Shown here piece after piece: positions 1 to 64,000 of a stretch of 64,000 nucleotides of DNA (within the stretch, counting starts at the first letter, position 1; each line of letters begins with the position of its first letter). The translations under genes and the position numbers were made by a program. This DNA comes from Anaerolineae bacterium. Its GTDB lineage: Bacteria > Chloroflexota > Anaerolineae > 4572-78 > NAK82. The notes beneath the pieces were generated by a model. That model searched no databases and was not told where the DNA came from. It worked only from the letters and a program-made list of their open reading frames with translations. The stretch is taken from assembly GCA_034436775.1 (NCBI GenBank), contig DAOTVI010000082.1, forward strand, positions 2,753 through 66,752. Direction: 5' to 3'.

Positions 1-722
1 ATTTCAAAGCCTGCCTTGCGCACCCACTTTTTCAGCGGCTCCAGTTTGCGGCCGCCGAATGCCTCGGAATAATCAATCGCCTCGCTGAAAAAGAGCCGCC
101 ACTGCTCGAACAGCCTGGCGACCAGGCCATCCGAGGACGCAAGCGCCGTGCCGAGGGCCTGATACAATCGGCGCAGGATATTCTGGGTGCGCAGCTGCTC
201 CATAGCGAAGTCGCGGTTGAGGTTATCGGCCGTGAGCGCGATGCCCGATGAGAGCCCCGCCAGCCACGTCAGGAAGCGCTCCAGCGAATGGAGGTTGACC
301 TCGACGGGGGGTTCTTCCGTCCACCTCTCGTTGATAAAGCGCACGAAGATGAGGTGATGTCCGTCGAAGACGACGCCGGCCAGGCGCTCCATCTGGTGGC
401 GCTCTTTTTTCGCCAGACCCTCGAGATAGTCCTTGACCTGTTGGATCGCGTGGCGCGTGGCGGCGTCGGGGCTTCTCTTGAGGACGCCGGGGCGTTCGTA
501 TTCGATCACCAGGCGATTGAAGACGGCGTCGGCGCGGCCGGTGGCGAGGGTGTATTCCGCGTGGGCCAGGGGGTTGACGCCGACCTCTGCGCAAAACTCG
601 TCCAGCAGCGGATCGAGCACGCGGCGAAAATCTGCCTCCACGGGAGCGGCAGGAAGCACTTCTCCCAACCGTGCCAGGATCTTCTTGCTCCAGCGGGCGA
701 TCACCTGCTCGCGTGCCTCCAT
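1..722 (-). CDS. N-terminal part of probable type IIG (fused endonuclease-methyltransferase) restriction-modification protein; runs off left edge
   Basis: Manual translation from ATG at 722 (SD-like AGAGGAA upstream) is open to the window edge: MEAREQVIARW...EYTLATGRADAVFNRLVIEYERPG...AIQQVKDYL...LAGVVFDG..., a PD-(D/E)xK-like N-terminus typical of N-6 DNA methylase/Eco57I-like fusions. The methylase motifs lie outside the window. Confidence 0.6.
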   Translation of the reverse strand, partial: MEAREQVIARWSKKILARLGEVLPAAPVEADFRRVLDPLLDEFCAEVGVNPLAHAEYTLATGRADAVFNRLVIEYERPGVLKRSPDAATRHAIQQVKDYLEGLAKKERHQMERLAGVVFDGHHLIFVRFINERWTEEPPVEVNLHSLERFLTWLAGLSSGIALTADNLNRDFAMEQLRTQNILRRLYQALGTALASSDGLVARLFEQWRLFFSEAIDYSEAFGGRKLEPLKKWVRKAGFE

Positions 723-804
723 TGGACGTTCCTCTGGACGTTGCCTCCGTCGGGTCGGGTGGTGGCTTTGGTGGGGACGGCGCCGGCCCGTTGCCGTTTT
801 CGAC

Positions 805-1071
805 TCAGCGGATGATGAAGGAAAGCGCGATGAGCACCACAAACATGCTGGCCGCGATGATGGCTATCTTGCGCAGATCACCGATGATGTAGTGGTACTC
901 CGCCGAAAGGTCCACACGTTTGCCGCCGCCTGTCACGGCGGATGGGGTGGTCGTGCGTGGCACCGCCTCCGGCTGAGCAACCTGGGCACGTGTCGTGACG
1001 GATGGCGCCGGCCCGGTTGGGGGCTTCGGAGGATGCGCACGAGCGCGGCGAGTTTTCTTGGGCATGGACAT
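805..1071 (-). CDS. small membrane protein with C-terminal TM helix
   Basis: Basic/Pro-rich N-terminus, then YHYIIGDLRKIAIIAASMFVVLIALSFIIR; lies in operon position behind the sortase. Confidence 0.65.
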   Translation of the reverse strand: MSMPKKTRRARAHPPKPPTGPAPSVTTRAQVAQPEAVPRTTTPSAVTGGGKRVDLSAEYHYIIGDLRKIAIIAASMFVVLIALSFIIR

Positions 1072-1119
1072 TTCTCCTAGGCAGTATGCATGATCGGCAG
1101 CATCATACCACGATCGAGC

Positions 1120-2073
1120 TTATTCGACCAACTCGCCGATCACCACCAGGCGGTGCGTGTCCACCATATAGGGATAGCACGTCTGCAACGTGGCGATGGG
1201 CCTGGTGGAGGGGAGCATCACGCTGACATCGGTGGGCTCGATAATGCGCTTGGCGGTGACTTTATAACGGAACTGGAGGTTTCCGCTGTAGACGAAGAAC
1301 TCATCGCCCAGTTCCAATTTGTCGAGGTCGCGGAAGATCTCGCCGAAGATGTCGTTGTGAGCGGCCAGGTACATATTGCCGCGCTGGCCCGGGTGCGCCG
1401 AGCCGGGCAGATGGCCGACCCCTTTCTTGAGGTCCTCCCATGTCACCCCTTCGACGATGGGTGCATCCACCCCGATGGCGGGGATGACGATGCGCGTTGG
1501 TTTGCCGACGCTGGGGGTAGGCAGTGGCTGAGGAGGGGCAGGCTGCACCCATTGCTGCAGGTGCAGGGGCACGTCGGGCGCCGGACCTCCCAGCCGGTTG
1601 GGTGGCGTGTGCCCGCCGGGCAGGCGCTCGAAGTGCACCAGCGGTGTTGGCGTGGGCACAAACATCTCCTGCTCCGCAGCGCGTGCCGTGATCACCTCTT
1701 GATTGAGGGCGTGCAGGGTTGTGTAGGTGCTGAAAAAGACAAAAAGCAAGCCGAGGAGCGCCAGGATCTCCACGCCGAGGAGGATGCGGTCGCGCAAGCG
1801 CTGTCCGCGATTCATTCCAGAGGGAGAAGGGGACATCGCGGCATCCAGCGGCCGGAGCGGCACAGCGGCGAAGCGCCTGCCGACCGGCCTTGTAGGGGCG
1901 CGATCGGAATGCGCAGTGGGCATCGGCGCAAACAGCGATGCGGACGCATGGGCCACCCGTCCCTGAGCGGCCAGCTGATGCAGGCGCCGCAGCCGCGCCT
2001 CACGCCGCTTGATGATCAGCAGCTCTTCCAGCTCCTCGAGCGAGAGCTCGTCAACCGTTCTGCGATCGGCCAC
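1120..2073 (-). CDS. sortase (class D-like)
   Basis: TM segment, then GHLPGSAHPGQRGNMYLAAHND (His), LQTC (Cys), HRLVV (Arg) catalytic motifs. Confidence 0.92.
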   Translation of the reverse strand: MADRRTVDELSLEELEELLIIKRREARLRRLHQLAAQGRVAHASASLFAPMPTAHSDRAPTRPVGRRFAAVPLRPLDAAMSPSPSGMNRGQRLRDRILLGVEILALLGLLFVFFSTYTTLHALNQEVITARAAEQEMFVPTPTPLVHFERLPGGHTPPNRLGGPAPDVPLHLQQWVQPAPPQPLPTPSVGKPTRIVIPAIGVDAPIVEGVTWEDLKKGVGHLPGSAHPGQRGNMYLAAHNDIFGEIFRDLDKLELGDEFFVYSGNLQFRYKVTAKRIIEPTDVSVMLPSTRPIATLQTCYPYMVDTHRLVVIGELVE

Positions 2074-2121
2074 CCGCTTCCCTCCCCATAGCAGGCGACA
2101 TAAAGATGTTTACCATAACTT

Positions 2122-2150
2122 ATTATAACGGGGAAACCGGGATTCGTCAA
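2122..2150 (-). promoter_or_regulatory. sigma70-type promoter for the sortase
   Basis: Minus strand TTGACG-17 bp-TATAAT. Confidence 0.75.
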
Positions 2151-2884
2151 GCTTTGGCCGGGGATGTACCGGTGGCCCTGCTCCGCTCTGGCACCACATA
2201 GATGCCCGGAAGGCTGACCAGGGTGACCGCGCCTTTGAGAAACACATTGGCCCAGAAAATTGCCCATACGGTGGCATCCGGCAAGCCGCCCGGCAACAGC
2301 TCCTCCCACTGGCCAAAAGCGCACCAGACGAAAATCAGGCTGTCGGCCGGTATGCTGATCGCGTTGCTGACCAGCACGCGCGACCATTGCACCCGTCGGG
2401 TCACATACCGCACCCACAGGCTGTACAGCTCGGTATCGATCAGTTCGGCGATGACTTCCGCGATGATGCTGGCGATGACGATCCGCCAGGTGGGCGCCAG
2501 GACGGAGGCAAATGCACTCTGCAATGGCCAGGCAGGGTCAGCGGGAAGCCAGGCAGCAAAAGCCAGGCAACCTGCCATCACCAGGTTGATTGCACCGGCG
2601 GTAACGATGAGGATGCGTGCATGGCGTTTGCCCAACAGCTTGTGCACGAGATCACGCAATGTGAAGGTAAAGGGGTAGATAAAAGTGCCAGCATCCACAC
2701 TGAGAGACGCCACATAGGCAATTTTCAAGCTCATCAGGTCGGAGAGCATCTGGGCCGCAATGTAAGCGGCAACCACCAACATTCCTGCCGTTGGCAGCAC
2801 GACCTCAACGGGCGGCTGCGTTGGGGCGGGTGAACCGTTTTCTGGGTGGGAGCGGGGATGCGGATGGATGTCTCGTGCTCTCAT
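2147..2884 (-). CDS. VUT/YhhQ family (queuosine precursor-type) transporter
   Basis: Multi-TM; motifs DAGTFIYPFTFTLRDLVH, RIVIASIIAEVIAELIDT, SNAISIPADS; ATGA overlap with the upstream kinase. Confidence 0.85.
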   Translation of the reverse strand: MRARDIHPHPRSHPENGSPAPTQPPVEVVLPTAGMLVVAAYIAAQMLSDLMSLKIAYVASLSVDAGTFIYPFTFTLRDLVHKLLGKRHARILIVTAGAINLVMAGCLAFAAWLPADPAWPLQSAFASVLAPTWRIVIASIIAEVIAELIDTELYSLWVRYVTRRVQWSRVLVSNAISIPADSLIFVWCAFGQWEELLPGGLPDATVWAIFWANVFLKGAVTLVSLPGIYVVPERSRATGTSPAKA

Positions 2885-3834
2885 ATGAAATCCACAGCTT
2901 TCCCTTGTTGCTGCAAAAGGGTTTTGATCGCGGCGCGGCAGGGCATGTTCAGCCCTCCTCCCAGGCGCTGCACAGCGACGGCACCGGCGGCGTTCAATAA
3001 CGCTGCCAGCTGGGGCAGATCACAACGGCGCAACCATCCCCATACCAAAGCGGCCGCGACAGCATCGCCGGCCGCCGTGGTGTCGCGTACGGGCACGCAA
3101 AAACCGGCATGGAGAATGGCCTCGTCATCCCATTGGATGTAGCATCCCTGCGCGCCGCGCTTGATGACCACCAGTCGTGGGCCGCGTTCTCGCAGCGCAG
3201 CCGCCAGTTCGGGCAATGCGAGAGGGCCTGGAAGGAGAGCACGTGCTTCCTCTTCGGTGAGCGTTAACGCGGTGGTGTGGTGCAATATGTCGGCCAACGG
3301 TCCGGCAGGGCAGACATGCACTTGCGGACCAGGATCGAAAAAGACGGCTGTGCCCGCGGCATATGCGCACTGAACGGCCTGTTGTACCAGGGATATACCC
3401 AGGCGGGTGCAACTCCAGCCATCGCAGTAGAAAGCGGCGGCTTGAGAAATGGCATCGCACCAATCCCCCGGCAGGTTTGAGGGCGCGTCGAGCTTCGGGT
3501 GGTAACCCAGAAATACCGGTTCTCCCTGAGCGGGGCTCAGGATAAACACGCGCGGCGTGCGCCCGCCGGACAGCCGAAGGAGCGCACCGGTGTTCACCCC
3601 TTCACGGTCCAGCCAATCGAGCAGACGCCGCCCTGTGCCATCATCACCCACGACTCCCAGGGCCTGGACTTGCAAGCCCAGGCGCGCGGCGCCGATCAAG
3701 ACATTGGCAGCACCACCTGGGCCCACATAGAACGCGCGCACCTCCTGACGCATTCCAGGGGTTGACGGCAGCCGCTCCATCTCGAGCACGTAGTCCAGCA
3801 CCGGGTTGCCGAGCACCACGACGGATTGCGCCAT
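2881..3834 (-). CDS. PfkB/ribokinase family carbohydrate or nucleoside kinase
   Basis: GPGGAANV, VGDDGTG, VIKRGAQG, DTTAAGD motifs. Confidence 0.9.
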   Translation of the reverse strand: MAQSVVVLGNPVLDYVLEMERLPSTPGMRQEVRAFYVGPGGAANVLIGAARLGLQVQALGVVGDDGTGRRLLDWLDREGVNTGALLRLSGGRTPRVFILSPAQGEPVFLGYHPKLDAPSNLPGDWCDAISQAAAFYCDGWSCTRLGISLVQQAVQCAYAAGTAVFFDPGPQVHVCPAGPLADILHHTTALTLTEEEARALLPGPLALPELAAALRERGPRLVVIKRGAQGCYIQWDDEAILHAGFCVPVRDTTAAGDAVAAALVWGWLRRCDLPQLAALLNAAGAVAVQRLGGGLNMPCRAAIKTLLQQQGKAVDFI

Positions 3835-3837
3835 CCT

Positions 3838-4581
3838 TCAGTCCACAAAGCGATATTTAATCAGTGTCCACAACGCTTTAAAACCGTCACGCCAGCTGAT
3901 CTTCTTGCCCTCGTGGAATTCGCGCCCGGTGTACGAAATGGGCACCTCGTAAATACGATACCCGCGCTTGAGCACTTTGGCCGTGATCTCCGGTTCGAAC
4001 TCGAAGCCGCGCGCCCGAAGCGGAATGTTGCGCACCACGTCCGCACAGAAACACTTATAACATGTCTCCATGTCCGTGAGAATCGAGTCGTACAAAATGT
4101 TTGTCACCAAAGTGAGAAAGCGGTTGCCCAGCATATGCGTGAAGAACATCGCCTTGGTGGGACCTCCCCGGAAGCGCGACCCGTAGACGACATGCGCGCG
4201 TCCCTCCAGCAGGGGTTGCAGCAGGATGCGGTACTCACGTGGGTCGTATTCCAGGTCGGCGTCCTGGATGATGATAAAGTCACCCGTGGCCCATTGCAAA
4301 CCGGTGCGTACCGCCGCTCCCTTGCCTTGATTGCGGGCATGGTAAAAGGCGCGGATATGGCCGGCTGCTTCTTCGCTCTGCACAATCTCCCGAGAGCCAT
4401 CCTGCGAACCGTCGTCCACTACGATGATTTCCTTCTCCAGGCGGATGGGTTGCTCGAGATAGCTATAGGGACCGAAGTCGGCCCATACGGCTACATCCAC
4501 CCGGCGTACACGGCTCAGAATTTCACGCAGCGTGGCGACCTCGTTGTAAACTGGGACGATGATGGAGAGCTTGAGCGTCAA
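3838..4581 (-). CDS. GT2 glycosyltransferase (DPM1/polyprenol-phosphate type)
   Basis: IIVPVYNE, VDDGSQDG, NQGKGAA, IQDADLEY, DMETCYK, FEFEPEIT. Confidence 0.92.
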   Translation of the reverse strand: MTLKLSIIVPVYNEVATLREILSRVRRVDVAVWADFGPYSYLEQPIRLEKEIIVVDDGSQDGSREIVQSEEAAGHIRAFYHARNQGKGAAVRTGLQWATGDFIIIQDADLEYDPREYRILLQPLLEGRAHVVYGSRFRGGPTKAMFFTHMLGNRFLTLVTNILYDSILTDMETCYKCFCADVVRNIPLRARGFEFEPEITAKVLKRGYRIYEVPISYTGREFHEGKKISWRDGFKALWTLIKYRFVD

Positions 4582-6665
4582 GGCTGTGTCTCGTTGGAAG
4601 GTGATATCAGGCTGGCACGAATGCGATACAGAGCCGGCTCGGTGGTAAAGGGGGTGATGCCGCTCACGGCCAGCACCGCTTCCGAAAATGCCTCACCCAT
4701 CCCGCGGAGGGTCACCCGGCCGCGGTTATCCTGATCAAGGGTCATGCGCTCAACCCGCACGCTATCTCCCTTTTGAATGACCTGGACCAGGTAACGCTGG
4801 GGCAATATGTTGTCAATGCGCACGAACCCCCGGGCCACCCAGCCGCCATCGCCGGCCTCGACATCGTCAAAATAACCGAGCTGGGGAATGGCGATGTCAT
4901 CCAACATGAGACCCACACGGTTTACCGCGTCGTCCGTAATGTATTCGAACCGAATCTGCACCCGACGTCCCGCATATGGGGTCAAATCCACCTGTTCGTG
5001 CACCCATTGCGGCGCCGTACCGCTGCCTGAGATGCCGGTCCATGCCGGGCCAAAGCTGTTGCCACTGGGGTTATCGGTTTCGGTATAACGCCCGGGCAGG
5101 ATGGTCCACGTCTTGCCGTCATCCTCGGACACTTCCACGTAGGCAAAATCCCAGCCCTTTTCGATGTCGTACCAGAGCCAAAATTCCAGCGTCGCCTCGC
5201 TCACGGAGGAAAGGTCGAAGGAACGCGTCAATGTCATGTTCGAATCGTCGCCCCGGTTCGACCACCACTGAAAGGTGCCGCTGTGGGGCTCGTTGGGGGC
5301 AATCCTGACGTGCTGGACACCTTCGAACTCGATCGTCAGATCGCCCACGCCAACAAACTTGAAATAGTCGGTGGCATACTGGCCCACCTGTCCACTGATC
5401 TCAACGGGATAGGCGTTATACTCTGCCTCGAGCTGAACCGGCTGCGGATCCAGACGCCGATAGCCCCACCTGCCCGGGCCGACGGTGGGGTCGTCCAGGT
5501 AGTTCGCGATCACCCAGTCGGCGAAGACATCCACGAAGCGGTACGGCTGTCGCGTCCGCGCCAAAACTGTGTTGAAACCGGCGATCCCATTTTCCGGTTC
5601 TGCGACTACCTCACGCATGATTTCCTCGCCAAAGCGCTCGAGGAAATAGCTCATGAAAAGGTAACTGGCAGCATAGTGAGGAAAAGTGTCCTGAGGTGTT
5701 TCTGCCCAGGTGTTCAACTGGGTGTCCGGTCGCTGGCTGAAAGCGTAAGTGATGTCGCTCGTTTCATACCCGTTGAGCTCCACGGCTAAATTGGACAACC
5801 CCTCGTTGACCCACGTTTCTTCGTTGGCGTCGTGATGCCAGTGGATCATATGCTGGAACTCGTGGGCTAACGTGATATAGAGGTCCTCGCTGCCCGGTGA
5901 CACCGCATTGATGTTGATATAGAACATCTCCTTCTCATTGCTACATGGGTTAATCAGGCGGGAGTATTCATTGGCGCTGTAAAAATATCCGCTCACGCCC
6001 GGCACATCGCCCAAAAAGATATGGATACGCGGATCATTATCCACTCCCGGACTCCACTCACCGCCAAAGAAGTCGCGGTTCGTGGGGTAAATCCGTTGTT
6101 CGAACTCCTGGGCTGAGGCAGCAATGGCTTCGTCGCTGACGGAATGACCGTCTTGCACCCACCAGTAGCTATGAGCGCCCACATAACGCAACGTGGCAAC
6201 CGCCCACGTATATCGCACCGCGTCACTGTCCAGCACGCAGAAACTGTGCTGTTCTCCCAGGCGATAAATCGGTGTTACTGCATTGACAATGGCGGGGATC
6301 GGTGTGTCAGACAGCTTCAGGCGCTGTGCCAATGCCAGACGGTCACGCACCGGGATCTCGACCTCGCTGAGCAGCTGCTCCGTCGTCAAGCCGACACCTT
6401 CAGGGTGTCCACCGCGCGACAGATACCCCTTTCCTTCCACAGCCACCGGCCATGTTGCGCGGAGATTGGGAGATTCGGGGACAGCCAGAACATAAGGGGT
6501 GAGTGTCGGAGTCGCCGTGGGGGCAGGTGCGTGGACGGGATGGGGTGGTGCCATCTGCAGCGACAAGTATGCCCCTATGCCGCTGACCATACAGGCCAGC
6601 ATCACCAGGGCTGTGACCAGCAGAGCTGTGATGAAAGTCTCGTAGCGCTCGTCCGGTTCGGTCAC
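4578..6665 (-). CDS. membrane-anchored zinc metallopeptidase (M30/immune inhibitor A-like)
   Basis: N-terminal TM; AHEFQHMIH (HExxH) plus WVNEGLS; C-terminal WYDIEKGWDFAYVEVS...FEYITD InhA-like beta domain. Confidence 0.85.
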   Translation of the reverse strand: MTEPDERYETFITALLVTALVMLACMVSGIGAYLSLQMAPPHPVHAPAPTATPTLTPYVLAVPESPNLRATWPVAVEGKGYLSRGGHPEGVGLTTEQLLSEVEIPVRDRLALAQRLKLSDTPIPAIVNAVTPIYRLGEQHSFCVLDSDAVRYTWAVATLRYVGAHSYWWVQDGHSVSDEAIAASAQEFEQRIYPTNRDFFGGEWSPGVDNDPRIHIFLGDVPGVSGYFYSANEYSRLINPCSNEKEMFYININAVSPGSEDLYITLAHEFQHMIHWHHDANEETWVNEGLSNLAVELNGYETSDITYAFSQRPDTQLNTWAETPQDTFPHYAASYLFMSYFLERFGEEIMREVVAEPENGIAGFNTVLARTRQPYRFVDVFADWVIANYLDDPTVGPGRWGYRRLDPQPVQLEAEYNAYPVEISGQVGQYATDYFKFVGVGDLTIEFEGVQHVRIAPNEPHSGTFQWWSNRGDDSNMTLTRSFDLSSVSEATLEFWLWYDIEKGWDFAYVEVSEDDGKTWTILPGRYTETDNPSGNSFGPAWTGISGSGTAPQWVHEQVDLTPYAGRRVQIRFEYITDDAVNRVGLMLDDIAIPQLGYFDDVEAGDGGWVARGFVRIDNILPQRYLVQVIQKGDSVRVERMTLDQDNRGRVTLRGMGEAFSEAVLAVSGITPFTTEPALYRIRASLISPSNETQP

Positions 6666-7390
6666 CAGTTCTTACGCCAGTTCGCAAAACAGACGGACAT
6701 TTCGCCCCAGCTCAGATCACAGTATCCCACCGGTGAAAGAGAAGGTGCCCCGGGATTTTTGGCCTCCTCGTAATTGGAAGCTTGTACCACGCGCACCTCC
6801 CACCGACACATTGAGTTGGGATCTAATGGCGAGCTGAGAATCATATCATAGGCACCGGGTTCATAGGGTTTGTCGGGAGCATAAAGGTTGATGCCGGATG
6901 GATTGGATGCCAACACGGTGCCCCCACAACGCGCCTGCACAAAGTAGCCGTTGACAGGCTGTCCATTGCGATCGCGGATCTTGCCGCGGATTTGTGCCAG
7001 CCCGGCGTTCCACTGGGCTTCCCAGGCTTCTGGCGAAAACTGGTACTCGGGTGTCGGCTGCGGTGGCGGCGCCTGCGCTTCTGGGGGCGGCTGCGTCGGT
7101 TTGGGCTTAGGCCGCGGCGTGTTGGTTGGGGTGGGGGTGTCCGTCGGTGTCGGCGTAAGCGTCGGCGTCGGTGTAGACGTGTTCGTAGGTGTCAGTGTGG
7201 GAAGTGGGGTGGGCGTCGCCGGAGGGGTCGGCGTAAAGGTGGGCAACGGTGTACGCGTGGCCACCTGGCGTGCCACTGCGACGGGGCGTGTGCTACGCCG
7301 ACCAGAAAGCCGATCTGTCAGGGCACATCCCAGCGCTCCGACCATCAACAGGACGACCAACAAAGTGACAAAGCTCTTCTGTACTCTCAT
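6662..7390 (-). CDS. Pro/Thr-linker lipoprotein, paralog 3
   Basis: Lipobox ALGC, PT-rich linker, beta-rich C-terminal domain; start reassigned to MRVQK at 7390. Confidence 0.75.
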   Translation of the reverse strand: MRVQKSFVTLLVVLLMVGALGCALTDRLSGRRSTRPVAVARQVATRTPLPTFTPTPPATPTPLPTLTPTNTSTPTPTLTPTPTDTPTPTNTPRPKPKPTQPPPEAQAPPPQPTPEYQFSPEAWEAQWNAGLAQIRGKIRDRNGQPVNGYFVQARCGGTVLASNPSGINLYAPDKPYEPGAYDMILSSPLDPNSMCRWEVRVVQASNYEEAKNPGAPSLSPVGYCDLSWGEMSVCFANWRKNW

Positions 7391-7426
7391 CCTGGCTCCG
7401 CGTAGCTCCCCATTCACGAAGGTGTT

Positions 7427-8143
7427 TCAGTGCCGCAACAGAAAGTCAATATGCACATATTGGGTAGGCGAAGGAGACATGTCAAACTCGACCACCGGCG
7501 ATTGCTGCACTCCATCCTTGACCAACCAGGCTTTATAGTGGCCCGGCGTATATGGCGAAAACTTGACCTCGGTGTTAAACCAACGATCGTTGCCCAAGCC
7601 GGGGCCTATCGTGTGATTCTTACCGCCGGACATATTGCTCAGATGCTCACGCCCCATCGGATCAACCAGCACGACCTGATAATCCCACAGATCCTTAAAA
7701 TGGCCGGTGCTGGCGTCAAAAATCTCGACCACATAAGCCGTCACCCGCGTCTCTAAGGCACCTTGCGTGTCGAAAATGAAGACTTCGGTCGCGAAAGGAT
7801 AGGGAGGTGTCGGCGTTGCTGTGGGTGGCTCAGGCGTAGGCGTATCTCGCGGTGGCGGAGGTTCAGCCGGCTCAGGAGGTTCGGCAAACTCCTCGGGCAC
7901 CGGCGTAAAGGTGGCGGTCTCAGTCGGAATCGGCGTCTCAGTCGGTGTCTGAGTAGGTGTGGCCGTGAATGTGGGCACCCGCGTCGGCGTCCAATGCGGC
8001 GTGAAGGTAAAGGTGGGCCGGGGTGTGCGTGTCGGTTGGCGCGTGGGCGTGGGCGCGCGCACGATCAACGTGCCCACTGAACAACCCAAGCCGCCCAGCA
8101 TCACCAGCAAGAGAAGCCAGGGAATCAGAGTGCGCTTGAACAT
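7427..8143 (-). CDS. Pro/Thr-linker lipoprotein, paralog 2
   Basis: Lipobox GLGC, TRTPRPTFT linker, C-terminal domain ending QSPVVEF...HIDF. Confidence 0.75.
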   Translation of the reverse strand: MFKRTLIPWLLLLVMLGGLGCSVGTLIVRAPTPTRQPTRTPRPTFTFTPHWTPTRVPTFTATPTQTPTETPIPTETATFTPVPEEFAEPPEPAEPPPPRDTPTPEPPTATPTPPYPFATEVFIFDTQGALETRVTAYVVEIFDASTGHFKDLWDYQVVLVDPMGREHLSNMSGGKNHTIGPGLGNDRWFNTEVKFSPYTPGHYKAWLVKDGVQQSPVVEFDMSPSPTQYVHIDFLLRH

Positions 8144-8159
8144 TTAACGAGCACCAGAG

Positions 8160-8891
8160 CTATCTGAGTCTGAAGGCCACAAAGTCCCAGCGCCAGGCAT
8201 TGGGATCCGTGCTGTAGGTGAGCGGCACCACTGGCGATACCTGTTGCCCCGCTCCGTCAACCAGGTAAATGTTCCACGTGCCGTCGATGAAAGGCCCAGG
8301 CTCAAACTTCACGTTGGCGGCTTTGATGTATCCACCCCGACCACTGGTGGCACACCAATTATAACACGAGGGAGGAGATTCGACATGCGACTGATAGGGT
8401 GATTGAGCACTATCGCCGACCACCCGGTAGCCACCCAGAGGTGTGTTGTTCTGATCCGTGATGGCGACATACACCACGATCATCGGATTTGTAGTATGGG
8501 TGAACTCAGGGGAACTGATCTCAATCACCGCGAAAGGATATTCCGGAGTAGGTGGCGGCGCTGGCGTATCCGTAGGTGGCTGGGGGCGTGGCCGGGGGGT
8601 GTTTGTCGGCTCTGGCGTGGGTGTGTCGGTCGGGATCGGGGTCTCTGTTGGGATCGGTGTGTCCGTGGGCGTTGACGTCATCGTCGGTGTGGGGGTGTGG
8701 GTGGGTGTCGGCGTCCAGGGTGGCGTTGGAGTGAAAGTGGGTCGCGGAGTGCGCGACACCTGGGCCAACGGCGTGCGCGCCTGACGCCCCAGGCGACGGG
8801 ATAGGGTATCGGTCAACACACATCCCGCACCCGCAATCAGAAGCGCAACTACGACCAGCAACCAGACAGAGAACTTCCTGTTAGGAGACAC
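8160..8891 (-). CDS. Pro/Thr-linker lipoprotein, paralog 1
   Basis: Probable GTG start at 8891; lipobox GAGC, SRTPRPTFTPTP linker, C-terminal QVSPVVPL...FVAF. Confidence 0.75.
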   Translation of the reverse strand: MSPNRKFSVWLLVVVALLIAGAGCVLTDTLSRRLGRQARTPLAQVSRTPRPTFTPTPPWTPTPTHTPTPTMTSTPTDTPIPTETPIPTDTPTPEPTNTPRPRPQPPTDTPAPPPTPEYPFAVIEISSPEFTHTTNPMIVVYVAITDQNNTPLGGYRVVGDSAQSPYQSHVESPPSCYNWCATSGRGGYIKAANVKFEPGPFIDGTWNIYLVDGAGQQVSPVVPLTYSTDPNAWRWDFVAFRLR

Positions 8892-8927
8892 GGGCTGTTC
8901 CTTTCGATTGTGATTAGAACTTCTTTT

Positions 8928-8956
8928 ATTATACACAAGGGAGAACTTCCCTCCAA
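8928..8956 (-). promoter_or_regulatory. extended -10 promoter for the lipoprotein operon
   Basis: Minus strand TTGGAG-17 bp-TATAAT with TG immediately upstream of the -10 (TGtgTATAAT region). Confidence 0.5.
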
Positions 8957-9237
8957 AAGTCAGGTTCGCGCTATCTATCCCCAACCAAGAGGATCCCGTC
9001 CTCCAATGGAAGACGTTGCACCGCATGGAGGAGTTCCATTCCTTTCGACCTCTACCCTGGGTGTGCAAAAGCCGACAAAACCTTTATGACCCATGCGAGG
9101 GAACCGGAACGCACGCAGTGACGTCTTCAAATGGGAAAGCGTGAGACGTTTGCGAACACGCCCACCTTATCCCTTTCCAAAGGAGAGAGCGTGAATATAA
9201 TGCACTTGTCAAGCCGTGTGCTAGGGAGGTAGGGCAA

Positions 9238-12200
9238 ATGCAAGACTTGATGCGGTATTTGCGGGAAAACAAGCTAATTGTGCTCGCTGTCGTGACCGTC
9301 TGGGGTTTAGTGGTCATCGCAGCGGTCTTGGTGGCCGTATTAGTCGTGAGTCGGATCGGGTTAGCTCGACCACCCGAGACGGTGACCGGCATACCCACCA
9401 TCACAATTGAACCGACGGCTGGCCCGCCGGGCACCTCCGTGACCGTGCGCGGTGAGAACTGGCCCTCCGAGACGATGGTGCTGGTCTATCTCCTGGCGCC
9501 CGAGGAGACAGCACTGCCCAGCTACGCAATGGCAGGCAATCTGACGGACACCCAAGGCCGCTTTGACACCCAGTTTACCATCCCCAGCGATGCGAAATGG
9601 CGCACTCCCGGCGTCGCGACGGTGGTCGCCCAGGTGGTGGGCGGAGGATTGACCGCCCAAGCCTCCTTCAATCTGGAAGCGGCTGTGGAGACCCCCACAC
9701 CGACGGTAGCCGCCACGCCGACCATAACACCCACCCCGGAAATGCCCACCGCCACCCCTGCACCAATCCTCACCCCACAACCGGGCGCTCCGCGGATCAC
9801 CGCCAACACAGACCTCAACGTACGCAGCGGTCCGGGCACCCAGTATCCCTCCCTGGGTCTGCTGGCAGCGGGTCAGACCGCTCCGGTGACCGGACGGAAC
9901 GCCGAAGGGAATTGGTGGCAGATCACCTTTCCGGGTGTACCGGGTGAACGTGGTTGGGTGGCCGGGCAATATGTGACCGCGGAGAATGTGACCGACGTGC
10001 CGGTGGTGGCACCACCGCCGCCTCCGCCCCAACTACCGACACCGTTTCTGCCTCCACCCACTTTAGTGCCTCCGCCCCCGCCTACACCGCCTGTCATTAC
10101 CGATTGGCGCGGAGAGTACTTCAACAACCCCGCCTTAAGCGGTGCACCGGTACTGGTGCGCAATGACCCGGCCATTAACTTCGACTGGGGCGCCGGCTCC
10201 CCTGCGCCCAACATACCACCGGATCGTTTCTCGGCCCGTTGGACGCGCACCATCGGTTTCCCCGGCGGCACATACCGTTTCTATGTGCGCGTGGATGACG
10301 GCGTCCGACTGTGGATTGACGGCAATTTGATCATTGACCGATGGCATGAAACCGCGCCGGCACTCTATGCCGCCGATGTCACCCTAAGCGAGGGACCCCA
10401 TCACCTGCGCCTGGAATACTTCGAGTGGACCGGCAATGCATTGGTTCAGCTGATGTGGGAGCGGTTGGAGTCGTATCCGGATTGGAAGGCAGAGTATTAT
10501 GCCAACCCCAATCTGACAGGCAACCCCGTGCTGGTGCGCAACGAACTGGATATCCATTACAACTGGGGGCAGGGCTCGCCCGGACCGGGGGTGCCGGCCG
10601 ATAACTTCTCCGCACGTTGGACGCGCCAGATCGGCTTTGAGGGCGGCACCTATCGCTTCAGCGTGCGGGTGGACGACGGCGCACGCCTGTGGATTGACGA
10701 CCAGTTGGTGATCGACGATTGGCGCGACGGTGGCTCGCGTTGGGTGCGCGCTGAGCGTTCTCTCAATGCCGGCATCCACCGCCTGCGGTTGGAATATTAC
10801 GAGCGTACCGGCGATGCCCTGATCACGCTGCGTTGGGAACGGCTTGACACAGGTCAGGGACAACCGGCCAATCGGCCACCGCGAGCGAACCCAGGCGGGC
10901 CTTATGTCGTGGATGAGGGCTCCGAGATCATCCTCGATGGCACCGCCTCACGTGACGAAGATGGGCGCATTGTCCTTTACCAGTGGGGCACCACCACCGA
11001 CGGACGTACCATCAATGTGATCGGCAGCGGACCTGTCGTGAGCACCTCTTTTGCGGATGGCCCGGCTTCCGTACTTGTCGGGCTGCGTGTGACTGACGAT
11101 CGCGGCGCCACCGACCTGGCTACCACCCGTGTGGAGGTGCGGAATGTGCCGCCCATCGCCTTTGCTGGCGGTCCTTACTCCGGCCGTGTGGGCCAACCGG
11201 TGACCCTCTCAGCGTCGGCCTATGACCCCAGTCCGGCCGACCAGGCAACGCTGAGCTACCGTTGGGATTTCGGCGACGGTTTGCAGGGCAGTGGGGCGGT
11301 GGTCAGCCATGTCTATAACAGTCCCGGCACCTACATCGTCACAGTCACCGTCACGGACAAGGACGGCGGACAAGGGGTTGCCCGAACGACCGTCCACATC
11401 GGCGCTATGGGGCAACCGCCGCGGGCGATCATCAGTGGGCCTACCAGCGCTCGAGTGGGTCAGCTGCTCACCTTCAGCGCAGTGAATTCGTATGACCCAG
11501 ATGGGCAAATCGTCTGGTACCGCTGGGACTTTGGGGATGGCAGCACGGCAGAAGGCATCGTGGTCAACCATGTGTACAATAACCCGGCTATTTACCAGGT
11601 GACCCTCTTGGTGATCGACAGCGAAGGTATGGTGGCGACGGCCGCGATCCGGGTGGACATCGTGTCGCCGACGCCCACACCCACAGCAACACCGATACCA
11701 ACCCCGACACCGACACCTACGGCGACCCCAACGCCCGGCCCAACCGCCACTCCGACGTGGACGCTCACCGCGACGTGGACGCCGATGCCGACTGATACAC
11801 CCACTGCAACTTGGACGCCTGAGCCCACACCGACAGGGACTCTGACACCCAGCGCCACGCCCACGCCGACCTGGACGCCGCTGCCGACCGACACACCGAC
11901 GGCAACCTGGACACCCGAGCCCACACCGACCTGGACACCACTGCCGACCGACACACCGACGGCAACCTGGACACCTGAACCCACACCGACCCCCGGGCAG
12001 CCGCCGGTGGCACAGATCACCGGGCCGGCGAGCGGGCTGGTGGGTGAGACGCTCACCTTTGACGGAAGCGGCTCGTCTGACCCGGACGGCGCCATCACGG
12101 CCTATGCCTGGGACTTCGGCGATGGCGCGAGTGCGAGTGGCCCGGCAGTACAGCACAGCTATGCTGCGCCCGGCACGTACACGGTGGTGTTGACGGTGGT

Positions 12201-13176
12201 GGACGGTGGAGGGTTGATCGGACAGGCTCTTTGGAGCGTGACAATCGTAGCACCCACACCGACGCCAGTGCCACCGACGCCCACACCGGTGCCGCCGACG
12301 GATACGCCCACGCCCGAGCCCACGGAGACACCGACACCGGAGCCGACCCCCGGGCAGCCGCCGGTGGCACAGATCACCGGGCCGGCGAGCGGGCTGGTGG
12401 GTGAGACGCTCACCTTTGACGGGAGCGGCTCGTCTGACCCGGACGGCGCCATCACGGCCTATGCCTGGGACTTCGGCGATGGCACGAGTGCAAGTGGCCC
12501 GGCAGTACAGCACAGCTATGCTGCGCCCGGCACGTACACGGTGGTGCTGACGGTGACCGACGAGGGCGGATTGAGCGGACAGGCGAGCTGGTCGGTGGTG
12601 ATCGAGCAGCCCACACCTACTCCGGTGCCGAACCAGCCGCCAGTAGCCGTCATCGCGGCGCCGCCTCAGACACAGGTGGGCATCCTGTTGACGCTGAACG
12701 GCGGCAGCTCGGTTGACCCGGATGGAAGTATCGTTCAGTACGCCTGGAATTTCGGCGATGGCAGTGCCTGGAACGGGGTGACGGTCAACAAGGTGTACAC
12801 GCAAACGGGTGTCTATACCATCACGCTGACGGTGACCGACAACGCGGGAGCCATTGGTCAGGCTTCGCAACTCATCACAGTTGAACCACCACCGCCCGAT
12901 AATGTACCTCCGACGGCGGTCATCAGTGGCCCCGGCATGGCAGGTGGAGTGCCGCAGCAAGCGCTCACCTTCAGCGGCGCCACCTCGGGTGATGACGATG
13001 GCAACATCGTGCAGTACATCTGGGACTTCGGAGATGGCACCGTGGCTTATGACCCGGAGGTGACCAAGATCTACGAGCAGCCGGGCACCTATACGGTGGT
13101 GCTGACCGTCACAGATGACGGCGGCCTGAGTGGCCAGGCGTGGCATGTGGTGACGATTGTGCCACCGCCAGAGTGA
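9238..13176 (+). CDS. large surface protein: TM anchor, Ig-like, SH3b, 2x PA14, 7x PKD with Pro/Thr linkers
   Basis: [11 protein letters not shown] (SH3b); WRGEYFNN and WKAEYYAN...DDG(V/A)RLWID (PA14 x2); seven PKD-like repeats, six with W(D/N)FGDG. Confidence 0.9.
11866..11990 (+). repeat. tandem 60-bp coding repeat ([20 protein letters not shown]), with a third diverged copy just upstream
   Basis: ctggac(g/a)cc(g/a)ctgccgaccgacacaccgacggcaacctggacacc repeated at 60-nt spacing. Confidence 0.85.
11986..12555 (+). repeat. 213-bp intragenic direct repeat (11986-12198 and 12343-12555) encoding PKD4 and PKD5
   Basis: Manual alignment at offset 357 shows about 4 mismatches. Confidence 0.92.
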
Positions 13177-13201
13177 ACGCGATCGGACTGAGTTGTACGG
13201 C

Positions 13202-13227
13202 AGAAAGGCGCCGTCCGGCGCCTTTCT
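13202..13227. terminator. bidirectional intrinsic terminator between convergent genes
   Basis: AGAAAGGCGCC-GTCC-GGCGCCTTTCT perfect inverted repeat followed by TGCTTTCC. Confidence 0.8.
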
Positions 13228-13284
13228 TGCTTTCCTGAGGAACTTCTGTGCTCGCTCGGCTGTCATGCAGCCGGGCAGTGGGCA

Positions 13285-14145
13285 TTACCAGAACTCAGGA
13301 GGAATAGGGAACACCGGCTCCAGACCATCGCTCATCCGCTCCAGCTGTCGGTATTCATCTGGGGAGAGCGGGGTCAGGTGCGCGGCGATGTCGCACATCC
13401 ACCACAGGAATTCGGCATGGCTGGGGCTGACGGCGGCGGTGACAGGCTGCGACAGAGTGAAGCGCAGCGCCAGGGTGGCTTCTTCATAGCTTTCGACCGG
13501 TGAGTACCAGCACTTGGGCCATTTGTGCGGCTCATCCTTGCCCCACAGCCGTTTAGCGAGTGACTTGATCGCCAGGATGCCCATCCCGCGCTTGTGCGCT
13601 TCTTCTATCACGCGCGGCCCAAAGTTGCTGCGATACCACACCACATAGTTGATCGGAAACAGGATGGTGTCGAAGTCGAACCGTTCCATCAGCGCCAGGA
13701 CCGCTTCCTCTGAGTGGGCGGAGAAACCCAAATACCGTGTCAAGCCTTGCTCACGTGCCCTGACAAAGGCTTCCATGGCGCCGCCCGGCGCGAAGATCTC
13801 TTCGACTTCCTCCAGCGTCCGCACTTCGTGCAATTGATACAGGTCGAAGTAATCGGTGCGCAATCGCTTGAGCGAGGCGTGTAAGAACTGCGTGGCCTCT
13901 TGAGCGTTGCGTTTCTTCGTCTTGCATGCGAGAAACACGGATTTGCGATAGGGCTGCAGCGCCGGACCCAAACGTTCCTCGGCGTTGCCATAGCTCGGTG
14001 ACACATCAAAGTAATTGATGCCACGATCAATTGCCTGTGCCACCAGACGGCATGCCGCCTCCGGCTCCTCGTTCATCACGACAATGCCCCCGAAGCCCAC
14101 TACGCTCAGCATTTCTCCAGTACGACCTAGCGTTCTCTTTTCCAC
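13285..14145 (-). CDS. aldo/keto reductase
   Basis: KRTLGRTG, GINYFDVSPSYG, SLKRLRTDYFDLYQLH, GFSAH. Confidence 0.9.
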   Translation of the reverse strand: MEKRTLGRTGEMLSVVGFGGIVVMNEEPEAACRLVAQAIDRGINYFDVSPSYGNAEERLGPALQPYRKSVFLACKTKKRNAQEATQFLHASLKRLRTDYFDLYQLHEVRTLEEVEEIFAPGGAMEAFVRAREQGLTRYLGFSAHSEEAVLALMERFDFDTILFPINYVVWYRSNFGPRVIEEAHKRGMGILAIKSLAKRLWGKDEPHKWPKCWYSPVESYEEATLALRFTLSQPVTAAVSPSHAEFLWWMCDIAAHLTPLSPDEYRQLERMSDGLEPVFPIPPEFW

Positions 14146-14173
14146 AATCTGCTCTCCTTCTTAATAGATATCT

Positions 14174-15070
14174 CTACGCCTCCGGGATCAGCGTCGTCTC
14201 GATGATCTGATCCAACGAGAAATTATGGGCCTGCAAGTAATGCTTGACCACCTCCTCGAGAGCGCCCAGGGGCAAAGGGCCGATCAGCTCACTGCCGGCG
14301 ATGCTCACCCCGAAGCGTGCCGCCTCCGTCCGAATGGTCTCCAAGACCCGTGGGATAGGGGTTTGGGTGTAGTTGGTCAGGTTCATCGAAACCTGGACCA
14401 TGCCCTGATCCTCCAATGCCAGTGCGATGGCCCGCACATAACGATAGCCGCCGTTGATGTGACGCACAGCCCGGGCGATATGCTGGGCGACTTTCAAATC
14501 CGGAGTGCGCAGATTGACATTGAAAGCGATTAAGGGGAAGCGCGCCCCGGTGATCAGTGCGCCCGATTGGGGATTGAATACGGCGGGGCCCTCATCGGGC
14601 TGCCATGCCAGGTCGAGCAGCTTTTGAGGCAACCCCTCATACTCGCCCTTGCGGATGTCGGCCAGGTTGCGCCGTTCGGGGCGCGTCGCTGCTTCCTCGT
14701 AGTAATACACCGGGATGCCCAATTCACCGACAAACCGGCCGAAGCGGCGCGCGATCTCGACCGCAGCGCGCATTTCCATGCCCCGCACCGGCACAAAGGG
14801 CACTACATCCACCGCGCCCAGGCGAGGATGCGCCCCCTGATGGTGCCGCATATCAATGCGCTCCAGGGCAACGCGGGTCATCGCCTGGGCAGCCTGCAGG
14901 ACAGCCTCAGGCTGCCCCAAAAAAGTGAACACCGAGCGGTTATGGTGCGCATCGGCGGAGTAGTCCAGCAGTTTAACCCCCGGCGTGCCACGAATCGCAT
15001 CGGCCACGGCCTCGATCGTGGCCATTTCCCTTCCTTCACTGATGTTGGGCACACACATCAAGACAGCCAC
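14174..15070 (-). CDS. ftcD: glutamate formiminotransferase (FtcD transferase domain)
   Basis: CVPNISEGR, DAHHNRSV, IDMRHHQGAHPRLGAVDVVPF, LIAFNVNL, QVSMNL. Confidence 0.92.
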   Translation of the reverse strand: MAVLMCVPNISEGREMATIEAVADAIRGTPGVKLLDYSADAHHNRSVFTFLGQPEAVLQAAQAMTRVALERIDMRHHQGAHPRLGAVDVVPFVPVRGMEMRAAVEIARRFGRFVGELGIPVYYYEEAATRPERRNLADIRKGEYEGLPQKLLDLAWQPDEGPAVFNPQSGALITGARFPLIAFNVNLRTPDLKVAQHIARAVRHINGGYRYVRAIALALEDQGMVQVSMNLTNYTQTPIPRVLETIRTEAARFGVSIAGSELIGPLPLGALEEVVKHYLQAHNFSLDQIIETTLIPEA

Positions 15071-15115
15071 AAAAGCACCTCACACTTCAGCATGCTCCGC
15101 ATGCACATTCTGCCA

Positions 15116-15712
15116 CTAAAGCGACACGTCAGACGCGGAAGTACTCTCACGCAGGCGCTCTGCGCGACGGGCGAGCCTGGCACGCGTTTCGGCATCTCTG
15201 ATCGCGCGCAAGTTTGTTTCGACATTTGACAGACATCCTTGCTGCCCCGCGTGTGCCAGCAGCTCGGCGCACTCCAGGTCAGAGATCACATTGGGGTTAC
15301 AGTGATCCCGTAACATACGGCACAGCTGCAAAACCCGCCGACAATGTTCGGCATTTGCCAGAGGCACATCGGTGGCGTGCACCAATGCCGACTGGATGGC
15401 TATGGAACGTTCCTCGCGCTGTGTTGCGCTCGACTTGGGCAACCGGTAGGCGGCACACACGGCGTCGAACGCCTGGGCATCGGCATCGGCGCCGGCCAGC
15501 AACTGGCGCGCGATCTCTTCCGCCTCAGCTGCCACCGCGGTATAAAATGTGTCAGGTTGAGGTAGTCCCCTGCCGACCGAGAGGCGCGCTACCATCGCCA
15601 GCAGTGCAGCGGCCATTGCCCCGGCAATCGCAGCGGCTGCGCCTCCACCGGTAGCGTTGTCGGCAGGATCCAAAATGCGGCGGAATGCTTCACTGCCTGG
15701 ATGATCGCTCAT
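15116..15712 (-). CDS. formiminotetrahydrofolate cyclodeaminase / cyclohydrolase family protein
   Basis: ATGGGAAAAIAGAMAAAL, DADAQAF, SDLECA; start reassigned to MSDHP at 15712. Confidence 0.85.
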   Translation of the reverse strand: MSDHPGSEAFRRILDPADNATGGGAAAAIAGAMAAALLAMVARLSVGRGLPQPDTFYTAVAAEAEEIARQLLAGADADAQAFDAVCAAYRLPKSSATQREERSIAIQSALVHATDVPLANAEHCRRVLQLCRMLRDHCNPNVISDLECAELLAHAGQQGCLSNVETNLRAIRDAETRARLARRAERLRESTSASDVSL

Positions 15713-15859
15713 TCCAACTCGCCCACCTTGGTCGGGATCGGCACCTGCGGGCCGGCCACTGCCGCCCCTTATGTAGTGGCCGGCCACGATGCCAGGAACA
15801 AGAAAGCTGCTGGGTCAGCGACCCTGATATGTTTGATGGATTGTGACGACAATGCGATG

Positions 15860-18800
15860 CTAGCTCCCCGGTGTCTCAGAGACTTTTGATGCAGTATCTG
15901 CGTTCGGTCTGTCGGGCGAGGATTGCCCCAAGATCCGATGAAGCGTTTCCTCCAATTCCTTAAATTGCACCGGCTTCGCGATATATCCATCCATCCCCGC
16001 CTCCAGGCAACGTTCACGGTCGCCCTTCATCGCGTGGGCGGTCATGGCAATAATGGGCACGTGACGGCCGGTACCGCGCTCTTGCCTGCGGATCAGCGCC
16101 GTCGCCTCAAAACCGTCCATCTCGGGCATTTGCACGTCCATTAATATCAGGTGATAAGGGATGGTCTGCCACGCCCGTACCGCCTCCAGGCCATTGGCCA
16201 CCACATCCACCCGATAACCCAGCTTCTCCAGCATCCGCAGTGCAACTTTCTGATTGATCACATTGTCTTCGGCCAGCAAGATGCGCGCCTTAGGCGGGCT
16301 TTCAACGGTTCCGCCTTCCGCTGCGGCAGGCAAGGGGGCAGTGGGTAACGGATGGGTAGCCCGGCGATGGCCGGCCGCGATCAAAGCCTCCAACAGCTGT
16401 CGGTTGCGCACCGGTTTGGTGAGCACGGCATCCACACCGACCGAACGCAATTGATCAGCCTCTGGCCGTCGGTCCATCGAGGAAAGCATTACCAGCGCGA
16501 CCGAATCCAGGTCATGGTTGGTGCGGATACAATTGGCCAACATCTCGCCGTCCATATCCGGCATCTGCATATCGATCAGCACCACCCGATACGGTTCTTC
16601 ATCCCTCTCGACCGTTTGGAGCAGCTTTTGCAACGCTTCACCGGCGCTTGCGACTTCCTCGGGTTGACATCCCCAGTTACGTAGTTGCTCGCGCAAGATC
16701 AGGCGGTTGGTCGCGCTGTCGTCCACGATCAGCACGCGGCGTCCGCGCAGCCAATCGGGCAAAGGCGGGACGGTCTCCTCGGCAGCCTCCATAGGCAGCT
16801 TTTCGAAAACGGCCGTAAACCAAAACGTGGAACCTTTGCCCACCTCACTCTCGGCCCCAATTTGTCCTCCCATGAGTTCAGCCAGCCTTTTTGAGATCGC
16901 CAACCCCAACCCAGTGCCACCATACTTGCGCGTGGTCGAAGCGTCTAACTGCGAGAAGGATTGGAAGAGGCGATCAAAGCGATCTTTGGGGATGCCAATC
17001 CCGGTATCCCGCACCACAAAGCGCACTGTGACGTGGGTAGCCGTCTCCTGCTCCCGGACCACGTGCAAGACTACCTCTCCCCTCTCGGTGAACTTGATTG
17101 CGTTGCCGATCAAGTTGGTGAGAATCTGGCGCAGGCGACCTGGGTCGCCTCGCACACGCGCCGGCACATTGGCGGCGATGTGACAGGCAAATTCCAGATC
17201 CTTGCGCTGCGCCTCAATGGCCAACATATCGGCAGTGTCTTCCACGGTGGCGCGCAGATCGAAGTCGAGCATCTCCAGCTCCAGTCGCCCCGCTTCGATC
17301 TTGGAATAATCCAAAATATCGTTGATGATCTGCAACAGCGATTCGGCGCTGTTATGCACCGTCTCAGCATACTCGCGTTGCTCTTTGTTGAGTGGCGTGT
17401 CGAGCAATAAACCGGTCATGCCCAAAATGGCGTTCATCGGGGTGCGGATCTCATGGCTCATATTGGCCAGGAATTGGCTCTTGGCGCGGCTGGCAGCTTC
17501 GGCCGCTTCCTTGGCCTGGCGCAGCGCTTCCTCGATCCGCTTGCGCTCGGCCAGCTCCCTCTGTACGGCTTCGTACAGGCGACTGTTCTCCAATGCGTGA
17601 CCCGCCACCGCTGTCACCGCCTGCACCAGGCTGATCTCCTCTTCGGTGAATTGACGCGGCGCGGTGGCGTCCAATCCCAATGTCCCGACAATCTGATCCC
17701 GTACCAGGAGCGGCACGATCATCAAGGTCACCGTGCCGCGGGCACGATGGAGATCGTGCACCGCGGCTGTGCGCGCATCTGTCTGGGCATTGGGAATGAT
17801 CACCGGAGCGCGGGTGGCCAGCACCTCCTGTGTGGCCGGGTTGTTGGCAAGCGGGATGACCGCCCCCAATCCCGATGGGCGATCGGGACGGCGGTATTCG
17901 GCCACCACACGCAGCGCCTGACGATCTTCGGTGAACAGGGCAAACGCCGCCTGCGGCAGGTCGAGTGCCTGTGCGAGCTCCGTGCAAATCGCTTCCAGGA
18001 CTTGATAGGGATCCAAACTGGACGCTGCAGCCATCAAAACGCGATTCATCAGCTGCAGGCGCTCCAGACTGCGACGGATTTCCTCCTCGGCCCGCTTGCG
18101 CTGGGTAATATCGTGCCCGATCCCGACAATGCCGATGACTTTGCCCGCCGCATCACGCAGAGGCACCTTGGTGGTCGCAAGCCATACCGGATTGCCTTGT
18201 GCGTCCCGTGCGGGTTCCTCGATATTCAGCAGGAGCTGACCGGTTTGGATGACGCGCTGCTCGTCCCGGTAGAATTTCTCGGCCAGTTCTCGGGGATAGA
18301 AGTCGAAATCGGTTTTGCCGAGCAGCTCATCTGGAGTGGCCGCGCCCATCAGCTGTGCCAGTGCCACGTTGCCCACAAGAAAACGGCCCTCGGTGTCCTT
18401 CACGTAAACGAAGTCCGGCAGGTTGTCGATCAGGACGCGCAGCAGATTACGTTCTGCACGCAGTTGCGCTTCCATCTCCCGGCGCCAGGTGATATCTGTG
18501 CCGATGGAGAGGATTTCCTGCAAGTTGCCGTGTTCGTCGTAAATGGGTTTGTTCGTCCATGCCACCCAGAGGCGTGAGCCATCACGGCGCATGTTCTCGT
18601 TTTCGTTGTAGCCGCCACGCTCGGGATCAGCCAGGATGCTTTCCACCATCAAATCCAGCGGACGTCCGGCCGAGTCCACCGGTGGCACAATCGTGCCCAC
18701 TACATGGTGGCCGAGCACCTCTTGGGCTGTGTAACCGAAAACCTTTTCGGCAAACTCGTTAAAGAAGGTGATACGACCCTGCGCGTCCACCCGCAGGATG

Positions 18801-21166
18801 ATGCTGTTAGCATGTTGCAGCAGCTCGCGATAACGCGCCTCACTGGCACGCCGCGCTTCTTCTGCCTGCACGCGCACGATCGCACCGCCAACGGTCGCCG
18901 CGATGGCTTCCAAGGCGCTGCGCGTGTACAGAGGTATCTCATCCTTTGTCCAGGACATCACCACAATGCCGGCAATGACCTTTTCTTCGTGCTGAACAGG
19001 CAGCAATGCAATGGCCCGCCCTGGATGTTCAGGTTGATAATTAAACAAGGCATGCAAATGGTCACAATGCGTGTAGACGGGTTCCCCGGCCATCAGCAGC
19101 CGTGTCAGCGGTGAATCCGGTGCACTTTGGGCGGTGATAGCGATGAACTCCTCAGACATTCCCTGTTGGTAGGCCAGGGACAAGCTGCCGGTGCGTTCAT
19201 CGACCAGATAAGTGGCACCACCTTCCATATCGGATACGCGCAGTGCGGCGGCGATGCACAGGCGGAATGCTTCTGCTTCCACAGCGCTCAGCGCCAGGCC
19301 CAGGTCGCGCTGAACGCGGCCCAGCTCTTCAGCGCGCACCCGTTCGGTGACGTCGCGCAGCACCCCGCGGAAGCCGATAACCTTTCCTCCGGTATCTCGG
19401 ATGACAACCGCTGTCGCTTCACACGCGATCAGTGTGCCGTCCCGACAACGTACCCACAAGGACAGAGGGGGTATGGATTGTCCACTCTGGAGCTCCTGAG
19501 CTGCCTTCAAGACCTTCTCCCACGAATCCGAGGTCAACAGCTTGTTGATGGGTATTCGGAGGAGATGTTCGACCTCATACCCCGAGAGACGATGGGCCAT
19601 TTGGTTCACATAGGTGATGTTCAAATCGGTGTCGAGCTCAAAGATGACATCGGGCAGCATTTCGGCCATCTCACGGAAGCGCGCCTCGCTCGCTTGCAAG
19701 GCCATCTGGCGCGCCTGCACCGCTTGACGCATATGTTCCAGCGTTGTCGCCAGCGTCCCAATCTCGTCGTGAGAGGGAACGGGGATCGGCTGATCATAGT
19801 CACCATGTGCCAGGCTCTGTGCCGCATGACTGATCACGGTGAGCGGCCGATTGATCGAACGGGCCAGGACAAAAGCGACCACCGTGACGAAAAGCAGCAT
19901 CAGAATAACGGCGGCCACATAGGACAGCCGTAGCCGGGTGATGTTCTGGGTGATTGTTGCGGTTCCGTGGGCAATATGTCCATCCAGGCGGGCAAGTGTC
20001 AGATTCTGCAACGCTACGACTTCCTCGGCGGGTGCGACAAGGCTGATGCTCCATCCGGGCGGCTCGACGAGCTCAAAGGCCCAAAAGTACCTCTTGCCAT
20101 CCGGGGCAGTATAGCTTTCCAGGCCACTTTCACCGCCTTGGATGCGCTCAATCACAGCACGGAACGGGCCATTTTTGATTTGATCGAGATAGATTGAAAG
20201 TGGCTGGCCCCACTGAAACTCCCCGCTCAGCTCAGCATCAATTCCCAAGAAGGGGGCTGCTTGGGGTGGGAAAGCGATGAGCTGGCCGCTGCGTACCATC
20301 AAGAAGGCAAAGCCGGTCTGCTGAACGTGAACACTATCGACATATTCGCTCAGCACATTGAGCGTGACATCCAGGCCTACCACACCGACCAGTTCTGAAT
20401 TCCCACGATAGACAGGGGCAATACAGGAAACCATCCAGCCCATGCCGGCCGGATCCCAATAAACACCGGTCCACACCGGTTTGCGTTCGGGATTGTGTTG
20501 TGCATCGGCCAGATAGTAGAACTCATACGAAGTCATATCTTGATCGGGCGAGATGGTGGCGTCGGCGTCTATGTCAATGGGTTCACCATCCATAAAGCGC
20601 ATGCCGCGCGTGAGGTGGCTCTGCGTGTTAATATAAGCTTGGCCGACCAGTGGATTGCGCTTCCCAATGCTGGCAAAGACCAGATCCAGGTACTCGGTCA
20701 GATAGATCTCCTGAAGTAGCTCGGCACTCACCTGCCCGTTCTCATCCAGCCCGGGATTGAGCACGACCAGCCACGAATAGTCACCTCCACTCAAACTGGA
20801 AAATGCTCCGTTGGCACCGATGCCATAGCGGTGCGGACGCGCGTAGCGCTTTAATGTATCGGCATGGTTATAGAGGTAGGTGGCATAGTCTGCTAAATAG
20901 GTGACATCCGTCTCGACGTGGGAGAGCTGCAAGGCACGTCGAGCGGAAACGTCTTCTGCTTGCGTTTCCAAAGCCTTTTTCAGCTGTTCGGTGAGCAGGA
21001 TGGACCAATCGTGCACGGCCATTTCGGCCACCTCACGATTGGTTTGCTGAGCGATCACAGAGGTCTGTTCCAGCGTGAGATAAGCGGCTGCTCCGCCGCC
21101 CAGGAAAGACACCGCCATAACCAGGATCAGCGCCAGAAGCAATTTGACGAAACGGCTCACCCTCAT
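15860..21166 (-). CDS. hybrid sensor histidine kinase: TM-dCache-TM-HAMP-PAS-GAF-PAS-PAS-GAF-HisKA-HATPase-REC-REC
   Basis: [15 protein letters not shown]-box, DTGIG and GGTGLGL boxes, two REC domains (LIDMQMP, LMDVQMP), extracytoplasmic WTGVYWD Cache motif. Confidence 0.93.
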
Positions 21167-21200
21167 TGTCTACCACCTCTCCCATCAAGCACCGGCGAGG

Positions 21201-21476
21201 TTATGCATGCCACTCGATCTCATCCACGACGCCGGCCAGTACGGCACGCACCGCACCATCCGGCTCACGACCGAGAATTTGACGCCCCGAATTGCCTTCG
21301 TCAATGACGAATACGATGTCGCCCGGACCAGCCTGGGCGACATCGACACAGATGTCGTACTCGCCGGTCGGATTGCCGTTTAAATCCAGCTGATCGACCA
21401 CAAGCAGGCGGCGCCCTTCGTAGATCTCCAGCTTGATCGTACTCATCACACTTCCTCGCACGCGTCCGATGTACAT
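21201..21476 (-). CDS. EutN/CcmL family microcompartment vertex (BMC-P) protein
   Basis: MYIGRVRGSVMSTIK...VDVAQAGPGDIV...GNSGR...VRAVLAGVVD; start reassigned to 21476. Confidence 0.9.
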   Translation of the reverse strand: MYIGRVRGSVMSTIKLEIYEGRRLLVVDQLDLNGNPTGEYDICVDVAQAGPGDIVFVIDEGNSGRQILGREPDGAVRAVLAGVVDEIEWHA

Positions 21477-21504
21477 TGCAGAACCTCGTCCGTTTCGCAT
21501 TCGG

Positions 21505-22185
21505 TCATGGGTTTTCCATAAGCAGGCGTTCTTCGTTCAAGATTTGGAGACTGGCCTGGGCGCTGACTCCCAGACGCGTCGCGCCTGCTTCTATCAGGGC
21601 GATCGCATCCGCATAAGTGCGAATGCCACCCGCTGCCTTGATGCCTACAGCAGGTGGCGTCACACGACGCAATAGGGCTACGTCGTGCACCGTTGCCCCG
21701 CTCGGGCCATAGCCCGTTGACGTTTTTACGAAATCCACTCCTGCGGCGACTGCCAGCTGACAGGCGCGTACTTTTTCATCGTCGCTCAGCAGGGCACATT
21801 CCAAGATGGCCTTGCACCGCGCACCGTGATCGTGGCAGAGCCGCACGATAGCTCCCAGGTCATGCTCCACCAGGTCATAGCGGCCATCCTTGAGAGCGCC
21901 CAAGTAGATCATCACATCCAGCTCATTGGCGCCCCCGCGCAGTGCGCTGCGTGCCTCGTACCATTTCACCCAGGTGCTCGTGCCACCCAGGGGGAAACCG
22001 ATCGCACATGCCACAGCGATGCCTGTGCCGCGCAGCAGACGACTCGCGAGATGAACATGGACTTCATTGACCGCCACGGCGGCAAAGCGATGCTCACACG
22101 CCTCCCGGCATAGACGAGCGATTTGCTCGGGTGTGGCGTCGGCGCGTACCAAAGTGTGATCGGTGTAGGATGCAATGCGGCTCAC
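21505..22185 (-). CDS. deoC: deoxyribose-phosphate aldolase, copy 2 (no N-terminal extension)
   Basis: DHTL, IGFPLG, ELDVM, FVKTSTG (Schiff-base Lys), IKAAGGIR. Confidence 0.9.
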   Translation of the reverse strand: MSRIASYTDHTLVRADATPEQIARLCREACEHRFAAVAVNEVHVHLASRLLRGTGIAVACAIGFPLGGTSTWVKWYEARSALRGGANELDVMIYLGALKDGRYDLVEHDLGAIVRLCHDHGARCKAILECALLSDDEKVRACQLAVAAGVDFVKTSTGYGPSGATVHDVALLRRVTPPAVGIKAAGGIRTYADAIALIEAGATRLGVSAQASLQILNEERLLMENP

Positions 22186-22205
22186 AGGCCGCCCCCTTTG
22201 CCGCT

Positions 22206-23093
22206 TCAGGATGCTGAGCGCGCGCCTTCTATGATTTTAAGGCTGGCACTGGCGCCGATACGGGTGGCTCCAGCCTTGAGCATCGCCACAGCGTCCTGAT
22301 AGGTTCTGATTCCGCCGGCCGCTTTGATCCCCATATCCGGCCCCACTGTCTGCCGCATCAGCATCACGTCATGCAAGGTTGCGCCACCCGGACCAAACCC
22401 GGTCGATGTTTTGACGTAGTCGGCGCCCGCCTCTTTGGCCAGCTGACACGCCTTGATTTTTTCATCATCGGTCAACAACGCGGCTTCGATAATCACCTTG
22501 CAGATGGCACCGTGGTTATGACAAGTGCGCACCACAGCAGCGATATCTTCTCTGACCAAGTCGTAATCTTTGCTTTTGAGCGCGCCGATGTGGATCACCA
22601 TATCTATCTCAGTGGCGCCATCGTTGATCGCCTGCTGTGTTTCATAGCACTTGACATTGGTGGGTGTTGCACCGAGTGGAAATCCAACCACCGAACAGAC
22701 TCCGACTCCTGACCCGCGCAACAGCTGGGCACACAATCGCACGTGGACGGGATTGACGCATACCGTAGCAAAACCGTACTGGCGTGCTTCCTCGCACAGC
22801 TGAGCAATTTGGGCGTAAGTGGCGTCCGGCTTGAGCAACGTGTGGTCAATATAACGCGCGAGCTCCTGGGGCGTTACCTGTACATCCGATAAAATACCCG
22901 GGCGCCGCGTATCATCCCGAATCGTTTTCGAGAGGCGTTGCGCACCTTTCTCCTCACATTGCTGGCAAGAGGACGCGGTGTCCGTTGCTCGTTGCAAGCC
23001 ACCTGACCGACCGCTCTGCTCATTCAAAGCAGCCAACACCTGTCTGGTTATCTCCTCAACTAATGAATCAATCGTTTTGGGATCTAACTGCAT
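22206..23093 (-). CDS. deoC: deoxyribose-phosphate aldolase, copy 1, with N-terminal encapsulation-peptide-like extension
   Basis: [29 protein letters not shown]; N-terminus [18 protein letters not shown] followed by CQQC; probable start 23093. Confidence 0.93.
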
Positions 23094-23134
23094 ATGACCT
23101 CTCGATATTGACATCATCCTCTGGAAAGCCTCTT

Positions 23135-23845
23135 CTATCTCTTGAGGTAGCGTGCCTCAATGGCCATCATCTTGTCAATGCGCGGCTGATGGCGACCTCC
23201 CTCGAAATGGGTGCTCAACCAGGTCTTGACAATCTGCTTTGCCAAATTGGGACCCAGCAAACCGGCGCCCAGCGTCAGCACATTCGCGTCGTTGTGCGCG
23301 CGGCTATTGACGGCAGACATCTGGTCATAGCACATTGCCGCACGGATCCCCGGCACTTTGTTGGCGACCATACACGAGCCAATGCCTGCACCATCAATGA
23401 TGATGCCCCGGAAGGCAGCTCCGTTGGCCACATGTCGAGCGACCGCATAAGCGAAGTCGGGATAATCCACCGCTTCCTTGCTGTGCGTGCCGACGTCCAA
23501 CACTTCATAGCCCAGCTCGATGAGGAAGGGTTTCAGCATCTCTTTGAGCTCATAGCCTCCGTGGTCGGCCCCTAAAGCCACCACCTTGCCTGTCGCAGGT
23601 GCGGGGGTTGCCTGACCACTTCTAGCGGGTGCCTCCTCAATCAGGATCTTGCGCGCTAACGCGATCTCGCGCGCCATAGGAGTGACGATGGTGCCTGGCT
23701 CGATCTGGATTTTGCTCCCAGGTTCCAATTGCTCGATCTCTTGGCTGGTCAGCAGCCTATGTTCACCACGCCGGGTCTCGCGCAGCACGCGATGAAGCAC
23801 ATGGCGCACTAAATCTCTGATTTCTGCTTCACGAGGGTTCATCAT
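23135..23845 (-). CDS. rpiB: RpiB/LacA/LacB family sugar-phosphate isomerase with N-terminal encapsulation-like helix and extra domain
   Basis: [33 protein letters not shown]; N-terminal [14 protein letters not shown] and [10 protein letters not shown]. Confidence 0.9.
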
Positions 23846-24092
23846 AACAAGTGTCCACGGCACGTGAGAAACTGACGCTGGATCAGCCTAACGCGCATCT
23901 AGAACGGATTATAGGATGCCCACAAACGTGAGTCAAAAGGGGTGTTCAAGGCTTCGTCGGAACTGGGAGCAAATAGGGAGGCCAAAAGAGCACAGGCGGT
24001 ATCCGCAACGGACAGAAAGGCACGCACCGGCAATTCCACGCCCAGGATGCCGAATGTCACCGCCTCCAAAGGGTGATCACCGACGAGGTGTT

Positions 24093-25856
24093 TTAACGCC
24101 AGTCGGTCAGTGGGCCGCGTTTGCCGTAGTTAACCGCTGCGATGACCAGATCAAAAATGTTGACCATCTGATCTCCATTGAAATCGACCAGGGGGTCGCT
24201 GCCTCCGTAATTGCCAGCCACGGCGGCTATATCGAAGATGTTGACCAGGTTATCGCGATTCACGTCTCCGGCAAGTAGCGCTATCGTGCCGAGCGAGCCA
24301 GACGGTGTCGTCTTTTGTGCGCTCAGGAATCCAGGCCGCACTGCCCACAGACATGGTCCCCTCTGCCCCGGCGGCAGTTGAAAGCGGCCATGGGCATCGG
24401 TGGTGGCGACTTGATCCCCTGAAAGGGATGCGGTGCATGGTTGGCCGCTCAGATAGATCGCGGTGCCATCATGCGTGTTCCGACTCTGTAAGAGCACAGT
24501 GCCGCTGATAGGCGTTCCAGGTCCCGCTCCGCCTGTAACCCGCTGGACTGCCGCGTAGGCATCCACGCGCGGTGTGACACGGCCATTCCTCCGGTCAGTG
24601 ATGGGCACACCCGTTTCCTTGAGGATGCTCTCGACTTGCCCGGCCGAAAGCCCTGGCTGCGCCTGCAGCAACAAAGCAGCGACGGCAGAAGCGTGTGGCG
24701 TGGCCATAGAAGTCCCAGAACGGCTGCTCACCCCACCCCCTAGCCCGGCCGAGGTGATCACCGCTCCCGGGGCCAACAGGTCCAAGGCGGGACTGCTGTT
24801 GCTCGTGCAGGCGATCTGATCCACTGCCGTGCTGGCATCGGTGCAGATGGGGTTCGCGCCCCCCCATGTATACGCTCCCAAGTTGGCATCATAGGTGCTG
24901 CCGACAGCGATCACACTGGAAATACATGCCGGGGTCATCATCTTATCGGCCATAGCCCCGTTACCTGCCGCGGCAAATACAATGATGCCCGCACGTTGGG
25001 CTGCCTGCACCGCAGAGGCATATAGCATGCTATTGGCATCCGCCGCGTCGCATATGCCGGAATAGGCCCCTCCCCCCAGGCTGAGATTCATAATGCGCAC
25101 GTTTAGACGTGGCTGATTGGCGACGACCCAATCGATGCCTGCCACCACATCTGAAGTCCAACCGCTGCCGGCACTGTTGAGCACACGAACGGCCACGATG
25201 CCGGCATCCGGCGCGATGCCACGCGGTGCGACAACCCCACGCCCGGTGACAATGCCGGTGACGTGTGTGCCGTGTCCGTTCTCGTCGCGGGCGCTGTCGC
25301 TCTCATTGGTGTTCGCCGGTGGACACGTGCCATGGTTAAAGCAGTGTTGCGCCACAATGCTGTCATTGATATCCGGATGGTTGGGATCATATCCGCTGTC
25401 AAGCACGGCGACATTGACACCGGCGCCGGTGAACCGGAATTCACCCCACACACGGTCGGCACGGATCACGGAGGCACTTTCCCCTAATGCTGCCTGTACC
25501 GGTAGATCCAATGCGACGGCCTGCACCAATGGGTTGCTGAGCAACGCTTGCCAGCCCTGCGGAGTCACCGTACCGGCCAGACCCGGCACAACGGAGTAGC
25601 GATGGAGCGGTTGAAAATCCGCGCCGGGGATGCTGGCCAACACCACATCTTGCGCCTGGGCCACCACTTTTGCCTGTGCTGCGATGTCGGCACCCTCCAG
25701 AGGAGGCCGCAACACCACAACCACGCGCATCGATTGGAATGCATCCTCTCCCCATTGGGCCAGACAGGGCGGCGCCATAGATGCCAGAAGGGCAAGCAGA
25801 CCCAGCCATAACCACAGTCGAGGACCGATGCGACAGCCGTGATATATGGAGTGCAT
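24093..25856 (-). CDS. secreted S8 (subtilisin-like) serine protease with C-terminal X-module and dockerin
   Basis: Signal peptide, propeptide, triad VLDSG / NGHGTHVTG / GTSMATPH; C-terminal GDVNRDNLVNIFD...DFNGDQMVNIFD duplicated Ca-binding loops. Confidence 0.92.
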   Translation of the reverse strand: MHSIYHGCRIGPRLWLWLGLLALLASMAPPCLAQWGEDAFQSMRVVVVLRPPLEGADIAAQAKVVAQAQDVVLASIPGADFQPLHRYSVVPGLAGTVTPQGWQALLSNPLVQAVALDLPVQAALGESASVIRADRVWGEFRFTGAGVNVAVLDSGYDPNHPDINDSIVAQHCFNHGTCPPANTNESDSARDENGHGTHVTGIVTGRGVVAPRGIAPDAGIVAVRVLNSAGSGWTSDVVAGIDWVVANQPRLNVRIMNLSLGGGAYSGICDAADANSMLYASAVQAAQRAGIIVFAAAGNGAMADKMMTPACISSVIAVGSTYDANLGAYTWGGANPICTDASTAVDQIACTSNSSPALDLLAPGAVITSAGLGGGVSSRSGTSMATPHASAVAALLLQAQPGLSAGQVESILKETGVPITDRRNGRVTPRVDAYAAVQRVTGGAGPGTPISGTVLLQSRNTHDGTAIYLSGQPCTASLSGDQVATTDAHGRFQLPPGQRGPCLWAVRPGFLSAQKTTPSGSLGTIALLAGDVNRDNLVNIFDIAAVAGNYGGSDPLVDFNGDQMVNIFDLVIAAVNYGKRGPLTDWR

Positions 25857-26816
25857 TCAGTCGGCCCTTTCGAGTTGCTGCAATTCAGCCTGAGCGATCG
25901 GATTACCCGGATCGAGCGCCAACACACGCTGAAAGCAGATGCGCTTTTCGCTGATTTGATGCGCAACTAATCCCTTTCCCAGCCAGGCCTCGCTATTAGC
26001 AGGGTCTCGTTCCACCGCACGGCTGAACAGCTCGTGGGCAAGCTCCAGATTGCCCTGTTGCATCGCACGGCGGCCCTGCTCTGTCAGCGTAGCAGCCACT
26101 TCGCCGGCGCTTTGTTCTGCAACCGGCATGCCACCATTGTGCACGACCACCGCACCCTTCAAAGCGGCTGCGCGACGCCTCTGATACGCAACTGAAAGGA
26201 CGATGAGCATCAGCAGCCCCCCTCCAATCCCGAGAAGCCACCAGCCCCATAGAGCGGTGTCTTGTCTCTCCGACAAGCTGACGTCCGAGGGGGCAGACAA
26301 TACCAGGTTCTCACTGACCACCAGGATGGTGGTCAAATTTGAGGAAACCAGCTGAGCCCGCACGATCTCCACAGAATAGGGGCCATTGCCCAGAATGCGG
26401 AACGCGATGGTCGCCAGCACACCTTGCCCGCTGACAGGCGGTGCCGGATTGAGCAGCGTGGCCACAAAGGTGATCAACCCGGCCGTGGCATCCACCTTAT
26501 TAGTCACGACAAAACGTTCGTCGGCAGCTAACAAGGGGCCCGGAGCAATTTGGATGCCCTCTAAACGTGGATTGGCGTCCTCGACTTGGAGTTGGCTCGG
26601 ATCATAGCGCAGCTGCACATCGACGCCGTACAGATCTACGACGTCGGCCACCATAAGATTCACGAGCACCCGCCTCTCGTCCTGGAGGAGGACGGGCTGC
26701 AGATATACGCGCGCTTGCCCTTGAGCAGACACGCTCATGATAGGAGTCAGCGCAACAAACAGCGCTAAGACGAGCATCAAGAGCTTCATTATCGTGCGCA
26801 AGAACACCCTACTCAC
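25857..26816 (-). CDS. cohesin-domain protein with C-terminal TM helix and TPR region
   Basis: Signal peptide; DLYGVDVQLRYDPSQLQVEDAN...GIQIAPG...SGQGVLATIAF; TM followed by RRR; TPR AHELFSRAVERDPANSEAWLG. Confidence 0.8.
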   Translation of the reverse strand: MSRVFLRTIMKLLMLVLALFVALTPIMSVSAQGQARVYLQPVLLQDERRVLVNLMVADVVDLYGVDVQLRYDPSQLQVEDANPRLEGIQIAPGPLLAADERFVVTNKVDATAGLITFVATLLNPAPPVSGQGVLATIAFRILGNGPYSVEIVRAQLVSSNLTTILVVSENLVLSAPSDVSLSERQDTALWGWWLLGIGGGLLMLIVLSVAYQRRRAAALKGAVVVHNGGMPVAEQSAGEVAATLTEQGRRAMQQGNLELAHELFSRAVERDPANSEAWLGKGLVAHQISEKRICFQRVLALDPGNPIAQAELQQLERAD

Positions 26817-26884
26817 CCCATCTCGGAGGACTCAGCCCCGCACAAACCTCTCTGACCCAACACCCTCGTTCAACTGAATAGTAT

Positions 26885-27550
26885 TTAACGCAACACTACT
26901 TCGATCGCCTGGGCATTTCTGTTCACCAGCGTTACCGTCTCGATTGTGATATCGGTGTCCGGAGCGATGGCCGCCTGCCCCAAGATCGTGGCAACAGTTC
27001 CGCTGCCATGGAATGCGGCAGCGTCGCCCAATTGAGTCGCAATATAGCGAATGATCCCCTTTGCATTATCCACATCGTTCACGGCCACGAAATCAGGTCG
27101 GGGTACTTCTCCCGGTTTGATTTGGATCCCGCTTCTCTCTGCATCGGCATCCGCGACCTGCCATTGTGTGGGATTAAATCGGATTGTCACATCCACTGCA
27201 TATAAATCTCGCACATTGTCCACCTGCACCATAAACGCCCTGTCATCCGGCGTACGCATCAGGCGCAGCGTCGCAATATCGGAAGAGTGCACACGTTCAA
27301 CCGGCTCCGCGGTCTTTTGCGTGAGTGAAGCAGCCTCTGTGTCACTCGACATAGACGATGCCGTCAGGGTATTCAGCGTCGAATCACCCTCTCGGGACAA
27401 ACCGGCCACAGATGGGGAAGGTTCACCTCCAATGGGGGTTTCGACCATAGCTGGCCCGGCGCCCCCGCAGCTCGCCAGGCCAAAAGCGCAGAGCAACAGC
27501 ACAATCGCTAATCCCCAATGCAGATAGCTGCGATGTCGCACGGAAATCAT
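26885..27550 (-). CDS. cohesin-domain lipoprotein
   Basis: Lipobox LASC (start reassigned to MISVR at 27550); DLYAVDVTIRFNPTQWQVADAD...GIQIKPG...PDFVAVN...GSGTVAT. Confidence 0.8.
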   Translation of the reverse strand: MISVRHRSYLHWGLAIVLLLCAFGLASCGGAGPAMVETPIGGEPSPSVAGLSREGDSTLNTLTASSMSSDTEAASLTQKTAEPVERVHSSDIATLRLMRTPDDRAFMVQVDNVRDLYAVDVTIRFNPTQWQVADADAERSGIQIKPGEVPRPDFVAVNDVDNAKGIIRYIATQLGDAAAFHGSGTVATILGQAAIAPDTDITIETVTLVNRNAQAIEVVLR

Positions 27551-27955
27551 AGACCCTTTCCCGACTGCGCTAACGAAACTTGATAATGGAACGGAAGTGT
27601 GACCAATTGTAACGAACGGCGCCGTAAAGGGCAACATAGCTGAAGCGGATGATAGCCACATTTCCAAGCGCACAAGGTCACCATGCCAGATGGGAAGGAT
27701 AATTGTGCCATACCAATACCTCCATCGCCATGATCACATGGATAGAGCGGTTCTCCTCGCCGAGGGATCGCAACACCCGGTGCGCGCCTCTCCCTCTCGC
27801 ATTTTCATGATAGAGATAGAAAGGGAGCGATCTCAACTATGGCAGTTCTGAAGATCATCCCTCAAAAACACCGAGGCCTCATCCGTGTTGTCACGGATAA
27901 GGCCTCGGTGGGTGCCACGCGGGTCAAGGTTTCGGTGTCCCCAAGAGCGACACTG

Positions 27956-28936
27956 TCAACGGGGTGGGATCAACAAGACCTGACCGGCTCGGATATAGTT
28001 GGGATTGGGGATATTGTTGTATGCAGCTAATTGCCAGACATTCACCCCGAAGCGGCGCGCAATGGAGAACAGCGTATCACCATACTGCACAACATACCGG
28101 CTGGGTGCCGGGCCGGGTCCGGGGGGCATAGGTCCAGGTGCCGGGATGATAAGCAGCTGTCCCACATAGATCAGGTTGAGATTGGGAATGTTGTTCAGCG
28201 ATGCCAGCTGCCAGATGCTCACCCCAAAGCGACGCGCAATCGAGTACAATGTATCACCCCGTTGCACGACATAGCGCGTCGGTGTCGGTGGCGGCGTCAC
28301 CGTCATCGGCGGTGGGGGTGTCAGGGTTACCGGCGGCGGGGGTGTCGGGGTCATCGGCGGCAGCGTCGGAGTCGGCGGGGGTGGACCACCACCGCCAACG
28401 ATGATGTTACCACCCTGCGAAGAGGCGGGCAGCTGTTGCCCCTGGGCATTGGCCAGATTGACCAGGCTGAACGTGAGATCAACGGTGCCTGCTGCCTGAC
28501 CGCGAAAGACAACGGTGGCCAACAGCCCGCTGCCGTTGACCGGGGCTTTCGGCGGCAACTGGGTCAGCGCATAACGGATGACGCCAGTTGCATTGTCAGC
28601 AGAGTTCAGCGCGACGAAATCAGGAGAGGGGAAATTACCGGGTTGGATCTGAACCCCGTCGCGGCCGGGATCGGCATCTTGGACTTGTAAGGCAGCTGGG
28701 TTGAAACGCAGCTCGATATCGGCAGCATATAGCCCGGAAGCGTTCTCAATGCGGATCTCGACCGTGGCGGTCTGCCCAATGCCTATTTGTTGGGTGCCTG
28801 GCTGGACACGTACCACGGTGCCTGCCTGCATAGCAGCAGCCGGGCCGACCGCGAAGAAACTGCCAATCATCATTGCTACAAGCACGATCCCAACTATCGC
28901 CGGCAACGAATGCCTGATATTCCTTCTCTGTATCAT
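27956..28936 (-). CDS. secreted cohesin-Pro/Thr linker-2x LysM protein
   Basis: [22 protein letters not shown]...GVQIQPG...PDFVALN...[10 protein letters not shown]; [17 protein letters not shown] and [17 protein letters not shown]. Confidence 0.88.
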
Positions 28937-29409
28937 GGTTAACCTCCTGATGTTATTGCGATACCCCTTGCTCTCCGCACGAGCTTTCTGAGGAAGACCA
29001 CAATTGCATCTCCATCACCACGTTCTATAATATTGATGACGCGGTCGTTTCTCGGGTTGTTCCCTTAGCGCAAACCGATTTGGCCCACCCGAAAACGATC
29101 CTGACAAGTGCTTTAACGGCCTCAACCAATGAGCGTGCGCCTCTTGTATTCTCGCAACTTAAAGACCTCAAAGACGCCGAGAAGCGTGATGCTCTCAAAT
29201 AGCTTCGCAAAGCAATACGCAGTGGCGATGCTATCAAGACCTTCTTATTGTGAAAGTGCACCTCGGGTGATCCTTATGTGGAGGGCCAACAACTCACAGC
29301 GGCGCCATATGCGCCCAACGCGCCTATGTGGTGATGAAAAGGACCATGTGCCATAGCTGTACACCCCTTAGTATAGCACAATTTATGTAAAGAGTCAAGA
29401 GCTAAACGC

Positions 29410-32016
29410 TTGATAAAACAGGGAATTGGCCAGGAGATCATCCTAATGATGGAAAACTCCCCAGCACAAAAGACGGAAGGACGCTACCTGGAGCAACCCA
29501 TCGTGTGGCAGCGGTTGATTGATGCCCTTCCCGACTTGATCTACGTGAAAGATCCAGAAAACCGCTATATAGCAGTAAATCGTGCGATGGCGCTTTTTCT
29601 CGGCGCACCCGATCCAACCGCTGTGGTGGGCAAGACGGACTATGCATTCTATCCATCCGAGATAGCCGACCGTCTGAGAGCCGATGAGCAAAATGTGATG
29701 CGCAATGGCTGTCCTATGGTCGACTATGAGGAGTTGCTTCCATGCCCTGCTTCCGGAGAGATGTGCTGGATCTCCACAACTCAAGTGCCAATACGTGACC
29801 ACCGCGGCGCCATCGTTGGTTTGATTGGCATTGGCAGACACATCACGGCACGCAAACGCGAAGAGGCAGCGCGCCAGGCCCGGCTGGCACGCCTGGAACG
29901 GCAACAACGTGCGCTTGTCACCTTGGCAACCCATCCAACGGTTCTTTCGGGCGACTTCGAGGCAGCTTGCCGTATCATCACTGAGCTGGCAGCCGAGACT
30001 ATGGAGGTTGAGCGCTGCAGCATATGGTCGCTGGAGAACCCGCGGGAATTGCGCTGTGTCAACCTGTTCGAACGCTCCTCAGGCCGTCATTCAAGCGGAA
30101 TGGTCTTACAAGCGGAACATTATCCAAGATACTTTGAGGCGATTCACACCGCACGCGTCATCGATGCGCACGATGTCTTGGCAGATGCCCGAACCAATGC
30201 GTTCTCTGATGATTATCTCATTCCCCTGGGCATCACCTCATTGCTGGATGCTCCGGTGCGCGTAGAAGGCCAGGTCGTCGGCATTGTGTGTCATGAACAT
30301 GTCGGGCCTGCGCGCCGCTGGCATGAGGACGAAATTGTCTTCGCAGGCGAAGTAGCGGATCAAGTGGCACAAGCGCTGCTGAATCGCCGACAGCAAAAGG
30401 CCGAAGAGGCATTGCGCCGCAATCAGGAGCGGCTTGAGCTGGTATTGCGCGGCGCTGGTTTGGGCATGTACGACTGGAACCTGCGCAGCGGAGAGGTGGT
30501 GATCAACGCACGATATGCTGAAATGTTGGGCTATACCCTTGAGGAGCTACAACCGTTCACGATCCAGACTTGGGTGGATCTGATCCATCCCGAGGATCGC
30601 CCCCAGGAGATGGAAGCCCTCCAAAGGGAGATGAACGCGGATTTCCCGCTCGTGGACACTGAATATCGGATGCGCACCCGTGATGGGGATTGGAAATGGA
30701 TCCTTGACCGAGGCAAGGTGGTCGAATGGGACCAAGATGGGAAGCCTTTGCGCATCTGTGGCACCCACTTGGACATCACGGAACGCAAGCGGGCAGAAGA
30801 AGCGCATCACAAGCTGCTCGCCCGCGCAATGGAGACCCAGAAGCTCGAAGCGATTGGCCAGCTCACCGCCGGCATTGCCCATGAATTCAACAACCTTTTG
30901 ACGAGCATCAACGGCTTTGCCGAGTTGCTCCAAATGGAACTGGCGTTGGATGACCCACGCCGCCACAGAGTTGAGCGCATCTTGGCCTCCGGCCAGCGCG
31001 CCGCACGTCTGGTCAATCAATTGCTCGCTTTCGGGCGCAGACAGATCATTATGCCCCAAGTGCTGGATCTCAATCGGGTGTTAGGTGGCATGATATCGGT
31101 GGTGCGTATGGCATTGCGCTACAACATCGCGCTGGTCACCGATTTCGAACCTGCCCTGTGGCTGGTCAAGATCGACCCCGCCCAGGTCGAGCAAATCGTG
31201 CTCAACCTGGTGTTCAATGCACGCGACGCGATGCCGGAGGGTGGTACCCTCACCATACGCACCGCCAATGTCATGCTTGATAAGGCATCTTCAGAACGGC
31301 ATCTTGACTTAGAAGCCGGGCGATATGTGCTCCTAGCGATCGAAGATACTGGTATTGGAATGGATAACTATGTGAAGCAGCACCTCTTTGAGCCATTTTT
31401 CACAACCAAAGAGGTGGGCAAAGGCACCGGCCTGGGCCTGGCAGCAGTGTTCGGCATCGTCAAGCAAAATGGAGGCGATATCACCGTCGAAAGCTCTCCG
31501 GGCACAGGCACGGCGGTGCACATTTATCTACCGGCGGTCGAGGAAGCCGGTGTCCCGGACAAACACCTGAGAACGCCCGAGGCGAGCCAACCCCTCCCTC
31601 TTGGAACGATTTTGGTGTTCGAAGAACACGAAGGGGTGAGACAACTCGTGCAGGCGATCCTGGATCAAGAAGGATATCAGACGCTCATCGCAGCAAATAA
31701 GCAAGAGGCACTGGCGCTGGCCACACAGTATGGCGGCCGGATCGATCTATTGATCACCGACGAACCATCCGATGCGCCCTTGTCCAGTGCGGACAGCGGT
31801 CACGTGATCGAAGCCCTGCTTGCAACCTGTCCGGGTATGAAAGTGCTCCACATGACCGCTTACGAGGACGAGCTCCAGGAGAAGGAACGCAAAGCCCCTC
31901 CTGGCGTCGCCTATATTCTCAAACCCTTCCGCCCCTCTGAGCTGGCCATACAGGTGCGCCGCCTTCTGGAACGCGGAACTCAGTATTCCAGCGAGGAAGC
32001 GCGCCCCAACCGCTGA
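29410..32016 (+). CDS. cytoplasmic hybrid histidine kinase PAS-GAF-PAS-HisKA-HATPase-REC
   Basis: [24 protein letters not shown]...GTGLGL; C-terminal REC (LLITD...ILKPF). Confidence 0.9.
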
Positions 32017-32993
32017 CGGAAGACCCAGTAAGACCACGCCTGATAGAGCAATACCACCGGCACCAAAGCCAGTGCAATATAGCTCATAATCCTGAGCGTA
32101 TAAGCGCTGGACGATGCGGTGTAGATGGTCAGACTCCAGTCTGGATTAAGGCTGGAGACCATCACGCGGGGATACAATCCGAGGAATAAAGCGCTCACCA
32201 CCAGAAGGATGGTAATTCCCACGGTGGCGAAGGCAACGCCGGGACGGCCCTTCTGGAGCGACAATCCTGAAATCCCCAATGCGACACCTGCCAGCAATGG
32301 CAGCAGGAACAGCGCCGCCGGCCATCGCGTCGTCACGTCCGTCGTGAGGACGCCGACGGCCAACGCCACCAGTAATACGACGAACGTGGGTGCCCACAGC
32401 TGTCTTGCCGTGGTGCGCGCTTGTGCCGCAATCTCTCCCTCGGTCTTCAAAGCGAGGAAAATGGCCCCGTGGAAGAGAAACCCGAGAACGCCCGCCAGGC
32501 CCCATATCAACGCCGGCAAATTGAGAAGGGTGATCAAGCTGCCCTGATAGGTCATCTGGGCATCGATCGGCACCCCGCGCAGCAAATTGAAGAGAGCCAC
32601 CGGCAACAGGAGTGAGGGCACCAGGCTCCCTGCAAAGAGCATCCAATCCCAAACGCCACGCCAACGCGGGCTCTCCAGCTTGCTGCGAAACTCAAACGCG
32701 ACGCCCCGCACAATCAGGGCCAGCAGCACCAGCACAAACGCGATGTAAAATCCACTAAACATCGTAGCATACCAGTGCGGAAACGCGGCGAACAGCGCTC
32801 CCCCGGCGGTGATTAACCACACTTCGTTACCATCCCAGTGTGGTCCGACGGTGTTGATGAGTACCCGGCGTGTTCGGTCGTCTTTGCCGAGGAAGGGCAA
32901 TAGCATGCCCACTCCATAATCAAAGCCCTCGAGGAAGAAGAAACCGGCGAAGAGCACACCGATCAGGATGAACCACAACGTATTCAGATCCAT
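31980..32993 (-). CDS. cydB: cytochrome bd ubiquinol oxidase subunit II
   Basis: LEGFDYGVG, GPHWDGNEVWLI, RGVAFEFR. Confidence 0.95.
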   Translation of the reverse strand: MDLNTLWFILIGVLFAGFFFLEGFDYGVGMLLPFLGKDDRTRRVLINTVGPHWDGNEVWLITAGGALFAAFPHWYATMFSGFYIAFVLVLLALIVRGVAFEFRSKLESPRWRGVWDWMLFAGSLVPSLLLPVALFNLLRGVPIDAQMTYQGSLITLLNLPALIWGLAGVLGFLFHGAIFLALKTEGEIAAQARTTARQLWAPTFVVLLVALAVGVLTTDVTTRWPAALFLLPLLAGVALGISGLSLQKGRPGVAFATVGITILLVVSALFLGLYPRVMVSSLNPDWSLTIYTASSSAYTLRIMSYIALALVPVVLLYQAWSYWVFRQRLGRASSLEY

Positions 32994-33015
32994 CTTCCTC
33001 TGCCCCCTTCATGCA

Positions 33016-34392
33016 TCAATAAGCCAATGCAGCGGATTCCGGCTGCTCTTGTTCCGTGGTTCCTTGCTTGGCAAATCGCATCAGCAAGTAGATATCTGCG
33101 ATCATCAACCCACCGTAAACCAGGGTGAAGAGCAGAAGCGAGAAGGCCAACATGCCGGGCGTGACCGTCGGTGATATCGCGTCTTTAGTTTTCTGCAAAC
33201 CATAGACGATCCACGGCTGGCGCCCCATTTCGGTGAGCAGCCAACCGGCGGTGTTCGCGATATAAGGCAGACCGATGGCCGGGATCAGCACCCGGAGGAA
33301 GATCGGGGCACGCTCAAATTTTCCACGCCACACCAGAATCACGGCAATAAGGGCCAGCAAGGCCAATAGAAAGCCAGCTCCTACCATGATTCGGAAGGCG
33401 AAGTAGCTCAGCATCACTGGAGGTACATAGTTATCCGGTCCCAAACGAGCCACGTAATCCGCCTGAAGGTCTTCAATGCCCTTTATTTCTCCACTGAAGC
33501 GATTGTAGGTCAGAAAGCTCAACACAGCCGGGATGCGAATCGCGATCAGCTCTGAGACTCGACTCTCATCCTGGTGCACAATGCTAAACAGAGAGAAGGA
33601 AGCCGGATCCTCGCTGCGAACCAGCGCCTCGAGTGCGGCCAGCTTCATCGGCTGGCTCTGCGCGATGTGCTGCGTCTGGGCATGGCCGACCAGAATGACC
33701 AACACGCTTCCGATGATGGCAGCGATTGCACCCATGCGAAAAGAACGCTGAAAGGCCTCTCGATCGTCATTTCGCTTGAGCAGGTGATAAGCGCTGATAC
33801 CCATAATGAAGAAGGACGCCGTCACGATCCCCGAAGCGAGGACATGGGGATACTGGGTGATGATGTTGGGATTGGTGATCAAAGCCCCAAAATCGGTCAA
33901 CTGCGCCCGACCATCAACGATGGCATAACCGACAGGCTGCTGCATAAACGAGTTGGCAATCAGGATCCACAGGCCCGAAAGATTGGAGCCGAACGCGACC
34001 AGCCACATCGTCGCGGCATGCAATGCTTTGGGCAGCCTATTCCAACCGAAAATCCAGACGCCCAAGAAGGTCGACTCAAGGAAAAACGAGCTCAAAGCTT
34101 CGGTTGCCAGAGGCACCCCGAAGATATCGCCCATAAAACGGGCATACTCCGACCAGTTCATGCCAAACTGGAATTCCAGGACGATACCGGTGACCACACC
34201 CAGGGCAAAATTAATGAGGAGCAATTTGCCCCAGAACTTTGTCATACGTTTGTACACTTCTTTCCCAGTACGCACATAGACAGTTTCCATAATCGCCACT
34301 AGGATGGGAAGTCCCAGTGTCAGGGGAACAAAAAAGAAGTGATAGACGGTTGTAATGCCAAACTGCAGACGTGCCAATGTCACCGCATCCAT
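33016..34392 (-). CDS. cydA: cytochrome bd ubiquinol oxidase subunit I
   Basis: ARLQF...HFFFVPLT, EFQFGMNW, FFLES, QPMKLAA, EMGRQPW. Confidence 0.96.
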   Translation of the reverse strand: MDAVTLARLQFGITTVYHFFFVPLTLGLPILVAIMETVYVRTGKEVYKRMTKFWGKLLLINFALGVVTGIVLEFQFGMNWSEYARFMGDIFGVPLATEALSSFFLESTFLGVWIFGWNRLPKALHAATMWLVAFGSNLSGLWILIANSFMQQPVGYAIVDGRAQLTDFGALITNPNIITQYPHVLASGIVTASFFIMGISAYHLLKRNDDREAFQRSFRMGAIAAIIGSVLVILVGHAQTQHIAQSQPMKLAALEALVRSEDPASFSLFSIVHQDESRVSELIAIRIPAVLSFLTYNRFSGEIKGIEDLQADYVARLGPDNYVPPVMLSYFAFRIMVGAGFLLALLALIAVILVWRGKFERAPIFLRVLIPAIGLPYIANTAGWLLTEMGRQPWIVYGLQKTKDAISPTVTPGMLAFSLLLFTLVYGGLMIADIYLLMRFAKQGTTEQEQPESAALAY

Positions 34393-34475
34393 GGTGTTCT
34401 CCCTCTTGGATCATTGAGTCGCTCGTCACCAGTGGGCATAAAACATGCCATATTCTAGTTAAAATGTCAAAACGC

Positions 34476-34565
34476 GAGGGTGTTGAAAAAGTCCCTGGAC
34501 CGCTCAGATTTTTGTGGGGAAGTGGGCCGATAAAGCGGCCAACTGATGCGTTTTTCAACACTCTC
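34476..34565. mobile_element. 90-bp MITE-like element, copy 1 (15-bp TIR GAGGGTGTTGAAAAA)
   Basis: Ends gagggtgttgaaaaa...tttttcaacactctc; gap-free alignment with 45420-45509 gives 71/90 identities by hand. Confidence 0.7.
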
Positions 34566-34577
34566 CAAAATGGGCAC

Positions 34578-34606
34578 TTGTTTCTCTTACCACCTTAGCG
34601 TATAAT
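34578..34606 (+). promoter_or_regulatory. sigma70-type promoter for the glc operon
   Basis: TTGTTT-17 bp-TATAAT, 12 bp downstream of the MITE-like element. Confidence 0.6.
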
Positions 34607-34723
34607 AGCCTGCCAATGTGCAGCACCAGGTGCCGTTGAGCGCGCTTGGAGCCGTAAAGGAAAAGATGCTCGCTTCAACATATGCGTTGCGAGATTCAGG
34701 ATTACAGATGATGGGATTGGCGG

Positions 34724-36076
34724 TTGATTATGATACGTGACATTGAGCTATTCCGGACCCCTGAATACCGACGTAAGCTCTCCCAATGTGTCCACTGCGG
34801 CCTGTGCCTGTCCGCCTGTCCCACCTATGCCATCTTCGGTGTGGAGACGGACGGGCCACGCGGTCGCATTGCGCTGATGCGCGCCGCGGCCGAGGGCAGA
34901 ATGAGCTTGGAAGACTTCCGCCGTGCTTTCGCGCCACACATAATGTTGTGTCTCGCCTGTCGCGCGTGCGAGACCGCATGCCCATCCGGCGTGCAATACG
35001 GCGCCTTGGTGGAAGTCGCTCGCCAGGTGGTGGAACACAACCGCACGCCTGGCCTGGGGGAACGCTGGCTGCGCTGGGTCGGCATGCGGCTGGTGTTGCC
35101 CCGCTTATGGCTGTTGAAGCTACTTGCACGCCTGCTCTGGTTGTACCAGGTCAGCCGGTTGCAACAGGTGGTGCGCGCGTTCCGTCGCTGGTTGCCGAAG
35201 ACGCTCCGCGCGATGGAGGAGATTCTGCCGGCCATCGTGCCCCGTTACCAGGACTATCGCCGGCCAGCGCCTGCATTAGGGACGCCCCACGGTCGTTTGC
35301 TCTTCTTCACCGGTTGCATCCAAGAAGCATTTCTCTCCCAGATTAACCAGGCAACCTTGCGGGTGCTCCAGCGCAACGGTTACACGGTCTATGCCCCGAT
35401 CGAGCAGACCTGTTGCGGCGCTCCCCATTTTCACATGGGCGACCTGGAGACGGCACGCCAACTGGCGCGGCGTAACATTGATGTCTTCCTGAGCCAGGAC
35501 GGCCAACATGAAGCGGTGATCTGCAATGCAGGCGGATGCGGCACCATCCTGAAAGAGTATCCCCACCTGTTGGCGGATGATCCCGCATATGCCGAACGCG
35601 CCCGGCGCTTTGCGGCGATGGTCAAGGACGTCAGCGAGTTTCTGGCCGAACACCTGAATGTACCGCCCCGGGGTGAGGTCAGGGCACGCGCTACCTATGC
35701 CGATTCATGCCACCTGCGCCATGGTCAGAAGGTGGTCAGCCAACCGCGCAAGCTGCTCAAATCCATTCCTGGCCTGCAGCTGGTCGAACTCCAGGCACCG
35801 GATCGTTGCTGTGGCAGCGCGGGTGTGTACAACATCGCCCAGGTGGATGCCGCCAACGCGATCCTGGACGCCAAGATGGCCGACATTGCCGCCACCGGCG
35901 CCGATCTGATCGTGACGACGAACACAGGTTGTCATATGCAACTGCTCGCCGGCGTGCGCCGCGCTGGCCTCTCGGCCAAGGTGATGCATCTGGTCGAGGT
36001 GCTCGATCTCTCTTACCGCAGCGGCGATGAAATCTCCGCTGCGCCCCCTGTTTCCCCAAGGGAAGAGGCACGATGA
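34724..36076 (+). CDS. glcF: glycolate oxidase iron-sulfur subunit
   Basis: CVHCGLCLSACP, CLACRACETACPSG, two CCG domains (TCCGA, RCCGSAGVYN). Confidence 0.9.
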   Translation: MIMIRDIELFRTPEYRRKLSQCVHCGLCLSACPTYAIFGVETDGPRGRIALMRAAAEGRMSLEDFRRAFAPHIMLCLACRACETACPSGVQYGALVEVARQVVEHNRTPGLGERWLRWVGMRLVLPRLWLLKLLARLLWLYQVSRLQQVVRAFRRWLPKTLRAMEEILPAIVPRYQDYRRPAPALGTPHGRLLFFTGCIQEAFLSQINQATLRVLQRNGYTVYAPIEQTCCGAPHFHMGDLETARQLARRNIDVFLSQDGQHEAVICNAGGCGTILKEYPHLLADDPAYAERARRFAAMVKDVSEFLAEHLNVPPRGEVRARATYADSCHLRHGQKVVSQPRKLLKSIPGLQLVELQAPDRCCGSAGVYNIAQVDAANAILDAKMADIAATGADLIVTTNTGCHMQLLAGVRRAGLSAKVMHLVEVLDLSYRSGDEISAAPPVSPREEAR

Positions 36077-38685
36077 AAACAACTGTGACACCCACAGCAA
36101 CTTCTGTTTCGCCTTTCGACACCCTCGCCCAGCTGCTGAACGACGGGCAGGTCATCACCCATCCAGTCGAGCTGATCCCCTATGAGCGCGATGGCACGCT
36201 GGTGCGCGGAAAGCCCCAGGCGGTGGTCTTACCCCACTCCCGGGACGAGGTGGTGCGCGTGGTACGTTGGGCTGCAGAGCATCGCGTGCCTATGGTCGCA
36301 CGGGGTGCCGGCACCGGGCTTTCCGGCGGCGCCGTTGCCGAGGATGGTGGCGTGATCGTCAGCTTCGCCCGCATGAAGCAGATCCTCGCGCTCGACCGCG
36401 AGGGCGGCCTGGTGATCACCCAGCCCGGCGTCACCAACCAGATGCTGGATGATACGGTCAAGAAGCTCGGTCTCTACTTTCCGCCTGACCCCTCCAGCGG
36501 GCGCTCCGCGACGATCGGCGGTAATATTGCCGAGAATTCCGGTGGACCCCACTGCTTCAAGTATGGCGTGACCACAAACTATGTCAATGGCCTGGAAGTG
36601 GTGCTATATGGTGGGCAGGTGCTCCAGTTGGGCGGCGCCGCGGTTGACTACCCGGGCTATGACTTCATCAGCCTGTTTACCGGCAGCGAGGGCACCTTAG
36701 GTTTGGTCACCGCCGCCACACTGCGCTTGATGCGCAACCCGCCCGCCGTCAAGACGATGATGGCCGCCTTCGATTCGGTGGAGGAGGCAGGCGATGCGGT
36801 GTCCGCTGTGATCGCACAGGGCTTGATGCCGGCAACGATGGAGATGATGGATCAAAAGATGATGCGCATCATCGAGGACTACGTGCACGTCGGTCTACCG
36901 GTGGAAGCGGGCGCCGCGCTGATCATTGAAGTGGACGGCTATCCGGAGAGCCTGGACGCCCAGATGGACGAGGTGGTGGATGTGCTCCGCCGCCAGAATG
37001 CGCGCGAGTTGCGCATCACCCAGACCCCTGAAGAGCGCGAGAAGCTGTGGTATGGACGCAAGAGCGCCTTTGGCGCCATCGCCCGCCTGGCGCCTTCCTA
37101 CTATGTGCTGGATGGGACGGTGCCGCGCAGCCGGCTGGGTGCTGCCCTGGTGGGAGTTGACCGCATCTGCAATGCGCTTAACCTGCGTGTGGCCAACGTC
37201 TTCCATGCGGGTGATGGCAACCTGCACCCTCTGGTGCTGATTGAAGACCCCGATGACCACGAGCTGCTCGAACGCGTCCACGAAGCGGGACGCCAAATTA
37301 TGCGGCTGTGTCTGGATCTGGGCGGCAGCATCACCGGCGAACATGGCGTGGGCATCGAGAAACGCGCCTACATGGCGCTGATGTACGACCATGCCGCGCT
37401 TTCCGCCATGTGGGATGTCAAGCACGTATTCGACCCCCATGGACTGTTCAACCCGGGCAAGGTGCTGCCCCCGTTGTCGGCAGTTGCCCCTGCTCCCGAA
37501 GCGCCCACCCCCAGCGTGCCCGATTCGCCTTGCGCGCCTGCCTCGGCTGAGGAGGTGGCACAAGCGCTGCGGGCTTGGGTGGCAGAAGGACGCGCTGTTT
37601 ACATCCGGGGCGCCGCCAGCAAGTTCACCCCGCCCCAAGAGGACGGCGCGGCGGTGCTTGCCACGCACGCACTGCGCGGCATCAGCACCTATGCCCTGGA
37701 GGATCTCTACGTGACCGTGCGCGCGGGCACCCCGCTGGCCGAGCTGCAAGCAGAGCTGGAACGCGATGGGATGTGGGTGCCCCTGGTCTCTCCCTGGCCG
37801 GGCGCCACGCTGGGCGGCATCATGGCCAGCAACTTCAATGCTCCCTTGCGCATGCGCTATGGCGCCATCCGCGACCTGCTGCTTGCCGCGACGATGGTGC
37901 TGCCGGACGGGCGCATCATTCGCATCGGGCGCCCCGTCGTCAAGAACGTGGCCGGCTACGACTTACACCGATTGTTTGTAGGGTCTTATGGCACCCTGGG
38001 CGTGATCACCGAGGCAACATGGCGCTTGTATCCGCTGCCCCGCGCGCGTGCCAGCTTGCTGGTGACGTGTGATAACCTCTCCCAGGCGCTGCAATGCGCC
38101 GGCGCGCTGCTCCCGGTCTGTCTGATCGCTTCTGCTCTGCTCATTGGCCACCGTCCCTCCCCGATCGAGGTGGAGGGTGTGCGCATCGAGTCGCCCTACG
38201 TGGTGATCTACACGGCTGAGGGGGTGCCGGAGGATGTGCGCGCCGAGCTGCGCCAGGCGCGCACCGCGCTGCAATCCATCGGGACCTCAGACATATGGGA
38301 GAGCACCCAATGGCACGGCAGTACCCTCTGGGCTAACTATCTGGCATCGGGAACGCCGGCCGAGCTGATACGGGTGGGCGTCGGACGTAAAGACCTGCCC
38401 CAACTCCTCACGCGCCTGGCTCCCCTCTTGCATACGCACCCCTATTGTGCCGACGTAGCCACGGGATTGCTCTATGTGCCGGGTGGCGCCGCCCATCTGT
38501 CCCATATGGAGCCAATAGCCAGCGAGATGGGCGGCTATGCCATCCGCGCGACGGCGCCATGCCTGAGCGCCAATGGCGCAACCGGATGCAGCCGCGCGCC
38601 GGAGGGCTGGGAACTGATGCGTCGGCTGAAAGCGCAGTGGGATGCGCGTCACTGCTTGAACCCTGGCCTGCTGTTCCCACGCTGA
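36073..38685 (+). CDS. glcD: fused GlcD-GlcE FAD-linked glycolate/2-hydroxyacid oxidase
   Basis: N-half: RGAGTGLSGG, PPDPSS, GGNIAENSGGP, FHAGDGNLHP, GEHGVG (GlcD). C-half: ATLGG, MRYG, VVKNVAGYDL, GSYGTLG (GlcE). ATGA overlap with glcF. Confidence 0.88.
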   Translation: MKTTVTPTATSVSPFDTLAQLLNDGQVITHPVELIPYERDGTLVRGKPQAVVLPHSRDEVVRVVRWAAEHRVPMVARGAGTGLSGGAVAEDGGVIVSFARMKQILALDREGGLVITQPGVTNQMLDDTVKKLGLYFPPDPSSGRSATIGGNIAENSGGPHCFKYGVTTNYVNGLEVVLYGGQVLQLGGAAVDYPGYDFISLFTGSEGTLGLVTAATLRLMRNPPAVKTMMAAFDSVEEAGDAVSAVIAQGLMPATMEMMDQKMMRIIEDYVHVGLPVEAGAALIIEVDGYPESLDAQMDEVVDVLRRQNARELRITQTPEEREKLWYGRKSAFGAIARLAPSYYVLDGTVPRSRLGAALVGVDRICNALNLRVANVFHAGDGNLHPLVLIEDPDDHELLERVHEAGRQIMRLCLDLGGSITGEHGVGIEKRAYMALMYDHAALSAMWDVKHVFDPHGLFNPGKVLPPLSAVAPAPEAPTPSVPDSPCAPASAEEVAQALRAWVAEGRAVYIRGAASKFTPPQEDGAAVLATHALRGISTYALEDLYVTVRAGTPLAELQAELERDGMWVPLVSPWPGATLGGIMASNFNAPLRMRYGAIRDLLLAATMVLPDGRIIRIGRPVVKNVAGYDLHRLFVGSYGTLGVITEATWRLYPLPRARASLLVTCDNLSQALQCAGALLPVCLIASALLIGHRPSPIEVEGVRIESPYVVIYTAEGVPEDVRAELRQARTALQSIGTSDIWESTQWHGSTLWANYLASGTPAELIRVGVGRKDLPQLLTRLAPLLHTHPYCADVATGLLYVPGGAAHLSHMEPIASEMGGYAIRATAPCLSANGATGCSRAPEGWELMRRLKAQWDARHCLNPGLLFPR

Positions 38686-38758
38686 TGCGACCAGGGAGGT
38701 GGAACGCTCATCTTGAGCTCTATATAAGCACATTTTAAACCATTTCAGGAGTGGTGGT

Positions 38759-39874
38759 ATGCCAGATGAATTAAAGCTTCAAGTCCCCGAACGCATCCTG
38801 CTGGGTCCTGGGCCGAGCATGGTGCATCCGCGCGTGCGCCGCGCGATGAGCCAGCCCGTGTTGGGCCACCTGGATCCCCAGTTCCTGGCACTGATGAGCG
38901 AGATCCAGGAACATCTGCGCTACGTCTTCCAAACGCAAAACAAAATGACCATCCCGGTTTCGGGCACCGGCAGCGCCGCCATGGAGTGTGCTCTATGCAA
39001 CTTTATCGAGCCAGGTGACAGCGTGGTTGTCTGCGTCAACGGCTACTTCGGCACGCGTATGTGCGATATGGCAGCACGCTACGGCGCCACGGTGCGTCGG
39101 CTGGACAAAGCATGGGGGGATATCTTCTCGTTCGAGGAGATCGAAGCGGAGCTCAAGAAAGCTCCGGCCAAGCTGGTGGCCATCGTGCACGCCGAGACTT
39201 CCACCGGTGCCCTGCAGCCGATTGAGGGCCTCGCCGATATCGTCCATCGCTACGGTGCCCTGCTGGTGGTTGACTGCGTCACCTCCCTGGGCGGCGTACC
39301 CGTGCATGTGGATGCATGGGGCATCGATGTCGCCTACAGCGGCACGCAGAAGTGCCTGGGGGCACCGCCGGGTCTGGGGCCCATCACAGTGAGCGAACGC
39401 GCCATCGAGGTGTTACGCAATCGCAAGACGCCGGTTGCTAACTGGTATCTCGATCTGTCCTCCATTGAAAAGTACTGGGGCAACGCGCGCACGTATCACC
39501 ACACCGCGCCCATCTCGATGAACTATGCCCTGTACGAAGCACTCCAGATGGTGCGCGAAGAGGGACTGGAAGCGCGCTTCGCCCGCCATCGGCGCCATGC
39601 CGAAATGCTGTGGAATGGGCTTGAAGAGATGGATCTGGCGCTGCACGTCCCGTTGTCCCATCGCCTGCCGATGCTCACCACGGTGCGCATCCCGGAGGGC
39701 GTGACGGATATGGAGGTGCGCAGCCGCCTGATCAAAGAGTACAACATTGAGATCGCCGGCGGCTTCGGTGAGCTGGCCGGCAAAATCTGGCGCATCGGGC
39801 TGATGGGTTACTCATCACGCCCGGAGAATGTGACGCTGCTCCTCAACGCCCTGAGGGAAATCCTGGGACGCTGA
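38759..39874 (+). CDS. alanine/serine-glyoxylate aminotransferase (class V PLP)
   Basis: LLGPGPS, SGTGSAAME, VHAETSTG, SGTQKCL, HHTAP, WRIGLMG. Confidence 0.92.
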   Translation: MPDELKLQVPERILLGPGPSMVHPRVRRAMSQPVLGHLDPQFLALMSEIQEHLRYVFQTQNKMTIPVSGTGSAAMECALCNFIEPGDSVVVCVNGYFGTRMCDMAARYGATVRRLDKAWGDIFSFEEIEAELKKAPAKLVAIVHAETSTGALQPIEGLADIVHRYGALLVVDCVTSLGGVPVHVDAWGIDVAYSGTQKCLGAPPGLGPITVSERAIEVLRNRKTPVANWYLDLSSIEKYWGNARTYHHTAPISMNYALYEALQMVREEGLEARFARHRRHAEMLWNGLEEMDLALHVPLSHRLPMLTTVRIPEGVTDMEVRSRLIKEYNIEIAGGFGELAGKIWRIGLMGYSSRPENVTLLLNALREILGR

Positions 39875-39901
39875 TCCCCTCGAAGTTTTCTCACGGCACA
39901 G

Positions 39902-39933
39902 CATCGGGGCAGACCAATCGCTCTGCCCCGATG
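39902..39933. terminator. stem-loop between convergent genes
   Basis: CATCGGGGCAGA-8 nt-TCTGCCCCGATG perfect 12-bp inverted repeat; no clear U-tract. Confidence 0.5.
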
Positions 39934-39968
39934 GGTTCAACCCCGTGCCGTGGTACGGATGTCCGCGC

Positions 39969-41006
39969 TTACGGCGTCAACACCACCTTGGCTGTGGCCT
40001 GTTGGGAATCGGCCAGCGTGCGAAATGCCTTCTCGAAGTCATCCAGTGAGAAGGTGTGGCTGCGCAACACATCCGCGTCGATCGCGCGCCGTGCCAGCAG
40101 ATCCAGCGCAATGGGGAAATAGTGATTGGGAATGGCGTGCGAGGCGCGCAGCTGCAGCTTCTTGAAGTGAAAAGCGTTGACGTCGAAGGTCACCGCCGCG
40201 CCCGCGCCGAACTCGATGCCGATGAGCCCGATGATGCCGCCGAAACAGGCAATCTCGAACGCCAGAGGCAATGTGCGCGGCGGCGCCGTCACCAAGACGC
40301 GCTGCACCCCCTGGGGGACTGCTCCCTTGATCGCCGCGACGACGTCGTCTTCCGCCTGGCTGAGCACCACATCGGCGCCCATCTGCAGGCCCAGCTGCAG
40401 GCGATATTGACCACGCGGTGTGGAACGGGTGGAGCCCACCAGGAAGACGCGCCGCGCACCGCGCAACTTGGCCAGCCGGGTGACCATCAGCCCGATCGGA
40501 CCGGGGCCGAAGACCACCACCTCATCGTTCAAATCGGGGTCGGCGCGCTGCAACAAGTCCAACGCCACGGTCAGCGGCTCGGCCAAAGCGGCTTGTTGCG
40601 GTGTCAATGCCTGCGCGTCGTAGGACTGCACCATGTCCTGACGCACGCGCAGGTAGTCGGCAAAGCCGGCGCGGTCCTCCATGTAACTGGTCAGGTTCTG
40701 GCAGTATAGGGAGCGGCCATTCTTACAGGGCGCGCACACGCCACATGCCGTGTGATTCTCCACGATGACCGTATCGCCCTCGCGCCAGCGTTCCACCCGG
40801 GCGCCGGTTGCGGCAATAACCCCGACGACCTCATGGCCCAACGGCGTCCATTCCGCATTGTGGCGCAGGAAGTGCAGGTCAGTGCCGCAGATGCCGCATG
40901 CCGTCACACGCACCAGCACCTCGTCCGATGCTGGGTCGGGGACAGGGAGTTCCCGCAGCTCGAACTGAAAAGGTGCTTTGCCCCACAAGGAACGCATAGT
41001 CTTCAT
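39969..41006 (-). CDS. zinc-dependent alcohol/polyol dehydrogenase (MDR family)
   Basis: CGICGTD, LGHE, CGVCAPC...C, GPGPIG; start reassigned to MKTMR at 41006. Confidence 0.9.
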   Translation of the reverse strand: MKTMRSLWGKAPFQFELRELPVPDPASDEVLVRVTACGICGTDLHFLRHNAEWTPLGHEVVGVIAATGARVERWREGDTVIVENHTACGVCAPCKNGRSLYCQNLTSYMEDRAGFADYLRVRQDMVQSYDAQALTPQQAALAEPLTVALDLLQRADPDLNDEVVVFGPGPIGLMVTRLAKLRGARRVFLVGSTRSTPRGQYRLQLGLQMGADVVLSQAEDDVVAAIKGAVPQGVQRVLVTAPPRTLPLAFEIACFGGIIGLIGIEFGAGAAVTFDVNAFHFKKLQLRASHAIPNHYFPIALDLLARRAIDADVLRSHTFSLDDFEKAFRTLADSQQATAKVVLTP

Positions 41007-41050
41007 CGGCGACTGTCTCCTCGGTCTTGTGCAGTTTCGGATGTGTGGCT

Positions 41051-42103
41051 TCAGCCCTTGATCGCGCCGACCAACAACCCGCGCGCAATATAGCGCTCTA
41101 GTGCAATCGCGATGGCGATGACGGGCACGATCATGATCAGGATCAGCACGGACATATACCACCACTGTGGCCCACGGGTGGCGTTTTGCGCCGCGACGGT
41201 GAGCGGCAGGGTCTGCGACTTGGCGCCGGAGAGGAAGAGTGCCAGCAGATACTCATTCCAGGCAAATACCAGCACGAACAGGAAGGTGGCCACCAGGCCG
41301 GGCACCGCAAGCGGCAGCACAATTGACCAGAAAATGCGATAGCGCGAGGCGCCATCAATGGCCGCGCACTCCTCCAGCTCGATAGGAATGGTCTGGAAGT
41401 AATCGCGCATCAGCCAGACCACGATGGGCAGGTTGACCGCCAGATAGGTGATGATCAACGCGGCATGGGTGTCCAACAGCCCCAGACGCTGGAAGAGCAC
41501 ATAGATAGGGATCACCACAGCGACGGGCGGCAATATGCGCTGGGAGATAAGCCAGAAGGCAATGTCGCTGTTTTTGAGCGAACGCTTAAAGCGGCGTGCC
41601 ACCGTCTGGAGCATAATGATAAACAGGGCCACACCGGCCGGGATGGCAATCTGCCAGGGCGCGCCAAGGGTGATCGCGGCGACGACGATGACGAGCGCAG
41701 CGAGAAAAGAGAGGATCACCCCCAGGCGCGGCCGATACTCAAAGCGGGTCAAACCGTAGGCAGCCGCGGTACCCAGCAAGAGCGCTAAGCTGGCACTGGT
41801 CGGCGCCACTACCACGGTGTTGAAGTAGTTGCGCCGCGTGTCGTTGGCCAGGTCACCCACCAAGATGTACTCCCAAGCGTGCAACGAGGGCTGGAAATCA
41901 ACAAACGGCAGGTAAAAGGGCCCCATATTGACGTCGATGGGCAACTTGAACGAGGTGACAAGCAACCAATAAAGCGGAAAGAGCACCACCCCTGTCCAGA
42001 TGATCAGGATCAGATAGGAGATGGCCATCTCGATGAACGACAAAGCGACCGGGGAACGGCGGCGGAAGATATTTCGGATCACCATATTCTCACACCTCCA
42101 CAA
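41051..42103 (-). CDS. carbohydrate ABC transporter permease (MalG-like)
   Basis: EAA loop ELEECAAIDGASR, FAWNEYL. Confidence 0.9.
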   Translation of the reverse strand: MWRCENMVIRNIFRRRSPVALSFIEMAISYLILIIWTGVVLFPLYWLLVTSFKLPIDVNMGPFYLPFVDFQPSLHAWEYILVGDLANDTRRNYFNTVVVAPTSASLALLLGTAAAYGLTRFEYRPRLGVILSFLAALVIVVAAITLGAPWQIAIPAGVALFIIMLQTVARRFKRSLKNSDIAFWLISQRILPPVAVVIPIYVLFQRLGLLDTHAALIITYLAVNLPIVVWLMRDYFQTIPIELEECAAIDGASRYRIFWSIVLPLAVPGLVATFLFVLVFAWNEYLLALFLSGAKSQTLPLTVAAQNATRGPQWWYMSVLILIMIVPVIAIAIALERYIARGLLVGAIKG

Positions 42104-43256
42104 CCCGACGGCGGAGGATATTCACATAGCTCATGCTGAGGAAGGTGACCAGGAACAAGAGCATATATGCGATCGCAGCGGAGCCTCCCAAATCCAACGT
42201 GCGCCAGGCGATGAAGGCATGTAGAGTCACTGACTCGGTGGCAGTGCCGGGTCCGCCGTTCGTGAGCACGTTGGGCAGGTCCACAATCTTGAACGCCTCG
42301 ATCATACGGATGAGGATCAGTGTCGTGCTGACCGGTAGAATCTGGGGCAAGGTGATGTGCCAGAAGACCTGCCAGCGGTTTGCCCCATCAACCAAAGCCG
42401 CTTCCATCAGCTCCACCGACTGGCCTTCCAGGGCAGCGAGCAGCACGATGAACATGAAGGGTGTCCACTGCCAAATATCACTGATGATGACCGCGGCACG
42501 TGCACCCCACGGATCGTTGACCCAGGAATACATTCCCAGCCCCAATGCCTGCCAGATAGGCTGGAACGGTCCCTTATCGGTATCGGTCATCATGCGGAAG
42601 GTGTAGGCGATGCCCACCGGGGTGATCATCATCGGCAACAGAAAGACAACGCGAAAGAAGCGCCGCGCGGGCAGGCGTTGTGTGGTCAACACGGCCAGCA
42701 ACAGTCCCAAGGCATATTGCACCGCGATACCGATGAAGACATAGAGCAAGGTGACCACCACGGTGCCGGGTCTTCCTCCCGGGCTGAGCGTGTGCGCGAG
42801 CAACCAGGCGAGCAAACTGAGCAACACCACGGTCAGCACCCGCCCGATCAAGCTGACAACCCCATATCCGCCGGCGCGAATGTAGCGCACCAGCCTCCAA
42901 ATCAGGAAAGCTACCACTCCCAGGAAGAAAACCCAACCGAAGGGTGACGGACTGGCGATGACACCTACGAAATGATCTTGTTCGCTGCCGAACAATAGCT
43001 TGTGGTAGTTCGCCAGTCCGACGAAGTTGATCTCGAACCCCCCTTTGATAAATTTGAGGCGGGACAAGGAAAGCGACAGAGAAAGGAACAATGGGAAGAT
43101 GGATAAGAACAGCACCACCAACACAGCCGGCAGAATGAATACGTTGCCCGCCCAACGTTCAATGCGCGACCCCATGGGGCGCGCCGTAACAGTTGGGGTT
43201 TCAACTCCAAGTCCTGCCTCCGCTAAAGCGGACCGTGAAACACGTTCTGTCGTCAT
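42090..43256 (-). CDS. carbohydrate ABC transporter permease (MalF-like)
   Basis: WQWTPF, ELMEAALVDGA, NGGPGTAT. Confidence 0.9.
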   Translation of the reverse strand: MTTERVSRSALAEAGLGVETPTVTARPMGSRIERWAGNVFILPAVLVVLFLSIFPLFLSLSLSLSRLKFIKGGFEINFVGLANYHKLLFGSEQDHFVGVIASPSPFGWVFFLGVVAFLIWRLVRYIRAGGYGVVSLIGRVLTVVLLSLLAWLLAHTLSPGGRPGTVVVTLLYVFIGIAVQYALGLLLAVLTTQRLPARRFFRVVFLLPMMITPVGIAYTFRMMTDTDKGPFQPIWQALGLGMYSWVNDPWGARAAVIISDIWQWTPFMFIVLLAALEGQSVELMEAALVDGANRWQVFWHITLPQILPVSTTLILIRMIEAFKIVDLPNVLTNGGPGTATESVTLHAFIAWRTLDLGGSAAIAYMLLFLVTFLSMSYVNILRRRVVEV

Positions 43257-43284
43257 ATACCCGTCTCACAATACATCCAAAAGT

Positions 43285-43317
43285 GTCTCAAGGTCCGGGT
43301 ACACCGGACCTTGAGAC
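43285..43317. other. intercistronic stem-loop after the solute-binding protein gene
   Basis: GTCTCAAGGTCCGG-GTACA-CCGGACCTTGAGAC perfect 14-bp inverted repeat. Confidence 0.75.
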
Positions 43318-43350
43318 GTCCGAAAACCCTTCCATCCAGCGGCAAAGCAA

Positions 43351-44865
43351 CTATTTGGTGATGCCCAACGTGCCGCGATAGGCCTCCAGCTGTTGCTCAC
43401 GGCCCAGCTCCTCGGTGATCTCCTCCCAGCCGTCATAGATCTGCTTCATGCACTGCTCTTTGGTGATCTCGCCCGAGAGGAACTGGCTCACTGCCTTGTC
43501 GAGCACCACCTGCTGATAGCGCTGGTTCTGCGGGATGCGCAGGTCCAGGATCATGTTGGGGCTGTTGAGGCTGTCCTCGATGGCGCCCAGGTAGTCACTG
43601 GCCGCCTTGGGGCTCATACCCGCCTTCACCCACAGCTCGCGGTTGAGGAACTGCGAGATGCGGTAGGGGTTGTATCCGGTCTTGCCGATCGTCACGTCAA
43701 CGTTCGCCTGTGCCGGCTGCGACATATAGGAGAAGAAGGCATAGGCTGCATCCTTCACCTTGGGCTTGGCAGCAGCGTTGATCCCGCCCGACCAACCACC
43801 GAAAGCAGCGTACGGCGCATGGTTCACACCGTCGATCGCATAGGGACAGATCTTCTCATCACACGGCACCAGCTTGCCCGTCTTGCGATCGAGCACTTTG
43901 GTGGAGCCCGGCAAGATCACCGAGCCGACCTTATCCTGTACCACCGAGGTCTGTGGGTCAATGGCCAAGGTGCCGATATCACCCCAGTCCATGGAAAGTG
44001 CACAGCGACCCGAGGTGAAGAGACTGCGCGTATCGCCTACGTCCAGGTTCAGCTCGTCAGGCGGCCCGTACTTGGTCGTCTCATTGTAGATGTCCAGCGC
44101 GGCAGCAAACGCCTCGTTGTCCACCAGGGGTTTCATCGTCTCGGTATCGAAGAAGGCGCCCTGGCTGGTGCCCAAGCTCTGGATGAAGCCACCTGCGATG
44201 GAGAAGATGAACCAGTACGCCTGAGCGCCGCGCTTCTTGGAGATACACGAGCCATAATCCGGGTCACCGTCGCCGTTGAGGTCTTTGCCATGGAAGGCCT
44301 TGGCGATCGCCAGATAGTCATCCCAGGTGGCAGGCGGCTTCATCCCCTCCTTCTCCAACAGGTCCTTGCGATAGTAAACCATGTGGAAGTCGCCATCCAA
44401 GGGGATGGTGTAAATGCGGCCGGCGTAGGTGGCGCTGAACTCGCGGAAGAAGGGGGCGATGTCCTCCCACTGGATGTCCTTGTCGTTCTGCACACGCTCC
44501 GTCAAGTCCTCCAGATAGCCCGGAATGATGTAGTCCACCATCCACTGTGGCGCAAAGACAAACGCGTCGAAGCTGTTGGTACCAGTGGCCATATCGGTCA
44601 GGATCTTCTGATACAGGTCGCTGAAGGGCACTACAATCACGTTGATCTTGGCACCGGTAAGGGCGGTGAAGTCGGGGCCACGGCGCTGCAAGGGCTCGGC
44701 GATCTGGGGACCGGTGAAGGTAAGGATGTTGACTTCGATGCCTTCAAATGGCTTTTCTTGGGATGCTGTGGTCTCAGGGCCGCTGGCCATCACAGTTGCG
44801 ACCGGTGCCATCAGAATGGCACATACCGTGAGCAACACAAGGGCGACAAACCATCGGATTCTCAT
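43351..44865 (-). CDS. sugar ABC transporter extracellular solute-binding protein
   Basis: Signal peptide, YTIPLDGDFHMVYYRKDLL, FTSGRCAL, AFGGWSGGIN; strong SD AAGGAGG. Confidence 0.9.
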   Translation of the reverse strand: MRIRWFVALVLLTVCAILMAPVATVMASGPETTASQEKPFEGIEVNILTFTGPQIAEPLQRRGPDFTALTGAKINVIVVPFSDLYQKILTDMATGTNSFDAFVFAPQWMVDYIIPGYLEDLTERVQNDKDIQWEDIAPFFREFSATYAGRIYTIPLDGDFHMVYYRKDLLEKEGMKPPATWDDYLAIAKAFHGKDLNGDGDPDYGSCISKKRGAQAYWFIFSIAGGFIQSLGTSQGAFFDTETMKPLVDNEAFAAALDIYNETTKYGPPDELNLDVGDTRSLFTSGRCALSMDWGDIGTLAIDPQTSVVQDKVGSVILPGSTKVLDRKTGKLVPCDEKICPYAIDGVNHAPYAAFGGWSGGINAAAKPKVKDAAYAFFSYMSQPAQANVDVTIGKTGYNPYRISQFLNRELWVKAGMSPKAASDYLGAIEDSLNSPNMILDLRIPQNQRYQQVVLDKAVSQFLSGEITKEQCMKQIYDGWEEITEELGREQQLEAYRGTLGITK

Positions 44866-45395
44866 AGCGCTCTCCTCCTTTTAGTAGTTAAGGTGTTTAC
44901 GTGCCGAATCCCGATGCTATTCCACACGAATAGCAAGCCTATTCCGTTGCAAACCCTCGCGACTCACTCCGAACGTCACCCTGTTAATCACCCACCGTCA
45001 CTTGGCATTGAGACAAATAGCATTGCTCTGGCTAAGCCTCATCACCTCCTTTCGGACAATCCATGCGCAGTCGCCAAACAGTGAAAACGGGGGATTGACG
45101 TGGGCAATCGTGTTGTGGATGTTTAAAATTAGTGCGTCTACGACGGCAATCTTTCCACCGCAGCGTGATATCAACATCACCACACCGCACCCGTGCAATT
45201 GACATCTACCTGGCATCTTATCCCACAGCGACCTGCCGTTTGCCCAGGTGTGTACTTTTTATGGTATCGATATCATAATCCCTTTTTATAATACATCAGA
45301 ATTGGGCAGGAGTCAATAGCTGACAAACCCCAATTTTGAGTGGACGGGCATAAATGCGACATGTCCTTTCTCCTCGCACCGATGAGCGGCTAAAG

Positions 45396-45437
45396 GGCTT
45401 TTTCAACACCCTCGATGATGAGGGTGTTGAAAAAGCC
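45396..45437. repeat. perfect 18-bp inverted repeat formed by an orphan element end abutting MITE copy 2
   Basis: GGCTTTTTCAACACCCTC-GATGAT-GAGGGTGTTGAAAAAGCC. Confidence 0.85.
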
Positions 45438-45509
45438 TCTCGATTTATCAGATTTTCGTAGAAAAATGGGCCGATAAAGCGGTTAACTAAAAAGTTTTTC
45501 AACACCCTC
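45420..45509. mobile_element. 90-bp MITE-like element, copy 2
   Basis: Perfect 15-bp TIR gagggtgttgaaaaa / tttttcaacaccctc; same length as, and colinear with, 34476-34565. Confidence 0.7.
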
Positions 45510-45522
45510 GCATCATCCAGAT

Positions 45523-45552
45523 TTGACTACCCGACAACGCTCTGAGTATAAT
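45523..45552 (+). promoter_or_regulatory. sigma70-type promoter for the rpmH operon
   Basis: TTGACT-18 bp-TATAAT. Confidence 0.65.
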
Positions 45553-45679
45553 TATCTAACGTGACATTCCCGGACACATTCACCTCCGACGGGCAGTGTC
45601 TTGCTGCTTGTCGGTACTCTTCTGTTGAATGGCGGGAGATGAGAAACATAAGATTCGGAGACAGGGGTGATCATCCTCT

Positions 45680-45856
45680 ATGCCTAAGCGCACTTATCAA
45701 CCTAAGAAGCGTCATCGAGCGCGTGTCCATGGTTTTCGGGCCCGGATGCGCACCCAAGGGGGGCGTAGGGTGCTCAAGGCTCGACGTTTAAAGGGGCGTT
45801 ATCAGTTGACCCCACAACCGCGCCATCCCAAACGGATCAATTGGAACGCTGGTTAG
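45680..45856 (+). CDS. rpmH: 50S ribosomal protein L34 (absent from the ORF track)
   Basis: [43 protein letters not shown] plus a C-terminal tail; 58 aa. Confidence 0.97.
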
Positions 45857-45901
45857 GTGGCGCCCGGAAGCGGTTAGCGCGGCCGGGACGCTGTTGGAGG
45901 G

Positions 45902-46264
45902 ATGAAGCGCAAGTATCGCTTGCGAAATCGGGCTGATTTCCAGCGCACCCGGCAAGAGGGGAAATGTTGGGGGCATCGTTTGGTCGTGCTCTGTGCATTG
46001 CGCAACAATTTAGCATACAGCCGCTTCGGTTTCGCGGCTAGCCGGCGCATCGGCAAGGCGGTCGTGCGCAATCGAGCACGCCGCCGTATGCGTGAGATCA
46101 TTCGGGTGAATATGCCCGCCATCGCGCCGGGATGGGATGTCGTCTTGATCGCACGTCCGGCCTTGTTGCAAGCCACTCACAGCGAGCTGACAGATGCCAT
46201 ATGTGCGTTGTTGCAACGGGCCGGTTTGTGGGTTGCGCAGACCCACGTGCTGCCGATAGGATGA
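45902..46264 (+). CDS. rnpA: ribonuclease P protein component
   Basis: [29 protein letters not shown]. Confidence 0.95.
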
Positions 46265-46277
46265 GGGTGGTTCGCGC

Positions 46278-46508
46278 GTGAAGTACATCGTCCTGGCATT
46301 AATCCGTTTCTATCAGCGCTTTATCTCCCCCGGCCTGCCCCCTTCCTGTCGATTCGAGCCGAGCTGCTCCCAGTATGGATATCAGGCGATCGAACGCTAT
46401 GGGGTGCTGCTGGGTGGTTGGCTGGCACTTAAGCGCATCGCACGCTGTCATCCCTTTCACCCCGGAGGGTATGATCCCGTGCCGGATCTGCCGGGGCGAT
46501 CGCGATGA
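46278..46508 (+). CDS. yidD: membrane protein insertion efficiency factor
   Basis: YQRFISP...[10 protein letters not shown]...[14 protein letters not shown]. Confidence 0.95.
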
Positions 46509-46578
46509 TGGACTGGCCAAGGCATTGGGCGAATTGTTTGGAATGATCTGCTGTTTGGAATCGGGAGGTTTTTGAGCT

Positions 46579-47430
46579 ATGTGGGATGCCTTTGTCGGGC
46601 TGATTGCAGATGCCCTCACATTAAATAATGAGTTTTTGAGGAGCATCGGCGTCCCCTATTCGTTTGGTTTTGCGATCATCCTGTTCACGCTGATCATTAA
46701 AGTGTTGACTCTTCCGCTCACTTTTAAGCAGCTTCAGGCAGCCCGCAAGATGCAGGAGCTGCAGCCGGAGATCCAGAAGCTGCAGAAAAAATACAAGGAC
46801 GACCGCGAAAAGCTTTCCAAAGCCCAGATGGAGCTCTACAAAGAAGCTGGGGTCAATCCACTGGGTGGTTGCCTGCCGACGTTGGTCCAAATGCCCATTT
46901 GGTTTGCCCTGTACCAGGCTCTGTTTCAGTTAGCTTCGGAGGGCAACCTCAAGGAAGGATTTTTCTGGATTCCCAGCCTGGCCGAGCCCCACGACATGAG
47001 CTGGATTTGGCCATTGCCTCAGACTCCCGAGGGCTGGTTACACGCTGCGGCTTTGCTGGTGCTGCCGATTCTCACGGTGGTCACCCAGATCATTGTGCAA
47101 AAGATGTCAACACCCCAGAGCTCGGACTCCCAGCAGGCGATGATGAGTCAGATGATGATGTTCATGCCGATTATGTTTGGCTTTTTCGCTTTGCAGGTGC
47201 CGCAGGGCTTGGTGCTGTATTGGGTGACCTCTAACGTTTTCACGTTGGTGCAGCAATACTTTATCAACAAACAGAGCGAAGCTGCTAAAGCCAAGAAAGA
47301 GGGGAACGCTCCCACAACGCTTGGCATAGAGGAAGCGACCGCCGCTGTGGCCACACCCGGCACGGACGTGGTGAAGAAAACAGAGTTGGCGAAGAGAGCT
47401 AGGGATGGCAAACGCAAGAGCAAGCGTTGA
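46579..47430 (+). CDS. yidC: YidC/Oxa1 membrane protein insertase (short form)
   Basis: KMQELQPEI, LYKEAGVNPLGGCLP, LYWVTSN. Confidence 0.95.
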   Translation: MWDAFVGLIADALTLNNEFLRSIGVPYSFGFAIILFTLIIKVLTLPLTFKQLQAARKMQELQPEIQKLQKKYKDDREKLSKAQMELYKEAGVNPLGGCLPTLVQMPIWFALYQALFQLASEGNLKEGFFWIPSLAEPHDMSWIWPLPQTPEGWLHAAALLVLPILTVVTQIIVQKMSTPQSSDSQQAMMSQMMMFMPIMFGFFALQVPQGLVLYWVTSNVFTLVQQYFINKQSEAAKAKKEGNAPTTLGIEEATAAVATPGTDVVKKTELAKRARDGKRKSKR

Positions 47431-48154
47431 GATCACAGCCAGGACAGTTGAGGAAGCGATCGAACGAGGGCTTGCCCAGCTAGGCGCCTCGCGTGAGGAA
47501 GTGGAAATTGAGGTGCTCCACCCCGGACGCAGTGGGGTGTTCGGGCTGGGCGCCCAGGATGCAAGCGTGCGGCTGACGCGCGTCGTCGCGTCTCACTCTG
47601 AGAGCCAGGCAGCCATCGAGCAGGTCACCGAGCGCCTTCCCGGCGAAGAGGCGGCAGAATTGCCGCTCCATCCGGACTGGCCCCCTGAAACGGTGGCACT
47701 GGCGGTGGGTCTGCTGCAGGGCTTGATCGACCGCATGGGCATCAAGGGGAAAGTGCTCGCGCGGGTCAGCGATGAATTCTCAGACGAAGAGGGCGTACAA
47801 ACCTTAGTGTTGAACGTGACCGGCAAGGACCTGGGCATCCTGATCGGACGTCAGGCGGAGACCTTACAAGCGCTCCAATACATCGTGCGGCTGATGCTCA
47901 GCAAACGCCTCACCCGCTGGGAACCTGTGGTGGTCGATGTGGAATCCTACCGGGTACGACGGCAACGTGCATTGCAGCGTCTGGCTTTGCGGATGGCGGA
48001 GCGTGCTGTGTCCACCCGGCGCCGCGTCATCTTGGAAGCGATGCCGGCAAACGAGCGTCGCATCATCCATCTCGCCTTGCGAGAACATCCGGGCGTTATC
48101 ACCCGAAGTGTCGGCGAGGGTGATCGCCGCAAGGTCACCATCATCCCCAAATAA
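47405..48154 (+). CDS. jag: Jag/KhpB (EloR) RNA-binding protein: Jag-N, KH, R3H
   Basis: ARTVEEAI, LIGRQAETLQALQ, ERRIIHLAL. Confidence 0.92.
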   Translation: MANARASVEITARTVEEAIERGLAQLGASREEVEIEVLHPGRSGVFGLGAQDASVRLTRVVASHSESQAAIEQVTERLPGEEAAELPLHPDWPPETVALAVGLLQGLIDRMGIKGKVLARVSDEFSDEEGVQTLVLNVTGKDLGILIGRQAETLQALQYIVRLMLSKRLTRWEPVVVDVESYRVRRQRALQRLALRMAERAVSTRRRVILEAMPANERRIIHLALREHPGVITRSVGEGDRRKVTIIPK

Positions 48155-48246
48155 CGTTTCGTCCTGAGCGGACGCGTCCGAGCATATGCTCGGCTCGATA
48201 ATTGGGAGAAAAGTATCCCGAGACTCGGCCTGACACTTTTCCGCTG

Positions 48247-49119
48247 ATGAATGAGATCACGTTTGTTCCCGATTACTTGGTCATCGGAGCGATTACCCGG
48301 GATGTCATCCCGGGTGGTTTCACTCTGGGGGGCACGGTCACCTATGGCGCCATTACAGCCAGCCGGCTGGGCAAGCGGGCTGCGATTGTGACCAGCGCAG
48401 CACCCGATTTGGTACTGCCGGAAAATTTTAGAGATATCCCGTGTATCATCGTTCCCTCCGAGCAGACCACCACATTTCGTAATGTCTATGTGAACGGTAT
48501 GCGCCAGCAATACGTCGAGGCGTTGGCCCATCCGATCGATGCGCACCACATACCGCCCGCTTGGTATGCGGCACCCCTTGTGCACCTGGGCCCTTTAGTC
48601 GGTGAGCTGGATGAAACGATGGTGCACCTCTTCCCTCATTCGCTCGTCATCGCTACTCCACAAGGCTGGTTTCGTTCATGGGATGAAAGGGGACATGTCA
48701 CGTTGGGGTGTTGGCCTCGCGCCGAGTTGCTGTTACCCCACCTGACTGCCCTGATCTTGAGCGACGAAGATATACGCGGCGATCCGGGCTGCATTGAGCG
48801 CTTCGCCGGGATGACGCGCACGTTGGTCGTCACCCATGGCGCTCGCGGCGCCACGGTGTATCACCGCGGCGAGAAATGCCATCTACCCACACGTCCGGCG
48901 CGTGAAATTGATCCTACTGGAGCCGGTGACGTGTTTGCGGCTGCCTTTGTGGTGCGTCTGCACGAAATCCTTTTGGAGCGCGGAGTGGAAGACCCGTGGG
49001 AAGCTGCACGCTTCGCCAATGTAGTGGCATCTTTTTCGGTCGAGGGGATGAGTTACTCAGCCATCCCCCAACGCACCCAAGTTGAAACCTATCTTGCCAG
49101 TCTGGCGCCAGTGCCCTGA
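48247..49119 (+). CDS. PfkB family carbohydrate kinase
   Basis: GGTVTYG, DPTGAGDVFAAAF; start 48247 or 48202. Confidence 0.88.
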   Translation: MNEITFVPDYLVIGAITRDVIPGGFTLGGTVTYGAITASRLGKRAAIVTSAAPDLVLPENFRDIPCIIVPSEQTTTFRNVYVNGMRQQYVEALAHPIDAHHIPPAWYAAPLVHLGPLVGELDETMVHLFPHSLVIATPQGWFRSWDERGHVTLGCWPRAELLLPHLTALILSDEDIRGDPGCIERFAGMTRTLVVTHGARGATVYHRGEKCHLPTRPAREIDPTGAGDVFAAAFVVRLHEILLERGVEDPWEAARFANVVASFSVEGMSYSAIPQRTQVETYLASLAPVP

Positions 49120-49140
49120 GCGGGAAAGAGGATCGGCGGA

Positions 49141-50367
49141 TTATATCACGCCGTCCGCTCGGAACTGCGCGATTTCCGAGGGCGTGTAGCCCAGATCTCG
49201 CAAAATCGCCTCTGTGTGCTCGCCCAGCAGAGGGGGTGGCAGGCGGTACGTGACCGGTGTCGCACTGAAGTGCACTGGATTGGCCAGCGACTTCAGCACT
49301 CCCAGCTGTGGATGTTCCAGCTCCACAATGAATCCGCGTTCGACCAGCTGCGGGTGCGCCAACGCTTCGGCTACCGAATTGATGGGGCCACAGGGGATTT
49401 GAGCCGCGCGGAACGCCTCCAGCCACGCTTCGGCCTCCCGTTGCAGCAAGATCTCCTGCAAAAGGGGGATGAGCTCCGCGCGATGCTGCAAGCGTGCCGC
49501 GTTTGTCGCGAAGCGCGCATCGCGCATAATGGTGTCCTCGATGCCCAAAACTTGGCAAAAGCGTTCCCAGAGACGTTGCGTGCCCACGGCGACCGTGATG
49601 AACTTATCACGCGTTTTGAAGAGCTGATACGGCACAATGCTGGGATGGGCGTTGCCGACCCGTCGCGGAGGCTCGCCTCCGTTCAGCAGAGCGCTGGCCG
49701 GCAGCGCCAGATAAGCGGTATGGCTCTCCAACAAGCTTAGATCCAGCACCTGTCCACGACCGGTGTGCTCGCGGGCCAATAGCGCGGCGACAATCCCAAG
49801 TGCCGCGTAGATGCCGGTTGTCATATCCGCCAGCGGGATGCCAAAGCGCATTGCCTCACCCTCGGGCTCGCCCGTGATGCTCATCAGGCCGCTTTCCGCC
49901 TGGGCCACCATATCATAGCCGGGGCGCTCTGCCCATGGCCCGCTCAAACCATAGCCGGTGATGGCCACATAGATCAACCGCGCGTTGGATGCGGTGACCG
50001 TTTCCACGTCGATGCCGGTCTCGCGCTGCGAGCTCAGACGGGGCATATTGTGCACCAGCACATCCGCGCGTGCGATCAGACGCTGTAAGATCTCGCGGCC
50101 TACAGGCGTTTTGAGGTCGAGCGTCAAGCTGCGTTTATTTCGATTCACCGCCAGGAAGTAGGTGCTCTGCGAATCCACGAAGGGTGGCCCCCATCCGCGG
50201 GACTGGTCTCCGCAGCCCGGGGGCTCGATTTTGATGACATCAGCGCCCATGTCGCCCAGCAGCATCGTGCAATACGGACCTGCGAGGGCCTGGGTCAAGT
50301 CGAGCACCAGGATATTATGCAGCACGCCGTCGGACTGGGTGGTTTCCGGTTGATGTGGGTTGCGCAT
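49141..50367 (-). CDS. CaiB/BaiF family (class III) CoA-transferase
   Basis: LDLTQALAGP, DMGADVIKIE, NRNKRSLTLDLK, GYD, PPLLGEHT; start reassigned to 50367. Confidence 0.92.
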   Translation of the reverse strand: MRNPHQPETTQSDGVLHNILVLDLTQALAGPYCTMLLGDMGADVIKIEPPGCGDQSRGWGPPFVDSQSTYFLAVNRNKRSLTLDLKTPVGREILQRLIARADVLVHNMPRLSSQRETGIDVETVTASNARLIYVAITGYGLSGPWAERPGYDMVAQAESGLMSITGEPEGEAMRFGIPLADMTTGIYAALGIVAALLAREHTGRGQVLDLSLLESHTAYLALPASALLNGGEPPRRVGNAHPSIVPYQLFKTRDKFITVAVGTQRLWERFCQVLGIEDTIMRDARFATNAARLQHRAELIPLLQEILLQREAEAWLEAFRAAQIPCGPINSVAEALAHPQLVERGFIVELEHPQLGVLKSLANPVHFSATPVTYRLPPPLLGEHTEAILRDLGYTPSEIAQFRADGVI

Positions 50368-50381
50368 CGTGTTCTGATCCG

Positions 50382-51437
50382 TTAAGAGGTTTTTTGACCC
50401 ATGGAGGACTCGGATGGTGGCTCTGACATTCCATCTGACGGATCGCAGTCGGAGGACAAGTGTGCGGCATGTACCGTGACAGGAACGCATGGGGCCGGCG
50501 CGCCCTCTCGTTCCAGGAGCTGGGCTGCCCGCATCACGTCCTCCTGTATCTGGGCCACGAGTGCGTTTGCACTGTCAAACTGTCTCTCCGCGCGCAGGAA
50601 CTCTATCAGCTCTAACCGCAGCACTTGGTCATATAGGTTGCCGGTAAAGCCCAACAGGTGGGCTTCCACCGTGAGCTGCTGTTCGGAGAAGGTCGGTCGT
50701 ACTCCGACATTCGCCACTGCCGGCCAACGCTGCCCCTCCACACAGGCGAAACAGGCGTAGACACCTCTAGGTGGCATCACCAAGCCAGGGGGCACTGCAA
50801 TATTGGCCGTAGGAAAGCCGAGACTTCTGCCACGCGTGGCACCACGGACCACAGGGCCACTCAACGCGTAGTAACGGCCCAACAACGCGTTCGCCTGGCG
50901 AATTTGTCCCGACTGTAGCAGCTGACGGATGCGCGTGCTGCTGACGATCTCCCCGTCGCAGACAAGTGGTTCGACCACGTGCAGGGAGAAGCCCATTTCC
51001 TGTCCCAATTGGCGCAGACGCGTGATGTCTCCTTCGCGATTGCGTCCCATAGCCGAGTTGGGGCCGATCCATAACTCACGCATCCGCAGGTGAGTGACCA
51101 GGCCGGTGACGAAATCAGCGGCGGATACCTGCGCCAGCTCACGCGTGAAATGAAGTACGACGATTATCTGAATGCCCAGCTGGGCAAGCAGGGCACATTT
51201 TTCCTCATGCGTGGTCAAATCGTAATTCGGTCGTTCGGGGAAAAGGACGACCTGAGGCCTTGGACGAAAGGTGACCACTACACTATGAAAGCCACGCTGC
51301 TGTGCTGTTCGCTGCATCGCCCCCAGCAGATGCTGATGGCCGAGGTGGACTCCGTCAAAGGATCCCACGGTCACCAGGGAGGGACGCTCAATCGAAGCAT
51401 CTGAGAAAGTTTCAACGATTTGCACGGCGCTCTTCAC
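50382..51437 (-). CDS. ribF: bifunctional riboflavin kinase / FAD synthetase
   Basis: GSFDGVHLGH, VSSTRIR, GRSLGFPTAN, VGVRPTF. Confidence 0.95.
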   Translation of the reverse strand: MKSAVQIVETFSDASIERPSLVTVGSFDGVHLGHQHLLGAMQRTAQQRGFHSVVVTFRPRPQVVLFPERPNYDLTTHEEKCALLAQLGIQIIVVLHFTRELAQVSAADFVTGLVTHLRMRELWIGPNSAMGRNREGDITRLRQLGQEMGFSLHVVEPLVCDGEIVSSTRIRQLLQSGQIRQANALLGRYYALSGPVVRGATRGRSLGFPTANIAVPPGLVMPPRGVYACFACVEGQRWPAVANVGVRPTFSEQQLTVEAHLLGFTGNLYDQVLRLELIEFLRAERQFDSANALVAQIQEDVMRAAQLLEREGAPAPCVPVTVHAAHLSSDCDPSDGMSEPPSESSMGQKTS

Positions 51438-52336
51438 AAAAGGAAAACTTTATCCGGTTGCCACCAACCGGGTTTGTCGTCTGCCGGTCGCAAGAGGGCG
51501 CGCAAGTTGCCGTCGGGTGTGTAGATGCGCAGCGGGAATGCCGCAGGGGCATCGGGAATGGATACCCACTGGCCCTGTGTCACGCGCATGGCCATCTCCT
51601 CGGTGACCTCCAGGCGTGGTAGGTCTTGCAATGCGGTGTCTAACGGGTGGAGATATTGCATCCACTCACCCTGAACAACCGCGGTGCGCAGCTGTTCAAG
51701 GGTGATGGCTTCCTCGATGCGCCAGGCACCGCTGGCACGGCGTTGCAACGCGCACACATGCGCCCCGACACCCAGCAAAACGCCGAGATCATGAGCCAGC
51801 GAACGCACATAAGTGCCTGGAGAACAGCGAACCTCCAGGGTGAGCAAAGGGGGCTGCCACGCTCTCATCTCCAGCGCGATGATCTCGATCGAGCGCGGCT
51901 TCAACTGAACCGCAATTCCGCGCCGCGCCAGGCGGTACAGCCGTTCACCTCCCTGCCGCACAGCAGAAAACGGGGGCGGCAACTGCTGCTTCATAGGGCG
52001 TAACTGCTCTAAAGCGCGTTCGATCTCTTCGACCGACAGCGCAGGTAAGGGTGTCTCGCGGACGACCCTGCCGGTTGCGTCGTACGTATCGGTCTCGATG
52101 CCCAGGTGAAACGTGGCATGGTAGAGTTTCTCGCCCCGCATGAGATACTCAGCGACGCGGGTGGCCTGTCCCACGCACACCAACAGCACACCGGTGGCGA
52201 TGGGATCCAGCGTGCCGGCATGCCCGACGCGACGCACGTCCAACAGGCGCCGCACCTCGGCAACCACGTCGTGCGAGGTGAGGCCATACGGTTTGTTGAT
52301 GTTGAATATACCATGGGCGCGCCTTTTGTCGCTCAT
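51434..52336 (-). CDS. truB: tRNA pseudouridine(55) synthase
   Basis: NKPYGLTSHDVV, GHAGTLDP, GTYVRSLA. Confidence 0.96.
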   Translation of the reverse strand: MSDKRRAHGIFNINKPYGLTSHDVVAEVRRLLDVRRVGHAGTLDPIATGVLLVCVGQATRVAEYLMRGEKLYHATFHLGIETDTYDATGRVVRETPLPALSVEEIERALEQLRPMKQQLPPPFSAVRQGGERLYRLARRGIAVQLKPRSIEIIALEMRAWQPPLLTLEVRCSPGTYVRSLAHDLGVLLGVGAHVCALQRRASGAWRIEEAITLEQLRTAVVQGEWMQYLHPLDTALQDLPRLEVTEEMAMRVTQGQWVSIPDAPAAFPLRIYTPDGNLRALLRPADDKPGWWQPDKVFLL

Positions 52337-52707
52337 GGGATATCCGGCGTCGAGGATCGCGTCTTGGCGATGGAGTCGAGCAGCCGATCGATGCGCATGC
52401 CGCGCTCGATGGAGTCATCCAACCGGAACATCAGGTGTGGCACAATGCGCAGTGACAAGGCTGCGGCGATCTCTCGTCGCAGGAATCCTGTCGCGCTCTT
52501 GAGACCGGCAAGTGCCTCTTGGGCCTCTTCCTGTGTGCCCAACACACTCACATAGACCCAGGCATTTTCCAGGTCCGGACTCACCTCGACGCCTGTGACC
52601 GTCACGCCTCTCAGACGTGGATCGCGCGCCTTACGCAAGATCAACGTGCCGATCTCTTCATGGAGCAGCTCCGCTACCTGGCGTTGTCTTCGGGTGGTCA
52701 TAACCAC
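52333..52707 (-). CDS. rbfA: ribosome-binding factor A
   Basis: DPRL, VSPDL, LRIVPHLMFRLDDS. Confidence 0.95.
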   Translation of the reverse strand: MVMTTRRQRQVAELLHEEIGTLILRKARDPRLRGVTVTGVEVSPDLENAWVYVSVLGTQEEAQEALAGLKSATGFLRREIAAALSLRIVPHLMFRLDDSIERGMRIDRLLDSIAKTRSSTPDIP

Positions 52708-52719
52708 AATCTCCAGGAG

Positions 52720-54579
52720 CTACGAAACACGTTCTTTCTTATAAACCTCGATGATATCACCCACCTGGTAATCCTGGAAATTTTCTAGGGCGATGCCACA
52801 CTCATAACCGGCATTCACCTCGGCCACATCCTCGGTGAACCGTCGCAACGAGGCGATGGCACCGTCGTACACCTGCTCACCATTGCGTAACAGGCGGGCC
52901 TGGCTGTTGCGGGTAATCTGGCCATCCAGCACATATGCTCCGGCCACGTTGCCACGACGCGAGATTTTGAAGACGGCACGCACCTCGGCATGGCCTGTGA
53001 CAACTTCCCGATAGGTCGGCTCCAGTTTCCCTTTCAGAGCTTTGTCCAGGTCCTCAATCAACCGATAGATCACGTCATAGAGTCGAATGTCCACTCCCTC
53101 TGCCTCAGCCAGCCGCTGCGCTGCCGGGTCAACGCTCACATTGAATCCGATCACAATGGCAGAGGAAGCGACGGCCAACATCACATCGGATTCGGTGATG
53201 TTGCCGGTGCCCTGGCGCAGGAAGCGCACGCGACATTCTGGACTGCCCAACCCACATACGGATTTGACAATCGGTTCGATTGAACCTTGCACATCCGCCT
53301 TGAGCACAATGTTGACCTCTTTGGTCTCTCCGCTCTGCATCCGGCTGAAGACTTCTTCGAGCGAAATGGTGCGGCGCTGTTGCTTATCGGCCGCGCGCTC
53401 AGCCGCCAGGCGTGCATTGACGATCTCACGCGCGGCATGTTCAGAAGCCACCACCTCGAAACGCTCCCCGGCCAACGGCACCACCGGGAACCCCAGAATG
53501 GCAACCGGCGTCGAAGGCCCTGCTTGCTTGATGCGGTTGCCCCGATCGTCGAACATAGCGCGTACCTTGCCGAAATGGGTGCCGATGACCACGACGTCAC
53601 CGACGCGCAAGGTGCCATTCTGAACCAGCAGGGTCACTTTGGCGCCCTGTCGTTCGTCCATGGTGCTCTCAATGACGGTGCCTTGGGCCGGGCGGTCAGG
53701 ATTGGCCCGCAAATCTGCCACATCGGTGACCAGGAAGATGTTTTCCAGGAGTTCGTCAATGCCGATTTGCATCTTGGCCGATATGGGCACGCAGATGACA
53801 TCGCCACCCCATTCCTCAACCAACAGCCCGGCGTCAGCCAATTGTTGCTTAACCCGCTCGGGGTTGGCATTGCTTTTGTCAATCTTGTTTAGGGCCACCA
53901 ATATAGGCACTTGGGCGGCGCGGGCATGTTCGATCGCTTCGCGCGTTTGAGGCATGACTCCGTCATCGGCCGCAACAACCAGGATGACCAGGTCGGTGAC
54001 TTGAGCACCTCGCGCGCGCATCGCGGTGAAAGCTTCATGTCCAGGGGTGTCCAGAAAGGTGATCTTGCGTCCCCCCACCGTCACCTGGTAGGCACCGATG
54101 TGTTGGGTGATCCCACCGGCTTCCTCTGCGGTGACGTTCGTGGCGCGAATGCGGTCCAGCAAGGTTGTCTTACCATGGTCCACATGGCCCAGCACCGCCA
54201 CGACGGGCGGCCGGGGCTTCAGTTTGCTGGGATCCTCATCGGCGATGAAACGATCGCGTGCCGGTACGTCGGTTGTCGTGGTCGGTGTCGGCTCGCTAGG
54301 TGTTTCGGGCAACACCTCAAAGCCCATGTCGCTGGCCACAATCGCTGCCGTGTCAAAGTCGATCGGCTGGTTGATGGTGGCCATGATGCCATTGCTCATC
54401 AGCTGCTTGATCACGTCGATGGGACTCACGTGCATCAAGTTGGCCAGCTCACGCACTGTCAAGCTGGAAGGCACGCGAATCGTACGCGATTCGGCCGTGC
54501 GCATTTCGGCAGATGATGCTTGCGGTGCTTGCACTTGGGACACTCGAGCTTGTACCACTTTCGCCTGGTTCCTACCCAT
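52720..54579 (-). CDS. infB: translation initiation factor IF-2
   Basis: [29 protein letters not shown]; start MGRNQ at 54579 behind SD GAGGAGG. Confidence 0.97.
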
Positions 54580-54978
54580 ACCAACCTCCTCATTCTCGCG
54601 GTGACATTGTGCGCCGCGACATACCTGTATCTCCTTTGAACCTGCGTAGAGGCAGGTTCCGTCTCCATCTCGACCGGGGGCACACGCTGCCAGGTCGAGC
54701 CGCTTATTGCAGATCTCGAGCACAGAAAGCCGACAGATCGGATATTGTCACTGAGATGTCGCGGGGATAAGGGAGGGCGGGCGTTTTTGGTGTGGGGGAA
54801 GTGCGCGTGCTTAAATCTTCAACCTTCCTCGGCCATCATTGCCGTCCTCCCGATCCCGCCAGAATCATCACACTATGCACTTTTGTGTTGCTCTTCCGGT
54901 CTGTCACACTCAACCGATGCGCCGTCAGCTTCGGGAGCCGAGCGGTGGAGCAATCCCTTCCGCGGCTCCTGGAAGCGC

Positions 54979-55314
54979 TTATGCTCCTTTGACCTCTGTG
55001 TAATGGAATGCGAGATTTGTCTCGACCTCGTCCGACAGCTGCTGGGCGTATGCATGCAGCGCAGACCACACCTCCTCATCCGGCACGGTGTGCAGAGCGG
55101 CTATCAAGCGACTGCGCGCGAACTGACGAGGCGAGTCGCCAATGGCACTTTGCCAGCAACGTCGGTTGCGACAGAGATAAGCGCCTCGACCGTTCATCTT
55201 ACCTGTGCTGTCAACACAAATGCGCCCATCTGGGGTGCGCACAATTCGGATGAGCTCACGCTTTGCGCGCACCGCGCGGCAGGCAACACACGTGCGCAGT
55301 GGTATGTGCTTCAT
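54979..55314 (-). CDS. ylxR: YlxR/DUF448 family RNA-binding protein
   Basis: PLRTCVACR, ELIRIV, GRGAYLC. Confidence 0.92.
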   Translation of the reverse strand: MKHIPLRTCVACRAVRAKRELIRIVRTPDGRICVDSTGKMNGRGAYLCRNRRCWQSAIGDSPRQFARSRLIAALHTVPDEEVWSALHAYAQQLSDEVETNLAFHYTEVKGA

Positions 55315-55329
55315 CCCAGCACTCCGACT

Positions 55330-57084
55330 TTACAGATAGTCTTCCCAATCGCCCCGTTGGCGTCCGGGCTTGCGCCGACGATGGGAGATATAGGCCCCCA
55401 ATTCTTCGTCGTAGATGAGCTCATGCCGCTTGCCGCGTTGTTTCTTTTTGCGTGCACCTCCGGGCAGATCTTCCTCTTCTTCATCCTCCCAAGCGTACAG
55501 CTCTTCGGGTGCTTGCAGGCGGTTTAGCTCCTCTTCGAGCGAGATCTCCTGCGGTGCGGTCTCAGCCTGGGAAGAGCTTTCGGTGGTCTCTTCCATCACC
55601 ACAGCCACTTCTTCCTCCCACAAGGGGAAGGGGATGGAATCAGGTTCGGCAGCTTCGAGCGCCTCAGTCGCCTCACCGACGCTCGCCTCCGCTTCCCGGG
55701 GTTGCTCTTCACCAGCCTCGACCGACTTTGCCGCCAGGATCGCCTCAGCGCGGGCAAGCAGATCCTCCCCATGTTCGATACGCGGTGATGTTTCGGATGG
55801 CTCCTTTTCTGCCAGAGCGCGGATAACCGCTTCGCGCAGGCGCAATGCTGCGCGCTCCTTTTCGAGGGCCTTCTCGGCCTCATACACAATGCGTACCACC
55901 TGGCTGAGCGCCTGCATCTCGCCATCGGAAAGGGTGGTGCTCTCTTTTTCTTGCAAAATTTCACGAGCCATCGTGATCAGATGCTGTTCGCGCGCGACCG
56001 CGGCTCGCAGATCCTTGTCCTCCGCCACCTTGGCCAACGCTTCAGAAGCTGCTTCGGAGATGCTCTTGATATCAATACGCCAGTTGGTCAGCTTGGCAGC
56101 GAGGCGAGCGTTTTGACCTTCCTTGCCGATGGCGAGCGACAGCTGACGGTCCGGCACCACAACGATGGCGGTTTTGTCATTGGTGTCATCCTCCAGCATG
56201 ACGTTCAGCACTTTAGCCGGGCTTAAGCTGTTCGCGATCAGGGTGGCCGGGTCAGAGCTCCAGGCCACCACGTCGATCTTCTCGCCGTTCAACTCGTTCA
56301 CAATGCTCTGGATGCGCACGCCGCGCATGCCAACGCACGAGCCCACCGGATCCACACCCTCCTGTAGAGCGGCTACGGCCACCTTGGAGCGATAGCCCGC
56401 CTCGCGCGCGATCGCCTTGATTTCCACAATGCCGTTGTAGATCTCCGGCACCTCCAGCTCGAGCAGGCGACGCAACATATTGCGATGCGTGCGCGATACA
56501 ATGATCAAGGGTCCGCGGGGCGTCTTCTGCACTTCCGAGACGTACGCGCGCAAGCGTTGACCGATGCTGTAGCGCTCGGTGGGTATCTGCTCACTGCGTG
56601 GCAGGATCGCTTCCACCCTACCCAAGCTGAGTGTGACCTGCTGGGAGTCGATGCTCTGCACCGTGCCGTTGACGATCTCGCCCTCGCGATCGGCATAAGC
56701 ATGGTAGAGCGAGTCCCGTTCCGCCTCGCGGATGCGCTGCAGAATCACCTGGCGCGCTGTCTGAGCGGCGATGCGCCCGAAATCCCGGGGCGTAATGTCC
56801 ACCAACACCACTTCGCCCAGGTTGGCGTCCGGCTTGATACGGCGCGCTTCCTCCAGCGCAATTTCGCGCGCTGCATCCGTGACGCGCTCGACCACCGTCT
56901 TTTCGCAATAGATATGCGCCGTACATGTCTCCAGGTCCAGGCGTGCGGTGATGCCCGGCGCAGGACCAAATCTGCGCCGATACGCCGAAACCAGTGCGGC
57001 ATGGATGGCCTCCAGCACCACTTCCTTGGGGAGCTGGCGTTCGTGGCACACCTGATTGATGGCCGCGATAAACTCTTTATTCAC
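55330..57084 (-). CDS. nusA: transcription termination/antitermination factor NusA with long acidic C-terminal extension
   Basis: FGRIAAQTARQV, REAGYRSK, GSCVG, LSLAIGKEGQNARLAAKLT; GTG start at 57084. Confidence 0.96.
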   Translation of the reverse strand: MNKEFIAAINQVCHERQLPKEVVLEAIHAALVSAYRRRFGPAPGITARLDLETCTAHIYCEKTVVERVTDAAREIALEEARRIKPDANLGEVVLVDITPRDFGRIAAQTARQVILQRIREAERDSLYHAYADREGEIVNGTVQSIDSQQVTLSLGRVEAILPRSEQIPTERYSIGQRLRAYVSEVQKTPRGPLIIVSRTHRNMLRRLLELEVPEIYNGIVEIKAIAREAGYRSKVAVAALQEGVDPVGSCVGMRGVRIQSIVNELNGEKIDVVAWSSDPATLIANSLSPAKVLNVMLEDDTNDKTAIVVVPDRQLSLAIGKEGQNARLAAKLTNWRIDIKSISEAASEALAKVAEDKDLRAAVAREQHLITMAREILQEKESTTLSDGEMQALSQVVRIVYEAEKALEKERAALRLREAVIRALAEKEPSETSPRIEHGEDLLARAEAILAAKSVEAGEEQPREAEASVGEATEALEAAEPDSIPFPLWEEEVAVVMEETTESSSQAETAPQEISLEEELNRLQAPEELYAWEDEEEEDLPGGARKKKQRGKRHELIYDEELGAYISHRRRKPGRQRGDWEDYL

Positions 57085-57156
57085 AATTCTTCTTTGACCT
57101 CCTGCCTCTGCTACTCGTTGCGAAGGTCGTGCCTCCCGAATCATATCTTCTTACAA

Positions 57157-57184
57157 AGAAAAGTGGGGGGAAACCCACTTTTCT
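57157..57184 (-). terminator. leader terminator/attenuator upstream of nusA (rimP-leader-like)
   Basis: Minus strand AGAAAAGTGGG-TTTCCC-CCCACTTTTCT then TTG, lying between the promoter and the nusA start. Confidence 0.7.
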
Positions 57185-57212
57185 GTGATGACACTCGGTT
57201 AAATCACTACCC

Positions 57213-57241
57213 ATTATATCACTCCATGGCAGCAATTGCAA
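57213..57241 (-). promoter_or_regulatory. sigma70 promoter for the nusA-infB operon
   Basis: TTGCAA-17 bp-TATAAT with TGn extended -10. Confidence 0.75.
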
Positions 57242-57423
57242 ATCTGTGAAGGGAGAGAGGTGCACTTCAATCCTGGAGCATGCTCTACATAGGAGAGACC
57301 CTAGAGATGCTTTGGGACTGCAACAGACGGTTTTTCGGCCATTTTTGTGAGCGTTTGAGCCGTTTGGCGCGTGCATGGCGGAGCCTTGCCCCAAGCTGAA
57401 ATGCACCCCTCACACTATCATGC

Positions 57424-57452
57424 TTGCTCCCTCGCACAAAATGTTATATAAT
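57424..57452 (+). promoter_or_regulatory. sigma70 promoter for tRNA-Thr
   Basis: TTGCTC-17 bp-TATAAT, 28 nt before the tRNA. Confidence 0.65.
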
Positions 57453-57480
57453 TGCCGATAGAATATGTTCGTACTGGCCT

Positions 57481-57553
57481 GCCACCCTAGCTCAATCGGC
57501 AGAGCAGCCGCTTCGTAAGCGGCGGGTTATCGGTTCGAGTCCGATGGGTGGCT
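57481..57553 (+). tRNA. tRNA-Thr(CGT)
   Basis: Full cloverleaf: GCCACCC/GGGTGGC acceptor stem, GCCGC-TTCGTAA-GCGGC anticodon arm, GGTTCGAGTCC T-arm; CCA not encoded. Confidence 0.97.
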
Positions 57554-57650
57554 TGTGTGATTCAAGATATACACAATTGTCCGACGATTGACACTCATAG
57601 GCATAGCCCGTCGTGTTGCCGCGATGGCTAGCCAAGGGGGTCTCCCCTCC

Positions 57651-58748
57651 ATGTCCACACCCGCCACCATTCGGGTGCTCATCGTGGATGATGACCCGAT
57701 CACCGTCGAGCAAGTGAGAGCTCACTTGCTGCGTCGCTCCTACATCATTGTAGGCTGTGCCGCCGATGGACATGAAGCGCTTCGTCTGGCGCAAAGGGAG
57801 CGGCCCGATGTCATTCTGATGGACATTGCGATGCCCGGCATGGACGGCATCACGGCCACAGAATGTATCTACCGCGAGTGCCCTACTCCCGTGGTGATCA
57901 TGACGGGACATCGTGATAACGCCACCATCGAGCGTGCCAGCGCCGCCGGCGCCGGCGCATACCTCGTCAAACCCCTTGATATGGAAGAGGTAGAACGTGC
58001 CATCACAATTGCCATAGCACGCTTTAAGGACATCATGGACTTGCGTGAGCGCAACGAGGAACTGGATGCGTTTGCCCACACAGTCGCTCACGATCTGAAG
58101 AATCCCCTGAGCGTCCTGATCAGCTATGCCGAATTGCTTGAGACAGAAGGCACCTCGATGAGCCCCGAAGAAATGCGTACATGGGCGCATGTCATTGTCG
58201 AAAAGGGCCATGAGGCGATCAACATCGTCAACGAACTGTTACTCCTCTCCTCCCTGAGGCGGCACGACATCATCACCACCCCGCTTGACATGCGGGCCAT
58301 CGTGCGGGGCGTGTTGTACCGGATGCGCAACCAGGTTTTACAAGCTCGGGCCAAGATCGAGCTGGTGGGCAGCTGGCCATATGCGCTGGGATATCGGCCT
58401 TGGGTGGAAGAAGTCTGGGTCAACTACCTGGACAACGCATTGAAGTACGGAGGTCACCCACCGCGCATCGAAATAGGTGGCACACTGCAGACAGATGGAA
58501 TGGCGCGCTACTGGGTGCGCGATAACGGCAACGGCATTCCGCCCGCGGAGCAGGAGCGTCTCTTTCGGCTTTGGAGCAGGATGGACAGTATGCGTGTCTC
58601 CGGACATGGGCTGGGTTTGTCCATCGTGCGCCGCATCGTGGAAAAGCTGGGCGGTTATGTAGGCGTCGAAAGCAGTGGCATGCCCGGCGAGGGCGCGCTT
58701 TTCTATTTTGTGCTGCCCCATGACACATGTCCTCCATCGCAGAGTTGA
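57651..58748 (+). CDS. REC-HisKA-HATPase hybrid kinase
   Basis: LIVDDD, ILMDIAMPG, YLVKP; TVAHDLKNPL, NYLDNALKY, DNGNGI, GHGLGLSIV; start uncertain (57588-57651). Confidence 0.9.
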   Translation: MSTPATIRVLIVDDDPITVEQVRAHLLRRSYIIVGCAADGHEALRLAQRERPDVILMDIAMPGMDGITATECIYRECPTPVVIMTGHRDNATIERASAAGAGAYLVKPLDMEEVERAITIAIARFKDIMDLRERNEELDAFAHTVAHDLKNPLSVLISYAELLETEGTSMSPEEMRTWAHVIVEKGHEAINIVNELLLLSSLRRHDIITTPLDMRAIVRGVLYRMRNQVLQARAKIELVGSWPYALGYRPWVEEVWVNYLDNALKYGGHPPRIEIGGTLQTDGMARYWVRDNGNGIPPAEQERLFRLWSRMDSMRVSGHGLGLSIVRRIVEKLGGYVGVESSGMPGEGALFYFVLPHDTCPPSQS

Positions 58749-59134
58749 GCATTTGCGCTGACATCCAACCCTGACGCTGGTATGGCTCGGCCTGCCCAGC
58801 GAATTGATCTACCTCGGCTATGGGCTGCTTTTTCCTCTTCTACTGCGCCTGCTTCCCGATAAGCCAGTTCAGTCGTAGGCAATGCTCCTCTTGGGGTACG
58901 TGTTGCCGCAATGCATCGGTGCGGGGAGCACCACCTTTTGTCAAAATTACCTCGATCGCCTTGGTAACGCTCTCCTGGTGCAAGTACGCCTGTGTCTTTT
59001 TCCACACGCGGAGATGCGATATAATCCGTTTAATTCCCAAACACCCATCGGCTACCAAGATGAGATGTGCCAGGAGATGGACGATTCCGCTGGTTCGGGT
59101 GAATAGACCTTGTGACCATTAGTGATCGATCCCG

Positions 59135-61291
59135 ATGTGGACACGCCTGCCCCGTTATGCTCCCCATCTGATGGCCCTGCTCAGCTACCTGGCGCTGGCA
59201 CTGGTGCTGACCTATCCGCTTGTGCGCGAGTTCACCCGCGCGATCCCCGGCGACGGCTTCGACGGCTGGCAGAACGTCTGGAACCTGTGGTGGGTCAAGC
59301 GCGCCTTGCTGGTCGAGGGCAGTAATCCTTATTTCACCCGCCTGCTGGACTATCCCGCCGGCGTGTATCTCTACTTCCACACGCTCAACATTTTCAACGG
59401 GCTGACTTTCCTACCCCTGACGCTCAACGCCGGCGAGCTGGTGGCCTACAACGCCGCAGCGCTCTTCAGCTTCATCATCGGCGGATATGGCAGCTATCTG
59501 CTGGCGCTCTGGGCCTTGCGAGGAGAGCGCGGGACGTTCTTGCGTCACCTGGCCGCCTTTGTGAGCGGCTTCGTCTTCGTCTTCTCGCCTTACCATATGG
59601 CCCACCTGCTCGGGCATATGCAGCTCATCTCGCTCGAGTGGCTGCCCTTCTACGCACTGATGATTCTGGTGTTGTTGCGCCGTGTCCTGCAGTGCCAGGG
59701 TCAGTGGCTCAAGACGGCGTTGTGCTACGCAGCTCTGGCAGCGTGTATGTTAGTGCTGGTGGCGCTGTGTGACTGGTATTATGCCTTCTATATGATGCTG
59801 CTGAGCGTCCTGTTCTGGGTGTGGGCTGCAGCGCGGCAGCGCAGCCTCAGCGCCGTCGCAAAGATATCCGCTGCTATGGCATTGACCGCCCTGCTCGTCC
59901 TGATCGCCACCGCCCCACTGTGGATCCCGATGGTGCAGGAGACGCTGACCGGCGACTACATGGTGCCGCCCGCCGACAGCGCGGAACACCTCTCGGCGGA
60001 TCTGACCGCCTTCTTCACCCCTTCCACGCTACACCCTTGGTGGGGGGCGTGGGCGGCCATCTGGGCCGACCGATTCACCGCCAGCCTGTCCGAGCGCACC
60101 GTGTTCGTCGGTTACAGCGTGCTGGCGCTGGCGCTCATCGCCGTGCTGCGCTATCGGCAGGGGGCGGCGCTGTGGGGCGTTGCCGCGTTGATCTTCGCCA
60201 TCCTGGCGCTGGGGCCCCGGTTGCACATCGGGGGCGAGACTCGCTTTGGCGCCCTCGGTCCGATCCCGTTGCCCTACACTCTGCTCACCCAACTGCTCCC
60301 CCTGTTGCGCATTGCGCGCTCGGTGAGCCGCTTTTCTGTGGTGGTGATGCTGAGCCTGGGCGTGCTGGCGGCGATGGGCAGCGCATGGCTGCTGTACAAG
60401 GCAATGGCGCGCGGCGAGAGCCGACAGTCGCAGGGAGTGCTCGTGCTGATCACCTTCGCCCTGATCGGGGTCATTGGGTTGGAATACCTCGCCGTGCCGT
60501 ATCCTGTATCCTTCCCCGAAACACACCCCTTCCACTACCAGCTGGCGCGCGAGCCGGGTGATTTCGCTGTCATGGACGTGCCGATGGACGAATGGGACCG
60601 GCCGGCCAACCTGCTCTTCCAGACGGTGCACGGCAAACCCTTGATCTCTGGCTACACCTCGCGGCCCAATCCCCTGGCACCGGCATGGCGCACACCGGTG
60701 TTGCAGGTATTCCGCTACCGCGGCCCCGACATCAACAGCGGCGACGCCGCTGCGCTCGCCGAGACCGTGTTGGCGGACTTGAACGTGCGCTATGTGATCG
60801 TGCACAAGCACGATCTGCCGCCGGGGGCATACCGCACTGAGACATTGGACCTGGTCGAGCGCGTGTTTGGGGCGTGGCCGGTGGTGGTTGACGATACATG
60901 GTTGAAGGTCTTCCGACGACCGGATGAGCCAGCCCACCGCCTGCCCTACCTGGTGCTGGGCACGGGCTGGGGCGAGCGCAGATGGGACGGCCAGCAGCCG
61001 GCGCGTGCCATCCGGCCGCCGCAGGCAACGCTGCAGGCCCATATGCCCGACGCGGGAGAGGCAACGCTGGAGATCGAAGCGTATGCCGTGGGGACGGCGC
61101 CACTGCGCATCGTCGTTTTGGGTCGCGAAGCGGCTATGCTGGCGCTGCACGAGCAGCCGGTCCCGCATCGCATTCCGTTGTCCTTGCCCGCCGGCAAGAC
61201 CCCCATCACTTTGGAAGTGTCGCCCGAGGCAGCGGTGGTGATGGTGCAACGCCTCGATCTATCCATCGGATCAGCGGGGGTTATCCCATGA
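59135..61291 (+). CDS. polytopic membrane protein, GT-C/YfhO-like glycosyltransferase
   Basis: About 12 TM segments, DGWQNVWNLWW loop, RSVSRF, HGKPLISGY; extracytoplasmic C-terminal domain. Confidence 0.7.
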   Translation: MWTRLPRYAPHLMALLSYLALALVLTYPLVREFTRAIPGDGFDGWQNVWNLWWVKRALLVEGSNPYFTRLLDYPAGVYLYFHTLNIFNGLTFLPLTLNAGELVAYNAAALFSFIIGGYGSYLLALWALRGERGTFLRHLAAFVSGFVFVFSPYHMAHLLGHMQLISLEWLPFYALMILVLLRRVLQCQGQWLKTALCYAALAACMLVLVALCDWYYAFYMMLLSVLFWVWAAARQRSLSAVAKISAAMALTALLVLIATAPLWIPMVQETLTGDYMVPPADSAEHLSADLTAFFTPSTLHPWWGAWAAIWADRFTASLSERTVFVGYSVLALALIAVLRYRQGAALWGVAALIFAILALGPRLHIGGETRFGALGPIPLPYTLLTQLLPLLRIARSVSRFSVVVMLSLGVLAAMGSAWLLYKAMARGESRQSQGVLVLITFALIGVIGLEYLAVPYPVSFPETHPFHYQLAREPGDFAVMDVPMDEWDRPANLLFQTVHGKPLISGYTSRPNPLAPAWRTPVLQVFRYRGPDINSGDAAALAETVLADLNVRYVIVHKHDLPPGAYRTETLDLVERVFGAWPVVVDDTWLKVFRRPDEPAHRLPYLVLGTGWGERRWDGQQPARAIRPPQATLQAHMPDAGEATLEIEAYAVGTAPLRIVVLGREAAMLALHEQPVPHRIPLSLPAGKTPITLEVSPEAAVVMVQRLDLSIGSAGVIP

Positions 61292-63352
61292 AAAGCGCCG
61301 CTCAAAAGTGGGTAGTGAAGCTATAGCTTCAATCGTGAGTGTCCGGTCGCCGGCGGCACTGTCAAACCAGGCTGCCGGATCAGCCGGATCGGAGATCAGC
61401 CAGGGACAGAAGGCAAATAGATAGTCCGGCAGCGGTTCGCCGTCGGAAAGGCGTCCCGTGCGGAACCAGTTGAACACTTCCAGATGGTAATCGCGATGTA
61501 GCGCTTCGGTGATGGCCGGAAAACGGTTGTCTTGCTGTTCTCCGAGGCGCCAACCACCCTCGCCGGCGATCATCACGGGCACGAAACCCAGCTCTTCCGC
61601 AAACACTCGGGCGAATTCGCGGAAGCCCAGCACGCCATGGATGTCCTCCGTATAGTTGGGTGGGTGGTTCAGCCCGTGCAGATGGGGGATGAAGAACATA
61701 CGCTCGAAGATGGGGTGCTTTCCGGCTGCTTTGATCTCGCGCAGTGCGGCGCGCAGCCACTCCGGCGTCATCACCTGCAAGCCGACGTAGCCGCCCGCGT
61801 CATAGACTTGTTCCGCCGCCGAAAGCAGGTTGCGCAGGTAAACCTCCTGGCTCACCGGGCACAAGCGATCCCATTCTTGATCCAGCTCGGGCTCGTTGTA
61901 CAGCTGCATGTAGGGCGCAATCCCACGTTGTCGCAGAAATGTCACATCCTCGGCCCAGCTGACATAGGATTGATACGGTCGCACGAACGGCCGCCAGACG
62001 ACGGTGATGCCGGCTGCCTGGAAGAGGGGAGCGGTGCGTTTCAACTGGGCGTGGTCGCGGTAGATCACCGTCGCCCATCTCACACCGAGCCGGATGAGTC
62101 GGTTGATCTGGCGCTGTGCCTCAATGGCATCGTATTGGTGCGTTTGCAGGAAGTGCATACCGCGTCCGTTGTCGTCTGGCGGCCGCGGCCATGTGCGCAA
62201 CCAATCGGTATCAGATGCGCCGGGCGAGGGAAACGAACGCGGTGGTGGCAGGACATCGCGCGCAGGCTCGACCGGTGTGAAATCAGCCTGGCGCCGCACA
62301 TCGGCGTCAATTGCCACCCAAGCGTTGCCGTCAAAGTGCACCTTGCCGCGCCGCCCGATAAACCACGGCCGATCGGCCGAGTCCAACACCACCAGGCGGT
62401 GGCGATCGGACAGAATCGGATTGTCCGCATCCGTGTAGACTAGTGGTTGTGTCTCGCAGTCAGTGATGCGGGCGATCCGCTCATCACCCGCGACCCACAC
62501 ACTGCCGTCGGCAGTGCGTGTTAGCGCGCTAACCGGCGTGTCCAGGGCACTTCGATTTGCCGGGCATAAGGAGACCGATCCGTTGCGATAAACGTACAGG
62601 CCATTGGCAGTTGCCATCCATATCGAACCATCAGGTCTGTTCAGCAGCGTGTGCACCATCGGTCGCCCTGGCAGTGTCAGATGCTCCGTCCACTGCCGAC
62701 GGTGTATGTCGTAGCGCAATGCGTCGCCCGAGCTCGTCGCGATCCACACCACGGCGTGTGTGGGCTCATATGCCACCGCGCTGATCCCCTGGATTGCGTC
62801 CGAGCCGGGAATGGCCTCTCGTCTTGCCGTATTCTCCGCGATGTTCACCCTCACCAGGCCCTCGCCGGGACAGGCACACCAGAACGCGCCGGCCGGATCC
62901 CACGCTATGGAGGTTATCGCGGCGTCAGCACAGGCCGGCACTGACCGCCAGTTCTCTGAAGCAAGCAACCAAAGGAGGCCGTCGTCGGTGCCGGCAGCCA
63001 GTGTGCTGCCCGCCGTGGCCAGAGAACGGATCACCGCACCGTCTGGGATGTGATACTGCCTGTAGGAGCCGTTTTCTACGTCCCAGCGGGTGAGCAGCCC
63101 GGATTCATTCGCCGTCCACAGGGCACCATCCGCCCATATCGCGGCAGTGGCTTCCGGATAGTCGCGCCGTTCGGCCTCGGCATCCACCGTCTCCGGCAGC
63201 CCGGCCAATATGTGGTTTCCGGACAGACAAGTTGTCGCGGCAGGGAACGTGTCAGGAGACGTCACGATCGGTGGCAATGGCGATGGTACAGCGCAAGCTG
63301 CCAGACATCCTGTCAGGGCAAGGAATAACACTACCTGTATACAGTCCCACAT
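61271..63352 (-). CDS. lipoprotein: beta-propeller-like repeats plus putative clan GH-A-like glycoside hydrolase domain
   Basis: Lipobox LAAC; repeated 'DGxxWxAT' blades; C-half WPRPPDDNGRGMHF...LYNEPE...IAGEGGW. Confidence 0.6.
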   Translation of the reverse strand: MWDCIQVVLFLALTGCLAACAVPSPLPPIVTSPDTFPAATTCLSGNHILAGLPETVDAEAERRDYPEATAAIWADGALWTANESGLLTRWDVENGSYRQYHIPDGAVIRSLATAGSTLAAGTDDGLLWLLASENWRSVPACADAAITSIAWDPAGAFWCACPGEGLVRVNIAENTARREAIPGSDAIQGISAVAYEPTHAVVWIATSSGDALRYDIHRRQWTEHLTLPGRPMVHTLLNRPDGSIWMATANGLYVYRNGSVSLCPANRSALDTPVSALTRTADGSVWVAGDERIARITDCETQPLVYTDADNPILSDRHRLVVLDSADRPWFIGRRGKVHFDGNAWVAIDADVRRQADFTPVEPARDVLPPPRSFPSPGASDTDWLRTWPRPPDDNGRGMHFLQTHQYDAIEAQRQINRLIRLGVRWATVIYRDHAQLKRTAPLFQAAGITVVWRPFVRPYQSYVSWAEDVTFLRQRGIAPYMQLYNEPELDQEWDRLCPVSQEVYLRNLLSAAEQVYDAGGYVGLQVMTPEWLRAALREIKAAGKHPIFERMFFIPHLHGLNHPPNYTEDIHGVLGFREFARVFAEELGFVPVMIAGEGGWRLGEQQDNRFPAITEALHRDYHLEVFNWFRTGRLSDGEPLPDYLFAFCPWLISDPADPAAWFDSAAGDRTLTIEAIASLPTFERRFSWDNPR

Positions 63353-63404
63353 TTGCCTGGAACTATGACCAACCTAAAAATTCTTGCTCATACATAGAGG
63401 ACTG

Positions 63405-63611
63405 TTACTCGCGGATCATTTGTGTTCCGCACTGAGGGCACTTCAATTCGTAGCATGGTTGCCCGGCTTGATGTTCGACGCGGTGGCTGCACTTGGGGCA
63501 GACGCAATAGCCGCCCGGCCCGCCTGCTTTGGGTCCACCACGACGTCCTTGACCACGACCACCTCCGGGACCATAACCACCACCTTGACCGCCACCACTT
63601 CCACGTCCCAT
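63405..63611 (-). CDS. small Gly/Arg-rich protein with Cys-rich zinc-ribbon-like C-terminus
   Basis: MGRGSGGGQGG...CVCPKC...PC....CPQCG. Confidence 0.7.
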   Translation of the reverse strand: MGRGSGGGQGGGYGPGGGRGQGRRGGPKAGGPGGYCVCPKCSHRVEHQAGQPCYELKCPQCGTQMIRE

Positions 63612-63651
63612 GTCTTCACCTCCTTAAAAGCACTCTATCACCACAACCGTC

Positions 63652-64000
63652 TCAGTCGTGGCATCCACCGTGCGATCCTTCCTCCGTGCAAGGCATTGCC
63701 CCTTGCAATGCACCGTTGAGATACTGCTGCAACGCTTCGCGCACACTACCGGCAGCCCCGGTGACCGCCTCGATGCCCATAGCCTGAAGCGCTTGCATGG
63801 CGCGCCGGCCCATGCCACCCACCAGCATCACCTGAGCACCTTGCTCGGCCACAAACCTTCCCACCGGGCCGCAACCTTGGCTGCCACAGAAGGGATTGGC
63901 GATACTCCTGACTGAGTTGACCTTATTGCCCTCTGTGTCCACCAGCACGAAGTAAGCTGCGTGGCCAAAATGGGGACTGACCGGACTGTCCAGTCCATTG
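63652..64000 (-). CDS. NifB/NifX (dinitrogenase FeMo-co biosynthesis-like) family protein; 5' end runs off the window
   Basis: Manual reading from the edge: GLDSPVSPHFGHAAYFVLVD...GGMGRRAMQAL. Confidence 0.85.
   Translation of the reverse strand, partial: NGLDSPVSPHFGHAAYFVLVDTEGNKVNSVRSIANPFCGSQGCGPVGRFVAEQGAQVMLVGGMGRRAMQALQAMGIEAVTGAAGSVREALQQYLNGALQGAMPCTEEGSHGGCHD

Follow-up and report, generated by a model that had tools for sequence, protein, structure and literature searches.

The four-gene cluster at positions 21201-23845 of the 64-kb stretch of DNA analyzed here (the window) is most likely the cargo-plus-vertex half of a split SPU3-type microcompartment (metabolosome). SPU (sugar-phosphate-utilisation) microcompartments are bacterial protein organelles of a known type, in which the sugar component of DNA is degraded. 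The ancestral state of this system was a single nine-gene operon. In the Ardenticatenia-related clade to which the window belongs, genes one, two and nine make up a separate operon with its own conserved promoter, to which a duplicate of the aldolase gene deoC lacking the targeting helix has been added. Relatives show that the second site for the shell genes goes back to a break of the ancestral operon into two parts. In these relatives, the middle six genes (Tdp-H-P1-AldDH-Ts-P2) lie at another locus, and we infer the same arrangement for the genome of the window. The system itself is already catalogued and not new, and the cluster illustrates it neatly: the 2021 catalogue notes that the SPU3 locus is "sometimes split into two locations" (PMC8217296, Supplementary Data 2).

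The satellite operon and its cargo proteins

The operon consists of four consecutive open reading frames (ORFs) on the minus strand, as do all features given below, encoding an RpiB-like protein, two deoxyribose-phosphate aldolases (DeoC1 and DeoC2) and an EutN/CcmL vertex protein, with intergenic gaps of 17-41 nt. Gene families were assigned with Pfam and NCBIfam, and the likely true starts were chosen by comparison with relatives and with the gene calls of public assemblies: ATG 23845 for RpiB (ORF readable from a GTG at 23863), ATG 23093 for DeoC1 (MQLDPK...; readable from 23117), GTG 22185 for DeoC2 and ATG 21476 for BMC-P (readable from 21500). The rpiB-deoC-deoC-eutN/ccmL run reported in the initial annotation was thus recovered at its coordinates, with matching families. 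The same annotation had found no BMC-H/T, aldehyde dehydrogenase or PduL gene in the window, and this held under closer scrutiny: tblastn of the window with four BMC-H proteins gave a best E of 0.29, tblastn with the Tdp, BMC-H, P1, AldDH, Ts and P2 proteins of a complete Chloroflexi SPU operon gave no match, and the BMC, Aldedh and PduL/PTAC families were absent from Pfam scans of the 40 other sizeable ORFs in the window. With three enzymes, no BMC-H and a single BMC-P (the ortholog of P3; P1 and P2 are in the separate locus of relatives), the cluster fits the definition of a satellite locus, that is, one with shell gene(s) that do not include both BMC-H and BMC-P, whether or not enzymes are present (Sutter 2021). 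The order RpiB-then-DeoC, a feature of SPU3, is also present.

The RpiB-like SPU cargo protein (23135..23845; 236 aa) matched PF02502 (E 2e-54, residues 95-232) and TIGR01120; in it the RpiB fold is preceded by an N-terminal helix, a conserved ∼40-aa motif and a linker. It matched the RpiB of a complete SPU operon at 53% in a full-length alignment that included the extension, and its dN/dS was 0.03-0.05. The putative encapsulation helix (residues 4-25; 23771..23836) has a hydrophobic moment of 0.83, the highest in the protein over 14-residue stretches, and its residues V13, R14 and R19 were invariant among 33 aligned SPU RpiBs; a single-sequence structure model also showed this segment as helical, at low confidence. 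The conserved motif in the extension (residues 29-70; 23636..23761) is conserved across the same 33 sequences, in which P56, A58, R59, A62 and R65 were invariant and G43 and T55 nearly so. Its dN was 0 when compared with the related satellite L002, and it had a weak, sub-threshold resemblance to PF15953 (PDU_like). Within the RpiB fold, Asp151 (GAT codon, 23393..23395) occupies the position of the catalytic Cys66 of Escherichia coli RpiB, the alignment showing iDGaG in the window protein versus iCGtG in PDB chains 1NN4, 3HE8 and 3PH3. This Asp was found in all 33 aligned SPU RpiBs; PMC11585597 describes the Cys-to-Asp replacement in every SPU RpiB, together with a loss of isomerase activity.

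DeoC1 (22206..23093; 295 aa; TIGR00126 E 1e-85, core residues 85-296) is the signature enzyme and carries an N-terminal extension of ∼76-84 aa. It shared 57-62% identity with the DeoC proteins of complete SPU operons over the full length, extension included, at a dN/dS of 0.05-0.10. Its catalytic residues Asp164, Lys228 and Lys257, the counterparts of E. coli D102, K167 and K201, fall in invariant columns. The putative encapsulation helix (residues 3-25; 23019..23087) has a hydrophobic moment of 0.72, which ranks with the top amphipathic 14-residue stretches of the protein; among 38 sequences, T16 and V19 were invariant, and D4 and E13 almost invariant. The dN of this helix was 0.04-0.11 versus 0.20-0.76 for the adjoining linker, which evolved 3-8 times faster. 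In the second part of the extension, the window clade departs from the complete-operon consensus AGADRxASTLG. Single-sequence structure models were poor (mean pLDDT 48 and 43). The initial annotation had proposed that both RpiB and DeoC1 begin with amphipathic helices and represent SPU-type cargo, and the conserved helices, together with full-length alignment to complete SPU3-type operons, bear this out; as judged from sequence, the two helix-bearing proteins would be encapsulated.

The second aldolase, DeoC2 (21505..22185; 226 aa; TIGR00126 E 9e-71), has no N-terminal extension. It shares 57% identity with the DeoC1 core, retains the catalytic D, K and K (motifs ELDVM, VKTSTG and IKAAGG, compared with EIDMV, VKTSTG and IKAAGG in DeoC1) and has a dN/dS of 0.05-0.07. 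In a neighbour-joining tree, DeoC2 was sister to the satellite DeoC1 clade. Recruitment of a housekeeping aldolase was considered and rejected, because the nearest relatives of DeoC2 are DeoC1 genes of the same clade. DeoC2 is absent from the related satellite L086.

Complete operons and complementary loci in relatives

Many Chloroflexi contain a nine-gene SPU3-type operon with the order RpiB-DeoC-Tdp (CcmP-like)-BMC-H-BMC-P1-AldDH-Ts-BMC-P2-BMC-P3. The complete form was seen in L082/L083, L084 and L087 and in ∼24 metagenome loci with all nine genes, and in a further ∼40 metagenome loci, mostly cut by contig ends, RpiB and/or DeoC were located directly upstream of Tdp. Satellites like that of the window are carried by L001-L005 and L168-L173, and the L086 satellite has three genes, RpiB-DeoC-P3. 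The complementary half, Tdp-H-P1-AldDH-Ts-P2, was identified in L127, L174, L175, L176, L177 and L180-L186; RpiB, DeoC and P3 were not near these six-gene loci. The AldDH of the complementary half bears an N-terminal helix, EQIQKIVAQVVAQV. This helix and the other features of SPU3 (a CcmP-like Tdp, a Ts without PduS and one BMC-H) are found in the complementary loci of relatives and in complete operons, and the main locus of Nak82, the closest metagenome-assembled genome (MAG), was typed as SPU3. It should be noted that a Pfam-A search of Tdp gave no PF00936 match. No flanking genes were common to L127 and the window. These shell-plus-AldDH loci in the same clade support the earlier suggestion of a split BMC, which we extend to the window genome by analogy.

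The BMC-P vertex pentamer protein of the window (21201..21476; 91 aa; EutN_CcmL PF03319 E 2e-18) was 63-71% identical to the terminal BMC-P (P3) of the complete operons L083, L084 and L087 but only 37% identical to P2, and it is the ortholog of P3, the last of three BMC-P in the complete operon. It is the most constrained gene product of the operon: across lineages it remained 97-100% identical at dS 0.6-1.5, with a dN/dS of 0.005-0.025. Such very strong purifying selection argues against the cluster being a relic of a lost microcompartment, in which the shell and AldDH genes were deleted and the remaining enzymes now serve ordinary deoxyribose-phosphate catabolism in the cytosol, with the vertex gene and helices as remnants. 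Some observations would suit such a relic, namely that neither a shell hexamer nor an AldDH is encoded within the 64 kb, that the main locus of the window genome was not found in the collections searched, and that DeoC and P3 of L086 lie as close together as expected had the six middle genes been cleanly deleted. However, conservation of the helices contrasts with drift in the linkers, and intact complementary six-gene shell loci persist in the same clade. We therefore consider a relic very unlikely.

Alternatively, the window operon might supply cargo to a microcompartment of another type encoded elsewhere in the genome, with a shell-plus-AldDH chassis common to several cargo modules. The catalogue lists HO-type genomes with a separately located, extension-bearing PF01791 aldolase, as well as SPU3 and SPU6 types with EUT modules as satellites (PMC8217296), and the split main loci have no signature enzyme of their own. 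On the other hand, the two halves are about equally distant from complete SPU3-type operons, and the only partner shell loci found in the clade were the complementary six-gene SPU3 sets, so that this possibility appears quite improbable compared with two halves of one SPU3-type system.

With regard to whether both halves occur in one genome, the clearest case was sequencing run SRR5214706, in which satellite L005 (MAG SRR5214706_bin.41) and main locus L176 were present on long contigs (356.7 kb and, for DAIQPJ010000005.1, 206.9 kb, respectively), both with a third-codon-position GC (GC3) of ∼0.60. Both halves are also assigned to Nak82, with the main locus on a 7-kb contig that was probably mis-binned; this pair was not counted as same-genome evidence because of the mismatch in GC3 (0.62 for the satellite contig vs 0.86 for the main-locus contig). 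Satellite P0001 and a main locus co-occur in JGI metagenomes 3300005573 and 3300027863. These pairs were rejected as same-genome evidence because the satellites share only ∼81% DNA identity with the window and the GC3 of the two halves differs (0.58 vs 0.77 in 3300005573). In the collections searched, where only a 10-kb contig represented the same population, no shell/AldDH locus was found for the window genome itself. The shell locus of the closest relative was not among the listed matches to the AldDH and P1 of a complete operon, which were ∼80-90% identical Chloroflexi proteins; the successful route was an exact-sequence cluster look-up of the L127 proteins followed by contig look-ups.

Promoter and adjoining sensor kinase

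A sigma-70-type promoter (TTGACT-17 nt-TATAAT; 23908..23936), matching the consensus at 11 of 12 positions, lies ∼60 nt upstream of the rpiB start. The promoter block CTTTTGACTCAC...ATCCTATAAT was invariant in five lineages, and the remaining intergenic DNA was variable. No Rfam family was matched within the operon or upstream of it. Downstream, a hybrid sensor histidine kinase of 1768 aa (15860..21166), with dCache, HAMP, PAS and GAF domains plus further families, starts 34 nt past the BMC-P stop codon. No terminator-like site was found in 20800-24400 and hence none between BMC-P and the kinase gene. The kinase is conserved at this position in L001-L005 (81-99.6% identity) and does not adjoin the satellite in L086. 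It is possibly co-transcribed with the operon and is a candidate regulator.

A more specific proposal is that the split did not arise by accident but has a function. In this view, the shell-plus-AldDH locus would provide a general chassis for handling acetaldehyde, which the cargo operon would load on demand with deoxyribose-phosphate enzymes by means of its own conserved promoter and the 1768-aa kinase, and DeoC2 would tune the amount of aldolase inside versus outside the shell. We regard this proposal as speculative and rather unlikely. If true, it would be an example from nature of one microcompartment shell served by cargo modules that are exchangeable and regulated separately.

Proposed function and relation to known systems

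Based on knowledge of these families and on PMC11585597, the split SPU3-type microcompartment might work as follows. First, DeoC1 and the RpiB-like protein would enter the shell via their N-terminal amphipathic helices. Second, the RpiB-like protein, with Asp in place of the catalytic Cys, would probably not act as an isomerase but bind the aldolase as a partner or scaffold. Third, acetaldehyde would be converted to acetyl-CoA within the shell by the helix-tagged AldDH from the other locus. Finally, the window BMC-P would cap the shell vertices together with P1 and P2. The helix-less DeoC2 may be cytosolic, or may enter the shell by binding to DeoC1 or RpiB.

It could also be imagined that helix-tagged RpiB and DeoC1 form a condensate or small complex with the pentamer and no hexamer shell. 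To our knowledge, no BMC-P is known to work without BMC-H, and shell loci do exist in the clade, both of which make such an assembly extremely improbable. Two observations point the other way: encapsulation peptides can drive cargo condensation (PMC12339742), and the full-length SPU aldolase aggregates if expressed alone (PMC11585597).

Several comparisons place the split SPU3-type system among those already described. The closest is the SPU3 type itself (Sutter et al., 2021, PMC8217296), which has the same enzymes (AldDH, PF01791 and PF02502), N-terminal targeting helices on the aldolase and AldDH, and a shell of one BMC-H, a BMC-P triplet, a CcmP-like BMC-Tdp and a BMC-Ts without PduS. Compared with that type, the system described here has undergone a clean, clade-wide complementary fission, with both signature enzymes and one pentamer in one part and the shell and AldDH in the other; the terminal BMC-P pair, adjacent in complete operons, is separated; and a helix-less second aldolase has been added. 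The SPU6 type of Chloroflexi bacterium GWB2_54_36 (Dwyer, Sutter and Kerfeld, 2024, PMC11585597) is similar in its aldolase, which has a conserved D/K/K triad and an N-terminal extension of ∼70 aa with an amphipathic helix at its start, in its RpiB, which has an N-terminal helix, a long linker and Asp for the catalytic Cys, and in the adjacency of the two genes. It differs in having a C-terminal helix on AldDH, a different Tdp clade, no Ts and a contiguous operon. Moreover, the SPU6 proteins have been biochemically characterized, whereas the window proteins belong to an SPU3-like lineage known from sequence. The SPU6 aldolase was active on deoxyribose-5-P; the SPU RpiB showed no isomerase activity and bound the aldolase in a complex (PMC11585597). 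With this biochemistry of 2024 available, the view in the initial annotation that SPU BMCs are largely uncharacterized is out of date. Other satellite or split loci (ccmK3/K4, HO type I with two BMC-P and an aldolase, the ACI AldDH, the SPU7 satellite aldolase and split EUT1) also have shell genes, enzymes or both away from the main locus, an arrangement that allows separate regulation (PMC8217296). Most of them comprise accessory shell proteins or just one enzyme, whereas here the whole set of signature enzymes is off the shell locus.

The finding leaves existing knowledge of SPU function unchanged. With respect to annotation, an orphan EutN/CcmL gene next to DeoC and RpiB in Chloroflexi can be read as belonging to the cargo half of an SPU3 organelle whose genes are split. 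With respect to evolution, the two complementary halves are a clean natural case of microcompartment operon fission. In addition, two helix-tagged cargos, a helix-less aldolase paralog and the third pentamer, together with the six-gene shell/AldDH set, make up a matched set for heterologous expression, which could be used to probe SPU cargo targeting and the reason why three BMC-P paralogs have been kept.

Gene content and origin of the satellite cluster

Four minus-strand ORFs lie head to tail from 21201 to 23863; families were assigned with Pfam and NCBIfam, and start codons were chosen from relatives and gene calls in public assemblies. An RpiB-family protein (start 23845; PF02502, E 2e-54, domain restricted to residues 95-232) is followed by a deoxyribose-phosphate aldolase with about 84 additional N-terminal residues (DeoC1; start 23093, MQLDPK...; TIGR00126, E 1e-85), another aldolase lacking this extension (DeoC2; GTG start at 22185; TIGR00126, E 9e-71) and an EutN/CcmL vertex protein, BMC-P (start 21476; PF03319, E 2e-18). 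Because these starts agree with relatives and public gene calls, the initial annotation, which placed an RpiB-DeoC-DeoC-EutN/CcmL run at 21201-23845, had the coordinates right. It also reported no BMC-H/T shell gene, aldehyde dehydrogenase (AldDH) or PduL in the window, and this was confirmed: neither BMC-H proteins nor the Tdp, BMC-H, P1, AldDH, Ts and P2 proteins of a complete Chloroflexi operon found a tblastn match in the 64 kb, and the 40 remaining ORFs of appreciable size, when scanned with Pfam, yielded genes for housekeeping functions, surface proteins and sensor kinases but no BMC, Aldedh or PduL family.

The closest genomes, Ardenticatenia/Anaerolineae MAGs, share both this four-gene run and its surroundings, with proteins 76-100% identical to those of the window. 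Farther afield, orthologs of the window BMC-P (63-71% identical) stand at the end of an operon of nine genes, RpiB-DeoC-Tdp(CcmP-like)-BMC-H-BMC-P1-AldDH-Ts-BMC-P2-BMC-P3 (for example, loci L082/L083, L084 and L087), which has the gene set of the SPU3 type of sugar-phosphate-utilising (SPU) microcompartment in the 2021 catalogue (Sutter et al., PMC8217296). A metagenome scan recovered the complete operon in about 24 loci, and RpiB and/or DeoC immediately 5' of Tdp in another ~40, most of them cut by contig ends. The window cluster thus corresponds to genes 1, 2 and 9 of this operon plus an extra inserted DeoC. A related satellite (L086) has RpiB-DeoC-P3 alone, with a gap of 2 nt between DeoC and P3.

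Putative targeting helices and catalytic residues

Helices resembling encapsulation peptides had been proposed at the start of both RpiB and DeoC1, and alignments support both. The DeoC1 helix has an aligned counterpart in 37 further DeoC proteins (T16 and V19 invariant, D4 and E13 nearly so) and is followed by a variable stretch; in complete operons, helix-bearing DeoCs adjoin shell genes. Comparison of the window with five relatives gave a dN of 0.04-0.11 in the helix and 0.20-0.76 in the linker, as expected if a targeting helix is attached by a flexible tether. In the RpiB helix, V13, R14 and R19 are invariant across 33 sequences.

The DeoC1 linker (22950-22990, minus strand; alignment columns 45-65) contains a C-x2-C pair, SCQQCEEKG, which is retained across the split clade (SCSRCEERG, ACPRCDEQG) and is possibly a site for metal or redox chemistry within the tether. 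The corresponding linker in complete operons has four to five Cys in some cases (CNCSDGSCVAHCA) and none in others, and their AGADRxASTLG segment is replaced in the split clade.

The catalytic Asp and the two catalytic Lys are kept in both aldolases. DeoC2 shares 57% identity with the core of DeoC1; a housekeeping origin was rejected, as its sister group is the satellite DeoC1 clade and not the housekeeping aldolases. It is a tandem duplicate that has diverged and no longer has the extension.

In the window RpiB, alignment with solved RpiB structures places Asp at the catalytic Cys position (iDGaG vs iCGtG), as in every one of the 33 aligned SPU sequences; the substitution has been reported for all SPU RpiBs (Dwyer et al. 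2024, PMC11585597). The SPU6 RpiB of that study had negligible isomerase activity and complexed with an aldolase that cleaved deoxyribose-5-phosphate (PMC11585597), so the earlier description of SPU systems as largely uncharacterised is out of date. Because the Cys-to-Asp change is common to SPU RpiBs and the SPU6 protein is nearly inactive and aldolase-bound, the window RpiB, by analogy, more likely serves as partner or scaffold than as isomerase.

Residues 29-70 of RpiB (23636-23761, minus strand) form a conserved motif of ~40 residues with several invariant positions, ..LVT..D....P.G......G.[IL][IV]TP[LM]AR..A..R.[IV], weakly and sub-threshold similar to PF15953 'PDU_like' at the latter's C-terminal end (E 0.0016 with the copy from L083 and 0.089 with that from the window). 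Judging from this conservation, the extension is more than a helix and loose linker; the 2024 paper called the region a less conserved, unstructured linker (PMC11585597).

Complementary shell loci in relatives

The metagenome scan identified a locus, L127, with the order Tdp-H-P1-AldDH-Ts-P2, lacking RpiB and DeoC in the 10 kb upstream and P3 downstream. By exact-sequence look-up, its Tdp and P2 share 90% clusters with PWH12924 (DDG58_14825) and PWH12929 of the MAG Nak82, both from the locus typed SPU3 (main) for this MAG in the 2021 catalogue (PMC8217296). Contig look-ups raised the number of places with these six genes to twelve (L127; L174, a 7-kb Nak82 contig; L175, on a 207-kb contig; L176, L177 and L180-L186), with a metallophosphoesterase and then a permease behind them where contigs reach; RpiB, DeoC and P3 were present in none with visible flanks. 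The AldDH carries an N-terminal helix, EQIQKIVAQVVAQV, and then a proline-rich linker. Identity to complete operons was 47-60% for RpiB, 53-62% for DeoC and 63-71% for P3 on the satellite side, and 51-64% for AldDH, 54-66% for Ts and 48-70% for P2 on the shell side. With the two halves at about the same distance from complete operons, these values fit a single fission in the ancestor of the window's clade.

Past P2, a metallophosphoesterase was seen in L174, L175, L177, L180-L182 and L185 wherever the contig extends, then, given enough contig, an amino-acid-permease-family transporter, with an NTP_transf_5 protein in L175, L181 and L185; L181-L183 have a divergently transcribed class II fructose-bisphosphate aldolase (PF01116) upstream. 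These neighbours may have a connected function, such as dephosphorylating nucleotides or using triose phosphates. The CcmP-like BMC-Tdp (L127:10001-10639) matched zero Pfam-A families at E <= 0.001 and is PF27545 CsoS1D_N in precomputed annotation; the genome search restricted to PF00936 that had been proposed would therefore miss it.

The best case for both halves in one genome comes from run SRR5214706: satellite L005 is from the MAG SRR5214706_bin.41 and main locus L176, identical to L175, is from the assembly of that run. Third-codon-position GC (GC3) is about 0.60 in each, and the satellite and main halves are also present on long contigs, of 356.7 and 206.9 kb respectively. In Nak82 (GCA_003130875.1), the satellite BMC-P (DDG58_11265) lies ~700 locus tags from DDG58_14825. 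This pair was rejected as same-genome evidence, with GC3 of 0.62 on the 119-kb satellite contig (L002, QEXY01000143.1; range 0.59-0.65) vs 0.86 on the 7-kb shell contig (L174, QEXY01000189.1; 0.79-0.92). Given this difference, the shell contig was probably mis-binned, and thus what the catalogue lists as 'SPU3 (main)' of Nak82 may come from another relative of higher GC. A pair from JGI 3300005573 was likewise rejected (0.58 vs 0.77). The window itself has a GC3 of about 0.67, and its population is represented in the collections searched by one 10-kb contig only. The suggestion of a split microcompartment with its shell encoded elsewhere is supported by separate six-gene loci in relatives, from which all shell-locus evidence is drawn; the window genome's own shell locus was not retrieved.

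Constraint and proposed regulation and function

Strong purifying selection acts on all four satellite genes, most of all on the vertex gene (amino-acid identity 97-100% at dS 0.6-1.5; dN/dS 0.005-0.025). Such conservation would not be expected of a pentamer without a shell to cap. A promoter, TTGACT-17-TATAAT, about 60 nt 5' of rpiB, is invariant in five lineages within variable spacer DNA. A hybrid sensor kinase of 1768 aa (15860-21166, minus strand; dCache, HAMP, PAS, GAF and further domains) begins 34 nt past the vertex gene, with no terminator-like site seen between them, and keeps this position in every close relative; sensing of the inducing signal is a possible role.

Immediately upstream of the operon (24093-28936, minus strand), an S8 subtilase is accompanied by three cohesin-domain proteins that are secreted, of which one carries TPR repeats and another a pair of LysM domains and proline-rich linkers. 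S8 peptidase and cohesin proteins also precede the satellite in close MAGs where the locus reaches that far, the block being kept in L002-L004; it is possibly a cell-surface scaffold system in this Chloroflexi lineage. Elsewhere in the window are an rnpA-yidC-jag cluster (45902-48154, plus strand), a group often close to the replication origin, a nusA-ylxR-infB-rbfA-truB operon (51434-57144, minus strand) and, distant from the operon, two PfkB-family sugar kinases (2881-3834 and 48202-49119).

Taken together, the SPU-like satellite reading is supported, and the system is probably an SPU3-type metabolosome. Split SPU3 loci, and enzyme-carrying satellites of HO, ACI, MIC3 and SPU7 types, were already in the 2021 catalogue (PMC8217296). 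Compared with catalogued SPU3, the window clade has a clean complementary split; compared with complete SPU3-type operons, it separates the last two BMC-P genes, which stand side by side there, adds a helix-less aldolase and has a kinase attached. The sequence data show the gene identities, the fission and the selection; encapsulation, substrate and regulation are inferred. Most likely, deoxyribose-5-phosphate would enter a shell whose vertices P3 would cap together with P1 and P2. Inside, DeoC1, held together with the RpiB-like protein via their helices, would cleave it into glyceraldehyde-3-phosphate plus acetaldehyde, with DeoC2 either outside the shell or carried in bound to DeoC1 or RpiB. 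The helix-tagged AldDH from the other locus would then convert acetaldehyde to acetyl-CoA.

Follow-up and report, generated by a model that had tools for sequence, protein, structure and literature searches.

The 4.8-kb stretch at positions 24093–28936 of the window, which is the whole 64-kb stretch of Chloroflexota DNA analysed here, holds four ORFs on the minus strand, on which all features given below lie: gene (i) (27956–28936, 326 aa), gene (ii) (26885–27673 as the longest ORF, but 26885–27550 and 221 aa from the likely real start, ATG 27550), gene (iii) (25857–26816, 319 aa) and gene (iv) (24093–25856, 587 aa). The original prediction read them as four consecutive same-strand genes encoding three differently anchored cohesins and a dockerin-bearing S8 protease, and both the ORFs and, by Pfam, the domain layouts were recovered. 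The stop codon of (iii) abuts the start codon of (iv) (...GAC TGA ATG CAC..., a TGAATG junction), and the two genes appear to be translationally coupled. A hairpin resembling an intrinsic terminator (27910–27869; a 19-bp stem with 12 GC pairs, then TTTTT) lies 46 nt past the stop of (i), between (i) and (ii)–(iv), and is followed by a promoter-like TTGAGA-18-TATCAT element (27836–27807), both of them consensus matches only. Hence, while adjacency and strand hold for all four genes, the hairpin and T-run right after (i) suggest that this gene probably forms its own transcript and that the operon is probably (ii)-(iii)-(iv). Genes for large hybrid histidine kinases flank the cluster. When the whole 64 kb were scanned by regex in six frames, every match fell within the 4.8-kb stretch: exactly three to the motif shared by the cohesins and exactly two to the dockerin Ca2+-loop motif.

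Gene (i) encodes a signal peptide (cleavage AAA/MQ), a cohesin (aa 42–174; nt 28415–28813; Pfam 28.7 bits, 3e-44 with our own cohesin HMM), a Pro/Thr linker (aa ~183–217) and two LysM copies (aa 219–266 and 278–324; nt 28139–28282 and 27965–28105; Pfam 127.4 bits over two stretches), which suggests a peptidoglycan-bound cohesin anchor. Orthologues were found in the relatives L004, L007, L009, L011 and L014, and downstream of the protease in L003, L005 and L015. Gene (ii) encodes a lipoprotein signal peptide (...LLLCAFGLAS/C; lipobox Cys codon 27467–27469), a stalk of ~90 aa rich in Ser, Thr, Ala and Glu, and a cohesin (nt 26894–27274; Pfam 24.7 bits, own HMM 2e-41). ATG 27550 is most likely its true start; the purine-rich GGGAAAGGG lies 3 nt upstream, and the gene call in an identical strain likewise gives 221 aa. 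The L[ASTV]GC lipobox is kept in nine orthologues (L004, L007, L008, L009, L011, L012, L014, L026 and L029), and (ii) is predicted to be a cohesin anchored by lipid on a flexible tether.

The product of (iii) consists of a signal peptide (cleavage VSA/QG), a cohesin (aa 34–175; nt 26292–26717; Pfam 34.7 bits), a short linker, a TM helix (aa 190–218; nt 26163–26249) followed by RRR, and a cytoplasmic TPR (aa 237–318; nt 25863–26108; TPR_16, 34.3 bits). Its AF2 model (pLDDT 86) shows a beta sandwich at 35–173, a helix at 190–218 and five helices at 237–318, consistent with a membrane-proximal cohesin that carries a conserved cytoplasmic tail. All 50 PDB matches listed by Foldseek are cohesins, at 10–18% identity to the solved structures, with the archaeal non-cellulosomal cohesin 2xdh at the top by target TM-score (0.77) and with type I and type II cohesins from complexes also matched. 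Among the homologues (144 at E≤1e-3, the best 120 of 144 being listed), conservation is highest in the TPR (65% versus 57% mean identity), which has the invariant pattern DPAN..AWLGKG..EK.IC.QR.L.L.P, while the juxtamembrane segment of ~20 aa is unconserved. Such a strongly conserved cytoplasmic TPR is superfluous in a pure anchor, and (iii) does something beyond anchoring. The three proposed anchor types are real: (i) has two LysM copies, (ii) a lipobox Cys that its orthologues retain, and (iii) a TM helix that is followed on the inside by RRR and then the TPR.

All three cohesins score above the Pfam cut-off for PF00963 (24.1 bits), LysM and TPR were likewise found by the HMM scan, and the match of the (iii) model to solved cohesins adds agreement in fold. 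Their pairwise identity is 32–38%, and the alignment recovers the shared motif that had been listed, with LY..D...R..P...QV.DA, G.QI.PG and G.G..AT invariant. In the cohesin tree they fall into three separate clades (TM-TPR, small lipoprotein and LysM/lipoprotein), the cohesin of (i) being in a clade of its own, and each anchor clade spans several layouts and stands apart from cargo-borne cohesins, which suggests three old anchor clades, each conserved separately.

Gene (iv) encodes a signal peptide, an I9-like propeptide (aa 43–116), an S8 catalytic domain (aa 121–445; nt 24522–25496; Pfam Peptidase_S8, 153.5 bits) with the triad D153/H195/S383 and oxyanion N299, a CarboxypepD_reg-like beta sandwich (aa 446–528; nt 24273–24521; a weak 14.3 bits) and a C-terminal dockerin (aa 529–587; nt 24096–24272). 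The protein matches PDB subtilases at 3e-35, its AF2 model (pLDDT 86.7) agrees in secondary structure with this layout and leads Foldseek to pro-subtilisins, and the triad, the Asp residues of the Ca2+ loops and six Cys are invariant across 55 orthologues. The dockerin has two canonical 12-residue Ca2+ loops, DVNRDNLVNIFD and DFNGDQMVNIFD, with D/N at positions 1, 3, 5, 9 and 12, and a profile of the C-terminal 72 aa matches the solved dockerins 2y3n_B (7.9e-6), 2b59_B (CipA XDoc, 9.6e-5) and Clostridium perfringens NagH 2jnk (1.5e-4); however, Pfam Dockerin_1 reaches only 16.1 bits, below its cut-off of 22.9, and covers the first repeat only. The assignment as a dockerin is thus backed by loops and profiles but not by the Pfam score of the window protein. 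The module in front of it had been taken for an X-module by analogy with type II X-dockerins, but a type II identity is not supported, as Pfam matches it to CarboxypepD_reg, above the cut-off in a relative (35.4 bits); with anchors that lack SLH repeats, the type II analogy is a loose one.

In Ardenticatenia, Caldilineaceae and Anaerolineales MAGs, which were the relatives compared, a cohesin-TM-TPR gene is followed by an S8-dockerin gene in 23 of the 24 distinct relatives with room downstream. The neighbourhood is thus kept across Anaerolineae-class MAGs, and more than 30 further homologue pairs lie on contigs of equal size. The conserved core of the cluster is (iii)+(iv), present at one locus per genome. 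Two anchors are kept in L026, where the protease does not adjoin and an oligopeptide-type solute-binding protein lies nearby; a two-component pair adjoins the cluster in L005. In more distant relatives the cluster adds proteins with the architecture catalytic domain-cohesin-beta sandwich-dockerin, most prominently the Amidase_2 peptidoglycan amidase, including an 859-aa neighbour in which Amidase_2, Cohesin and Dockerin each exceed the Pfam cut-off, and a third layout brings together Amidase_2-dockerin, S8-cohesin, LysM-cohesin and further cohesins. The X-Doc cassette occurs in 2574 representative proteins. Among 86 full-length ones, Dockerin_1 is found at E≤0.001 in 53, and the families include Cohesin (39), Amidase_2 (12), PGAP1 (4), Abhydrolase_1 (3, like PGAP1 an alpha/beta hydrolase), S8 (3), M23 (2), SLT (2) and SH3_3 (2); the 25 most frequent families include neither a glycoside hydrolase nor a CBM family, in keeping with the non-cellulolytic character proposed for the system. 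The protease does carry a dockerin, but display of one protease describes the system too narrowly, given that the main co-cargo of relatives is a peptidoglycan amidase and that hydrolases of wall and envelope form the common theme. In the window clade the protease is the only cargo kept in the cluster, and because three cohesins face one dockerin, at least two sockets may serve unseen partners or none. Furthermore, dockerins of different cargo classes are so alike that their specificity is not assignable by sequence.

Taken together, the domain identities, folds, topology signals, synteny and cargo repertoire, all obtained in silico, make it probable that the cluster encodes a non-cellulosomal cohesin-dockerin docking system of the cell envelope, from which we infer the binding, the pairing and the physiological role described here. 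A filamentous Chloroflexota bacterium would thereby reuse the assembly trick of the cellulosome, in a conserved gene cluster, for envelope hydrolases. The signal peptides, the conserved lipobox, the six invariant protease Cys and the RRR past the TM helix are signs of an extracytoplasmic location. With its signal peptide and I9-like propeptide, (iv) would be exported by Sec as a zymogen, mature outside the cell and be held there non-covalently, plugged into a cohesin by its C-terminal cassette of beta sandwich and dockerin, which bears two Ca2+ loops. The cohesin of (iii) is the most likely primary socket, because its gene appears coupled to (iv) and the protein would sit directly at the membrane's outer face, while (ii) would offer a cohesin on its flexible stalk and (i) one fixed to peptidoglycan. 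Together they would give alternative or additional sockets at three envelope depths, open to the protease or to dockerin proteins from other loci of the genome. The window cluster is probably a pared-down version of a network conserved among the Ardenticatenia, Caldilineaceae and Anaerolineales within the Chloroflexota, in which peptidoglycan hydrolases bearing both modules could chain to each other and to the same three kinds of anchor. The most likely role is to confine proteolysis to the cell surface and to remodel the wall within the cell's own multilayered envelope; this would include maturing or turning over hydrolases that are docked there, as well as separating filaments. The TPR of (iii) probably ties the docking site to a cytoplasmic partner. 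Caldilineae have a multilayered envelope and show polar remodelling and filament breakage (PMC13319060).

That the target is the cell's own envelope and not food is suggested solely by the cargo repertoire and by analogy. The same peptidoglycan and protein hydrolases would suit a feeding machine, a 'mureinosome/proteinosome' analogous to the cellulosome, which digests necromass at the surface and captures the products, with LysM as a CBM-like substrate-binding module for peptidoglycan of dead or prey cells and with docked protease, amidase, M23 and SLT enzymes performing the digestion. LysM can bind peptidoglycan whatever its source, the Caldilineae, Ardenticatenia and Anaerolineae live as heterotrophic degraders, and the solute-binding protein of L026 would fit this reading. 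This is nevertheless unlikely, since a core pair at one locus per genome and a highly conserved TPR fit a housekeeping envelope function better, no multi-cohesin scaffoldin gathers many enzymes, the window clade retains the protease alone and transporter genes are not conserved within the cluster among the relatives compared.

The conservation of the TPR could also mean that (iii) is a trans-envelope sensor, whose cohesin is a receptor domain and which signals dockerin occupancy, or its own cleavage by the protease, through the TM helix and the TPR to a partner such as a regulator, by a logic comparable to the RsgI/SigI sensors of cellulosome producers. The kinases flanking the window cluster and the two-component pair of L005 would agree with this, but the synteny of these kinases does not extend to more distant relatives, no conserved regulator gene stands beside (iii)+(iv) in the relatives compared, domain scans found no anti-sigma or sigma signature, TPRs are generic scaffolds, and a single-pass helix with an unconserved juxtamembrane segment is a poor signal conductor, which makes a sensor very unlikely. 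Of the originally predicted 'transmembrane receptor', the analysis shows a bitopic anchor whose cytoplasmic TPR is unusually conserved, and the receptor role is a guess. It is quite unlikely, finally, that the modules do not dock, the cohesin-like ones binding glycan, an envelope layer or one another, the dockerin-like tail being a Ca2+-stabilised C-terminal module and the gene order reflecting a shared envelope function. Cohesin scores barely over the cut-off, a dockerin score under it, the low identity to solved cohesins and the unequal numbers of the two modules in the window clade are in its favour; against it, cohesin and dockerin co-occur in every layout, often in one polypeptide, (iii) and (iv) appear coupled, and the two modules are known essentially as mutual ligands, including in the archaeal and C. 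perfringens non-cellulosomal cases (PMC9012536).

For the docking system that we favour, a literature search found no publication describing this Chloroflexota cluster, in agreement with the prediction that no characterised system of this phylum has such a layout. Non-cellulosomal cohesin-dockerin pairs as such are already known from the survey of Peer et al. 2009, as summarised in PMC9012536. Like these bacterial and archaeal modules, including Archaeoglobus fulgidus 2xdh and those of ANME archaea, the present ones are single cohesins and dockerins with no cellulase context or large multi-cohesin scaffoldin, some proteins bear both modules, and the cargo is not tied to plant cell walls. Unlike them, they form one conserved syntenic cluster, in which the core of cohesin-TM-TPR and S8-dockerin is fixed, the anchors are of three defined types and the co-cargo consists mainly of peptidoglycan hydrolases, whereas the common cargo in ANME archaea is ABC-transporter binding proteins (PMC9012536).

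The type II X-dockerin of Clostridium (Acetivibrio) thermocellum (CipA XDoc with SdbA, Orf2p and OlpB; 2b59, 5k39) is also a beta sandwich-dockerin cassette that docks a complex onto cell-surface cohesins, as (iv) would do here; positions 10-11 of both dockerin helices of (iv) are similarly hydrophobic (I-F), and type II complexes are among the best structural and profile matches. In contrast to CipA, the module before the dockerin is CarboxypepD_reg-like by Pfam and not the CipA X-module, the anchors are LysM, lipid and a TM helix in place of SLH repeats, the docked unit is a single enzyme and not a nine-cohesin scaffoldin, and glycoside hydrolases are absent from the 25 most frequent families of the cassette proteins. 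C. perfringens NagH/NagJ (FIVAR-dockerin and cohesin; 2jnk, 2ozn, 2jh2, 2w1n), matched by the dockerin profile (NagH) and the (iii) cohesin model (2jh2), likewise show non-cellulosomal enzyme-to-enzyme pairing with cohesin-bearing enzymes. Those complexes, however, consist of glycoside hydrolases that are secreted, attack host glycans and have no membrane or wall anchors, while the Chloroflexota enzymes are a protease and murein hydrolases with dedicated anchors.

In Bacillus subtilis, the S8 proteases WprA and Epr are kept at the wall beside the peptidoglycan amidases and endopeptidases LytC, LytE and LytF, and LysM is the wall-binding module of LysM-anchored autolysins in Firmicutes. The working is similar by analogy only: homology is limited to the S8 and LysM domains, there is no TM-TPR partner, and each Firmicutes enzyme carries its own wall-binding repeats, whereas the Chloroflexota would use a separate plug-and-socket pair. 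The cluster would extend the cohesin-dockerin theme to a protease and, in relatives, to cell-wall-cutting enzymes in place of cellulases.

Genes (i) (27956-28936), (ii) (26885-27550), (iii) (25857-26816) and (iv) (24093-25856) all lie on the minus strand of the window as the four open reading frames that the original prediction described, and the stop codon of (iii) abuts the start codon of (iv) in the sequence TGAATG. The products of (i), (ii) and (iii) are envelope-anchored, bona fide cohesins, as had been claimed. Pfam assigns Cohesin PF00963 to each of them (28.7, 24.7 and 34.7 bits, respectively), with small margins over the cut-off of 24.1 bits, and a six-frame regular expression scan of the 64-kb window returns the common cohesin motif three times, all within 24.1-28.9 kb. 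Pairwise identity among the three domains is 32-38%, and the residues originally listed as invariant are common to all. The AlphaFold2 model of (iii), for which 28 orthologues were used (mean pLDDT 86, cohesin domain mostly >90), starts with a signal helix, continues with a beta sandwich (residues 35-173) and then a TM helix (190-218), and closes with five TPR helices (237-318). All 50 listed PDB matches of this model in Foldseek are cohesins (E 5e-9 to 6.5e-7), and among those listed are type I and type II cohesins from complexes, a cohesin-like module of C. perfringens and the non-cellulosomal Archaeoglobus cohesin 2xdh (target TM 0.77). The nine-stranded beta-sandwich (jelly-roll) fold was recognised in the model of (iii), to which (i) and (ii) are linked by their 32-38% identity.

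The cohesins were also predicted to have three types of anchor, and LysM domains, a lipobox and a TM helix are all seen. In (i), a signal peptide ending in AAA before MQ is followed by the cohesin, a Pro/Thr linker and two LysM domains, detected by Pfam as two full-length copies (PF01476, 127.4 bits), and this protein places its cohesin on peptidoglycan. Gene (ii) most likely starts at the predicted ATG at 27550 and encodes 221 aa, in line with the gene call in an identical strain. Its signal peptide ends in a lipobox (LLLCAFGLAS before the Cys), the Cys of which is kept in orthologues from 9 loci, and a low-complexity stalk of ~90 residues separates the lipid anchor from the cohesin. The signal peptide of (iii) looks cleavable (VSA before QG), with A-x-A-like sites kept in orthologues, and ~15 residues lie between its cohesin and TM helix. 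Since RRR directly follows this helix and precedes the TPR found by Pfam, the TPR is cytoplasmic. The anatomy of (i)-(iii) thus provides three sockets, that is, anchored cohesins, at three envelope depths.

The cytoplasmic TPR (25863-26108, minus strand) is the best conserved region of (iii), with 65% mean identity versus 57% for the cohesin in alignment A2, and the linker and TM segments are at about 20%. It contains a near-invariant motif, DPAN..AWLGKG..EK.IC.QR.L.L.P, with a conserved cysteine. This conservation is not accounted for by anchoring alone, and suggests a cytoplasmic partner that fixes the docking site. At the level of transcription, gene (i) is followed after 46 nt by a hairpin with a 19-bp stem and a T-run, and then by promoter-like hexamers, all of them consensus matches only; given this predicted terminator and these predicted promoters, (i) is probably monocistronic and (ii)-(iii)-(iv) probably form an operon.

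The product of gene (iv) is a secreted pro-subtilase that carries a bona fide dockerin. Peptidase_S8 scores 153.5 bits in Pfam, and the D153/H195/S383 triad, the oxyanion N299 and six cysteines are invariant across 55 orthologues. In the AlphaFold2 model built from 55 orthologues (pLDDT 86.7), a signal peptide and an I9-like propeptide precede the subtilisin fold, which is followed by a beta sandwich (451-531) and a pair of short helices. As a whole the model matches only subtilases in Foldseek (subtilisins with a TM of 0.9 on the target), and the matches to pro-subtilisin E and Tk-SP include the propeptide; the protein is a secreted zymogen. Assignment to the type VII secretion mycosins (TIGR03921) was rejected, as the score of 100.6 bits against an equivalog cut-off of 278.75 bits reflects generic S8 similarity, and the NCBIfam matches GG_III-CTERM (E 0.078) and invert_tail (E 0.052) were discarded as noise.

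The original prediction ended this protease in an X-module plus dockerin. Dockerin_1 PF00404 reaches 16.1 bits in (iv), below the cut-off of 22.9 and over the first repeat only; in the relatives scanned it scores 25.7-30.6 bits, over the cut-off, and precomputed PF00404 matches exist in orthologues, for example P0135, P0141 and P0178. The domain consists of two ~22-residue repeats, each with a 12-residue Ca2+ loop and then a helix. The loops, DVNRDNLVNIFD and DFNGDQMVNIFD, carry D/N at positions 1, 3, 5, 9 and 12, their Asp residues are invariant in 55 orthologues, and the helices (540-548 and 567-575) are modelled with pLDDT >90. The six-frame scan finds the Ca2+-loop motif twice in the 64 kb, both times inside 24.1-28.9 kb. 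When a profile of the last 72 residues of (iv) from 19 orthologues was searched against the PDB, it matched 2y3n_B (7.9e-6), the CipA XDoc 2b59_B (9.6e-5, limited to the dockerin part) and C. perfringens NagH 2jnk (1.5e-4). The beta sandwich before the dockerin, the putative X-module, scores as CarboxypepD_reg, weakly in (iv) (14.3 bits) and above the cut-off in the related locus L006 (35.4 bits). The dockerins of this family, whatever their cargo, also share a conserved C-terminal tail, G-P-x-T/S-x-W-(R/Q/E/H) (24096-24125, minus strand, and orthologues in alignment A5). Such a tail is not known from cellulosomal dockerins.

Homologues of (iii) and (iv) are numerous in Anaerolineae and Chloroflexota MAGs; the closest named relative is an Ardenticatenia MAG (87% identity in (iii)), and >30 homologue pairs occur on contigs of equal size. 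Synteny was compared in 24 loci from species-representative genomes (Ardenticatenia, Caldilineaceae, Anaerolineales) plus metagenome contigs, annotated with custom-built HMMs and Pfam; the set takes in a MAG labelled Caldilinea aerophila, taxon labels being those deposited with the MAGs. The order cohesin-TM-TPR, then S8-beta sandwich-dockerin, is conserved in 23 of the 24 distinct relatives that have enough downstream sequence, in agreement with the conservation across Anaerolineae by which the original prediction was to be judged. The two genes often overlap or abut, and the (iii)/(iv) pairing is both conserved and translationally coupled. The sole exception is the MAG labelled Caldilinea aerophila (L026), which has a lipoprotein cohesin and a cohesin-TM-TPR protein at 141-1606; S8-dockerin was not found within 10 kb, and the downstream genes (DUF1385, SBP_bac_5) are on the opposite strand. 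Another locus, L030, was rejected as a family member, being only a TPR look-alike.

Three cluster layouts can be distinguished. In layout A, that of the window clade, LysM-cohesin and lipoprotein-cohesin genes lie upstream, giving three cohesins to one dockerin. In layout B (Caldilineaceae/Anaerolineales), the upstream genes encode cohesin plus dockerin proteins of ~370 aa and ~560-670 aa and an Amidase_2-cohesin-beta sandwich-dockerin protein of ~860 aa, with all domains over Pfam cut-offs in the example scanned, and a lipoprotein cohesin, LysM-bearing or not, or an M23-cohesin-dockerin protein is frequent downstream; cohesin to dockerin counts run from 4:4 to 6:6. Locus L014 is an A/B hybrid. 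In layout C (L031/L032), Amidase_2-dockerin and S8-cohesin occur together with LysM-cohesin and additional cohesins, and no TM-TPR protein is recognisable. In relatives, the same anchors adjoin dockerin-bearing murein hydrolases. A neighbour-joining tree of 92 cohesins sets anchor cohesins apart from cargo-borne ones and assigns each of the three cohesins of the window to a separate anchor clade with members from several layouts, which indicates that the anchors are old and separately maintained rather than recent duplicates. The dockerins of the S8, amidase and adaptor proteins are too similar and too short for specificity to be assigned, and because they are so alike no cohesin-dockerin pairing is drawn from the dockerin tree.

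Several relatives carry cohesin and dockerin in one chain (L001 at 2038-7912, and at the same positions relative to the core pair in L003, L005, L006, L017, L019, L021-L023, L025, L027 and L028), so the counts per cluster are about equal. These proteins have a catalytic or unknown N-terminal domain followed by cohesin, beta sandwich and dockerin, the ~860-aa Amidase_2 protein being one of them. A 1126-aa reading frame in L006 (11280-14660; L013, 13086-16496) contains Amidase_2, cohesin, CarboxypepD_reg and dockerin, and then a CCP_MauG di-haem cytochrome c peroxidase domain (120 bits); this is an unusual fusion or, possibly, two adjoining genes read as one. Protease homologues of 750-790 aa also join S8, cohesin and dockerin (P0151, P0153, P0155, P0189, P0203 and L031 10001-12304). 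In L031/L032 such a gene follows the Amidase_2-dockerin gene opposite LysM-cohesin, and a TM-TPR cohesin was not seen in these two loci.

The wider cargo repertoire was surveyed with the C-terminal beta sandwich-dockerin cassette of (iv). A word-index search with this segment gave 3 matches, and was superseded by a HMMER scan of 1.84 billion representative proteins, which yielded 2574 matches at E<=1e-3, 291 of them reaching E<=1e-10, with the match nearly always C-terminal. In 86 full-length cassette proteins, 66 Pfam families were found in total, including Dockerin_1 (53 proteins), Cohesin (39), Amidase_2 (12), CarboxypepD_reg (10), PGAP1, an alpha/beta hydrolase (4), Abhydrolase_1 and Peptidase_S8 (3 each), M23, SLT, SH3_3 and CAP (2 each) and SLH (1). 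The 25 commonest of these families include neither GH nor CBM families, and the dockerin protein of the window is an S8 protease; the system is non-cellulolytic, as originally proposed, and the catalytic activities that recur in it are directed at murein and protein.

The genes directly downstream of (iv) (21201-23863, minus strand) encode a EutN/CcmL pentamer protein, two DeoC aldolases and RpiB, an order repeated in the identical strain L033, and resemble part of a bacterial microcompartment locus for sugar-phosphate utilisation. One DeoC and RpiB have N-terminal extensions (~85 and ~90 aa, respectively), which may be encapsulation peptides. Two very large hybrid histidine kinases flank the cluster at 15860-21166 (minus strand; 1768 aa, dCache-HAMP-PAS x3-GAF-HisKA-HATPase-two receiver domains) and 29410-32016 (plus strand; 868 aa), an arrangement retained in the same strain and not in distant relatives. 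In addition, cydA and cydB (cytochrome bd oxidase; 31980-34392, minus strand) adjoin the cluster, as they also do in L004 (77% identical).

The feature is real and its annotation solid, and the predicted cohesin-dockerin binding is plausible. The primary socket for the dockerin of (iv) would be the cohesin of (iii), with Ca2+-dependent binding, and (ii) and (i) would add sockets that the protease, or dockerin proteins with genes beyond the window, could use. In layout B, cargo with cohesin-beta sandwich-dockerin may chain onto each other head-to-tail. The function would be to retain and position envelope hydrolases at the surface, and their purpose is more likely to be work on the cell's own multilayered envelope, which would include maturation or turnover of the docked enzymes, remodelling of the wall and separation of filaments. 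In Litorilinea (Caldilineae), cryo-ET revealed a multilayered envelope, polar remodelling and filament breakage (PMC13319060).

One rival to work on the cell's own envelope is a feeding complex, in which the same murein and protein hydrolases would be directed at foreign protein and murein. A trans-envelope sensor is the rival that concerns (iii), with its cohesin outside and its conserved TPR inside the membrane, and the products of these genes might also be neighbours that do not dock. A further proposal, which we consider unlikely, is that the cluster is the visible part of an undescribed mode of autolysin placement in filamentous Chloroflexota. Here, a cohesin-dockerin network would dock a peptidoglycan amidase, other murein hydrolases and a controlling protease on three tiers (membrane, tethered lipoprotein and wall), and the TPR of (iii) would couple the docking site to the division/elongation machinery. 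If this were true, the hydrolysis of septal or polar wall would be steered from inside the cell, and with it filament breakage and pole remodelling.

Few known non-covalent protein couplings are as strong as those of cohesin-dockerin pairs, and monoderm-like Chloroflexota possess unusual multilayered envelopes for which few surface-anchoring systems have been described. To our knowledge, non-cellulosomal cohesins and dockerins have been catalogued in many genomes, hardly any of them with a defined partner set or role. As the locus is compact and conserved, it offers a testable case, with one protease and one dockerin, three sockets on different anchors, and relatives in which a peptidoglycan amidase adjoins the same sockets. 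Binding, once confirmed, would reveal how monoderm-like Chloroflexota retain and position extracellular enzymes, could explain the organisation of filament breakage and wall remodelling, and would supply new orthogonal cohesin-dockerin pairs, some of them hot-spring-derived, for protein-assembly engineering.

Among known systems, the cluster belongs with the non-cellulosomal cohesin-dockerin modules, which were surveyed by Peer et al. 2009, as summarised in PMC9012536, and are reported there from Archaeoglobus, C. perfringens and ANME archaea. An Anaerolineae genome paper gives cohesin or dockerin as absent from the genomes it studied (PMC4877987). The literature searched contained no description of this conserved Chloroflexota cluster, its TM-TPR cohesin, its triple LysM/lipoprotein/TM anchoring or its murein-hydrolase cargo, consistent with the claim that no characterised Chloroflexota system has this layout. 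The cluster resembles the anchoring tier of the cellulosome, where the dockerin is on the cargo and the cohesin on a surface anchor, but differs in that a scaffoldin with several cohesins is absent, each cohesin protein in the window and in all 30+ related loci having a single cohesin, and in that the sole dockerin protein in 64 kb is an S8 protease and not a GH. A cellulosome was ruled out, there being no multi-cohesin scaffoldin in these loci and no GH or CBM among the 25 commonest families of the cassette proteins. The cluster departs from the type II X-dockerin/SLH system in its anchors, LysM, a lipobox and a TM helix instead of SLH repeats, and probably in the beta sandwich (aa 451-531) before the dockerin, which is CarboxypepD_reg-like by sequence comparison. 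Under the autolysin-placement proposal, the functional counterpart would be the FtsEX-EnvC control of amidases, here made of cellulosome parts.
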